Of a DNA stretch of 64,000 nt, positions 1 to 64,000 are shown one piece after another. The position numbers were made by a program, and so were the translations under genes. This stretch comes from Eledone cirrhosa. Taxonomy: Eukaryota. Location: contig OZ024741.1 in NCBI GenBank assembly GCA_964016885.1, positions 198,152,001 through 198,216,000 on the forward strand, given 5' to 3'. Under the pieces are notes generated by a model, which was given only the letters and a program-made list of their open reading frames with translations, had not been told where the DNA came from and did no database searches. How positions within the stretch are numbered: position 1 is the first letter of the stretch; each line of letters opens with the position of its first letter.

Positions 1-309
1 TAGGGCAGGGAACCAGTGTATTTTAAAGAGCTCAGGATTCCCTCTCCTTTGAGCACATTATTGACAGGGAGTAGCGAGAGTCTATGGCTCCGTTAATCTA
101 TCGTGATATTTCGCTCCTTATAACAGTCTTTTCTCTCTCTCTATTTGGTTGAGCACACTCGTCTGAGTGGTTTTGGGCTGCCCTTTCTAGCAGCTCGTCC
201 CTCAGACACCACTGGTTCCGTTCCCTAAACACGTTGTGACTTCTCTCTCCCACGTGTAGCTGGACAGTCGCTTTAAATTCTCTTAGAGTTGTCTGAAATG
301 TATAGCCTT

Positions 310-393
310 ACACACGCTGATGAACCATTGGCTATTTATTTCTGTCAACAAATTATTGGCGAAACAGATCTCTTTGGATTTGTACGTGGGTGT
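310..393 (+). ncRNA. Type I hammerhead ribozyme motif
   Basis: cacg-CTGATGA(317-323)-long imperfect stem II-GAAAC(361-365)-agatc/gattt stem III-GTA-cgtg. Stem I is cacg/cgtg. Confidence 0.75.
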
Positions 394-519
394 TATATAG
401 TTATAGAGGTTTGTATGTACACTTTAATTTATATTTTTAATTACCGTGTGTCTACCCTACCTTTCATAGGTTATAGATTCCATACACTGGTGGTTTTTCC
501 CTGTTTTATTGATGGCGCA

Positions 520-626
<107 letters not shown>

Positions 627-733
627 GTGTGTTACCTTTTCAACATATTGTATTTTAAAGATCTTAGGATTCCTTCTCCTTTGAGCACATTATTGACAGG
701 GAATAGCGAGAGTCTATGGCTCCGTTAATCTAT

Positions 734-845
<112 letters not shown>

Positions 846-927
846 GTTATTCCCGGTTGAATCGGAGGTAACCACAGTAAGTAAGGTACTCAATACATAG
901 CAGAGTATAAAAGTTTTAATATACATG

Positions 928-977
928 AGATTCTACAGGACTAGAACTGTTTCATTCTTTAGAAATCATCAGGAATA
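928..977 (-). ncRNA. Type I hammerhead ribozyme motif (same family as 29384-29434)
   Basis: Minus strand reads attc-CTGATGA-tttctaaagaat-GAAAC-agttctagtcct-GTA-gaat. Confidence 0.75.
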
Positions 978-1402
978 TATATATATATATATATATAAAA
1001 GCTTCTGAAGATACAGGATTTAGATTAATGGTAATGGCAGATTCCCCGATTCAATGCGCAGATTGTAATATACAGACACATCTTTATATATTAATAATGG
1101 AGCATGAACGGCTTTTTTACTATTTCTATTTCTCATCTCCTTCTTTTTGGAACATATGTAACACAAATAAAATGTCATAAATTTCTTTACCTTGCTTCTC
1201 TATCTGTTATTATTTATGCTCTCTGTACATTCACATTTATTCAACATGTCAGATTTCTTTATTCCTAATACTGTACGGATTAATCCTGTATCAATCGACT
1301 CTGTTCTACTTTTCATTTATTGCGGATTGTGGATCTACATTGAGCTTGAAGTTTTGTTGGGTAACTTTCTTCACCTTGATATATATACACACAATGCAAT
1401 GC

Positions 1403-1675
1403 ACAATGTAAATATTAATGAAAGAGTGTTTAATCTTTCAAACATTTAATAATTAACTATAGTTTCATCCTAGCACAAGGCAGGATTCTTCGGAGTTATT
1501 ACAAAAGTTAAACACAAATAGTATTAAAGCTTTGCTTCAGGAACATTTGGAGGATACATATTATGAGAGATTAGATAAGAGCAACCATTAATATTGCCTA
1601 GTGCTAGGATGAAATGATTGTTAGTTATTAAATATTTCAAAGATTAAAGACTCTGATTATTATTTACATTGTATT
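1403..1675. mobile_element. MITE-like element with about 80-bp imperfect inverted repeats
   Basis: 1403-1483 (…tttcatcctagcacaaggca) is the reverse complement of about 1595-1675 (tgcctagtgctaggatgaaa…). Confidence 0.55.
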
Positions 1676-1751
1676 TCGGCTCTGTATAATACTTACATCG
1701 AGCTATATTCGTACTTGTAACTGGGTAATATTTAATATTACTCACCATATA

Positions 1752-1935
1752 TAATTAGAAAGTGAACAACACAAAATATATCTACTCCATTACCAAATCC
1801 CAGAAATCCTAGACAATAATAATATACGTCTGGCTCGGTCGTGACGACCGATCCAGACGTATATTATTATTGTCTGGGATCCAGAAATCTTTGGTAATGG
1901 AGTAGTTATATTTTGTGTTGTTCACTTTCTAATTA
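1752..1935. repeat. Near-perfect 184-bp palindrome (foldback)
   Basis: taattagaaagtgaacaacacaaaat…cgtctggctcggtcgt-g-acgaccgatccagacg…attttgtgttgttcactttctaatta. Confidence 0.85.
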
Positions 1936-2049
1936 AATAGCTCTGTTCTATACATAGAGCACTCTTTTTTCTTTTGTGCGTGTGTGTGTGTGTGTGTGTG
2001 TTAGGTAATTCCGAAGGAAAAGCAAAGGAAAAAAGAGTGCTCTACGCAA

Positions 2050-2670
2050 TCTGACTTTTTCTAATATTAATAATACCATTCGATTCGTTTGCAATTATAC
2101 AAACAAGCCTCAATTTTAAAGCCATGTCAGTAGAATGAACCCTTCATTCTTGCTCTTGTGTTGGCATTTGTTTGTATAATTGCAAATAAATCGAATGTTA
2201 TTGTTAATATTCGAAAAACTCAGATTACATTTATTGTAGAGCGTAAATTTATGTAGAGCGTAAATTTTCTTTTTTATTTGAATTTGGCAAAGCCGGCCAT
2301 TTATCACTCGCATATAGGAAACTGACTGGCCAGGCTGCTGATATGCAAATCTGGCTGATCAGTGGATCTGTTAATATGCAAATCTGACTGATCAGCCAAT
2401 CTGCTAACATGCAAATCAGGCCGATCAGTCACTGTGTATTTTTGAAAATAGCATATACTTTCACTAGCTCTGACAGTTTGGCAGGTGAACAGTGAACTGT
2501 ACTGATGAAGCGTGATACCCAGAAACATTAGTGTCTGCAGTTCTGTTCACATGCCAACAAAGAGAAAGAATGAAGGATTCATTCTACTGACATGGCTATA
2601 AAATTGAGGCTTGTTTGCATAATTGCAAACGAATCGAATGTTATTGTTAATATTCGAAAAACTCATTTAT
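2050..2670 (+). mobile_element. Rearranged HHR-containing non-autonomous element (PLE pLTR-like) with inverted and direct partial duplications
   Basis: 2077-2167 is inverted against 2550-2640, and 2170-2222 is direct against 2613-2665. Three ~33-bp repeats each contain ATGCAAAT (about 2335-2430). An HHR lies at 2479-2556. Confidence 0.6.
2479..2556 (+). ncRNA. Type I hammerhead ribozyme motif with extended stem I
   Basis: gtgaacagtgaactgta-CTGATGA(2502-2508)-agcgtgataccca-GAAAC-attagt-GTC-tgcagttctgttcac. The flanks pair over more than 15 bp, and stem II carries a mismatch. Confidence 0.8.
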
Positions 2671-4244
2671 TGTATACAGCCAGTATAATTATATATATAA
2701 TTTTCCAGCTTTTCTCATCTTTTACCAAGCTTTCTACTTGATTTGGTATCAGAATTAGATCCCAAAGTTATCCCATCGCTAACCTATGTTTCACTTCAAA
2801 TAAACTATTCACATCATTTAACTATTTAGACTTCACTCGCAATGAAATAATGTACATCATGATGCACATCATCAAATCATTTACCGTATAATATTCATAT
2901 TTAACCATTCTCAATGCCTGAATTTATTTATGTGTGATACTATTGGACGCATTCAACGATATTAAATAATTAACGTATAAAGTAAATTTTCAATAACACA
3001 TGAATAAAATAAAAACATTATTACGATTATTTTTGCTCTTCATGAAATTGTTGTAGCACTTGCATGGTAATATAGACAAGCTATACTAAACAAAATCCTC
3101 CTTTCATTAATTTAAGCAATGATATTTATGTGAGAAAGGGAATCAGAAAGAATTCTGAAAAGAAAAGAGCGAATAGATGATTGAGAAAAGGTCTTCGAGA
3201 TGCTCCATTGAACATCTGCGTTGAAAATCAATTCGTCTAATAATAGTATGGAATATTATTGACCAAAATATTTTAGAAAAACATCAAATAAGTGATTTAC
3301 TTTGTTCGTCGGCTAGGAATAAATTTTATCAAAAGTCCTCGAACCATGATAAATTTAGAATCGTACGAATTGATCGTTGCTGGGAAATAAATTATTAAAT
3401 AACGAATTTGCCTTGTAGCTCCAGAAGAAATCTCTTAATCTTAGTAGTTGAATGGAACTTTTTACCTAAAATATTGATGCATCAAATATATCTACTATAT
3501 TGAGATATATTTGTCAATAATTTATAATCAGTAATAAAAGAAATGTGAAATCTTGGATATGTTTTACGTCCATCCGATAAAAATGGCCACCAACTATTTT
3601 TAATATGTAATTAAATCATTCCTTTTACTCGTGTCTAATCAGTTAATCTTGTACATATTCACACACTTTGTGTTTATTCATCAAATAAGTCTTTTCAATA
3701 TCTTCGACCTATTTTGGTTTAGGTCTATTTCGAATATTTCTTACAAAATTTTGAATAAGGAATTCATTATACGTAGATATAATAGGATGTTCTTTCAATA
3801 AACATGGTCAGATATTTACGCTTTCATAAACAGCAACTGGATAAAATTAGCCAAAAATGAGCAATATATTTTTCGTCTTATGTTATTTTTACTACCATTA
3901 TTATTTACTAAACAGTTATCAAAGTCTTCATCAAGAATCTTTTGACATTCTATCAGAATGGTGACATCTATTTTACCCAAAGTAACTCTCGCCCTGTAGC
4001 CTTTTCCATCGTCTGTGAGCAGCGCATTGAATGTGGAAAAGACAATTGGGGTAAGTTGATGAATCAATAATAATCTAGCGCTATTTTCTCATTTGAAGAC
4101 GTATAATGAAATTAATTGTACTGACATCCAAACAAACAACAATGGTTATGCAGTACCCAATACTAGACATAGTATTTGAGAATACTCTCTTTTACTACTA
4201 TTTATTCTTTCGAATTCTTCAGAAATGATACTGAATCAAATTTG

Positions 4245-4372
<128 letters not shown>

Positions 4373-4814
4373 GTATTTAGGGTCTGTGGGATAATCGAAG
4401 AAAAGATCGTGGAAAGAGGAAAATAGTGAGAAAGAAGAAATATTTGAAACATACAATTGTGTAGTGGTAAAGAGAGCTGGTTAATAGTTCCAACTATACA
4501 ACAGTTAAGTTCATAACAACAGTTAAATATGAAACTCCAAGTTTAAGAAGGGAATTTTATCCTTTAAAAAACTCACTTGACCTTCACTTGATATATGTAA
4601 ACAGCTTTAAAAGAATCGTAGATAAACGTGCTTCACGCCAATAAATTGTCGTGAATTGTTTTGGAAAATAACCTTCAGACATATGATGAAAAATTTAAAT
4701 AAACAAAGTGGAATACTCTCATAGATTTATCATCTGTTTATCTCATAAGAGACAATGTGTTGGGCCTCCGTCGGTGTTCCGCCAATGAGTGTTTCAATCT
4801 TGTTTTAGTTTTTT

Positions 4815-5056
4815 AACCAACGGAACAGCCTGCTCGTGAAATTGACGTCTAATTCGCTTAGCATTTCACAGACACATATGCCATTTACGTAATTCTCAGA
4901 TTCAGCTTGGCACAGAGTTAACAAGGTTAGCCCTACCTTATTTTTTTCTAGGCGAGTGAACTAGAGCAACGTGAAATAAAGTGTTTTGCTCAAGGTCACA
5001 ACGTGCTGCCTGAAATTGAATTCACGACATTAACCACTAAACCACACGCCTTCACA
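4815..5056 (-). mobile_element. Degenerate tRNA-derived SINE
   Basis: aaataaagtgttttgctcaaggtcacaacg…gaattcacgac…taaccactaaaccacacgcc resembles a reverse-oriented SINE head and core seen in octopus repeats. Recognised from memory, not by search. Confidence 0.45.
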
Positions 5057-5498
5057 ATAAGAAGATTAAGAAGTTTCATAATTCTTAGCAAATACAACAG
5101 AAATAGATTTGTAATTATATTTTGCATCAAACATCTGAAGAGTTTTTTTTTAAATAACTTATAATTAATTTGCTATATACCTGTAGACACTCGATATATA
5201 TATATACATATGTATGTGTGTGTGCGTGTGCGTGTGCGTGTGCGTGTGCGTGTGCGTGTGTGTGTGTACATATTAGTGTTCACATTCGTGTCTGTGGTTT
5301 ATGCCACAAAAAAAATTTCAACAAAAAAATAGAGCTTGAAAAATAAGTGCTGGAGCCGATATGATTAACTGGGATCTAACATGTCCACAGTCTAATGACT
5401 CAAACCAGTAAAAGTGTACATGTGCATAGGCAATTTTTATACAAACAGTATTTTCGATAGATTGAATATTTTATGAATCTATATTTACAGTAAGCACC

Positions 5499-6590
<1,092 letters not shown>

Positions 6591-6737
6591 CTCTCATACA
6601 TTCATACATACATACATACATGATGATAGCGGGCCCCTTGTTATCGAGCAGGGCCAGTGGATTGGCAGTATCGGTAGAGGGTCAGACGCCATGCTTTGAA
6701 GCATAGAGTTACGTCCCTTTATATATATATATACGTA

Positions 6738-6810
<73 letters not shown>

Positions 6811-6939
6811 GCATACATATTTACACATTTTTGGGGGGGTGGGGGAGGTGACTCTTAGGAGTTCTTCCGCCCTGTGTCAAGTTTGGTTTTTTATCCTGCA
6901 GGGTGTCAAAAATTACCGAAGAAGGTGAGCAAGATAGTG

Positions 6940-9900
6940 GTCGCCAACAAGATCGGGGCAGGCATGCGAATAGAAGGATCGATGAGACTGACAAAGCACG
7001 GGCTGCGCGTCTGGCAGAACAGAGGGAAAGAGACAGAAGAAGGAGAGATCATGAATAGGATGGTCGGAGAGCTGCGCGTCTGGCGGAACTAAGGGAAAGA
7101 GACAGAAGAAGGAGAGATCATGAATCCGGCGGTCGGAGAGCTGCGCGTCTGGCGGAACAGAGGGAAAGAGACAGAAGAAGGAGAGATCATGAATCGGATG
7201 CTCGGAGAACTGAACGTCTTTGCCAACAAACCATTAGGGATAGAGCAAGGACAGTTCAACGTCGTGACCTCTCTGCTGATGTTGGACAGATGAATAAGAT
7301 CTGTGTCTGTTGTCATGCAATGTTTTTTCATGGTTAAACTGCTAACCTTTTGCTGTATGAATGGAAAAGTCAGGTTGGGGTATCTGCAGCCTTTACCCCA
7401 GGAACTTCACAGTTTATTTAGTACTGATCAACCTAGGGCAACGAGTTCAGGAAGAACCTCAGACAATACAACTGCCTGTTCCAAATGACATCTTTTGGGG
7501 CCGAAGAAGTTCGTTCCTCAAGGAGTGGATGGAATCCTTCTATTGTTATTCATGGTCAAATTCACCATTACATCGGTTCCTTAACCCCTAATCCCAACGA
7601 ACAACCCCAATTTCTTTAAATTTACTTCTTGGATCCTCAGGATAGTGTTGATTTGAGGATCAGGATACTCCATAACGATGGCATTCAGCGCGACATAGTT
7701 GAATTATTGGAAATAATACTCAGACAATATAACCCTTACGTTGCTTCATTTCGAATAGCAAAAGAACAAATTAAAAATATTCCTGAGGCTTCGATTATTA
7801 TTGATCCTGATAGGAGACCAGCAATGGAACATGAGAGAAGATTCAATGCACAAACTGCAAACGAAGTTGCCGTTATTATACAAAACAACACCGAACTTGA
7901 AGGAAAAGCACGGCACATTGTGTTGAAAGAAAAAGGCGGACAATTGCAAATAATCTCAGAGTCCCATCGGTCTTATGACAGTTTGCAGTATGTTGTATCT
8001 TTTCCTTTTGGCGATGACGGATGGCATCATGAGCTGTTAATGAGCAACAAGAAGTTGATGCCAATGCGCTACTATGCCTATCGAATAATGAACCATGAGA
8101 ATGAATTCAACCAACTTCTCAGAGACGGTCGTTTATTTCAGCAATATTTGGTTGACATGGCTGTGAAGATTGAAGGAGATAGACTGCAATACATCCGAAT
8201 GAATCAAACATCATTGCGATCTACAACATACATGAGCCTTACTGACGCATTGAATGATGACGATTTTCGCAATATTGGCAGGCGAATCATACTCTCTTCC
8301 ACATTTGTCGGGGGACCGAGATATATGATGGAGCGATGCCAGGATGCCATTCTTCATCACAATGACATGCAATCCAAACCTATTCCTGAATCAGAAGCCA
8401 CATGACAGGCCAGATTTAATTGCCAGAGTATTTGATTTGAAGCGGAAACTGTTAAGAAAGTATCTTACTGGAGTAGATGGCCTATTTGGCAAGTGTATTG
8501 CTTACCTGCTGACAGCCGAATATCAAAAGCGAGGTCTTCCTCATGTGCACCGTTTGATATGGCTCAATGAAGCCTCTAAGCCCAGACCGCAGGAATATGA
8601 TAAATTTGTTCAAAACGAAATACCAGATCCAAACAAAGATCCAGAGGGTCATGAGATGGTGCTGAAGCACATGATCCACGGTCCGAATTGCTCTAACAAT
8701 TCGCCGTGCTGGAAAGATGGAACGTGCAGTAAGCGGTACCCTAAGCCTTTCAATGAATATACATTGTGTGGAGAGGACACTTATCCTGTGTACAGAAGAC
8801 GGTCTTCAGGAATGGGTGGTTCCCTACAATATGAAACTATTAAAACTGTTCAACTGCCACCTAAATGTAGATATGTGCTCTTCCGTGAAATCGATCAAAT
8901 ACGTTATCAAATATACCATGAAGGGCAGTGATCAGGCAATGTTTGGAGTGAACAGGGAAGATGAGATAACACAGTATTTAACAGGAAGATATATCGGTCC
9001 TTCAGAAGCTGTTGCCTTGGTACTTGGATTTCCAATTCATGAGAGAGAACTGGCCTTAGTTCGCCTTCAAGTCCATCTACCTGAGGAAAATCAAATCTTC
9101 TTTCGGGTCAATGCTGCTGTAAACAATAACATGGCTAAGACGACTCTGACTGAGTTCATGGATCTTTGCGATCGCGATCCGTTTGCAAAAACATTGTATT
9201 ATGCCGATGTCTCAAAGTTTTACACTTGGAGTAATAAGAGATGGGAAAGGAGAAAGGTGGGGAAAACAGTTGAGCAGTATCCAGGGATTTTTGAGCGAAC
9301 GTTTTGGGAGGAGTATACACTGTTTCTCCACGTGACCTGTATTATTAAGACTCCTTCTACATCACGTCAAAGGGCCAGTATCCTTCAACTCTTTGAAAAT
9401 GTGTGATGGAGAACTCCTGCCATTATTCAAAGACGTCTGCAGAGAGAAAGGTTTGCTTCAATCGGATGATCATTGGCAGCAGACTCTGAAAGATGCTGAG
9501 CGAACAAGGCTTCCCAAAGCCATGAGAGATCTATTCATCGTTCTCCTCACAAATACGGAAATTGACAATTCCAGTGCTTTATGGGTTCGATTTAAGCATT
9601 CGCTGTCTGAGGATTACCTTCAAATAGAAGCAAGGGCTACCAGGAACTCTAACCTTTTGATTAGCGAGAGACATTATGATCAATGTCTTCTGTATTTTGA
9701 AGACAAACTTAACGACCTGGGCAAAAGTCTTAGTGACTTTAACTTGCCAAGGCCAAATAATATTGTTGCTAATCAGGATAATCGCAATTTGGTGTTATTG
9801 CATGAATTGCAATACACCAGAGAAGAGCAGCGACGATTTGTAGAAGAGACGGAGCCTCTATTGAATAGTGAACAAAAACACGTGTATGACTTCGTTTGTA

Positions 9901-11990
9901 ACAGTTTAGAGACGAACACATCTGCATTGATTTTCATTGACGCTCCAGGTAGAACAGGAAAGACATTCCTGATTAACTTAATTCTTTCAAGTCAGGGGAA
10001 ATGCTGACGTGGCTATTGCTGTTGCGTCATCTGGCATTGTCGCAACACTGATGCCTGGTGGAAAAACAGCACATTCTAGGTTCAAAATACCGATAATAGT
10101 GAAAGAAAATGGTCTGTGCAACATTGATAAAAACTCAAAGACGGCAAACATCTTCCAGTATACAAGGCTGATTGTTTGGGATGAGTGTCCTATAATTCTG
10201 AGGGAAGGCTTCGAAGCTGTTGACCTCATTCTGCGACAACAATGAGGCATTCGGTGGAATTTTGACAATTTGCTGTGGCGATTTCCGTCAGCTTCTTCCG
10301 GTAGTGAAAAGGGGAAATGAAGCGGACGTGGAAAACGCCTGCATTAAAAAATCCTACTTATGGCGAAGCTTCAAAAGATTTCAGTTGAAGACAAACATGC
10401 GATTGGGTGGAGGAGCAGGATACTATTCACAGTCACTATTGGATATTGGAGAAGATAAGATATAAAAAAACTGAAAATGAGGAAATTATTTTGCCAAAAG
10501 AAATGGTTCTCCAAGCAACAACTATGGAAGAATGTATTGATTTCATCTACCCCTCATTCGACAATCCAGCTGAAGGGTTTTAGAACAATTGCATCTTAGT
10601 ACCTCTCAATGAAATGATGAGAAGCATCAATTCCACCTGTATTAGACGCTTCCCTGGAACCATAAAAGAGTACCGATCCTATAATTCTGTGAGTGATGGT
10701 GCCAATGCCATTCCTTGATTCGGTTGAACTATCAGGACTGCCACCACATAACCTGGAATTGAAAAAAAGGATCGCCAATAATTCTTATGAGGAACTTGAA
10801 TCCTCCAAGGCTTTGTAATGGAATGCGCATGATCGTGGAAGAACTGCACGACAATCTCATAGTAACAAGAATCAACACTGCTGCTTTCAGAAATGAGATC
10901 GTTATGATACCTAGAATAAGAATTAATCTATCCGAAGGTGAGGATATCCCTTTGCAGCGAAGCCAATTCCCAGTTCAATCGTGCTTCGCTGTGACTATTC
11001 ATAAAGCACAAGGACAAACTATTGGTTTATCTGGAACGACCTGTATTCCAACACGGTCAACTGTATGTAGCCCTTAGCCGCGGAAAACGAAAAGAAAATG
11101 TCAGAGTGCTTATGAAGGACACCCAGTCAACTAAGAATGTTGTTATCAAAAGCATTCTTTTGAACAAACTGTAACAGCGTAAATATGAGAAAATGTTGAT
11201 TCCGACGTCAGAAAATGAAAGGAAAAGAAAAAACTAAGACAAGTAAGAATAATTTCTTTCAAATTTTTGTAAATAAAACCAGCTTTTCATTAACATTGCA
11301 CATTTTTAAGCAGAAAAATCTTTCAGAACAAACAGTCAAGCATCCATAGAGATATAGAAAAAAGAATTTTGAAGTGGAGTGGATAGCTATTAGTGAAAAA
11401 TGATTTGATATTTTCTTTGTGAAAATACTTGTGAATAATACAGTGAAAAGACAAGTTTCGCGTAAATCGGACCACGGGTTCCCGAGATACGCGGGGGGTT
11501 TTTTCGGATACCTTTATAAATATTCAAATCAGCACATAATGGGAAAATACTTTGAAAGTAAGGTACCATTGAAATGTGAATACAAACGCAGATAGTGGTT
11601 GTGTGTGAGAGAGAGAGAGAGAGAGGGGGGGAGAGAGCTGGTGGTGTTGTTGAATGAAATTATGACAGGTGACTTCAAAGAATTGAATACAGCATTACTG
11701 TATCTAGCTTGAATTTGGTGACTCAATATTAAGTTATATGCATCTTATAACTTGTGTTAGGACAGGATGTATGTGTGTGTGTGTGTCTGTGACCAGTGTA
11801 TATAGGCCACAGACACCCACACACACAAACACATATATATATATACACATACATATACACACACACATACACGTATATATATATATTGGCTTTCCAATGT
11901 CATTTTACATTATATACATTTTGTGTATATTTTAATTATTTAAAAATTATTTTTAAGTGAACATGACCCAACGGGTCACGGGTGGTCTAG
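6940..11990 (+). mobile_element. Helitron (autonomous type, decayed); 5' end uncertain
   Basis: Fragmented RepHel coding region, a 3' hairpin tgaccc-aac-gggtca (11964-11978) and terminal CTAG (11987-11990) followed by T in (TA)n. Confidence 0.85.
7000..11163 (+). pseudogene. Helitron Rep (HUH, Y2) / PIF1-like SF1 helicase pseudogene, frameshifted
   Basis: N-terminal 69-bp (23-aa, STPR-like) repeats; CCMNGKV zinc motif; Rep motifs FITMTCNP, EYQKRGLPHVH and KYVIKY; helicase motifs DAPGRTGKT, IVWDE, GDFRQLLPVV and FAVTIHKAQGQT, spread over many ORF fragments. Confidence 0.93.
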
Positions 11991-12037
11991 TATATATATA
12001 AAATTGTAAGTTTGAAGAACATTCAGATAAAATATAG

Positions 12038-12527
12038 CCATGAGTCAGCCAGTCTCGAGTGGTATCGTCCAGCGAAAGAAATGGAAATTATTTTTTTCCG
12101 AGTACTCTAGGAACGTAGCTACCTTAGGCCCCGGGAGCGCTAGCGGGAACTCCACAATTTCGACAGGCCATTGTCTATACCAAACGAATACTATTAAATC
12201 CCACATGAGGGGTTTATTTACGTGCCAGTAGAGGCATGATACAGCTAATAGTTATGCCTAAACCTGGAGTTTGTAGGTACAAGTATAATGTGGCGGCCAA
12301 AACAGGCGGCGCGGTGGGACCGCGGCAAAGCAACCCGCTCCGAGTAATTTCATTTACCGAAAGAGGAGAAATTTATTTTTTCGATCACTCAAGGAAGGCT
12401 GAACTCTCCGAGTGTCCAGCGCGCAGCCGGGAAAAAGCCACCACACAAGTCGAAGGTAGCAACCCAATGAAATAATGGTGTAATATTGTGAAGAGTACTC
12501 AACGCAGTGAGACTGGCTGACTCATGG
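12038..12527. mobile_element. Small DNA element with perfect 19-bp inverted termini
   Basis: ccatgagtcagccagtctc (12038-12056) and gagactggctgactcatgg (12509-12527). GC content is higher than the flanks. Confidence 0.55.
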
Positions 12528-14180
12528 TGGGGGGGGGGGGGGGTGCTGGCTGGAACTCCCAATCGAAATCTTTACTCTATATCCCATCCTAATATCTTAT
12601 CGAGATACATTTTTTCATATAAGACTCTCTCCGTAAGTTCATTAAACAAATAAATCTCGCTACCTTAATCTTTAATTCTCTAATAACTTATTTTTCAATT
12701 TATCATTTTGCAATTTAATATTTTTAATTTAATTTAATTTCATCCTATAACTCGCAACATAAGTTTAACGTTCCAATCTTCGGTTCACACATTAGACCAT
12801 ACAGACACCCATTATAGATTCTTTGGGGTAGCATTTTTTCGCGGCATTTTCTAGCATGAATGTAGTATGACCCTTACACTACACTTCTTTCTCCCTTTCT
12901 TTCTTTCTTCCCCTTCTTCTTTGACGGAGTGGTGGTAGTGCATTATAAGCCTTCGCCCCTCTCACCAGATATTCATTAGTAGCTTCAGTTGCCACCACTT
13001 TGAGGGCGACTGGCCGAGAATCTAGTTGGTCAGTCGTCCTCTCTGTCTCTGTCTCTGATTTTTCGGACCCATGGTTTTTTACATATTCCTTTGTTATATT
13101 CCAATACCTGATGATATCACCGGATTCATATGGAACCCGGTCATTGAAATGATCATAGTATAATAAACCTTTCAAGGATTTACACCAGTCCAGCCTCCTG
13201 TTATTTTATTTCATTTATATATATATATATATAATTTCCCCTCATAACAGAATAATAGCAAAACGAATACCTCAAACCCAAACGAACCAAGACCCACCAT
13301 ACAAATACAATTATTCAGCCACAAAAGACAACATTAAACATTATAAAACAATGTCCACCATTAAATAATTCATTCCTAATCATCAAAACCTGAAATCCAG
13401 AACCAAGACTAAATCTAAACTAAATTTAAACATCACAAATGTAGATGATAACATAATAGAACCCACTATAGTTATAGATAACGTAAGATAACCCCACTAT
13501 ACTTGTACTAAGACGACACAATCATCTTTAATATCCAGTTTTCGTCAAAGATTGGGGTCTGGATAAATTAGGTCTCTATATGTACTCTACAGAGTATTTG
13601 ATCATAAAACTACCAAGCCCCAAATACACAACCATCATACTCAGCGGCTGTGGTCCAAAACTTATTGTCTACTCTCAAAATTAAGTTGAACTAAATTAAC
13701 GGAAACCCGAAATAGACACTCCATAAACCCAGATAAGATAACACAATTCAGAATAATTAATTAAATTCAGAACCAGCAATAAAATGAATTTAATCAAACA
13801 GATGCTAGAATCTAAATACATTGTTAAATTCACCATTCAAAAAAAAGAAAACAAAACAACAACAAAACAATTTAAAATAGACTAAGTAAATTAGAATTGT
13901 AAACTAAAATGCACAAACGGCCCTAAATTTATAAAATTATTGTACCTGTATCTATCTAACGTCCATCTAACCATGTTACTACAAGTCAGACGACATAAGT
14001 ACGCTGCCCCACAGCAATAGCCGAAAACAAGAGCGAAGAAATTTGAAGAGGTAGAATCCCTAGCGCAAGCCCTGCGACTTCAGATTCTTCTCTCAAGCAC
14101 ACACACACACGCACACACACACATACACATACATACACACACATGTGTATATATATATATATACATGCATATATATACAT

Positions 14181-14214
<34 letters not shown>

Positions 14215-15037
14215 ACATACATATATATATATGCATACATACACACATACAGACACACAGATACAGACACACACACACACATATGAATACCTTTTATAAT
14301 ATTATGTGTGTACTTGAATATATCAGAGTAAATGTATATAAAAGTGGGCATGTAGTATCATGAAGAACCACTTACTATTAACTGGTTTCAAATCCTTGTC
14401 AATTCGTTTCTTTTGATTAGATTCAATATCAACATTTGCATATTGCGTGTTTAGTCGATTGAATCGAGCTAAATGTATTACTAGCACTTAATTTATTGTT
14501 GGCAAAGGTAAAAGCGATAGAACACTGATTTAAAACAGAAATACTACTCTCTTGACCATACAAGTATTTTCATTTTACATAAGCAGAGAGCCTCTGATTT
14601 ATACGGGATGTGAAGTGATGTGTATCGCATGCCTTTCCAACAGGTATTTTGTCGCGGAATATTGATTATATTCAACCAGGGCACAATATCATATATGTAG
14701 ATAGGAAACGTAAAATCACCTACTTTGCTAGTCCAGCCATAGGCATCACTGTTTGTCTAGTAGCGTAAACCACGAATACTTCTCTTGCTTGCCAGAAATT
14801 TCTGGGTTCCGTAAGAACTTAATAAAACCAAGTAGGAGACCCTATGCTAATCCCTTTCCGCTCGTCTAACGTTGATTCTCCTCATATTTTCGGTACACAG
14901 CCCTATCCCTGTCCCCTTCTGCTCATCTAATATCATTCCTCCTGCTTCTTCCTATAACCCCACTCTATATTCATAGCAGAACGAATGTAACTGTGCGATG
15001 TAGTAACTTTTAAAAGAAATTAAACCAGATCCTAGTC

Positions 15038-15300
15038 TTGGCGCATCATGAATTCATCTCTTGCTCTGACTATGTTGAGTCCCAAATCTTTCCCCAATAC
15101 ATCGGCCCCACTCCCGAGTTATACAGATGTTATATTGACATCTGCACCACGTCACTCACTCGAGTACAGCGCGACTCCTTCCTCTCCTCTGTTCTTTCCA
15201 TTCCGCCCTTCACGTTTTCATCTCCACCAGTTCTGTCCATTTTCTGGATATCTCTGTTTCTATCAACTACTCCAATCGCTCCCTCATTAATATCCGTACT
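15038..15300 (+). pseudogene. Decayed Penelope RT fragment (related to the element at 52105-56560)
   Basis: YVESQIFPQYIGPTPELYRCYID aligns with YLDAQIFSQYAGPTPEPYGRYTDD in the ORF at 53223-53996. Confidence 0.7.
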
Positions 15301-15492
15301 TGTGAAGTATATTGCACAGAAACGGATTCCGTCAAGAGAATGGTGCATAACGTATCTGTTCCCAAACACAGCCACTGCACGAGCTATTAACTAAAATTCA
15401 TTGATTATACGAATAGATATTTGGAAAGCCTTCTAGCTATGAATGTTGAAAAGCTGACGTCTAACGCCATCCAGCAGATGTAACGGGGGACA

Positions 15493-15533
15493 ACTATCAA
15501 GGCATTTCTGGCTCTGGTCGTGATCAGGATAGT
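15493..15533 (-). ncRNA. Degenerate hammerhead motif (family of 42043-42084)
   Basis: actatc-CTGATCA-…-GAAA-tgcctt-gatagt. Stem I is a perfect 6 bp but core G8 is mutated. Confidence 0.45.
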
Positions 15534-15913
15534 GCTTCCCCTGCTCTCTGCTGGAATTTGGAACAGGCGAAAGTATATAGTTGTTTCGCCTATAGAGATG
15601 GGCTGATTTGCTTCATTTGCATATGGAGCTGTACAAGCCGGCATAGCTTGAAAGTAGAAATAAAAATTTTGCTCCGACATGTAAATATATATAGTTGTGG
15701 ATTATGGGATACTATCCGAAGGAGTGCCCAGGTGGGAGTTCACGTAGAGTCAGTGTAAATCCAATTCCATAATGAAGATCTAAGGTAGGAATCCAACGGA
15801 TTTGAGGTGTCTACATAAACTTTAATTTATATGTATGTGAATAGTAAACGGAAAGATCACAACAGGCGACAGTGAAGATATATATTAGTTTCACGCTTAA
15901 TATAGTAATAAAA

Positions 15914-15950
15914 GTCATGACGTTTCAGACACTAGTTTTTCATCAGAAAA
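15914..15950 (-). ncRNA. Degenerate minimal hammerhead (family of 52105-52140)
   Basis: CTGATGA-aaaactagtgtct-GAAAC-GTC with decayed stems. The flank resembles 52105-52160. Confidence 0.45.
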
Positions 15951-16070
15951 TAGAATGAGAAATTAAGAAGAAATAGAATGATAGAGAAGGGTGAGCAGGG
16001 ACAGAAATGAAAAACATTTCTTCAAAAAAAAGTAGCTCTGTTCATTTCGCCACCTCTTTCCAACAGATTT

Positions 16071-16165
<95 letters not shown>

Positions 16166-16260
16166 TCTTCACTTTCCCCCTCTCTCTCATTCTCTCTCTG
16201 TGTCTCCCTCTCTCTCTCTCTACCTCCCACATACACCATACACGCATACATGCAGGCATG

Positions 16261-16370
<110 letters not shown>

Positions 16371-16486
16371 GTATGATAGAATGAACTTTCATTTTAAAAT
16401 GTTTACATATCTCTGTATCCTCTCTGCATCTCCCCATGCAGTGAATATTCCCAGGATTTGTGATCTCCCCGGTCTCAGCACCGCAG

Positions 16487-16578
<92 letters not shown>

Positions 16579-16581
<3 letters not shown>

Positions 16582-18128
16582 TAATCTATAAAGCTCAGTG
16601 TATGGTCATGTTTCTTTGTTATAGAAATCTACGATATAGAATTTCTTCAATTGAAATCTACAATTCAGTATTCGAAATAGCTTCAATTGGGTCATGGCAC
16701 ATATATTTTTTTCAATTTCACCCACAATTACGCAAAAAATTGATAAAACTCAATATTTTACGATTTCCCTCTCTCATTTCAACTGGTTTTGTCCCTCTTT
16801 CAATTATCCTTCAAAATCTATACAACTTCATACTCTCTGCTACTTTCTTTTTCCAAGCTGAAACAACACATAAAATGAAACTAAATTATTCTTTTCATTT
16901 TACATTGTTCATGTTGATGGTAATACTATCCGTTTTACTCTCTCATATCATCTGCCACCTCTATCTACAACCCACACATTTTACTACTTTCTCTGTTATA
17001 CTAAATTTGGTTTATTCACCGTTAGCAGCTACGCGCATCTTTTAAAAATGTGAGTTACAATGTTTTTCAATCGTTCCTCGGTCTAAAGCAATTAAACAAC
17101 GTGCGGGATTTATAACCACAAATACACACTTCATTAAAAAATAAACTAATAATTTGCGACAATTCTTTTCTTTAAATCGTAAAATTAAACGACATAATTA
17201 TTTTCATTTTCGGCTGTTAATTTTCATGGGGATACTAAAACCCTTACATTTCAACTCATACACTTTACAGACTAAACAACAAAAACATTAGCCACATTAA
17301 CGTACAATTTCGTGTATTCTAAATGTGAGTCTTCAAACTGATTTATTTATTTGCAAACACATACAAACACACACTCACATCAAATGAATAATTAAACTTT
17401 ATATCAATTTAACCTCGTGCCGGATTTCTAACCACACATACACACTTCATTAACAAATAAAAATTCTAATTTGCGACAATTATTTTCTTTCAATCGTAAA
17501 ATCAAACGACATAATTATTTTCATTTTCGGTTGTTAATCTTCATGGCGATAATACTACCCTTCCATTTCACATCATGTGAGTTAACAAATAATTTTTTAA
17601 AACACTATTCGCAGACTTCCTTAAACAACAAGATCAATTGTGTAGCCGGTATTCATTATGTAGCCGGTAAAGCTATGTAGCAGGTAAAAGGCTATGTAGC
17701 CAGTACGATGTTATATAGCATGAAAAGTTTATATAACCGGTAAATGTTATGTCGCCGTTAGCATATGTGTGTGTGTGTGTGTGTGTGTGTATTACCGTCA
17801 ATACACACGTGTGTGTGTGCATGTTTCAATGTAGTTTTCGTTAACAATGACGAGAGTACAATCGCGCCAGAAACAATTCAATTACTCATTCTTAACTGCT
17901 AGGGACGTTCACAGGTTCATTAAGTACTTTCAGTAAGGAATAAAAAAAATTAGGGATTCATTCTACGAGGGGGTAGGAACCCCTTTACAGGGCTTTCTAT
18001 ACACTTACAAATAAATTCATTCGGCGTAAACTTATATCAATCTTTGCCTGAATAATCATAATTCAGTGCAATCATTAACAGTACTTTCAAGCAATTCAGC
18101 CCCGAGCAACGGCGGGCACTTCTGGTAG
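16579..18128 (+). mobile_element. Non-autonomous Helitron-like element
   Basis: Starts TC after (TA)n. Ends with a cccgagcaacggcggg hairpin and …ctggtag|t (variant of CTAG). It has an internal duplication (about 17100-17260 and 17418-17575) and short tatgtagccggta-like repeats. Confidence 0.65.
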
Positions 18129-18181
<53 letters not shown>

Positions 18182-18591
18182 CGTCGTCTCTATATATTCC
18201 ATTCCGCCGCCGATCCCGGGATCTCCTCCGCTAGCCTTTGGAGGAGATAGATTCCCACCAGGTCCGTCACCTGTGCGGAGTCATTCGACCCCATCGTAAT
18301 ATCGAAACTATCGGGTCTGTCCCTCCTTTCTATATTCATTTTAGTATGTATATATATATATATATATTTCGTTTCTGAATTTGTTTAGCAAGATTCTTTA
18401 TCTGAAATCGTGTGTTGAAACCGATATTGTTATACTTTGGGAGGGTCATGTTGCCAATAAGAAACACACGCACCAGTTGCTTTCACTTCAATTTATTATA
18501 TATTTATAAATTTATAAATTTACAAATCTACAAACTTATAAATTTCTGGTTGGTTGGTTGGTTCCACAACCAGATAGTTGTTTATATATAT

Positions 18592-18636
18592 AGTCATAGT
18601 CCTTTCGTCACACACTCTGTGACCTCTTCAGTGACT
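18592..18636 (-). ncRNA. Minimal type I hammerhead motif (mirror copy)
   Basis: Reverse complement of 18776-18820. Confidence 0.7.
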
Positions 18637-18775
18637 GGGGATTCCTTTCTTCGTTTCTGTGCCTTTTCTTTCTTCTATCCTACGCCATTTTGTTTCTGTG
18701 TGTGTCACACACACAGAAACAAAATGGCGTAGGATAGAAGAAAGAAAAGGCACAGAAACGAAGAAAGGAATCCCC

Positions 18776-18820
18776 AGTCACTGAAGAGGTCACAGAGTGT
18801 GTGACGAAAGGACTATGACT
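18776..18820 (+). ncRNA. Minimal type I hammerhead motif
   Basis: agtca-CTGAAGA-g-gtcaca/tgtgac-GAAA-ggac-TA-tgact. Confidence 0.7.
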
Positions 18821-19251
18821 ATATATATAAACAACTATCTGGTTGTGGAACCAACCAACCAACCAGAAATGTATAAGTTTGTAGATTTGTAAATTTATAA
18901 ATTTATAAATATATAATAAATTGAAGTGAAAGCAACTGGTGCGTGTGTTTCTTATTGGCAACATGACCCTCCCAAAGTATAACAATATATATATATATAT
19001 ATATACTAGAATGAATAAAGATGTCGTGTCTGAGAAAATTACAGACAGGCGCCTTATCGCCTTCAAAGAAAGATTCAAAGAAATAATTTCGAGCTCTTAT
19101 AAATTCAAAAACGAATGACATATATCTAAAAATATATCAAACATTAACAGGAGATAATTTGCTAAGAATGTAAGAAAATATAATTTCAAATGAGCAATAT
19201 ATTGAAATTTTAAAATATTAAACGCAAATACCTGACATTCATTAACTATTT

Positions 19252-20190
19252 TTACTTTCTAGTACATATTCTATTGAGGGACCATACGTGGCTCGCGAGT
19301 TTCGTGGATGATCGTTTGTCCGGGTACCTAAAGATCGACTGATGGTTCAGGAAGCGATCCTTAAATCGGCCCTCCGCTATACCCACATATGATTTGACCT
19401 CTTGTGATTGATTTGGTCGGTTGGAAGTGACCATAGCTTCATAAACTACAGCGGGTGTGTTGCATTGCTGTTGAAGGGGACAAGCTTCAGGCTTTCGGCA
19501 AGAGCACCCTGGTGGGGTGCTGCTCTTAGGGCTGTTGGTGATGTGGGTCTTCATATTCTTAGCACAAGAGTACCCTTGTTTTAAGGAACGTTTCCTGAAC
19601 CATCAGTCGACCTTTAGGAACCAGGAATTACGATCATCCACGAAACTCGCGAGCCACGTATGGTCCCTCAAGGACTCAAGTATAGACTACTCCATTCAAT
19701 AGAAAGCCATCACTAAGTCCAAGCCATACGCAAGGGACAATCTGTCTTGTGGACTGTGTATTGATGAACGGATAAATATTGTAAGGATATTACGCAATAG
19801 CGATTGCCTAAATTCAAGAAATGAAATTTTCACACGTTGTCCATATGTCTGGAAACACCTCTCACATAACTACAAAGCTCCGGATCGAATAACAACAACA
19901 TTATAATTTTCTTATCAGCTTGAACTACTTTTCGGACTTTCGCAGTTATCTCCCTTACACCTTTCGCCCGTGGCATTGTATCACTTGGGTGAAGTGACCG
20001 TTTCTGCGCATGCGCGTTCATACGGTTCTTCCTATTCCATATAATCATGACTAGTCCGAGCTGAGGATCCGCTAAGGTGAAACAATTGTTGTCGGTATGG
20101 TGAACTAACTGTTGTGTTACCACTTCTACCTAACTCGTCCCATGGACTGAGTGCTCTACCACTACGGACATTACCTTCCAGTGTTCTACC
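19252..20190. mobile_element. Penelope-like 3' fragment with an internal inversion (GIY-YIG pieces on both strands) and an HHR
   Basis: Minus ORF CSCRKPEACPL…VVYEA…YVGIAEGRFKDRFLNHQS; plus-strand copy FKERFLNHQSTF…KLASHVWSL; HHR at 20056-20095. Confidence 0.8.
20056..20095 (+). ncRNA. Minimal type I hammerhead motif
   Basis: ccgag-CTGAGGA-tccgctaaggt-GAAAC-aatt-GTT-gtcgg. A partial family copy at about 47975-48035 (minus) has ctcgg, which restores stem I. Confidence 0.7.
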
Positions 20191-20281
<91 letters not shown>

Positions 20282-21361
20282 ATGTGTGTGCATGTACATG
20301 TGTATATATATATAGATTTATATATATATGTGTTTTCAACTTGTACAAAAATCCCTAGGGATCGAATTGACATTGTATATATATATATATACATATATAT
20401 ATAAATATATAAATACATATATGTATATATATATATATATATGTATGTATATGTATGTGTATATATATATGTGTGTGTATGTACGCATATGTGTGTGTGT
20501 GCCCATGCGTGCGTGTTTATGTGTGCATGTAAGGGTATATTTGTGTGTATATGGGCGTGTGTATGTATGTCTATATATATATATAGACATATTGTAGGCC
20601 TATGTATCTACGCGTGTGTGTGTACGTGTGTATCTATATTTGTGTGTGTATACGCGAGTGTGTGTGTGTGTGTATGTATATGTATGTATATGTATGTATA
20701 TGCATGTTTGTGTGTATATATATATTCACATATACATATACTCATATGTGTGTATGTGTGTATGTGTATGTATATATACATGTATAAGGGTGTACACGGG
20801 TACTAGCGTGGGAGTATGTATTTGTGGGCGCCTGCCTGTATGTGTGTATGTATATGTGCGTGCATGCGTACATGTGTGTGTATATATACATGTATGCAAC
20901 GGTGTGTATCTGTATGCGTGTATGTGTGTCCATATGTGCGTACATGTATGTATATGTACATGTATACAAGCACACATATATATGTATACATTTGTGTGCG
21001 TGTGTGCGTGTGTGCGTGTGTGCGTGTATATTTTGTACATGTGCGTGCGTGTATGGGCGTGTATCTATGTATGTACGCATGCATATATATATGTGTGTGT
21101 CTGTGTATGAGCCGACATGAAATATGGCAGATACTTTTACACGCCTCTGCCCACATAGTAGTAGTTTACTCACCAAATTCGAGAGATGGACAGGTTACGC
21201 GTGAATGAATACAGCCAATGGTCGCATTTGACTGGTCAAGGGACGAAGTGACGCCTCAAATTATTAGCCAATGTGTAGGCCGCATAAACAAGATGATGTC
21301 AAGGGATGGGTATGAAAAGGACTGAATATTGTCAGTTGGAAAAAATGCCTTGAAAACGATA

Positions 21362-21456
21362 AACGTATCTGAGGACCTTGCAAATGCAGAGTCAGGTTCG
21401 ATCTATAATAGATCCTTACCTTGAGCTGATCGTCGTAGAAACATATGTAATATGTT
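21362..21456 (+). ncRNA. Type I hammerhead motif with long stem II
   Basis: aacgtat-CTGAGGA-(about 62 nt)-GAAAC-atat-GTA-atatgtt. Palindromic loop III. Confidence 0.6.
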
Positions 21457-21576
21457 AATAAATTGTGTTTTAATGCATCACTGATTCCTCGTTATCTATA
21501 ATAATATACTCTGCTCCGCGGGAACATTGAGTGCTCAAACGGCGTACCACCTACGGAACGCATTTATTGCAACTTT

Positions 21577-21619
<43 letters not shown>

Positions 21620-21667
21620 CAACTTCACCACTAATTGATTTGACAGATGTCTTGTGTGTATGCGTAA

Positions 21668-21705
<38 letters not shown>

Positions 21706-21708
<3 letters not shown>

Positions 21709-24700
21709 AACTATGCCTGTAAATAATATTCTTCTTTCTTTCCCATTACCTTATCATGTTCCACATCACCCTTTTTTTTCTTTTTTTCTTTTTACTTCAA
21801 AAACCTTGTTTGTAAATAATATTATTCTTTCTTTCCCATTTCCTTAACATGTTCAACATCACATTACTTTCTCTCCAACATTTTATACCAATACAAATTC
21901 CCCCTTTGATAATGCATAAAATGCTGAAACCGGTAATAAACAATTATTAAATATATAAATAAATGCCATTGTTAATTAATTAATAAATTAACTAATACCT
22001 TAACACTTCACACAAAGTTAAATATTTTGTTTTAAACATTTTCTAACCCAGAAAAAAGAGAAAAAATAAAAGGAAAAAAAAAAATTTTTCTTCCTAATAA
22101 TCGTCTTTTTCTCCCTATTTTCATATATATATATTCCAACTCGTGTGCTCCTTCTCCATATTTTATAATTATTATTTACCCCCACACGAGATACAGAAAA
22201 TGCCAACTAAAACAAAAACAGACTCTACTCTCATTAACATCAATCAAGAGATACTCCAAGAACTACAAAAAATAAACTCTAATTTGTCAATACTCACCAA
22301 CAAACTTAATTCTACAAGTGAAGAAACAATCCCAAAATACACATCCTATGAAATCAACGACAATATCAACAACTTATGTGAAACAATAAAAACACATCTG
22401 AATAACAACACCAATCCTATTCAAGCAAACGTAAAAACACATGACACTAATACACTTACAACTTACGAAGTAAAAAACAAATTAATACCACAATGGTACA
22501 CATCTCTTAAAAACAGGAAATTCTCCTTTTGGAAGATGATACAAAATAATAACAAAGCGGAGATCTATGAAAAATGGATTCATTCATCCCCATTAATCCT
22601 TCCCCGCAAACTAAATCCATCCCAAACGAACCCGAGACACAAAGACGCCTCAGGGAAAGAATGGCACTTGATAACATAAAAACCGAAATTGAACTCCTTA
22701 AATTGAGAGCCCAAGCAAATGAAGATAGGATCAAATCAATCGACGATGAGATTAATCAAGCAATCATCAATAAAACCAAAGACACCACCCTAGAAAATAT
22801 TTCAAAACTAACTATGGTTAGAGGACTGTAATAAGGAAGAATTAAAATCTCTTCAACGCTTGGAAATAAACGAAACCTGGTTCTCTAACTATGAAACACT
22901 TTTCCAAAAAGAACACACACCCAAGAACCCCTTCATTAAAACCAAAATAACAAGAAAACCCAATCACCACCCAAACACTACACAACAACCAACAACAACA
23001 AAAAACAATACCTCCCCACATACCAAAAAAAGAGGGATCTCCTCGCCCCTACCTCCTACACCCACCACATAGCTACCACACGGATTCCCAAGCAACAAAT
23101 ATAGTAATAGAGAAACATCAGCTACAAGATAGCCACTACAACTTCTCTCCCACCAGGAGAAACCATAGAAACCCCCACACTTACAACCCCCCCTAACATC
23201 CCCACAAACCCACAACCATCATTACTTCCAACATAGAACCCAAAATACACAACTACCACACATGCCACATAGGGCCTCACAACCACACACCAACTATAAG
23301 GAAACCCTAATCTACCCTCCTCCACTAACCACATCCTACTACAACAACACCAAAGGGGACAATACAACCACACGAGACACCCTAACCACTACAACCAGCA
23401 TAACTACACACCATACAACAACAACAACAGCAGGACTCAATATAACCACACAAGACAACCCTACTACAACTACCACCAAGTCTACACACCCTACAACAGC
23501 AGGGCTCAACACAACCATACGATACAAACTAACTTCAACAACCACCACAACTACACACCCTATAACCACGTCCATCAAATCTACACACCCTACAACAACA
23601 GCAGGGCTCAATACAACCACACGATACAACCTAACTTCAACAACCACCACAGTTACACACCCTCTAACAACAACAGCAGGGGGCCAATACAACCATAAGA
23701 GACATCCAAACTTCAACAACCACCACAACTTCCGGAGTCATTTTTCAGACACAGGGTAACAAGATAACACAAAACACACAGGAGACACAAAATGTAATAA
23801 AAATCGTTAATTTAACCTCTAAAGAATTAACAACAGACCAAATCAAAATACTCTCCAAAGGTCTGACATTTACACCAACTCCCCAACAACCAAACTGCCC
23901 CGAAATGAAGGAAGACTCAGCGAGCAACTATACGACAAATCCAATGAGGATGACTCAATAGCCAGAAATAGAAGTAACTATACCCCACCAAAAGGCAAGA
24001 ACAAATTCCTCGATCAATTCTACGAACACATTACTAATTACCCATACCACCGCCTACACAGAGATAAACAAAAACCAAACCTAAGCAAAAAAAAATGGAA
24101 TGGTCTTAACAGTCTAAAGAACGACAAAACCCTAACAATCAAGGAGGCGGATAAAGGGAGTGCAGTAGTCCTTATGAGGACAGATTACTACACAACTCTA
24201 GTACTCTCAACTCTAGAAAACCAAACATATTACGAAAAGGCCCAACACTACACACAACAGAAAATAATGAGAAACCTAAAATCCCTAACAACCCTTTACA
24301 AAGAAGGCCTTACCGACAAGGAATACAACTACATCACCAATTTCAAAAGCAGAACCAGTCTTTTCTATGGTATCCCAAAGACGCACAAAAGCGAAGTAAT
24401 AGGCAAGGCCTGCAAGTAAGCTACAGACATTTACATCAATATACCCCCTCCTGATGACCTTAAATTAAGACCCATAATAGCAGGTACCACATGTGAAACC
24501 CACCGCCTAAGCAACTTCCTAGATATTCTGCTTAAATCTTTCCTAAAACACATAAAAAGCTTTATAAGGGACGACCTTGACATGCTCAACCACCTCCCAA
24601 CAACACTTAATAATGAACATACACTACTAGTAACCTTTGATGTCATCAATCTATATTCCAATATCCCACACAACCTAGGTAGAGAGGCAATACAATTCTG

Positions 24701-26535
24701 GCTTGAAAATTTCCCTAGTGAACTTCCACAGCGCATCCCTAAATAATTTGTGTTGGAGGGGGTCAAATTCATCTTGGAAAACAACTTCTTCGAATTCGAT
24801 GCCAAATACTACAGACAGAAATCTGGGACTGCCATGGGCACGAAAGAAGCCCCCTCATACGCCAACCTTGTCATGGGATATTTGGAAACCACTCTCAACC
24901 GCAAAGTCCTAGACAAATACGGTAACCACTTCTACCTACACATAGAAAAGATATCTGGACGACTGCTTCATCCTCTGGCATGAAAGTATAGAAAGACTGA
25001 GTTTTAAAACCTTCTAAATGGACTCAACACAAACTTACAATTTACAATGGAATACAGCCATGAACAACTCCCTTTCCTTGACATCCTCACCAAGAAAACA
25101 AACAACAAAATAGAAACAGACATATACTACAAACCCACAGACTCCAAACAATATCTTCCATTTAACTCGTGCCACCCTCGCCATACCAAAATGGCAATTC
25201 CTTATAACCTAGCCAGAAGGATCTGCACAATAGTTTCAGATAAATACACATGCTACACACGACTAGAAGAATTAAAGAACACACTTATCAGCAGAAAATA
25301 CCCACCATCCCTAATCAACAATGGATTCAAACGTACCCTAAAACTCAACATCTAGGAATTCAGACACCCCAAACCCAGGAATGAACCGCAACAGAAAACT
25401 CTACCATACATCTCCACACACAACCCCCTCAACAATGAGGCATTCAACACCATCCTCCAGAACATTCCTTTATTAAAAAGAGACCGAAGAATGAACAAAA
25501 TCCTCCAAACACACAACATCATGAAGAGCAAAAGACAACCTAAATCCATAAAAAACATCCTCACACAAGCCAAAATCCAACCAACCTTCACAATGAACCC
25601 TACAGTAAAAAAATGCAGAAGGCCCAACTGTGGTATATGCATAAATTTAATAGAAGGTTCAACATTCCATTTTAAACAAGGACAACATTTCACAGTTAAA
25701 TACAACTTTACATGTGCATCTGAAAACCTAATCTATGTTTTGACCTGCTCAGGTTGTCGACAGCACTACATAGGACAGACAAAAAAAAGCCTCCGACAAC
25801 GTATGACCGTCCATAGATCACTAATCAAAATACAGGAATACAGAAAGATTGCTTTTAGTGAACATATCGCTAATTGTACACCTAACCAACATCCAAACTT
25901 AAACATTTTTCCCCATTTACAAATTCATAGACAACACTTCTTTCATCCGTCGTACCAATAAGGAAACGTACTTCATTAACAAATTCCAACCTCTACTTAA
26001 TGGACTAAACCTCGGACTAAACTAATACTGGAACGAACAAGGAACCAAAGCCCGATCCCTATGTTCTCTAAAGAGTTACCTCCCTTACACCCTACCTAAT
26101 GCTTTTTCTTATATAAATGAATTACCCCCTCTCATTTCTCTCTCCCATACCTGACCACCCTGAATTGCCTCCCCCTGCATATTAACTCTCTAAAAAGGGA
26201 AATCATATCAAACCCCAGACTATTATTTGCCTCCATTATGGACCAACCAAGAGCTCTTGCCATAATAACACATTTTGAAGCGCTTAACCTCAAGGACTAT
26301 GCCTGTAAATAATATTATTCTTTCTTCCCCACTACATTATCATGTTCCACATCACCCTTTTTTTTTCTTTTTTTCTTTTTACTTCAAAAACCTTGTTTGT
26401 AAATAATATTATTATTTCTTTCCATTTCCTTAACATGTTACATTACTTTCTCTCCAGCATTTTATACCAATACAAATTCCCCGCTTTGATAATGCATAAA
26501 ATGCTGAAACCGGTAATAGACAATTATTAAATATA

Positions 26536-26566
<31 letters not shown>

Positions 26567-26727
26567 ATGCCATTGTTAATTAATAAATAAATTAATACCT
26601 TAACACTTCACACACAGTAAAATATTTTGTTTTAAACATTTTCTAACCCAGAAAAAAGAGAAAAAAATAAAAGAAAAATATATTTTTCTTCCTAATAATC
26701 GTCTTTTACTCCTTATTTTCATATATA
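21706..26727 (+). mobile_element. Near full-length Penelope-like retroelement (Neptune-like) with ~420-bp direct pseudo-LTRs
   Basis: Direct repeats 21706-22129 and 26292-26727; decayed RT and GIY-YIG coding region; flanked by (TA)n. Confidence 0.9.
22200..26000 (+). pseudogene. Penelope RT and GIY-YIG endonuclease pseudogene
   Basis: FYGIPKTHK, RPII, FDVINLYSNIPH, ILENNFFEF…YYRQKSGTAMGT…PSYANLVMG, LPFLDIL…YYKPTDS…SCHP, CRRPNCGIC…LIYVLTCSGC…YIGQT…R…H. Contains stops and frameshifts. Confidence 0.9.
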
Positions 26728-26745
26728 AACATATATATATATATA

Positions 26746-28304
26746 TTTCGTTTCTGAATTTATTTAGCAAGATTCTTTATCTGAAAACGTGTGTTGCAAC
26801 CGATATTGTTATGCTTTTGGAGGGTCATGTTGCCAATAAGAAACACACGCACCAGTTGCTTTCACTCCAATTTATTATAAATTAAAGAATTTATTAATTT
26901 CCTGTTGGTTGGTTGGTTCCACAACCGGACGGTTGTTCATATATTGTCAAAGTTCTTTCGTCACACATTCTGTGACCTCTTCAGTGACTACGGATTCTTT
27001 TCTTTGTTTTTGTGCCTCTCCTTTGTTCTGTCCTACGCCATCTTGTTTTTGTGTGTGTTGTGTGCTTAGTTTGCGCATGTGTTACATCCGGGTGTCTGTG
27101 TGTTTGAACATTTCGGGGGTCCGTATGGCTCTGGTCCACCCGTTCCATCTATCTGTGTTGGTTTTCTTGACCATTGAGGTAATGGTAGGTGATCTGCCTC
27201 TTGCTGGTCTTGTAGGGTACAGGTTGCTAAGGTCATATGTATCTAGATAATCATTACTATAGGTAAGTTTAAGTAGGAGTCCCAGCTCACTGGTATCAAT
27301 CCCACGGAACAAATTTTGGAATAGAATAGAAAGAACTAGGAATAAGGTTAATAGAATAAACTCATGGTATGATAGCAATAAATACCAGAGTGTAATGTTC
27401 ATCAATACAACCCCGAGAGATGAATTATCTTACAAATTTAGAAGGGCTCTAGATAAACATAAACTCAATATTAAGATAGTAGAAAGACCAGGTACCTCCA
27501 TAAAAACACTTATTAGCAATGCATAACCTTTTCAAAGACCTCCCTGTATAGATAAGACATGTATAATCTGTAAACTAAGCCCCCATATTAACTGTAAAAC
27601 TAGAAATGTAGTATATAGCAACAGATGTACTGAAGGGCAATGTAGAGATAAGAATATAGTGTACATAGGTGAGACAGCTCGTAGTATAGGAGAACGGATA
27701 AATGAACACTGGCGAGAGCTTCAAGATATAAAAGAATCATCTGTACTCCACGAACATGCTAAAATAGAACATAAGGGTAAATTAGAGAACATAGAAATAA
27801 AAATAGAATCTACACACAGAAAAGACGCAATGTTTAGTCAAATCACAGAGGCAATAAACATAAATGAACTCCAACCAAAATTAAATAGAAAACATGAATG
27901 GAATAGCAACATCACAACTTACAATTAAGGACAAAATGAAAACACACACACATAGAACAAACAACCAACTAGTAACATGTAAATAAACAAATAAATAAAC
28001 AAATATAAACACACACAGACATCCGGATGTAACACATGCGCAAACTAAGCACACAACACACACACAAACAAGATGGCGTAGGACAGAACAAAGGATAGGC
28101 ACAAAAACAAAGAAAAGAATCCGCAGTCACTGAAGAGGTCACAGAATGTGTGACGAAAGAACTTTGACAATATATGAACAACCGTCCGGTTGTGGAACCA
28201 ACCAACCGGAAATTTATAAATTCTTTAATTTATAAATTGGAGTGAAAGCAACCGGTGCGTGTGTTTCTTATTGGCAACATGACCCTCCCAAAGCATAACA
28301 ATAT
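26746..28304 (+). mobile_element. 5'-truncated Penelope-like element with inverted pLTRs around a GIY-YIG remnant
   Basis: Inverted repeats about 26803-27105 and 28007-28304; ORF 27659-27928 YIGETARSIGERINEH…HEH…EAININELQPKLN; HHRs at 26946-26988 (-) and 28126-28168 (+); same pLTR family as 18368-18988. Confidence 0.88.
28126..28168 (+). ncRNA. Minimal hammerhead motif (mirror copy at 26946-26988, minus strand)
   Basis: gtca-CTGAAGA-ggtcacagaatgtgtgac-GAAA-gaac-TT-tgac. Confidence 0.65.
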
Positions 28305-29007
28305 ATATATATATATATTAGAAAGTGAGGTTTTTTTTACAAAATGAAAAATAACCGAGGTGTCCTACACGAGTGAAAGTATAAAGAAAAAGAGATGAAA
28401 TCGAAAATGCAACTGAAGTCTTATTTTTTTTTAAACTATATATATTTATTTGGTTCCTTTACCGGTTTCGCAGTTCTTCTGCTTTTCAAAAGGTGAGTTG
28501 AGATGGAGGGTCTGTGGTTTTTCTCACATCTGGTTGGTCTCTGAATATTACTTGTTTTATATGGAAAAAGTGGCTCGAAATTCCAGGTTTTTCGAGAAGT
28601 AATTTGATTGGTTTGTCAATAATTATAATAAATTTCGCGCCAGTTCGCGTTACAATAGTTCTTCAAATAAGAGAGGGGGTTGTCACAGGTTGTTTTTTTC
28701 ATATATGAGTGTTTGAATTTCTTTTTACTTGAAAAAAGGAGGCTCACGAAGGCTTTTTTTTGGTTGGTTATAAATGAAATTTGGCTGTCACGTGAACAAG
28801 TTTTTATTACATTTTTGCGCCCTTATTTGGAAAACTATTCTGTAGTCTTTATAGTGAATGTTATGACAATGGAGAGATAGTGGTCAAGAGAAAAGGGATT
28901 GGGAGAAATGTTCTGGTTCAGTGAATATGGCCAGCTCGCCGGGGTGTCAGAGTTCAGATTTTCTATTGAGACTAAAGATATGTATGTTTATTTGTGTGCT
29001 TGTGTGT

Positions 29008-29086
<79 letters not shown>

Positions 29087-29338
29087 TATTGGAAGATGAT
29101 TCTATTAGTAGAGATGGGGGAGGGAGTTGTGTGTGTGTGTATATGGGTGTTATGTGTGTGTGTGCGAGTATGTTAAGATGGAGAGAATATATATTTTGTG
29201 TGTGTGTATATATATATGTGTGTGTAGGAAAGTGGTTCTATTAGTAGAAATGGGGAGGGAGTTGTAGGTGTGGGGGTTGTTATGTGTGTGTATGGGTGTT
29301 ATGTGTGTGGGAGTATGGTTAGCATGTTAAGATGAAGA

Positions 29339-29383
<45 letters not shown>

Positions 29384-29386
<3 letters not shown>

Positions 29387-29434
29387 TTCTACAGGACCAG
29401 AACTGTTTCACTCTCCAGAAATCATCAGGAATCT
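29384..29434 (-). ncRNA. Type I hammerhead ribozyme
   Basis: agattc-CTGATGA-tttctggagagt-GAAAC-agttctggtcct-GTA-gaatct. Stem I is a perfect 6 bp. Confidence 0.85.
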
Positions 29435-29634
29435 GGGCATCAAAAAACAAATACGGTATCTATAGGTCTCCACAAGTGGCAGGAGAGGGTGGGGAGTGGG
29501 ATGGGCGCAGGTCATTGGCCGACAGAAAAGGGAACCCATCAAAAGCCAACTCTACAAAGCTATAGTTTATTTCTACCAACCCTTGTCTTTAGAGTAACAA
29601 AGGCAGACAGAAATCCATAAACAGGTTCCGGACG

Positions 29635-29926
29635 GCACACCATTCCCTGTCACCAGGTCTCTCCCAAGCCAACAGATGTCTATAAGATCAGTGGGGGGCC
29701 AGTCATGGCAGATAGAATTAAAGGAAAGGGAGACTCTTCAAAAGCCAAATTCACCAAGGTTCTACCAAGTGACAAAGGCCCAGAGAATTCTGCAGACAGA
29801 CCCAAAACACTGAGCGCATATCTTACAACCATCCCCGAACTTCCCCCAAACTAATCAACCACATGCCAAAAATCAACAGACACATTCACAAAAAAACACA
29901 CTCACTCACACACCCGCGCGCAACCA

Positions 29927-29982
<56 letters not shown>

Positions 29983-30773
29983 TAAACATATATATATATG
30001 TATGGTGCTTTTTCCTTATATATGTGTATGTGTGTGTATATATATATATGTATGTGTGTGTGTGTGTATGTATATGTATATATTTGTTTATGTATATATA
30101 TATATATATATGTGTGTGTGTTTGTGTGTATGTGTGTGTGTATATGTATATATATATATATGTGTGTATATATGTGTGTATTATATATATGTATATATAT
30201 ATATATATATATGTATGTATATATATATATATGTATGTGTATATATATGTATATGTATGCACATGTATATTTGTGTGTATGTATGTATGTGTGTGAGTGT
30301 ATATATATGTGTATATATGTGTGTGTGTATATATATGTGTGTGTGTATGTATATGTATATGTATGTGTATATATATATGTGTATATATATGTGTGTATAT
30401 ATATATATATATAGATATAAATATATTTATATATGTGTGTGTGTTTCCATGTGTGCACATGTGTATGTGTATGTGTGTCCATGGCCGCGCGCGAGTGTGT
30501 GAGCGAGTGCACTTCCCTGTGAATGTGTCTGCCGACCCCTGGCACACAGTTGATCAGTCCAAGAGAAGCCCGAAGACAACTGTAAGATATGCACTCAGCA
30601 CCTTGAATCTGTCCACAGAATTCCCCAAACCCTTGTCACTTAGTAGAACCTCAACGAACCTAGCTTTCAAAGAATCTCCCCCTCCCCCAACCCCATCCAC
30701 CATGACTGACCCCCCACTGACCCCACAGACATCTGCTAGCCCAAGAGAAACTTAATGACAAGGAATGGCATGC
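29635..30773 (-). other. Long G-U-wobble-rich RNA hairpin (arms 29635-~29995 and ~30415-30773)
   Basis: Manual ungapped alignment of 256 nt gives 78 differences, all transitions, 77 of which form G-U pairs on the minus strand. Confidence 0.92.
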
Positions 30774-31276
30774 ACACAAATAAACATACATATCTTCAGT
30801 CTCAATAGAAAATCTGAACTCTGACACCCCGGCGAGCTGGCCATATTCACTGAACCAGAACATTTCTCCCAATCCCTTTTCTCTTGACCACTATCTCTCC
30901 ATTGTCATAACATTCACTATAAAGACTACAGAATAGTTTTCCAAATAAGGGCGCAAAAATGTAATAAAAACTTGTTCACGTGACAGCCAAATTTCATTTA
31001 TAACCAACCAAAAAAAAGCCTTCGTGAGCCTCCTTTTTTCAAGTAAAAAGAAATTCAAACACTCATATATGAAAAAACAACCTGTGACAACCCCCTCTCT
31101 TATTTGAAGAACTATTGTAACGCGAACTGGCGCGAAATTTATTATAATTATTGACAAACCAATCAAATTACTTCTCGAAAAACCTGGAATTTCGAGCCAC
31201 TTTTTCCATATAAAACAAGTAATATTCAGAGACCAACCAGATGTGAGAAAAACCACAGACCCTCCATCTCAACTCA

Positions 31277-31314
31277 CCTTTTGAAAAGCAGAAGAACTGC
31301 GAAACCGGTAAAGG
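31277..31314 (+). ncRNA. Hammerhead variant with U3:A8 core (mirror copy at 28456-28493, minus strand)
   Basis: cctt-TTGAAAA-gcag/ctgc-GAAAC-cg-GTA-aagg. All three stems are intact. Confidence 0.7.
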
Positions 31315-31383
31315 AACCAAATAAATATATATAGTTTTAAAAAAAATAAGACTTCAGTTGCATTTTCGATTTCATCTCTTTTT

Positions 31384-31433
<50 letters not shown>

Positions 31434-31764
31434 TTGTGTGTCTATATATGTATGTTTGCATGCATGAATACACTAAGCTTTAGATTTAGTAGAATGTACA
31501 ACCACTGATTCCAGGTATTTGCACTATCATATATTTTAGGTTCTATTAAATTCCTGGGGATTTGGTTGACCAAGTGCTTTGCTTATTGTTGTTTTTTTTA
31601 TGTTATTCTTTCTCTTAGATTTCAGGTATTTTTGGAAAGTTAAGCATTGGCCTCTAAAATACTAGAGTGGGCCCAGCAATGCTACCGTGGGCCCGCTGGG
31701 GCCCACTTGCCATTGGACAACCTGGCAACCTGGCCAATCCGCCACTGTATATATATATTTAGAT

Positions 31765-32286
31765 AGATATGTTTCTTTTATTTGCCACCAGGGCATCAAA
31801 AGTGGGACAAGTACAACGGGGGAGTTTACATAAAAAGGCGTCCTCAATAAGGAGGAGGCAATAACAATATATAAAAATAAAATAAAATATAACAAAAAAT
31901 AAAATTTATAACAAAGTCCTCAATAGAGAGGAGGCGCCTTGGGGGGTCGCACACACACCCGAAAAAAGTGTGCAACCCTTCTCCTCAGGAGCACAGAGAA
32001 GGGGTGCTCCCTTGGTCTTTCATCTTCCTCACCTATAGTCTGATGTAGAGTGAAGGCCCATTCACACGGGCCATTCTCGCCACTTTCACCCATCTTTCAT
32101 AGAAACGGCTGGGGTGCAGCACCTCTCTCTCCATCCTGATCCTTCTTCCGAAATGATATCGGAAGAAACGGACCAGTTGTTGGCCAGAGAGAAAGGTGCC
32201 TGACCTCAGTCCTTTCAGACGCGTCCACCATACAACCTCTTTCGCCATGGCTATTACGCACAGAAACACCGCCTCTGCTTCATCTT

Positions 32287-32324
<38 letters not shown>

Positions 32325-32417
32325 TGTTTCTTTTATTTGCCACCAGGGCATCAAAAGTGGGACAAGTACAATGGGGGGAGTTTACAAAACAAGGCGTCCT
32401 CAATAAGGAGGAGGCAA
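31765..32417 (-). mobile_element. Tx1/L1-like LINE 3' end, with a second 3' end cut by the gap
   Basis: ORF 32033-32269 (AKEVVWWTR…FYERW) resembles the C-terminus of Tx1-type ORF2. The 3' end is duplicated (about 31765-31861 and 32320-32417) and associated with (GATA)n. Confidence 0.55.
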
Positions 32418-32617
32418 NNNNNNNNNNNNNNNNNNNNNNNNNNNNNNNNNNNNNNNNNNNNNNNNNNNNNNNNNNNNNNNNNNNNNNNNNNNNNNNNNNN
32501 NNNNNNNNNNNNNNNNNNNNNNNNNNNNNNNNNNNNNNNNNNNNNNNNNNNNNNNNNNNNNNNNNNNNNNNNNNNNNNNNNNNNNNNNNNNNNNNNNNNN
32601 NNNNNNNNNNNNNNNNN
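32418..32617. other. Assembly gap (200 N)
   Basis: Run of N. Confidence 1.
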
Positions 32618-33181
32618 ATATGTTAATATATATTAATATATAATTTAATTAATTACCAACATGACCGTTAATTATATACAGATTAGTACGTCCATTTCAG
32701 AATAATACTTATAGTGAATGGATATATAAGCCCATCAAATGCATGTTTCTTCATGGTTGTTTGGATGATATACACGTCTTCTGATAAAGACCCAATTACA
32801 TTCGAAAATCAATTAAAGGTATTTTTCATTTATTTTTCAATTGACAGGGAAATTCATATTAGATATGTGTATTTTTATATACTTATATACACATTGTTGC
32901 ACTCTCGGCTACACCCTCTGTATGTATACAGATAAAACTTTACTGAACACTTCGGCTGCTCGCGCCCTTCTTCTGTGTGTGTGTGGGGGGGGGGGGGGGG
33001 GGGTGAGACAAACTTCGAAGTCAAGCCATATTTTTCTTCGAAAAATAAAACTTGTATTCTGCTCATATGAACTGAGCGGTCATTCAGTTAATGTTCGGGT
33101 GTTTATAAGTATATTTTTAGTTAAACACCTTTATGTGTGTGTGTGTGTGTGTATGTGTGGCATTCTTGTTAATCTAATTAC

Positions 33182-33223
<42 letters not shown>

Positions 33224-33565
33224 TTGATATATATATATATATATATATATATTACATGCATATGATATATATATATATATATATATTTAATCATTGCTTT
33301 CCTTCCAATGAAGTCCTTGTAGCTATATCTACATCAATCAAAAGCTTCTTTTCACGTCCGACGCCTTCATTTTATTAATTTCGTCTATTTGTATAGCTAC
33401 ATCTAATTGAAGTGTATTCTCCGAGAGGCTTCCTCATACTTATCACTCCCCATAACAGAAACATACACACTGTACGTATATACATGCATACATATATACA
33501 TACATACACATAGATATGTTTTTACACATACATACATACATGCATAAATACATACATGCATACAT

Positions 33566-33628
<63 letters not shown>

Positions 33629-34321
33629 ACGTACATATGTACATAGATACACATATGTGTATTTTCACACACATACATACATCCATTCATACATACGTTA
33701 TGTTACTCTCCTTTTATAAAATATTGATTATTTTTTATTAAGGTACTGACGTCTGTGTACGTGTGTGAGTGTATGAGTGTGTGTGTGTGTGTCTGTGTGT
33801 CCAACATTCATGTTCTTCATAAATACATTAGTAATAAATAGTATGTGAATCTTCTATCAAAATTCCATTTACGTTGTATGCTATATAGAAACCATTTTAT
33901 GGAACCAAGTTTAGTACATATTTGGTACATATTTTATCGCCTCTAAAACGGTAAAGAGTACAGCTATACTTGGCGGTATCGAACTTAAAAATATGTAAGC
34001 CAAATACTGCAAAACATTTTGTCCAAAGCTCTACGGTTTCTGCTAACTCATTGTTCACTTAAAGTGACTTTTGCCATGAACTTTAACTCGAATTTCGGAT
34101 TACTACTCTCGAAGTTTTGACTGAAAACACTGCTTTCTTCTGATGAGACACACAAATTTCACTCAATTTACCGGAGAGAAAAATAATAAATTATTATGTT
34201 TTATTCATTTTTTGCGGTATTAGTAGTATAAATGAAATGACATTGTACTCAACATACATACATACATACATACATACATACATACATACATACATACATA
34301 CATACATACATACATACATAC

Positions 34322-37152
34322 ACACATCTAAAACCACGCAATCAAGATACAAACAGAAAGCCTGAACCAGCGTGGATGCGAAATTTAAAAACCAAAATTT
34401 TGTCCCTGAGACGAAGTATCTCACACATCGCAGTCGTTATGAAATGCAACATAGAGAGCAACTTCACACGACACCAGGAAGACCTAAAGAAAAAGTTAGA
34501 GAGACGATTTGGAGATACAAAATTTAAAACTTTGAACTCCAAATTACACCAGTTGAAACAACAACTCACAGCTACAACCAGAAAGACTAGAATATAAGTC
34601 AACAGCACATAAACGACAAGTGCTAAATAGATTGTTTGCCAGAGATCCTAAATCAGTTTATCGCAGCTTCGGTGGCAAAAGCTCAATCCCTGTAAACGAC
34701 ACCCCTTCAAAAGAACAGGTTGAGAGCTACTGGAGATCTGTATGGGAAACGGATGACGGATTCAACAGACAAGCTAATTGGCTAAAAGAACTGGAACAGG
34801 ACTACGGCCAACATGTCCAGACAAAACAATATGACATAGATGAGTCAATACTGGAAACAGCTCTACAGAAAATGTCGAATAGGAAATCACCAGGCCCAGA
34901 CCTCATTACAGGATACTGGTTGAAGAATTTCACTTTCTATCGGCAAGATCTCATACGGCTGTTTACAGAAACCATTAAGGGCACACAAGAACTGCCCAGA
35001 TGGTTATCAAGTGCCACTACTCTCCTCATTCCCAAAAATAGCCAAACCACCCTTGCCAAAAATTACCGCCCAATTGCCTGCCAAAACATCATGTATAGAT
35101 TATATACTGGGTGCCTTAACCTGTTCTTACAGGATCACTGTGCTACCAACAACATCATAACACCTGAGCAAGCTGGTGTAAAGAGGGAGGTGTGGGGTTG
35201 CATAGATCACCTACTAACTAACAAAATGATTCAGGAAAAAACAACAAAGAATCGCAGAAACATGACTGTCGTGTGGCTGGACTATCAAAAAGCATTTGAT
35301 AGTGTACCTCATGGGTGGATTATTAAGGCTTTACAGTTAGCTAAAGTCCCACAACCATTGGTAGCTGCTGTTGAACGCCTGACCAAGAACTGGTACACCA
35401 ATTTGATCCTTAGAGAAGGGCATCTTTCAGGGTTATAGCTTGTCAGTGCTACTCTTCGTTCTCTCACTGAATCCACTATCTTACCTACTCAGGAAACAAG
35501 GTGGACAAAGAAGTGGGCCCAGAAGTATCTCCCATCTTTTCTTTGTTGATGACCTGAAGTTGTATGGGCCAAATATCAATGACATCAAGAAACAATTGGA
35601 CCTCATTACACAATTTTCAACCGACATCAAAATGAAATTTGGTGAGTCCAAGTGTGCATATTTGGCAGTAAAACGTGGAAGAGCTGTGCCCTCCTCTAGA
35701 AATCTAGAGATGAACGGCCTGACAATACAACCTCTGCAGTCAGGTGACAACTACAGATATCTTGGACAGGATGAGAATGTCAGATATGATGGACACATAA
35801 ATAAGGAGAGAACCAGAACTGAATACCTCAGAAGAGTAAAGAAAATATGGTCATCAGAACTGTCAGCATACAACAAATACATTGCCCACAATACTTATGC
35901 TGTGCCAATTCTAACGCCAACATTTGGCCTACTGAACTGGTCATTGAAAGAACTAAGTGAGATGGATGTTAGAACTCGAAAACTTCTCAGTGTTACTGGC
36001 AACTTTAACATCAATGGTGATGTGGATAGGCTATACTTCTCACGCAAGGAAGGTGGCCGGGGTCTAAAATCAATATTAACAACATATGAGACCCGGATAG
36101 TAACACTGAAGCAACACCTTCAACAGAGGAAAAAGGTTGGCAACCATCTTGCCCAGGTTTATGAGCATGAAAAAAGAAATATCATTAGAATAGCGACTGA
36201 TCTGGAGGAGAGATATGGAATAAAGCCTGATATAAATCTCTCACCCAGAGAAATCGGAAGATCCTATTCAATGTTCAAACAAGATAAGAAAATTGACCAA
36301 TTTACAGAAAAAGTTGTGCATGGATACTTGAGGCGTAAAACACAGACCATAGAGGGGATAAACCACTCAAAAAGCCTGGCATGGAGTTCCGACAAGTTTG
36401 ACATCACACCTTGAGGGATATCTCTATGCAATACAGGAACAAGAACTCCCTACCAAATATCTGCTGCACAAAAGAGGAGGGCCAGCAGCTGACAATAAAT
36501 GTAGGCTATGTAAAACAAAGATCGAGGATGTAAGCCACATTGTTGCCAGCTGCGAAAGAATGTCATCTCGCTACTACCTCCCCATGAGACACGATGGGAT
36601 AGCTAGAACCATCTGGAACGCACTTCGGAAAACAAAATTAACAACAAACGAGGAAGAATATATTGAGACAGATGGCACTAAGGAATACTGGTGGAACCTG
36701 AAAATAAAAACTGCCACCAAATTAAAGCACAACCGGCCTGATATTGTAGTTTGGGACCACACATTGAAAACGTGTTCTGTTGTGGAGATCAGCTGCCCAC
36801 TTGATGTAAACGTTGTCAGAAAAATACAGGAGAAGGAGGACATCTACGGACCATTGATGAGGAGTTTACAAATCCAGTATCCAAGATACACCTTTAGCTT
36901 CATACCCATCATTATTGGTGCTACGGGTTATATACCAACCCGCTTGGACCAAAGTATGACTGAACTTGGATTTGCGGACAAAAAGCGCAGCTCCCTAATT
37001 CATAGTCTGCAAATGGCTGCGATAGCTGGCACCTTCAAAATTTGCAAAACATTCTTGCGATTCAAGGGATGACAATTTCTTTTCTTTTACAACCTTGCCA
37101 CCAGGAAGGTGGCCGGTCAAAAAAATATACTCGAAATTAAGAGAAAGAGAAA
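34322..37152 (+). mobile_element. 5'-truncated R4/Dong-like non-LTR retrotransposon (RT, CCHC, restriction-like endonuclease) inserted in (CATA)n
   Basis: KSPGPDLI, NYRPIAC, WLDYQKAFDSVPH, HLFFVDDLKLY, GGRGL, CRLC…HIVASC, RHD, NRPDIVVWD…VEISCP. Two frameshifts seen. (TACA)n on both sides. Confidence 0.9.
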
Positions 37153-37496
37153 ACATACATACATACATACATACATACATACATACATGCATACATACAT
37201 ACATACATACATACATACATACATACATACATACATACATACATACATACATGCATACATACATACATACAAATGCATTCTCTATGACATTTTTTGCGAT
37301 GCATGGTATTTTTCTGGTCATAGGCAAGTCCCTAACAGGATTAAAAGGCCACGTCCGTGATGCTTATACTCAAGTGTACAGTGATGACGTTACTCAAAAT
37401 CGAGTTGCGGCCATCATGTATGTATGTATATATGTGTATGTATATGTATGCATATATATGTTTATGTATATATATATATATATATACATGTATATT

Positions 37497-37533
<37 letters not shown>

Positions 37534-37666
37534 AATTAGGGAGACACAAAACAGGCTTTGTTTACAAACAGCTAGCGAATTTGAAAATTAGGTATGTGAC
37601 TAAATAAAATTAGTCTGTTAGCTGGGATTTTTAAAAAACCCTTCTGAATCTAAAAAGGATGAGTAT

Positions 37667-37737
37667 TGAGGTACATGGGACACGAACCCACATATTTGGT
37701 TTGCCGGACCAATGTGTTACCATTACACCAACACGCC
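37667..37737 (-). other. tRNA-like SINE head
   Basis: Minus strand has A-box-like tggtgtaatgg and B-box-like ggttcgtgtcc. It sits within a local inverted repeat (about 37595-37690 and 37925-38025). Confidence 0.35.
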
Positions 37738-38048
37738 GCACATGCTTCCTTCCATTCAATTAGAAGCTATATAACCATGGCAGGTATATATACGTATATA
37801 AATAGGGAGACACAAAGCAGGTTTTGTTTAGAAACGGCTAGCCAATTTGAAAATTAGGTAGTAACATGTGCTTACGCCGTATTTGACTAAATAAAATTAG
37901 TTTGTTAGTCGGGTATGGTTATGTAACTTGGTTCGTCTCCCATGTACGTCAATACTCATCCTTCTTCCATTCAGAGGGGTTTTTTTAAATTCCAACTAAC
38001 AGACTACTTTTATTTAGTCAAATACGGCGTAAGTACATGTTACTACCC

Positions 38049-38125
<77 letters not shown>

Positions 38126-38669
38126 CCTATTTCGCCACTTTCTACTCTCACCCTCTTTCTTCCCCTCCCTTTCTTCCTATCTACTCTTACCCCACGTTCT
38201 TCCTCTCCCTTTCTCCCTCTCGCTTTCACCACCTCGTCTGACCGTTTAGCAGTTCTCTTCTCACTTACAACTGCGGCGATCGGACGTGTGTCTTTTCTCT
38301 CGATTACTCGTTCTCGAACTTAAGTTCTATTATCGAGTGGTCTTGGATTTCCTACCTATAATTGCTCGCACATTGCTCGGTTTGTGTTTGGTTTTTTTCG
38401 CTGCTGTTTTGTTACTGTTTCTCTTTTCTTCCCCTTTGCTTTCCTTCCCTCCTTCCTTCGTTTTCTCAATAACTTATCCAGTTATTGACGCCCTGGGGTG
38501 AAGTGATATCTTGTCTTTAAAGTGTAGAAATATCCTAGACCCCCAGTAGACAACTGATGAGGAAAACTCCCCCACTCCCCAGTTCTTGCTTTCTTCCTAT
38601 TCCCACTGCATTTTAAGTTACCTTAAATAGCAACTACACAGCCATTTCTATTTTCCATATATATATATA

Positions 38670-39089
38670 TATTGTTATATTTAAGGAGGGTCATATTGTT
38701 ATCATATTGCCAGAAATAATAGAAAAGACACTCACTGTTTGGTTTGGATTGGTTTTCGCTTCTGTATCTTTTATATCTCCATAGTTAATTTATCTGGCAA
38801 TCAATGTTTATCATTGATTGACCAACTGTTAAAACTGGCGTAGACATTACAATACAACCGGAGGAAACATAATAATACCACTGATGACGTCACAGGTGTG
38901 TGATGAAAGAACTTTGATAGACTATATATATTTATATCTATATTTTTAACATTGATTGCCAGATAAATTAACTATAGAGATATAAAAGATACAGGAGCGA
39001 AAACCAATCCAAACCAAACAGTGAGTGTGTTTTCTATTATTTCTTGCAATATCATAACAATATGACCCTCCCCAATATATAACAATATT
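38670..39089. mobile_element. Inverted pLTR-type element (distant relative of the 18424 family) with a degenerate HHR at about 38877-38918
   Basis: ~135-bp inverted repeats 38670-38808 and 38948-39089; CTGATGA-cgtcacaggtgtgtgat-GAAA-gaactt. Confidence 0.65.
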
Positions 39090-39149
39090 TGTTTCCCACA
39101 CGATTTCATATTAAAAACCTTGCAAAACAAATATACATATATATATATA

Positions 39150-39519
<370 letters not shown>

Positions 39520-39522
<3 letters not shown>

Positions 39523-41390
39523 GCTTTATTCACATTGCTGACAATTGTTTCTCTGAACTGGTAGGTCTAGAGATCGCTACCCGCCTGTTTTTGCGTCAAT
39601 CGATCACCAATACTTTGTTATAACCAGTCAGTTCATCAGAGCGTGCGAGAATGAAGGGAATACACAGGCATGGCTTCTATATATAGTACGTCATTAAATC
39701 AGAACAATATTAACCATACTAGCAATACTACAATAAATTAGCTAGACCGTAAATATTTAAAATAATCATAACATCAATCTAAGTAAGACATAGAGTATAC
39801 TGATGAATTTAGCATGTAAAACGAGCTGATACGAAGCAGATGTATGAAATTGACATGTAAAAGCTGTCATGGGGTGTATTATATATAGTGTAGAGATAAC
39901 CTGGGGCTTGAAACAATGGACCATTTACTTTACTGTAGGTTTGCTGACCATAAGAATTATTTATTATCTGACAGATAAAATATTTTCATTGTAGTGAGGA
40001 TGGTAATTTTTATGTGGTGTAAAGCGGATTCATTATTTAAGTGGTCTATATTAGATGAAGGGATTGTTAGTTCGAATCATGGGGTGGTTTAGCTTTCACG
40101 GCATCAATAACACATCATGCATGGATAAGACAACAATAATAATAATAACAGCAATATAGTAAGTAAGTTAATACAGAGGTTAAGAAGCAAGGTATATATA
40201 GAGAGAACATAATGACTACAATTACGGATACATTGGGGTGGTCATTATAACAGCAGGGGGAAGGTGATATTTCAAGGAGTGTGGTAGTAGTCAAATAATG
40301 TACTTGGAATTAAGTTCATCTGTTGAGAATCAAGAGTGAGGAAGTTGTGTTGACAGCAACAGAGAAGAGATATATTTATGGGCTGATAAGATATTTGCAG
40401 ACATTACTGTGGTATAGAATTAAGGAGGCTAGAAGCTGCTTAAAGAATATTATAGTTCTGTGGTGCTCTGTGTGAGAGTGCGGATTTCATATGTTGAATG
40501 CTAAGTTATGTTGATTCGAATCACGGTGGCTTAAATCTTGTGAATTTAGTAGCGATCCTGTGTCTGCAGAAAATTGACCTTTCTATCTTGTTGTTGAGTA
40601 GCCTTTTATCGTTCCTAAGGATATATAGTAATTCAAGGTCGCAGAGCCTACAATAGGACATACCGGTACTATATGCCCTTGCGGCCGACAACCTCGACCA
40701 GTTGATATTGTAGTCGATGTTTTTGTCCTTAAGTTCCAGATTTGTTTGGCGAGGGTTGTAGAACCTATTAGTGCACGGTTCTTCATCGAATGTCTGTGCA
40801 CATACCATCTTTTTTTAAAAGTACCCGTGGTGGATCCAATGTAATGCCAAGTGGAGTTGCCCGAGTTCACCATATACATGTGCACTAGGCCCGAATCAAG
40901 GCACCTGTTCGCCAATGGGCACCTATTTGGTAGGTGACAATTGCAGTTTGCGGTGTTAGTCCGTGCAACTTCCACGCTGCTGTTTTGTACACTGCTATAA
41001 GTGGGTTGTGATTCGTGCCCATTGAGGTTTCGCTGCGGCGCGTTCGTATGCGTTTGCGGTTGTGATACTGCGATGTGTTTATGTTTAGAATTTGGTGGTA
41101 TGTTGCGCATAGGTGGGGCGGTCTCCCTAGAGGTATTTCTGTGGTTGATCTTGCGTATGTGGGATTCTATATTTGCAGCCGTAGAGTATGAGAGTTTTAT
41201 AGTTTTTCTATTGAGGAATTTATGATATCTATGTGATATAGGGAAGTGTTTATCTATTAGTTTTAAAAAACACAGAGAAGTTGAAGATTGGATTAAACCA
41301 CAGGTATTTTCTTTCTCTAATTCTTCTATAGTTTCTAGGGTTTACATTATTCGTGTTTGGACTACCTATAACAATAATTTGTTATCCCGT
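39520..41390 (-). mobile_element. Penelope-like 3' end: GIY-YIG remnant, 3' UTR and HHR
   Basis: CNCHLPNRCPLANRCL…YIGSTTGTFKKRWYVH, and CRLCDLELLYIL…CRHR. HHR at 39531-39645. Confidence 0.82.
39531..39645 (-). ncRNA. Type I hammerhead motif with long stem II
   Basis: gct-CTGATGA-actgactgg…ccagttcaga-GAAAC-aatt-GTC-agc. Confidence 0.7.
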
Positions 41391-41441
41391 GTATATATAT
41401 ATATAGTTAACTTAACAGGAAAAAGAAATCTATCATAGAAT

Positions 41442-41515
<74 letters not shown>

Positions 41516-41579
41516 TAGCCACCTGGTGTTTGCATAGCTACGGGTTCCTAAAACCGTATTTCTTTGGAGATACGAAATT

Positions 41580-41673
<94 letters not shown>

Positions 41674-41737
41674 TAGCCACCTGGTGTTTGCATAGCTACG
41701 GGTTCCTAAAACCGTATTTCTTTGGAGATACGAAATT

Positions 41738-41821
<84 letters not shown>

Positions 41822-41836
41822 CATATATATATATAT

Positions 41837-41939
<103 letters not shown>

Positions 41940-42042
41940 AATTTCGTATCTCCAAAGAAATACGGTTTTAGGAAGTCGTAGCTATGCAAACACCAGGTGG
42001 CTAACGCCCTCTGGTGATGTCCAGCAGAATCAAAGGGTAAAA

Positions 42043-42084
42043 CTGTCTATGCATTTCAGGCTTAACTGGCTATCGTCAGGACGG
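42043..42084 (-). ncRNA. Minimal type I hammerhead motif
   Basis: ccgtc-CTGACGA-tagccagttaagcct-GAAA-tgca-TA-gacag. Palindromic AUGCAU in stem III. Confidence 0.6.
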
Positions 42085-42465
42085 TCCCTCCCACCGTTTT
42101 CTACTGCTGGACTAGAAGACAGCCAAGAATATATACTTTTCTTGTCTGCGTAAATGTGGTAATTAATCTCATTTGCATATGAAGCTGCATTAGTTGGCTC
42201 AACTTATAATAGAAAAGAAATAAAATTTCGCTTCAAGCCTAGCTTTATACAATATGTATAGAAATTTCGTATTTCGAAAGAAATACGGTTTTAGGAAGCC
42301 GTAGCTATGCAAACACCGGGGGGCTAACGCCTTGCTTCTGCTGGACATCACCATTTCGAAAGAAATACGGTTTTAGAAGCTACGGCTTCCTAAAACCGTA
42401 TTTCTTTGGAGATACGAAATTCTTATACATATTGTGTAAAGCTATGCTTGAAGCGAAATCTTATT

Positions 42466-43400
<935 letters not shown>

Positions 43401-44367
43401 TAGTATATAATTCATTTATTCACATTCTACATGTCTTCACTATTCTTCTGTCAATGTTTAGTTGTGATTTTTAAATGATATTTTTCTTTTTATGTAATAT
43501 TTTTTCAAATTATTTTTACAAATGATATTCTTTTCCAATTGATATTCTTCTTGGGTTTCTTAATTGATATTTTTTATATTTTTTAATTGATATTTCTTAA
43601 TTGATATTTTGAAATATATCCTTTTTCGTGATAGTTTTCTAAATACACTCATGAGGTCTCTAACAATATTTTCTTCCTAATTGACTATATAGATAATATT
43701 TAAATACATATATAAAAGAAATTCTCATCTTTGAAAACATGTAATATAAAATACCTTATAATCATACATAAAATAATATATAAAATTTTCTCCACATACA
43801 TTTTAAGTAAATTCTAAAATAAATGACAAATCTAACATAAATAATGTAACTAATAAACATTGGAGTTCTCGTTTCCTTTTCTTTTTCCTTTTCCTTTATA
43901 ATCTAGCACGCATAAAGCATCCTCTCTTCTTAACAACATAAATACTAAAGTCTCTATAATTTTCGTTCACTTAATGTTTTCTATCTTGATTGAACTATTT
44001 GAAGATACAAAATGTTCTTTTATAATAAAATTCGAACTACGTCTTTTTCTTAACTATATATTGAAAATGTTAACACAATATCCTTCGGAACCCTTAAATT
44101 ATATTTGAATTAATAACAACATGTATAATCACCAATAATATTTATATTTTTATCTATTTATATAAATATGTATATAATTGACTGGTTGTAATATAATAAG
44201 CTAAAGTGTACTTACAACCTTAATTCCTCATAAAATCTAATTATATACTTTATACATAATATTATAACTCATGATTTGGTTATATATTGTAAAATTTTTG
44301 GATTAGTATTCTACCACTTCAACACATTTTTAATTTTTAATTTTTAAATCTACTTGCACCCTACTAA

Positions 44368-44553
44368 CAATTGTTTCTACTTTTGGCACAAGGCCAGCAA
44401 TTACCCAGTACATTACTGGTACTTTATTTTATCGACCCCGTAAGGATGAAAGGCAAAGTTAACCTCGGCGGGATTTGAACTCAGATCGTAAAGGGACGTA
44501 TCTCTTTGCGTCAAAGCATGGCGTCCGACCCTCTACTGATACTGCCAATCCAA
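44368..44553 (-). mobile_element. tRNA-derived SINE (further copies or fragments at about 6657-6720 +, 52213-52327 -, 58452-58560 +)
   Basis: Minus strand has A box tggcagtatcagtag, B box gagttcaaatcc and the conserved gcctttcatccttacggggtcgataaaat core. Confidence 0.8.
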
Positions 44554-44895
44554 TAATATTAGCCTATCTTTCTTCCTTCTACTTCATCTTCTTTTATAAA
44601 TAATCCTAATAATTATTTGAATTTACCTAGCGTCTAATATAACGATTTTTTCAGTCTACGCTTCTACTTCATTTGCATATCCATCCTAAAGATTTGAAAT
44701 TTTTCTCTTTTTCTTTCACTATCCAAATGGAACCTGAACCGATACGGTCTGGTTTATCGGGTATGTCACTATTTATAAAAAAAAATTTGTATTTTATCTC
44801 ATGAGAGTGTACTAAGTTTTTTTTTGGTACCTTTGAAATATATATAATAAAATAAATATGGTTTTATAAATATAGTTTCCATTTATTAATATCAT

Positions 44896-45459
<564 letters not shown>

Positions 45460-45696
45460 TATATATGCATATGTGTACTACCAGATAGCTGTCTGCTACT
45501 GATGATATTTACGAGCATATAATTCAGGTTATCGTTACCTGTCAGACAGTCTTTGCCATTTGACTTAACACGATACACATATTTTGCAGAATGTTTTCTT
45601 TTTACCACTGTCAAAAAAGCTGTCAGTCTTTCAAGAGACAATATCGATTCTTCGGCGTATACCTGAAAAAAGATAACTACTACTTTTCAGGCCAGA

Positions 45697-45753
<57 letters not shown>

Positions 45754-45927
45754 AAAGTTTTATTTAAAATTGTTGGGTTACAACAAGTAAATATTTTATA
45801 ACTGATATAAAGCACTCGACAAGTTTTTGGAGTAGATATACGATATTAAACAAATGGAAACTATATTTATAAAACCATATTTATTTCATTATACATATTT
45901 CAGGATAGTTTCCATTTGTTTAATATC

Positions 45928-45985
<58 letters not shown>

Positions 45986-46857
45986 ATAATAATAAAATTG
46001 AAGACTTGCGTATGCTTGTGTATGTACGTATTTGTTTGCGTGTACGTCTTTATTTATTTCTATTACTTCTGTATTGTATTTATTTACTTTGTTCTTAACT
46101 CTGTAGCGGAGATTCATTTGGTCTCCTAGTTAGAATTTTAGTCTACGATTTCTGCTATACCATTTACGTGGTTTTGTTTTTGCGTGCTATTGTTCTCTAC
46201 GCTCCACATATGACTTATTATCTTCGTTTTTTCGTTCATTGCCAGAGAACGTCTCTATGCACCACCTAAGAGAACATTAGTCTACGACCTCTTTTATACC
46301 ATAAACGTGGTTCTGTCTTTGCGCGTAATTGTTTTTCACCGCTCCTATTAATGACGTATTATTCGTTTTTTCCCGTTCTTTGCCAGGGAACGTTACCACG
46401 AACCAAAGTATCGTCTTCCTGTCTTCCTCCGGTTGCAACGTTTTTTGAAATATCCAGTTCTGCGTTTACAGATTGACTTTGTTAGTTTCAGAAGATCCCG
46501 TTAAGGGTGAAAGCAGCGATTCTTTGCTTAAACTTTAATCTGTTATTTAATAAATATATATATATATATACTATAAAGTAAAGTATGTCCATAGAATCAT
46601 TTGATAATATATAGACATCATTTCCTCTCCCAATTAGCATAATTAACCACACACAAAATCAATTAGACCAGGCTATAAGATTAAAAGGCACCTATGAAGA
46701 AACAGTAAATAAATAAACGATAGCAACCTCTTCGCGGCCGACCGCTATAGAATATTTACCCCCAATATTTCAACAGCACGTGGAAATTAATTAAATATAC
46801 GGTCAACCATACATAATTAGGTATAAAATTAAAGTTAGAAATGCTTATATACATACC

Positions 46858-46929
<72 letters not shown>

Positions 46930-47110
46930 ATATACATATACACATATATGCATACACACATATATACATGCATACAAACATACAGACAGAGAGTCAGGAG
47001 ACAGACAGACAAATAAACAGACAGACAGATAGATATATAGATAGATAGATAGATAGATAGATTCTAAATTATAATACTTCGAAGACCACTATTCAATAAA
47101 ATACTACAAT

Positions 47111-47148
<38 letters not shown>

Positions 47149-47241
47149 CATTGTCTCTTCATATAGACTAAAATATCTCTTTTAGCTCTCCCACGGCGAA
47201 AACTATAACATTCTTAGAGAGACAGCATTAAAAAAAAAAGA

Positions 47242-47287
<46 letters not shown>

Positions 47288-47922
47288 AATTATAAGTTTG
47301 AAGAATAGTCAGACAAAATTAATCCAATTTTTTTCTCCTTAGTCCGTAGAAATCAACCAGACAAATAATCATTTAAACGGAGCTAAGTATAAAATGTAAC
47401 TTTGAAGAAATAACAGATAAATGTTATCTATTTTCCTCAGTGAGGAACAGTCAGACAAAATTTACCTAGTCTTTTCTCTTAGTCCGTAGAAATTAACTAG
47501 ATAAATAATCAATGAAACGGAGCTAAGTCTAAAATGTGAAATTTTGAAGAAAAAAATATAGATAAACATTACCAAAGGTTCCTCCAGTCCCGACTATCGA
47601 TAATTTCGTTCGTACTTTGTGGTTATATCTAATCGCTGCATTATCCATGAGGCTCCGAGCTTTTCAAGAGACCCCTTCAGTTAAGACCAAATTTTCTAAA
47701 GTCATCGCCGTCAGTAACGAATTCAAAAGGGGTGAGAAACATCACGTGGCTAGCGGTCAACAAGATAGAAGTGCTGTGAAGGGTATGCCGGATGGCAAGA
47801 AGGTTCATTGCTAGAAGAAGCAGTTAGTTACTGCCTAAGGTCTACTCAACCGTAAGGGAGTATAGAATAAATTCATAAGGACATATATATTTATTTAAAC
47901 ATAGTCACAGCTACATATATGA

Positions 47923-47975
<53 letters not shown>

Positions 47976-48593
47976 AGTGGTTACACAACAGTTAGTTCGC
48001 CATACCGAGAACAATTGTTTCACCTAGCGGATCCTATATATATATAATTGTTCGTTTGTTTCTCTGTTTGTCTCTCGTGCACTTAAAATCTACTAAACTA
48101 TGTTCAAACTTGGCATGAGAGTTCCTTAGATTCAGTTTTCCTTACACTTGAACTTATATTCGTTTGTTAATATATTTGTTTGTCAGTTTGTCTGAGTTTG
48201 GAAAAATGGCGTTGGGAGTCATGGAGAGGGAGATACAGAGATAAAGAAAGCGAAGAAAGTGAGCGATAAGCGTTCAAACATCCAATCAACGAGTTCAAAT
48301 GTCCCTCCCTCTCTCCTGCATTCAATCAACGTGTTCACCGTTCTCTCCTCTATCAGCAGCATCTCCTGTAGTCATACATTCTTTATATCTCTTCCGTGTG
48401 GTCATATCTACTTTATATTTAGCCTGTGTGTATACAAAAGTTGGTATACAATAATGAAAAAACAAAAGGTGCGCACAAATCGTTTTAAATGGAGCTTAGC
48501 ACTACTATTATAATATTGGTGATACTGCTATAATCCTTACTGTATACCTAATTTTGAAGCCCCCTGTATGTATATCTTCTGTATATCTTTCCC

Positions 48594-48691
<98 letters not shown>

Positions 48692-48954
48692 CACATCTTC
48701 GTATATAGCTCCGAAAGCAAAAGATAGAATTAAGCAAGTTAACAATGAATGAACGAAGAGAGAAGGAAACAGAGATTTTTAAAAAGTGGCAGGTGTTTTG
48801 TTTTATGGAAACACTACTAAAAATAACAGTTGTGAAATCTGTTATTTTTTTTTGGGGGGGGGGGGGCATATTCATTTCCCTATCACCATACAAACACACT
48901 CTGCACGCCCCTCTAGCACCACCCCACTTCGTACCTAATACTACTACTACACAT

Positions 48955-49096
<142 letters not shown>

Positions 49097-49234
49097 ATGC
49101 TCTCCCAACTCACTTCCGTTCTCCGTGCGCCACCACTCTGTCACCCACCTCCTCCCCCACTGCCGCTCTAACCAAACCTCTCCTGGCTTCGCACAAACAG
49201 TTTCGTGACATCTGCTCTGAACTGGATTAAACGT

Positions 49235-51045
49235 GAATACTCCAACACACACAGACATACCCATATTCCAAAACACACACACATACATACCCATACTCCA
49301 ACACACACACAGACATACCCATACTCCAACACACACACAGAGATACCCATACTTAAACATACACACAGACATACCCATACTTAAACACACACACAGACAT
49401 ACCCATACTCCAACACACACACAGACATACCCATACTTAAATACACACAGGCATACGCATACTCCAACATACACACAGACATACCCATACTCCAACACAC
49501 ACACAGACATACCCATACTCCAACACACAGACATACCCATACTCCAACACACACACAGACATACCCATACTCCAACACACACACAGACATACCCATATAC
49601 CCATACTCCAACACACACACAGACATACCCATACTCTAACACACACACAGACATACCCATACTCCAACACACACACAGACATACCCATACTTAAACACAC
49701 ACACAGACATACCCATACTCCAACACACACACAGACATACCCATACTTAAACACACACACAGACATACCCATACTTAAACACACACACAGACATACCCAT
49801 ACTTAAACACACACAGACATACCCATACTCCAACACACACAGAGACATACCCATACTCCAACACACACACAGACATACCCATACTTAAACACACATACAG
49901 ACATACCCATACTCCAACACACAGACATACCCATACTCCAACACACACACAGACATACCCATACTCCAACACACACACAGACATACCCATACTCCAACAC
50001 ACACACAGACATACCCAAACTTAAACACAGACATACCCATACTCCAACACACACACAGACATACCCATACTCCAACACAAACACAGACTTACCCATACTT
50101 AAACACACACACAGACATACCCATACTCCAACACGCACACAGACATACCCATACTTAAACACACACACAGACATACCCATACTTAAACACACACACAGAC
50201 ATACCCATACTTAAACACACACACAGACATACCCATACTCCAACACACACACAGACATACCCATACTTATACATACAACAGACATACCCATACTCCAACA
50301 CACACACAGACATACCCATACTCCAACACACACACAGACATACCCATACTCCAACACACACACAGACATACCCAAACTTAAACACAGACATACCCATACT
50401 CCAACACACACACAGACATACCCATACTCCAACACAAACACAGACTTACCCATACTTAAACACACACACAGACATACCCATACTCCAACACGCACACAGA
50501 CATACCCATACTTAAACACACACACAGACATACCCATACTTAAACACACACACAGACATACCCATACTCCAACACACACACAGACATACCCATACTTATA
50601 CATACAACAGACATACCCATACTCCAACACACACACAGACATACCCATACTCCAACACACATAGACATACCCATACTCCAACACACACAGACATACCCAT
50701 ACTTAAACATACACACAGACATACCCATACTTAAACACACACACAGACATACCCATACTTAAACACACACACAGACATACCCATACTTAAACACACACAC
50801 AGACATACCCATACTCCAACACACACACAGACATACCCATACTTGTACATACAACAGACATACCCATACTCCAACACACACACAGACATACCCATACTCC
50901 AACACACACACAGACATACCCATACTCCAACACACACAGACATACCTATACTCCAACACACACAGACATACCCATACTTAAACATACACACAGACATACC
51001 CATACTTAAACATACACACAGACATACCCGTACTTAAACATACAC
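49235..51045. repeat. ~28-bp minisatellite (acacacacagacatacccatactcca/cttaa) with higher-order block duplication
   Basis: Roughly 65 units. Rare variants (cccaaactt, acaaacacagactt, acacgcac) recur about 357 bp apart. Confidence 0.95.
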
Positions 51046-52104
51046 ACATCCACCCTCACACATATGTACATAAAGTGTTTCCGCTACTGACCAAACACAG
51101 CGCCCACGTCGATACATACATACACATAAGCATCCGACACACATATAGAACCACACACACACGCACACACACACACACACACACATACGCATACACTCAC
51201 TCATCCGACACACACGCGAAAAGACACACTCACATACATAGAAACAATTGAAAAGAAAGTCACACACACACACACACACATACACACACACACAAAAGCT
51301 TCCCGCTATAGATAATACAAAGCTACCAACACACGTGCAGACACACATACACGCACATAAAAATACACACACACTCACACAAACGTATACACTCACATAC
51401 ATAGAAACAATAAAATAAAATAAAACCCACCTACACACACTCGCGTGTAGACACACTCACACATTCATTCGACTTACACGTGATAATAAACCTACACATA
51501 CACAATCATACGCACTCACATACATAGGAACAACAGAAAAAGCCACGCACACACACACACACACGCACATACACTCATAAGCACACACATACACAAAAAT
51601 CTAAAACCTCACTGACACACACACACACATACCAATATGCACACACTAACTACATAAGACCTTGAGACACCCACGTGTCCACACACAGACTGAAGCCACG
51701 CACATCTACCAACATCTTCACTTCAGTACACACACAACCACACCCATGACACTCCTGTACCCGCCACTTTACTCCTCTCCCGGGCCGGACCTTTCGACTA
51801 CCTTCCCCTATCTATTTTCTCCTCCCAACCCCCTTTTCCTAACTTCCTTTCCTAACCTCCACACACTACTCATACATCTAGCTGATCTCTCCTTTTCCGA
51901 AGTTTCCTGGTAAAGGACTTCTGTTCGAAACGTTGAACTCTCATCCACTTCCTCCAAGGTTCACTAATATAACTGTAATTTTGCATTCCTGTGTTTGTTT
52001 TATTTACTATATATATATATGTGTGTGTGTAAATGGTAAGCAGAAATAACAACACAATCGGTATAGTGTATGGAAGGTTAACGCTTGAAATAGCAGGAAG
52101 AGGG

Positions 52105-52140
52105 TCTTGACGTTTCGGACGCTAGTCCTTCATCAGAAGA
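52105..52140 (-). ncRNA. Classic minimal PLE-type hammerhead
   Basis: tctt-CTGATGA-aggac-tagc-gtcc-GAAAC-GTC-aaga. Confidence 0.85.
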
Positions 52141-53983
52141 AAGAATGAGAAATAAGATAGATTGGCGGGACGGGCGGGTTGGAATTGGAAAAAATGTCTT
52201 TAGATAAAAAATAATTGTTTCTACGTTAGGCACAAGGCCAGCAATTATCCAGTGCATTACTGGTACTTTATTTTATCGACCCCGTAAGGATGAAAGGCAA
52301 AGTCAACCTCGGCGGTATTTGAACTTTAGATAAAAATAATAAGTCCATTCATGTTGACATAAAAATAACAGGTCCATTCCTGTTGACATCTCTTGGAAAA
52401 CTGTTGATGCTGGCGTTTTGTGTATGACTTTTTTTTTAGAAAAGTGGATGATGGAGCACGTCTACCTGAAATGAAAAAAAAACATTTTGTAAAAAGAGCT
52501 ATACTTGTGCACGTACGTAAGCATGTGTGTGTGTGTGTGTGTTATTATACGTCCGTACGAAGCTAAGAAGATATGTGTTTGTATATGTAAGTAAAAGAGT
52601 GTGTGTGCATGTAAGTACGAAGCTATGAACAAAAGTATGTTAATATAAGGTAGTGTATGTGTGTATACAGAGCTGTGAAGGGAAAAGTGAAGTGTGCATA
52701 TTTCGTCTGTATTAGTTGTAAGAGTAGATGTTTATGATCATGAGTGAGCGATGGGAATCTAGGGGGAAAGGTACAAGCGCGTGTGATAATGGACGAGGTA
52801 TTAAATAAATTGGGGAGGTGAGTTGAGTCCAAGAGGGGAATAGGACTCAAGGCGGTGAATCAGACTCTGTTCAGTCCTGGTGCGTGAGGCCTGTGATCCA
52901 TGATGTAAAAGGACACCCAGGACTTAGACATGTAGGGAAGAATGACCAGGAGAACAGAAATGACGGGCGACAGGTGTATCCAAACCGAGTAGTATGTCCC
53001 TCAAATGCTCAGCAAAATGGTCTGCCATACGGCGTCCCGTTTGTCCGATGTATAAAGACCCGCAAAGGGAACACCGGAGGACATAGACAACGTGGGTGGA
53101 CGTGCAGGTGAAAGAGTGGCAGATATGGAAAGACCCGTTAGGGCCTGTGAGAGTGGTGAGAGTGAAAATGAAGGGACAAGTGTTGCAGTGAGGACGAGAA
53201 CAAGGATGAGAGCCGGGTCGAGTCATGGGAGAGGACGAGAAGGAACTGCATACCAGGAGATCGCGGAGGTTACGGGTGCGCTTAAATGCAGTAATGGGTG
53301 GGTTTGGAAAAAAGCGAGAAGTGACGGGGTCAGAGAGGAGAGTGCGGAAGGAACAGAGGATATGTCGCCGGACTGGTAGGGTGATGGGTGGTAGGTAAGA
53401 GGGAAATGAACGCGGGTGTTGGGAGGGTGCGGGTGAGGTGAGAGGGCTGTGGTACGGTCTGTTTCACGGGCGCGGATGAGAGCAGCTTGGATCAGGGTGG
53501 GTGTATATCCATGCTGGAAGACGCGGGAAGCCATGTGAAGGGAATAGGTTTCGAAATCGTCGTCCTGGCTACAGAGCCGACGAAGACAGAGGAATTGGGA
53601 ATAGGATATGGTGTGTTTGGTGTGGGTTGGATGGGAGGAGGTGAAGTCCAGGTAAGAGTAGGAGTCTGTTGGTTTATAGAAGTTGGAAGTAGAGAGGGTG
53701 TGGTGAGAGTGATTAATAGATAGAGTGATATCTAGAAAAGGGGGGAGAAGAATCAGAGACAGGGTCGGTGAAAGTGAGAGCAGGGTGGAAAGATAGATTT
53801 CTTTATTAACAGGATGGAAAGATAGGACAAAAGTAAGAAAGCAGTCGAGCTGTTCTCGTGTTAGACAGGTGGCGCCGATACAGTCGTCGGTATAACGACC
53901 GTATGGCTCAGGAGTCGGTCCAGCGTACTGGGAGAAGATCTGAGCGTCAAGGTAGCCAACAAACAAGTTGGCATAGTTTAGAC

Positions 53984-54843
53984 CAAAGATTCTCAACGGG
54001 GGGCATATGCACCCCCCGGGGGGCGTTTCGGAACTCCAGGGGGGCGTTTGGGAGCAAGTTCGCGTTAGGGGGCCGTTTGGAGCTGGGGGAGGGAGGGTTG
54101 GGGGGGCTTAAAGGGAGCACTGGAAGGCTCTTTATTTTGGTAAGTTTTATAAGCCATATTTGTATGTCTTTGAGACAGCCAGTGTGAATGCATTTGAATG
54201 AGCTTGCAGACAGCATAACTATAGTCTGGCCGCAGCTGTGAGCAGGTGTGCAGGTGTGCAGGCATGTCAGGTAATTGAGACGTTAACCGGTAATTGAGAT
54301 CCTAAAAATGGAAAAACCCACAGTCAACTGGGTCAAAGACACTTTGAGTGCAGCCAGTTAGAATCTTATCTTTCCTTCACCGATAACAATGTATTTCATG
54401 TCTGTAATTATTGATTCAACCGTAACGAGTTAACACTATGTAGATCTATTTTATTCCCTATTGTATAAATAATATTACAAATAAAAAAAAGAAAAGAAAA
54501 AACAGAAGCGAGTAGCCCACACATCTAGGACGACATACAACACATAATCAGATAATACACACATCTAGGACCACATACAACACATAATCAGATAATACAC
54601 ACATCTAGGACCACATACAACACACAATCAGATAATACACACATCTAGGACCACATACAACACATAATCAGATAATACACACATCTTTGGAATATTGTTA
54701 ATCAATTTTTTAGTAATCTATTGATATAAAAATCAGTAGTATATTGAAAAATGGAAAAATAGGGTGGCGTGGGGGGGGGGGGGCGTTTCGTGATTTCGGG
54801 GGACAAAAGGAGGCGTTTGGCCTAAATGGGTTGATAACCTGTG
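53984..54843. mobile_element. hAT-like MITE inserted in the Penelope RT
   Basis: Imperfect TIRs caaagattctcaac / gttgataacctgtg; degenerate 8-bp TSD gtttagac / gtttaccc; splits the RT motif MGTRMG|NYANL; internal 40-bp repeat x4 (54518-54686). Confidence 0.8.
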
Positions 54844-57029
54844 GTTTACCCCCATTCTGGTTCCCATCGCTACCCCCAGAGACCTGCTGATAGAATTCAC
54901 CCGAAAAGGAAAAGCCATTGAGGGTCAGAACAAGCTAAGCCAGGCGGAGAAGAGTGGTAGTGCTGGGGTAAGGGATAGGGCGTAAGTCTAAAAAATGTTG
55001 GAGAGCGCGGAGGCCGTCCTCGTGAGGGATGCCGGTATAGAGAGAGGTGATATCCAGGGTAAAGAGAAGGAGAGAGGGACCAGGGGGGGAGGAGAAGGAG
55101 TTGAAGAGTCTAAGGGCATGATTGGTATCGTGGATGTAGGAGGGAGGAGGGGATGAGTTGGTGGATGGTGGGGGACACGAGTTGTTGGGAGCCAGGAGTG
55201 GGGTCGGAGGATAAAGGGCGGTAAAAAAGGGTATTGTGAAGCTGCTGGCGGAGAGCCTCAGCCCTATAGAGGTCAACGTTCCAAACCACCACAGCGCCAC
55301 CTTTGCCAGCGGGTTTGATGACAATGTCATCGCGACGCCGAAGGTTGCGAAGTGCGGAGATCTCAGCCTGCGTGATGTTAGAACGTCGAGAATACTGGTG
55401 GAAACGGAACCGATTCACTGTATGCCGGCAAATATCGACAAAGGAGTCGAGGGTGCTGAACTGGCCAGAGCTCGGCGTCCAATTTGATTGCCGGCGACTG
55501 AGGCGAGTGAAGTCATCCGTCTGTGATGATGATGGCGTGTCGTGAAAAAAAGCTTTCAGCTTTAATCGAGGGAAGAACCCTTCAATATCGGCACGTGTGC
55601 GAAACTCGTCGCAGGTAGATGTGTTGGTATAAAACGCAACCCACGGGCGAGGAGGAAGTGCTCAGCTTCGGAGAGTGGTAGGTCCTGGGGTATGGTGACT
55701 ACAGTGCAAGGACGTGAGGGAGTGAAAGGGGCGGAGGCGGAGGCGTTAAGGTGGTTGGGCAAAGCGTGTGCAGATTCAGTGGTGGGGAGAGGAAAGGGGA
55801 TGGTAGGTGACGGAATAGAGGGGTTATGGTTGGAGGTGATATGAGTATGGGTGGTGACCGCAGGCGGGGAGCGGAGTGAGTGGAGTTTGTGGTTTTTTAT
55901 GGAAGTGATGAAATTGAAAAGGAGGCGATTAAGGTAAAAGATGAATTAGATAATGGATTGGGCGAGGAAGGGGTGGTAAGTGGAGGAGAGATGGAGGTAG
56001 GCCTTGGGGAGATCTCGGTCGAGAGAACGGATTTTCGCGAGAGTTGATCGAATAGTCACTCGCATGAGCTGGTGAGGGGAGTGGGTAAGGATGGGTTCAG
56101 TGGTGGGAGCAGAGTAAGAGGTGGGTGTAACTTGAGGCCAAACCTCGGGGAATGAGGTGTGGTGGAGACAGCGACTTATAAAGGTAATGTGACTATTATA
56201 TCGTGTTTTGGTGACGATGAGGTTGGAGAGATGCAGGGAGGATTGGATGCATATAGGGGGTAGAGGTTGCAGGAAGTGCTTGAGAATGGAATGGAGAAGG
56301 CGGAGAAAAGATTTGAGATTGGGCATATTGAAGGTACTAGGGTGGGAGTGAAAAATAGACGGTGGTGTAAGAATATTGTAGTAGAGGAAAAGTGATAGAG
56401 AGTCGTGGAATACTTAAATGCAAGAAGCAAAGAAAATTTCAATGATACGAAAGATTTCCTGGTGGAAGTTCAGGTATACTTCGGGTTGGTATCCAGTTTC
56501 GGGGTGAAAATCCAATTTGAACATCCAACGAATTTGAGAGGTCCACGTAAAGCGTTGATATATCTGTGAGAGTGGTGAGGGTGGAAATGATGGGACAAGT
56601 GTTGATGAGAACAAGGATGAGAGCCGGGTGGAGTCATGGAAGAGGACGAGAAGGAACTGCGTACCAGGAGGTCGCGGAGGTTGCGGGCGCGCTTAAATGC
56701 AGTAATGGGTGGGTTTGGAAAAAAGCGAGAAGTGACGGGGGTCAGAAGAGAGGGTGCGGAAGAAACGGAAGCTATGTCGCCGGAGTGGTAGGGTGATGGG
56801 ATGGTAGGTAAGAGGGAAATGAACGCGGGTGTTACATGTACACTCCACTTTTCCTTTCACTGCTCTGTATACACGCATACACACCCTTGTATTAACATAC
56901 TTTTGCTCATAACTTCGTACTTACATACACACACACTCTTTTACTTATATATACACACATTTCTTCTTAGCTTCGTACGGATGTATAATAACACACACCC
57001 ACACACACACACATGCTTACGCACGTCAC

Positions 57030-57087
<58 letters not shown>

Positions 57088-58696
57088 ATCAGGATTATAC
57101 CAGTTTTGAACTTGTAAGACTCGATACTTGGGATAGTAGCATGTAAATATAATACAGAGTCACATATATGTGTGGGGTCGAGGGTGGGGGTGCTTCTGCG
57201 ATCGCATGAGTCATTTTTTTATTCAGAGTTTTTGTCCTCCTTAATGAATCTATGGACATGTTTTCTACAGTTAGTTACTCTTCCTAACACTAACTACTAG
57301 ATGACTTTTACCGTCATACCAACACTAGCGACATTGTTATGCCCTCGGCGAGATCAAAGCGACGTCTCCATCTCACGTTGTTTTCGTTCGATCCTTAATT
57401 CTTTTCAATGGTATACTGGATGTATTTTATCATGACACTGGCACTACCACTTTACAGGGTGTACTGCATGCGTTTTAACATGGCGTCAGCGCAAAAACGA
57501 CAGGCCTTTGTTTCGGAACAAAGTCACTTGAAATACATTGGCTTTCTTATTTTTTTAAGTGCAGTAAACCAGTGATTGAGCCCCTGAAAATCTATAACTA
57601 GCAACGCTATTGTTCACAAATTGCCGTATAAAATAAAATAGAATTATGAAATGGCTACAACTGGGATATAAAAGTTAGTTTATTTTTGTCAACAGCACTG
57701 TTCTGTATTTACTAATATTAGATTTCTGTCTGATCAACTTAATGTACTCAAATCTGAAGTAGATGCATTTGATTTGAGGTTCAAAAATCAAATTTCACTT
57801 CCAGCTGACGAGCGGCTTTCTGTTTTGCTTATCTAATGTAAAACAATAGTGTTTGCGTTTCTTAAACGTTTATAGACACATTTTGTCTAGAAATGTTTTC
57901 TTTAAGAAAAAGAATTGAGCGGTAGTTCTATGCTTCATAAGTGTATTCTATTTTAGATGTGTGTTTGTTTGTTTGTTTTTTATAGAAAAAGAAAATCAGA
58001 TTTCAAAATAATTATGCTCGAGCATCGAATAATCGTCGTTCCCCGCCCCGCTTATTAATTTTTCAAATTTTTTTCCACCACCACCACCACACCTCGCTCT
58101 TATTACACACACACCTCCACAAATCCTCTTATTAAATTTTGCTAATCTATCTCCCGGCGAAATTTTATTTTAAGTGGTAGCATTCCTGCGACTTTTAATT
58201 TTCTTTATACATTAAAAAACAATACACATGGCAAAAAAAAGTACATTTCTAGAAATTATAAAATAATTCTGGTTTTCAAAAAAAATTAACGGAGACAACC
58301 TAAAAAAATTACCGATTTTCCAACCTCCCCGCTTAGTCCAACTTCCTCATACATTCCAACCCGCTTATTTCACCACCCGCTTATTTCACCACCACCACTC
58401 ATATTATTTGGGACCCGAGAGTACTGTATATTTTTTAGTTATAATTGTGTGTAAGGTGGTGAGTTGGTTAGAACGTGGAATAGAATGCTTTGCAGTAATT
58501 CGTTCTGGATCTCTGGACTCTGCGTTCAAAGCACACCGAGATCAACTTTCATCCTTTCGAGAATTCCTGTGCTGGAATTGATTCTCTCTCTCTCTCTCTA
58601 CCTCTCTCTCTCTCTCTCTCTCTCTCTACCTCTCACTCTCTCTCTATATATATATATACCTCTCTCACTCTCTCTCTCTCTCTCTCACTCTCTCTC

Positions 58697-58727
<31 letters not shown>

Positions 58728-59507
58728 AAATTGGCTGTGTTCAGACCTCGAATGAAGATCAGCTGAGCGAGGTTTAAAATGCCCAAGAAACACTATAAGT
58801 CACTACGACTCCATCAAGAGTTACAGGTCCATACATACATAATTGTGTGAATACAGTAGTGTATGATTCCTGTTCGTATATCAAAATGATTCTCGAAGCA
58901 AAAGAAATATTTGGCAGTGAGGAAGCTTGTATATTACTATTAATGATTTGCTCGACACGTCTTACCTTCCACTTCCTCACAAATATTGATCTTCATTTTC
59001 TCCAACGTCAGCCAACTTAATATGCCATATATTTTGATATTTTACTATCAAGCGCCATTTTTATATATTCAGTGGACCAATTGTTCGCCACATTGTGAAT
59101 TTCAATTGTTACATTAACACAAATTCCATAACAATTCCACAAAAGCAAATCTAGTATTCATATTAGCATAAATACAGGAGATATGTGGATTCTTAAGAAT
59201 CATAAAAAAATCATTTTTATTCAAAATATCTCTTCTGGAATTGATCGTTTTTCCAGGAAACATGCATCACGTCAATTCTTAGACCCTTCTATAACATCAG
59301 TTTCCAATTGTCCTATCATTTCTCTAGGTTTCTGAGCCTCTTCTATTAAGTTATGCAACTTCTGCATTCAGAGATAATCTGAAATAAACATTACAAGGAA
59401 TATTAATTTTATTGTTGTTTGATGCGAGTTTTATTTAATGTATTTATTATTTCTACCATGATTATTTTGAAATATCGTAGTCACATAGAAACACATAACA
59501 CGTGCAT

Positions 59508-59548
<41 letters not shown>

Positions 59549-59569
59549 TACATACATACATATATACAT

Positions 59570-59666
<97 letters not shown>

Positions 59667-61029
59667 ATATATATATATATATTATATATATCAGTGAATT
59701 AGGCGTGTGCGTATGTGTGTGAGTGTGCACGTGGAGGCATGTGTGTGTGTGTGAGTATGTGACAGCGTGTGTGTGTTTGATGGTGTGTAATTATTTCTCG
59801 TTTTGAATGTAAATATGACAATGCCGTACGCTAATATATAAATATTTACGTATATTAATGCTTCTATGTTTGTATGTGCATGGGTGTGTGGATGATTTAA
59901 GTAAATATTCATATGAACATGATCTACGCGTGCTGTCCCAAAATTATATAAATGAGTATATCAGCTAGACACACGTTACAGTTTTATTTCAGTTTTATGT
60001 TGATATAATTTTAAATGTTTCGAAATCAACGCAGCACATTATCCATACTTAGCACATACTTTCTATTACAAACATGTGTGTGTGTGGGGGGGGGGGTCTT
60101 GAAAGCATATGTTATGGTGTATGCATGTATGTTTGTAACACTATGCATGGATGCAAGTCCTTTAAAAGATATATACATAAATACATAAATACATATATAC
60201 ATATATACATATATACAAGTATACTTAGATACACATACAATTACACATATGTATTCCGATTCCCGCTAGATTTGTAACTAATAGTTAGAGTTCAATCATG
60301 ATACTATGCAAATCCTTGTTTTCTGAGATAAGACATGTATGTATGTATGTATGTATGTATGTATGTATGTATGTATGTATGTATGTATGTATGTATGTCA
60401 GGTCACCAGTTGGTGCTACTGGTAACATGTATCCCAGTACAACCTGTCTCATGGTCGGGTCGTTGGCGACTAAACTGGCAACCCCACCAAGGTTTCTTGG
60501 TGAGGAGGGTGACTTTGAACATCCTGCAGGACTAAAAACAAAACCTGTCAAAGGGCAAAGGAGCTCTTAAGAGTCAGTGGCAATCCAAAATCACCGGGAG
60601 AGATGACCCCTTAGCCTTTGTCAAGCAGAATTCTAGGAGAATGAAAACTCTGATATAACACCTGCAACCCTGATGGTATCCAATGATGTTGACTTGTTCT
60701 TCTTTTTGGTAAATATCATCTTGATCAAGAGAGTGGGACTGGCTTTGTGCAGTGCCTTTGCTCACTATAAAAGCTTCACGGCACAGGCATTGCTTTATAT
60801 CTGGAGATCACTCTGCACTTGTCGTCACATGGTACCATGGGCCCAGCGCTATGTGTCAATAATTGTCACAAGTATGGTGTTTGTACCAGAGTTTTCAAGT
60901 CGCTGGCTGGACTAAAAAGTCACACTCGTTCAGCGCATCGGTAGGGGTTCTCCTACATGGATATAAAGTAGTGGCCGTACTCGAAAACGAGTTGGCAGCC
61001 ACCATGTATGTATGTATGTATGTATGTAT

Positions 61030-63366
61030 GCAGAGAAGAATACGTTGCATGAGGAGCTCAGGGATGTAAAATCACGTGTTAGGCGGAGTCTTTCTCAGAT
61101 GAAGGATCAGTGGTGGAGTGAGAAGGCTGGTGAGATACAAACTGCGTCTGATTGCAATAACACAAAGCTGTTGTACAGTCTCTTGCGTGAGGTTTATGGA
61201 CCGTCTTCTTCTCTGGTGACACCGATTCGCAGCAAGGATAGCAAAGAACTTCTTCGTGACTCACAGGGAATTCTACGAAGGTGGCGAGAGCACTTTGATG
61301 ATCTTTTGAATCAGCCGTCTGTCGTCAGTGAAGATTTCCTCAATCTCATTCCGGAAAGTCCTGTGAAAGTAGCTCTCGCAGAACCTCCGACACTTGTGGA
61401 GGTTGCAGTGGCTATTTCGAAGCTGAACAGTGGAAGATCTCCAGGTATGGATGGCATACATGCTGAGCTCCTGCAATATGGTGGTGAGAGACTCCTGCAA
61501 CATCTTCACTCTCTGTTTGGAAGGATATGGGCTAATGAATCCGTGCCTGAGGACTGGAGAGATGCAGTAATGGTGGTCTTGTACAAGGGAAAGGGTAACA
61601 GGAATGATTGTGGGAACTACAGAGGTATATCATTGCTTTCTGTCGTGGGGAAAGTTTTATGTAGGGTGCTTCTGGACCGTCTGCTGACACACATTGCAGA
61701 TTGTGTCCTTCCTGAAAGTCAATCTGGTTTTCGTGTTGGACGCGGCACTACTGATATGATCTTCTCAGCTAGACAGCTCCAGGAGAAGTGCATTGAACAG
61801 GGCTTGGATCTGTATCAGGTTTTTGTCGATCTGACAAAGGCTTTCGATACTGTCAACAGAGATGCATTATGGAAGGTTCTCCAGAAACTTGGTTGCCCTG
61901 ATAAGTTCCTTGCTTTAGTTAGGTCTTTCCATGACGACATGAAGGCTTGGGTTAATGTCGGAGGTAACATGTCGGAGCCTATCTCAGTAAAAAATGGAGT
62001 GAAACAGGGGGATATTCCAGCACCGACCCTGTTTGCCATATACTTTGCAATGGTTTTCTGTATTGCATTCAGGAATTGCGAGCATGGTGTTTACATCCGA
62101 TATCGAACCTCAGGCAGCATATTTAACATCAGGCGCTTTGCTGCGAAGACAAAAGTATTTACATCAGTCATAAGAGACCTCTTGTATGCAGATGATTGCG
62201 ATCTTGTAGCGCACACAGAGAGTGATATGCAGCACATTTTGAATGTATTTTCTGACGCTTGCACTGCCCTGGGTTTGACTGTCAGTCTCAAGAAAACCGT
62301 CGTCATGTACCAACCTGCACCTGGTAGGCAGTACACTGAACCAAACATCTATGTGTATGGCAAACGACTTGGAGTGGTTGATCAGTTTGTCTACCTGGGA
62401 AGCACTGTCAATCGATACGGCAACCTTGACAGTGAAATCTCACTTAGGATTAGGAGGGCAAGTGATGCTTTCGGAAAGCTAGAAAGGCGACTCTGGGGTC
62501 GGCGAGACATATGCAGGAGGACAAAGGTAAGGGTGTACAGGGCATGTGTACTCTCTTGTCTTCTTTATGCCTGCGAGACCTGGGTCACATATCGACGCCA
62601 CCTTAAGCAATTGGAGCGTTTCCATCAGATGTGTCTCAGACGGATACATGGCGTTCGCTGGAGGGACCACATCAGTGATGTCGAGATTTTGGAAAGCTCT
62701 ATGTGTGACAGTATAGAAGCTCTTGTGCTTAAGCAGCGACTCCGTTGGAGTGGTCACCTTGCCAGGATGAAGGATTCTAGAATACCAAAACAACTCTTCT
62801 ATGGAGAGTTGGTTAAAGGAAAACGACCGCCACATAAACCAAAAAAGAGGTATAAGGATTCCTTGAAGGCCTCTCTGAAAGACGCTAACATCTCTGCTGA
62901 TACATGGGAAAATATTGCTGCTGATCGTAATAAATGGAGAAAGACTGTATATGAGGGAAAAGTTGCCTTTGAGGCATCTCGAATCGCACACGAGAAAGTA
63001 AAGCGGGACGTGAGGAAGGGTATTGCTGTTGCACTTCCAGACGGCGAGGGTCCTCCTATGTTTCTGACATGCAGCGTCTGTGCGAGACTCTGCCTAAGCA
63101 AAGCTGGACTCGAAAGTCATCTTCGCAGTCATAAAGTAAGACCAGTGGTTGACTACCAGGCTGCTGTTGGAGATGCTACTCATCATGCTTGCCAAACATG
63201 TGGTAGAGAATGTAAATCAGCAGGAGGACTCAAGCGACATGCAAAAGTACACGAACTCCAACCACAGCCGACTATTCCCAGTAAATGTTTTGGTTGCCGA
63301 CTCTGTGCAAGACATTTTAGATCATTGGCTGGGCTAAAAAGCCACATTCGATCGCAGCAGTGTTAG
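61030..63366 (+). CDS. RTE-clade LINE ORF (RT plus three C-terminal C2H2 zinc fingers), 5'-truncated, with an uninterrupted frame
   Basis: SPGMDGIHAE, NYRGISLL, LPESQSGFR, FVDLTKAFDTV, GVKQGD, LYADD, LRWSGHLARM and three Cx2C…Hx3H-type motifs (the last incomplete). No APE domain. The ORF-track start MYVCMY is (TATG)n read-through. Confidence 0.92.
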   Translation, partial: AEKNTLHEELRDVKSRVRRSLSQMKDQWWSEKAGEIQTASDCNNTKLLYSLLREVYGPSSSLVTPIRSKDSKELLRDSQGILRRWREHFDDLLNQPSVVSEDFLNLIPESPVKVALAEPPTLVEVAVAISKLNSGRSPGMDGIHAELLQYGGERLLQHLHSLFGRIWANESVPEDWRDAVMVVLYKGKGNRNDCGNYRGISLLSVVGKVLCRVLLDRLLTHIADCVLPESQSGFRVGRGTTDMIFSARQLQEKCIEQGLDLYQVFVDLTKAFDTVNRDALWKVLQKLGCPDKFLALVRSFHDDMKAWVNVGGNMSEPISVKNGVKQGDIPAPTLFAIYFAMVFCIAFRNCEHGVYIRYRTSGSIFNIRRFAAKTKVFTSVIRDLLYADDCDLVAHTESDMQHILNVFSDACTALGLTVSLKKTVVMYQPAPGRQYTEPNIYVYGKRLGVVDQFVYLGSTVNRYGNLDSEISLRIRRASDAFGKLERRLWGRRDICRRTKVRVYRACVLSCLLYACETWVTYRRHLKQLERFHQMCLRRIHGVRWRDHISDVEILESSMCDSIEALVLKQRLRWSGHLARMKDSRIPKQLFYGELVKGKRPPHKPKKRYKDSLKASLKDANISADTWENIAADRNKWRKTVYEGKVAFEASRIAHEKVKRDVRKGIAVALPDGEGPPMFLTCSVCARLCLSKAGLESHLRSHKVRPVVDYQAAVGDATHHACQTCGRECKSAGGLKRHAKVHELQPQPTIPSKCFGCRLCARHFRSLAGLKSHIRSQQC

Positions 63367-63374
63367 TTGCTATC

Positions 63375-63412
<38 letters not shown>

Positions 63413-63491
63413 GCTTATGTGCGTGCGTGTGTGTGTATATATATATGAATATGTATATTATTATTGTTGTTGTCGTTATTATTATTATTGC

Positions 63492-63528
<37 letters not shown>

Positions 63529-63650
63529 GTTATTAATGTATGTGTGTATATATGTGTGAGTGTATGTGTATGTATGTGTGTGTGTATATATGTATGTATG
63601 TGTATGTATGTGTGTGTGTATATATATGTGTATATATATATGTATGTATA

Positions 63651-63683
<33 letters not shown>

Positions 63684-63710
63684 CTTTTCCCTTTTTTTTT
63701 TTTTTTTTTT

Positions 63711-63758
<48 letters not shown>

Positions 63759-64000
63759 TTTTTTTTTTTTTTTTTTTTTTTTATTGTGCAATGGCCATAC
63801 TCGATAACGAGGGGGCAGCCATCATGTATGTATGTATGATTGTTGCCAACAATCTCTTTGTAAGGACTTGGGGTGCGATGAAAAATGTTCGTCAGCGATT
63901 TGGAAGGAAGTTCTCGAACGGAGCAGGTGCATGAGTATAGAGAGCATGATCTTTCGGCGTCGGTTGAGGTGGTGCGGTCACGTGGTCCGGATGTCTGATG

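Follow-up and report, generated by a model that had tools for sequence, protein, structure and literature searches.

The window analysed here is a stretch of 64 kb (C2:198152001-198216000) from the 3.0-Gb genome of Eledone cirrhosa, and it contains two copies of one hammerhead motif, at 930-976 and 29386-29432. The pair raises the question of whether the few differences between the copies record RNA editing of the second one. No third copy of the motif occurs elsewhere within the 64-kb window. In a gapless alignment, which reproduced the count given in an earlier note, the copies mismatch at 4 of 47 positions (942/29398, 955/29411, 959/29415 and 960/29416), and at all four the 930 copy has T and the 29386 copy C on the plus strand; read on the minus (ribozyme) strand, these are A and G, respectively. 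Taken as A>G changes, the difference at 29398 falls in loop III, that at 29411 turns an A-U pair of helix II into G-U, and those at 29415 and 29416 fall in loop II. The catalytic core had been described as untouched, and indeed its six conserved adenosines (29425, 29422, 29408, 29407, 29406 and 29390) are identical in the 29386 copy. The two copies lie in the following features.

29383-29432, minus strand: minimal hammerhead-like motif of type I with an unaltered core and four A>G changes, belonging to a non-autonomous repeat of high copy number.
846-976, minus strand: unedited 5'-truncated paralog, comprising the hammerhead motif (930-976) and about 85 nt of the family 3' tail, flanked by (TA)n runs.

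Polarity of the four hammerhead changes

The core boxes and cleavage triplet of the 29386-29432 copy stand in type-I order, and the core columns are invariant or nearly invariant across 12 aligned copies. In the same 12 copies 92.9% of helix cells are paired, compared with 30-55% in slid controls, and 2 of the 13 hammerhead pairs are altered on both sides. Hammerhead models of Rfam matched neither the edited nor the unedited copy, at the gathering cut-off or at E up to 5, so that the name hammerhead depends on the core boxes and helix pairing, and self-cleavage is a prediction; minimum-energy free folding of three copies did not return the hammerhead fold. The motif forms the 3' portion of a repeat that measures about 630 nt, to which a 5' microsatellite is added, and that lacks coding capacity (the longest open frame in an unedited family body has 65 codons). 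Family copies are both dispersed (9,727 motif matches, at least 826 bodies) and tandem (a 78-bp array). The array, at about 30.6-30.76 Mb of C28 (L004-L009, L107-L111), is long, its 78-bp monomer corresponds roughly to the hammerhead alone, and it resembles the hammerhead satellites of newts and schistosomes. Twelve subfamily-2 bodies also lie in tandem at C1:83680182-83692105, with a spacing of about 1.08 kb. Head-to-head hammerhead pairs, the arrangement that the proposed source requires, were present in 28 of 105 fetched loci, a non-random sample in which duplicates were kept. No autonomous element tied to the family was found among the fetched loci, where no Penelope frame is directly joined to a hammerhead. 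Within the window, another repeat with a hammerhead-like core (core matches at 18631, 18781, 26984 and 28130) forms near-perfect inverted pairs at 18424-18988 and 26803-28304, without a G-U skew.

A census of the family gave the direction of the four changes. The search pattern, of 34 nt with the four sites free between T and C, had 9,727 exact genomic matches. Of the 100 matches listed first, which all come from the beginning of C1, 99 had T at all four sites and one had C at 29416. C at 29415 was found in 40 of the 9,727, 38 times at that site alone, once at two sites and once, in the window copy, at all four. In the nearest subfamily, T on the plus strand (A on the minus) is present at 29398, 29411, 29415 and 29416 in 47/48, 47/48, 48/48 and 36/48 copies, and the 23 copies of the second subfamily have no C on the plus strand at any of the four sites. 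The family thus has A at each of the four sites and the derived copy is that at 29386, which bears out the A-to-G polarity proposed in the earlier note; the opposite outcome, a consensus with G, was looked for, and the consensus has A, leaving the interpretation unrefuted.

The four sites would nonetheless be insufficient by themselves and make only a weak case for editing, because each G is found in some minor subfamily: that at 29416, an allele of an older subfamily, in 12 of 48 sampled copies, those at 29398 and 29411 together in L025 and L027, and that at 29415 in the 40 matches mentioned above. It could be that the L025/L027 subfamily, with G at the equivalents of 29398 and 29411, descends from a lightly edited founder. 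The four differences might thus be ordinary subfamily alleles, or the result of gene conversion, independent of any hairpin. We regard this as very unlikely, given that the window copy alone among the 9,727 matches carries all four G, that, T/C sites apart, its diagnostic sites all agree with subfamily 1, which itself has A at the four positions, and that the adjoining 200 nt hold 26 further A>G changes. The chance of four T>C out of four is about 3e-4 under the family substitution spectrum (T>C in 74 of 582 differences among family copies), a figure that ignores subfamily alleles.

A probably edited fold-back stem

The four hammerhead changes are part of 116 same-strand A>G changes confined to the stem of a 1.4-kb fold-back. 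The fold-back is made of two copies of the element in head-to-head orientation: the left copy spans 29383 to about 29995, and the right copy starts at about 30000 and breaks off at 30769. Beyond the hammerhead itself, its parts are as follows.

29433-29639, minus strand: left element body without a surviving partner arm, edited.
29640-29995, minus strand: left arm, with the element sense on the minus strand and G replacing 34 of 80 adenosines within 29640-29930, running into the element microsatellite.
29996-30420, no strand assigned: loop of the hairpin, unedited, formed by the right element's 5' microsatellite part.
30421-30769, minus strand: right arm, an inverted copy of the same element ending at 30769, with 52 of 108 adenosines changed to G in 30478-30769.

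Compared with the family majority, the insert (29383-30769) has 119 differences, of which 116, spread over both arms, are minus-strand A>G changes, and 116 of 270 stem adenosines (43%) are changed. In the left arm 64 of 66 differences are of this kind (64 of 162 adenosines), as are 52 of 53 in the right arm (52 of 108 adenosines); at 30421-30484 the right arm has C where family copies show T. The reference was the per-column majority of 52 of 70 loci, leaving out 3 self, 6 satellite and 9 duplicate loci. Against this majority, copies of the nearest subfamily show 0-9 mixed changes per about 548 nt and those of older subfamilies up to 60, likewise mixed. Between the left arm and the nearest single copies there are 59-62 T>C differences on the plus strand and just 2 of any other kind. 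The second subfamily, the commoner one at 29793, already has G at 3 of the 64 left-arm sites (29508, 29780 and 29793), the removal of which leaves 61. Just 9 of 117 A>G changes lie in CpG, so reversed CpG decay is inadequate as a cause. A near-perfect (CA)n run occupies 29928-29975, where family copies have a mixed CA/TA repeat, and the edits seem to have purified this microsatellite.

The arms are oppositely oriented, yet the change is on the same DNA strand in both, and 88 of 89 arm-to-arm mismatches are of the G-U type on the minus strand. This G-U skew (71:1:0) is unique to the edited hairpin among the 14 inverted repeats listed in the window. The loop at 30018-30420 has 201 T and 2 C on the plus strand, that is, at most 2 edited sites in 203, as opposed to 116 of 270 in the stem (p=2e-31). 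The edited fraction also varies with the 5' neighbour (U 47/75, A 50/92, C 10/50, G 10/53, in a tally of 117 edits that includes one from a thinly covered edge site). A 5' G is depleted (10/53 after G versus 107/217 otherwise, p=5e-5), and there is no preference for a 3' G (25/54 with versus 92/216 without). Depletion of 5' G in all species studied, with no 3' G preference in invertebrates, is described in the accessible text of PMC5625713, and the same 5' rule for hyper-edited sites in that of PMC4365171. The direction and strand of the changes are directly observed, as are their density, stem restriction and 5' neighbour bias, and the last three fit with hyper-editing of double-stranded RNA (dsRNA). 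The genome has matches to PF02137 (A_deamin) on C6, C1 and C25, and the frame on C6 matches structures of human ADAR2 (E 3e-102); an ADAR2-like deaminase is thus encoded. A high-depth contig of the family from an independent sequencing run has the unedited base at the edited sites.

Could the changes instead have arisen on DNA or during reverse transcription, through adenine deamination in a fold-back single strand or a hybrid, or through biased misincorporation? The genomic record is silent on which nucleic acid was hit, and a review raises the idea, described there as untested for retroviruses, that in RNA:DNA hybrids the DNA strand might be subject to ADAR editing (PMC12925331, in the part available). 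Polymerase bias or hybrid editing would, however, mark the loop too, whereas the changes end at the stem and spare the flanking Penelope copies; a density of 43% with this 5' neighbour bias is moreover the pattern of dsRNA hyper-editing. We therefore hold an origin on DNA or in reverse transcription to be distinctly improbable.

Editing extends further than the surviving hairpin arm. In 29383-29639, the 257-nt stretch without a partner, 30 of 31 differences are A>G on the minus strand and 30 of 82 adenosines are changed, a rate equal to that of the paired stem (34/80; Fisher p=0.52). The context bias is seen here as well (25/55 after U or A versus 5/26 after C or G, p=0.03); nine of the sites have G in at least one sampled copy, and 20 of the 30 changes are private. 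The hammerhead differences had been put forward as small, independent support for editing beyond the surviving arm, and such editing is found. Given that the partnerless stretch is edited as heavily as the stem, the template hairpin was likely longer than the present one, with a right arm that we infer to have continued through the hammerhead. The hammerhead comparison is in this respect a correct but small piece of a larger, well-supported case.

Seven narrow genome screens for edited copies returned one other probable case, L142, and an ambiguous one, L141; several of the seven match the window copy only, two match nothing, and one is in effect a single-site screen for subfamily 2 (G at 29793). 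No clustered editing was found at 19 dispersed loci with G at 29415. L142 (C20:11772586-11772784) is a short hammerhead palindrome, arranged head to head, in which four sense A>G changes are common to both arms, a fifth, at a core adenosine, occurs in one arm, and a few changes of other kinds are present. It is a probable second edited template of the hammerhead family, and the sharing of four changes between its arms suggests that this template was edited before the pair arose. As far as the seven narrow screens reach, the process is apparently rare in the family. In the window copy, 4 of the 10 non-core adenosines of the motif are edited, matching expectation, and the chance of zero edits in the six core adenosines, given the context rates, is about 0.04 (post hoc); three of these six are preceded by G, a poor editing context. 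The intact core is a weak hint of selection.

Stepwise selection for a functional rod-like RNA might also build G-U pairs, and the hairpin is still stable after the changes (a duplex energy of -469 kcal/mol, compared with -527 before). All the changes are A>G with none C>U, though, the edited copy is single and young (3 other differences per about 840 nt), and no intermediates appeared in the screens for edited copies. Such a history is barely conceivable.

Penelope flanks, source and proposed route of insertion

The insert is embedded in Penelope sequence, as set out below.

28301-29345, minus strand: 3' untranslated part, unedited, of a Penelope-like element that is young and autonomous.
29341-29382, no strand assigned: (TA)n tract internal to the Penelope 3' part, forming the left junction of the edited insert.
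30772-31390, plus strand: inverted, unedited second copy of the Penelope 3' part.

Both the Penelope identity of these flanks and their unedited state are direct observations. In other copies an open reading frame with a reverse transcriptase and, C-terminal to it, a GIY-YIG endonuclease domain lies upstream of the Penelope repeat (RVT_1 at E 6.5e-7 in the L082 frame; GIY-YIG at E 2.2e-7 in the L077 frame, whose stop codon is 233 nt before the repeat). The edited insert joins the 30772-31390 copy at a 2-nt microhomology (30770-30771). That copy and 28380-29002 have two private variants in common and a few later differences, and a 79-nt Penelope tail is present on the 28301-29345 copy only, not on its inverted partner. 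An inverted 5'-truncated partner, a tail at one end and a microsatellite target make up the same layout in L080, L082 and L083, and the available text of PMC8557442 describes this layout for Penelope insertions. Penelope-like elements are also described as inserting into or beside earlier copies (PMC6765202, accessible part). Elsewhere in the window there is broken Penelope-like coding sequence at 22100-25960, 27527-27928, 40583-41341 and 52924-55660 (similar to the L076, L077 and L082 frames), a 799-codon open frame with RVT_1 and C-terminal C2H2 fingers at 60967-63366 that is possibly a young LINE, a frameshifted Helitron helicase-like coding sequence (PF14214) at 7620-10007, and a tRNA-like match (47 bits) on the minus strand at 37667-37737, which may be a SINE head.

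Editing in situ was rejected for this locus, since it would also mark the perfect outer arms, and these are clean. One A/G difference between the outer arms (28974/30797) was considered as an edit and rejected: the family has G in 13 of 13 copies, making it a G>A change in the left copy. The 29386 copy retains bases 3' of the predicted cleavage site at 29390; the insert was therefore not primed at a self-cleaved end, and this uncleaved 3' end gives no sign that cleavage was needed. As for the source, a genome search with the junction pattern matched only the window copy. Three loci were tried as the source and set aside: L119 and L120 have the variant at 29613 in common with the insert but depart from it at 12 and 8 further sites, respectively, and L081, although close to both repeat families, does not form a head-to-head pair with the window junction.

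An assembly artefact, in which an edited cDNA or a faulty consensus entered the contig, is another account of the insert. Its sequence is known from the assembly alone, and the edited copy was not seen in one independent contig-only sequencing run, though contigs cannot show absence. On the other side, the insert is contained in a contig of 416 Mb and its junctions are those typical of retro-insertion, its flanking copies have private variants in common along with a few later changes, and sequencing error would not be expected to yield a stem-limited, context-biased A>G pattern. We consequently give an artefact very low probability.

The insert, as known from the assembly, is very probably the product of an ADAR-hyperedited fold-back RNA of a non-autonomous hammerhead retroelement, transcribed from a source locus that we infer, and reverse-transcribed into a Penelope-type insertion. 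A head-to-head pair of hammerhead elements elsewhere in the genome would have been transcribed through, its RNA folding into a stem no shorter than 600 bp in which the hammerhead took part, and ADAR would have deaminated about 43% of the stem adenosines in both arms. The Penelope reverse transcriptase may then have begun at the (TA)n tract beside the 3' side of the hammerhead, reading inosine as G, and halted at 30769, with loss of the outer right arm. The cDNA would have been joined by the 2-nt microhomology to the inverted Penelope copy, either through template jumps in one insertion or by a later insertion into an existing inverted pair; both routes fit. A bolder extension is that ADAR acts as a heritable mutagen in this genome: inosines might loosen the fold-back that buries the hammerhead and blocks reverse transcriptase, such that only edited, core-intact hairpins are captured by Penelope enzymes and returned to the germline, seeding new G-bearing ribozyme subfamilies. 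This further proposal we consider doubtful.

Meaning and comparison with known systems

If the insert derives from an ADAR-edited RNA, it amounts to a dated record, from a single molecule, of ADAR activity in the germline, in which the edits of one RNA are frozen in DNA, with the unedited loop as an internal control and thousands of unedited sister copies as the reference. It would constitute a route by which RNA editing alters inherited sequence without a virus. The edits in the hammerhead would show that the template hairpin exceeded the surviving one, which fixes the direction and the end point of reverse transcription. A simple screen for inverted repeats in which every mismatch is G-U on a single strand can be applied to any assembled genome. 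In a limited literature search we found no report of A-to-G or ADAR-edited copies of Penelope, hammerhead or other retroelements in an invertebrate genome. Work by Carmi et al. in 2011 and by Hajjar and Linial in 1995 may be relevant to novelty.

Two components of the case are already known, namely the A-to-G hypermutation of reverse-transcribed inverted repeats in avian retroviruses and the APOBEC footprints in genomic retroelements, going by the accessible portions of the sources cited below. ADAR-type hypermutation has been reviewed for Rous-associated virus as well as avian leukosis virus (PMC12925331), where, as here, an edited RNA was converted to DNA, the changes lie in an inverted repeat and nearly half of the adenosines became G. 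Unlike in those viruses, the template here would be a non-coding fold-back of a host repeat and the carrier a Penelope-type element, and the product is found in an assembled animal genome. Clusters of hyper-edited RNA (PMC4365171, PMC5625713, parts available) are similar in their dense A>G changes, inverted repeats, depletion of 5' G and, in invertebrates, lack of 3' G preference, but they are RNA-DNA differences, whereas the changes described here are within the genome sequence.

APOBEC-edited LTR retrotransposons likewise carry a deaminase footprint in a retro-inserted copy, polarised by the family consensus, although APOBEC leaves G>A along the sense strand of the element, whereas the changes here are A>G, confined to a stem and, in two opposed arms, on one and the same DNA strand; in the text available, the APOBEC footprint is reported as absent from 19 invertebrate genomes (PMC4866542, PMC2873906). 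For human L1 in cell culture, no RNA editing was found according to the accessible part of PMC5224506. The nearest relatives of the elements themselves are Penelope-like elements and animal non-LTR retrozymes (PMC8557442, PMC6765202, bioRxiv 10.64898/2026.07.22.740005). As far as these sources could be consulted, they share with the elements described here a minimal hammerhead-like motif of type I, tandem hammerhead arrays, 5' truncation, an inverted copy at the 5' end, a tail at one end, (TA)n targets and insertion into Penelope copies. The available text of PMC8557442 and PMC6765202 reports no edited Penelope or retrozyme copies. The hammerhead family differs from these elements in its loop III, of 8 nt here as opposed to extremely short, and in that no autonomous partner was linked to it among the fetched loci.

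Follow-up and report, generated by a model that had tools for sequence, protein, structure and literature searches.

Apparent A-to-I editing marks in genomic copies of a Penelope-like fold-back in Eledone cirrhosa

The window analysed here, a 64-kb stretch of Eledone cirrhosa DNA (64,000 nucleotides), contains a fold-back whose two arms differ almost exclusively by A-to-G changes on one strand. We are highly confident that this locus and similar copies elsewhere in the genome carry A-to-I marks that were copied from RNA into germline DNA, and we consider it probable that, at the window, the route was a hyper-edited hairpin RNA that entered as a new insertion of a Penelope-like element (PLE). 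An earlier note on the window had proposed that hyper-edited RNA was fixed in DNA here; the polarity of the changes, their neighbour context, their dependence on pairing and their recurrence in the genome all agree with this proposal. None of the outcomes that the note had named as contrary to it (G/C in the family consensus, a wobble pattern common to all copies, lack of an ADAR-like neighbour bias, an assembly artefact) was obtained.

The fold-back and its element family

Positions 29635-29890 align without gaps with the reverse complement of 30518-30773, and our recount returned the figures given earlier: 78 of 256 nt differ, 77 of the differences have one polarity, and there are neither transversions nor indels. 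By class, the mismatches between the arms are 44 A/G, 33 C/T and 1 G/A, and in an RNA of the minus strand 77 of the 78 are G-U wobbles. The claimed inward extension of pairing was also found, the same diagonal being still polarised to ca. 29990. For the minus strand, RNAfold predicts a single long duplex of ca. 330 bp (-701 kcal/mol as a raw folding energy).

The sense arm (29382-30003, minus strand) corresponds to the 3′ UTR/pLTR end of a young PLE and would, in the inferred RNA, make up the 3′ portion. The arm starts at the inner insertion end of the family, beside a (TA)n microsatellite (29341-29381) that we read as the left half of the target site; the presumed right half is a second (TA)n run at 31391-31430, and nearly all family copies adjoin (TA)n. 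The unpaired loop (30004-30410, minus strand) consists of microsatellite-rich PLE 3′ UTR in inverted orientation and serves as an unedited internal control. The antisense, or "upside-down", arm (30411-30773, minus strand) would be the 5′ part of the RNA and is truncated at 30773.

Four other inverted repeats of the window had been put forward as unpolarised controls, and class counts bear this out. Listed as minus-strand G-U, plus-strand G-U and transversions, the mismatches number 0/0/3 at 18424, 2/1/4 at 26803, 1/0/2 at 28380 and 3/1/3 at 38669 (38670 in the earlier note). A pure-microsatellite repeat at 41674-42003 scored 16/2/2, which indicates that simple repeats can give a skew. A second PLE pLTR family is present as near-perfect unedited fold-backs (18424-18988, 26803-27113 and 28001-28304), with a hammerhead-like core recognisable by eye near 28129-28158.

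A search of the 3.0-Gb assembly with the left arm gave 41 matches, the best of 2,078 candidates, and the best non-self match was 87% identical. Twenty-eight of the 29 non-self loci align ungapped, and each of these copies has 0-4 differences from their majority, as expected of a young family. The hammerhead region alone has 20,871 matches genome-wide. Longer copies run via a microsatellite-rich stretch into a 555-aa frame (locus L073) in which RT-type motifs are visible by eye; a C-terminal GIY-YIG match is weak (E 0.001, below the curated Pfam cut-off), and a Pfam search of the frame for an RT family gave no match. It is these longer copies that, as the earlier note had supposed, link the element to PLEs and identify it, as far as can be judged from sequence, as the 3′ UTR/pLTR of a Penelope-like retroelement, with the minus strand of the window as the sense strand. 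In L073, that half of the ORF which encodes GIY-YIG is duplicated in inverted orientation (2122-5114); this would give a long coding-region duplex, in which polarised mismatches were not seen.

Family copies end at two positions ca. 65 nt apart, beside (TA)n, resembling the optional tail between two reverse-transcription starts that is described for PLEs in the available part of PMC11167929. A short unedited copy with the same PLE 3′ end, including tail and hammerhead, lies at ca. 860-990 of the window. Head-to-head fold-backs are a common product of insertion in this family: close inverted pairs number 18 among the first 100 listed of the 20,871 hammerhead-region matches, and in L027/L028, a fold-back free of edits, the palindrome is perfect for 526 nt.

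A type I hammerhead-like motif of the pLTR occupies 29385-29433 on the minus strand. The core words CUGAUGA, GAAAC and GUA and helices I-III can be recognised by eye, and the core words are unedited. The earlier note had called the hammerhead (29384-29434) intact; this stands for the core, and the rest of the description does not, there being four edits in helix II and loop III, no score reaching the Rfam gathering threshold for 29385-29433, and a structure that is not the minimum-energy fold (z 0.58). We therefore use "intact" in the sense of a core that is present, and regard the motif as a candidate for cleavage. Several other edited copies have changed core adenosines, which favours a template that can do without an intact ribozyme core and is in line with the finding, in the portion of PMC11167929 at hand, that hammerhead cleavage is dispensable for PLE insertion in vitro.

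Elsewhere in the window, five regions (7620-11077, 22101-25961, 34241-37072, 52924-56413 and 60967-63366) have motifs of mobile elements; we take them to hold PLE ORFs in fragments, an RT of LINE type, an RTE-like RT whose frame of 799 aa is open, and what is left of a Helitron-like Rep/helicase. The sole Rfam match in the window is tRNA-like (37667-37737, minus strand, 47 bits). BLAST against a phage collection gave no match.

Direction and neighbour context of the changes

At every one of the 77 polarised sites the family majority is A or T, and the changes are consequently A>G and not C>T. Set against this majority, the changes in the left arm are 33 T>C plus 1 A>G; those in the right arm, on the minus strand, are 44 A>G. 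Over the whole alignable arms, A has become G on the minus strand at 118 of 274 adenosines (ca. 43%) and there are three other differences, i.e., A>G makes up 118 of the 121 differences. Both arms are affected, with 64 of 162 adenosines changed in the sense arm (29384-29935) and 54 of 112 in the antisense arm (30475-30773). The wobble pattern is absent from the 28 family copies, which removes the suggestion that it is a family-wide selected structure. Such a structure and C-to-T decay were both rejected as candidates on the basis of the A/T majority, the uniqueness of the edited right-arm pattern in the assembly and a C>T control search described below. The earlier note had also seen possible C-to-U pressure in an internal duplicate at 29520-29600; this falls away, since T is what the family carries at the positions in common, which makes these bases edits too.

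ADARs favour adenosines preceded by U or A over those preceded by C or G, and their preference for a 3′ G is often weak in long duplexes. At the locus, the edited fraction was 47/75 (63%) after U, 51/95 (54%) after A, 10/51 (20%) after C and 10/53 (19%) after G. This 5′ bias is strong (chi2 p ~1e-8) and ADAR-like, as had been claimed. No bias was seen on the 3′ side, 24 of 53 adenosines before G being edited as compared with 118 of 274 overall (p 0.46). Depletion after a 5′ G is an ADAR trait according to the accessible text of PMC2873906 and PMC8586724. Context statistics from arms that had been picked by a forced pattern were left out of the evidence.

The edited right arm (30449-30773, 325 nt) matches one contig in each of two public runs, X1 and X2, with 0 differences, which bears on the concern that the locus is an assembly artefact; runs of small share were left aside. 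The two runs represent one sample, possibly the assembled individual, of unrecorded kind and of a size typical of whole-genome data; their contigs argue against assembly error and not for fixation in the population. Neither the edited left arm nor the outer-repeat junction was seen among the listed X1/X2 rows; these come from filtered, shortened tables, and we do not take the left arm to be absent on their account. Beyond the right arm both contigs continue into unedited family sequence and not into the outer repeat. We attribute this to graph ambiguity, because three ordinary copies share the single last change and the unedited continuation; for the same reason, a different allele was dropped as an explanation.

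Edited copies elsewhere in the genome

The genome was searched with a pattern that required ca. three of six T>C changes in the hammerhead region. With this T>C-forced pattern, 15 loci, the window among them, accounted for 19 matches; its antisense version gave 4 matches, and the C>T control pattern gave 0 matches in the same genome search. Two loci that matched, L091 and L098, were dropped since numerous further sites set them apart from the family. With these removed and L047, L051 and L100 added, there are 15 edited loci besides the window, scattered over many different contigs: 5 primary mini-hairpins, 6 fold-backs, 3 single arms and L100. L047 and L051 were met among 30 loci chosen by an unrelated motif. 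Detected edited copies amount to ca. 0.1% of hammerhead-region matches, a lower bound given that L051 was missed by the T>C pattern.

In the mini-hairpins, edits of G-U polarity are found in both arms: 11-12 + 11 in L084, 8 + 6 in L080, 6 + 4-5 in L090, 3 + 3 in L047 and 3 + 2 in L051. Their partner arms, which lie outside the pattern used for finding them, contain 27 A>G among 31 substitutions. Orientation is informative in three cases (the window, L047 and L051), and in each of them it is the PLE sense strand that is edited. Of three mini-hairpins seen to be nested within longer PLE copies, two are edited.

The six edited fold-backs carry the same edits in both arms. This might be read as proof of a single RNA molecule; the argument is weakened by unedited fold-backs, which are perfect palindromes as well, and a previously edited source copy would explain identical arms equally well. 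Four loci, L105 (2525-3045 and 7234-7822), L109 (4911-5111), L081 and L094, have identical T>C sets in both arms, confined to the hammerhead region, and a common A>C variant suggests that this lineage propagated after editing.

A different arrangement is seen at the L100/L104 fold-back (4229-4623 and 5789-6391; ca. 336.568 Mb on contig C4), where only the antisense arm is edited (35 A>G and 1 G>A). By 5′ neighbour, the edited fraction there is 17/30 after U, 13/33 after A, 5/18 after C and 0/17 after G (Fisher p 0.001 for the last), and 14 of 25 adenosines before G are edited. Editing of one arm is not accounted for by a single hairpin RNA copied from end to end.

L106 (4730-6200) and L107 (4969-6075) are sister composite insertions that combine a PLE mini-hairpin with a SINE-like segment. 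On the same strand, this segment has 31 A>G changes in L106 and 15 in L107, of which 14 are common and 17 and 1, respectively, are private; the overlap fits editing in two rounds or, just as well, sister transcripts edited at the same hot spots. L107 also contains a second polarised hairpin of another family, in which 17 of the 25 differences from a relative are A>G. A masked inverted-repeat scan of 119 sequences (548 kb, partly redundant), with 188 alignments in all, returned 21 polarised rows, corresponding to 7 distinct hairpins, and 79 unpolarised rows with at least 5 mismatches; it missed L084 and is thus not a sensitive screen.

Separate insertions, too, share sets of edits. These observations allow, tentatively and at somewhat less than even probability, for a heritable mutation cycle of ADAR and PLE reverse transcriptase in the octopod germline, in which fold-backs that undergo transcription and re-mobilisation are often hyper-edited, and edited copies move once more and take up further edits; the shared sets may also be hot-spot coincidence. 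Under such a cycle, other repeats on a shared RNA would be edited too, and palindromes could turn into G-U hairpins that pair only as RNA. A role of ADAR in defence, also suggested earlier, is not supported here: edited copies are as rare as stated above and some seem to have propagated.

Boundaries of editing, route into DNA and known systems

Editing of the left arm reaches ca. 250 nt outward of 29635, through the hammerhead, with 29 of 81 T changed to C in 29384-29634, a segment that has no partner arm at the locus today. We infer from this that the duplex of the hairpin RNA was originally longer and that the locus is a 5′-truncated copy. Editing thus read is confined to paired RNA. Within the 407-nt loop, there are 123 T in the favoured context and only 5 C, and ten unedited copies have 3-10 C across the corresponding 411 nt. 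The unpaired 3′ tails of other edited copies have 0/70 and 0/101 T changed.

An outer inverted repeat of ca. 620 bp joins the upstream flank (28380-29002, plus strand), a different high-copy repeat and the source of the duplication, with its unedited inverted copy (30769-31390, plus strand), which is joined to the truncated arm. Between the two halves there are 2 substitutions and 1 indel, besides a single mismatch at the junction. The lack of editing in this repeat indicates that it was added at the DNA level, outside the edited RNA. The join at the truncated arm has 2 nt of exact microhomology (4/5 if imperfect). The duplicated flank begins ca. 340 nt upstream of the target site, which is an unusual finish for a PLE insertion.

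The following sequence of events would produce the locus. A fold-back with two PLE 3′ ends placed head to head would have been transcribed in the germline, and ADAR would have deaminated 40-48% of the paired adenosines in both arms of an RNA duplex of at least 600 bp, with the loop spared. PLE reverse transcriptase would then have primed at (TA)n, started just 3′ of the hammerhead and, reading inosine as G, copied the sense arm and the loop as well as a portion of the antisense arm; the 3′ boundary and the target are observed, and the enzyme is presumed. Synthesis would have stopped at 30773 and been followed by a microhomology join to the inverted DNA copy of the flank, a structure that is present at the locus, in an order that we suppose. 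As an outcome, I-U pairs would now be fixed as G-U: the RNA hairpin persists, and the DNA palindrome is down to 70% identity. The same process would operate at low frequency elsewhere in the host genome. That the enzyme was an ADAR is deduced from the strand, the context and the dependence on pairing. The host encodes the machinery that the earlier note had presumed for a coleoid: its genome has 12 A_deamin exon matches, and the ADAR2 deaminase domain shares 95% identity with its Octopus vulgaris counterpart, which puts the host among the octopods.

Alternatively, though in our opinion this is unlikely, the cDNA of an edited transcript of the locus itself overwrote the resident fold-back in place, by recombination or RNA-templated repair, and the distal end of the right arm afterwards gave way to the outer inverted duplication. 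One pattern search of the assembly for an unedited parent with the same arm junction matched the window alone, as an overwritten parent would predict; a parental junction elsewhere could also be hidden by slippage of the TA run or be absent from the assembled haplotype. L100 may be a further case of this kind, its arms being near-identical but for the edits (1 other difference) and one arm edited, as after partial conversion. At the window, however, the edited tract goes as far as the usual insertion end of the family next to (TA)n, the opposite end shows truncation and a microhomology join typical of retrotransposition, and the 250 nt of edited left arm lack a partner, all of which agree better with a new insertion.

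Error-prone DNA synthesis without RNA editing, by a polymerase-eta-like activity or through RT misincorporation under dNTP imbalance, is largely refuted and very improbable. Polymerase eta leaves a WA>WG signature, which the 5′ U/A preference resembles, and the absence of a 3′ G preference is also compatible with it. Yet such synthesis should have hit the loop as well, where the 123 hot sites show no excess of C, and the tails, where 0/171 T are changed; nor would one expect a purity of 118/121 at a rate of 43%. Equally improbable is deamination of adenine on DNA, with ADAR or a related enzyme working on a single-stranded DNA intermediate that folds back or, within an RNA:DNA hybrid, on its DNA strand. 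ADARs do edit DNA in model RNA:DNA hybrids (PMC12925331, in its available part), and the loop would likewise be spared in a DNA hairpin. The first-strand cDNA, however, is the plus strand, and in each arm it is the minus, RNA-sense strand that shows A>G.

The view that no editing took place (a GC-rich ancestor that decayed by C-to-T change, a G-U structure of the family under selection, or an assembly artefact) can draw on the missing left arm and outer junction in the X1/X2 rows and is the least probable of all, in the face of the A/T majority, the empty C>T control, a unique right-arm pattern found exactly in two runs and similar loci on many contigs.

A-to-I editing is treated as non-heritable; the copies described here point to its entry into the inherited genome via a retroelement, in a host group that comprises the animals best known for heavy editing. 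As fossils, the genomic marks would record how active and how specific ADAR was in the germline, in a form readable from DNA alone, and they may be a route to G-U-rich hairpin loci. Hyper-edited genomic copies can also confound calls of RNA editing in repeats. In the open full-text literature, we came across no account of endogenous Penelope copies with fixed ADAR marks and no paper that treats Penelope, hammerhead, ADAR and editing jointly (prior art may exist elsewhere); a term search of the obtainable text of a 2026 preprint on animal retrozymes found ADAR unmentioned.

Known PLEs, as described in the available text of PMC3846280, PMC11167929 and PMC4209133, are alike in having an ORF with RT and C-terminal GIY-YIG, a hammerhead near the end (at the window, a hammerhead-like motif), an optional tail, AT-rich targets and head-to-head palindromes; those portions make no mention of ADAR editing. 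The edits serve as a strand marker for Penelope replication and favour a sense RNA template starting near the hammerhead. The three informative cases, a small number, speak against the antisense template proposed in PMC3846280, where, in the part seen, the sense-versus-antisense question is left open.

ADAR1 restriction of LINE-1 (PMC5224506) is similar in that an ADAR acts on the life cycle of a retrotransposon. In the accessible part of that study the restriction is deaminase-independent and editing of L1 RNA was not found, whereas at the window the deaminase footprint itself is inherited.

A counterpart is APOBEC DNA editing of LTR retrotransposons (PMC4866542 and PMC2873906, in the portions available), which likewise leaves clustered, strand-specific and context-biased marks in genomic copies, recognised against unedited relatives. 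APOBEC marks are G>A, arise by deamination of cytidines in cDNA and occur in vertebrate LTR elements, while those described here are A>G and depend on RNA pairing; the sense-strand G>A pattern expected of APOBEC is not what the locus shows. In the same portions of the APOBEC survey, other mismatch clusters were very rare, the G>A signal was absent in invertebrates and non-LTR elements were unscreened; G>A-centred surveys of LTR elements would miss marks such as these, which may be the natural counterpart of APOBEC editing.

The precedent is A-to-G hypermutation in avian retroviruses (Rous-associated virus as well as avian leukosis virus; Hajjar and Linial 1995 and Felder et al. 1994, as cited in the available part of PMC12925331). 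There, too, nearly half of the adenosines of an inverted repeat were changed to G and recovered after reverse transcription, with an origin of ADAR type. Those viruses are exogenous, whereas the copies reported here belong to an endogenous, germline, non-LTR-type Penelope element of an invertebrate, recur at at least 16 loci and come with loop, tail and flank controls.
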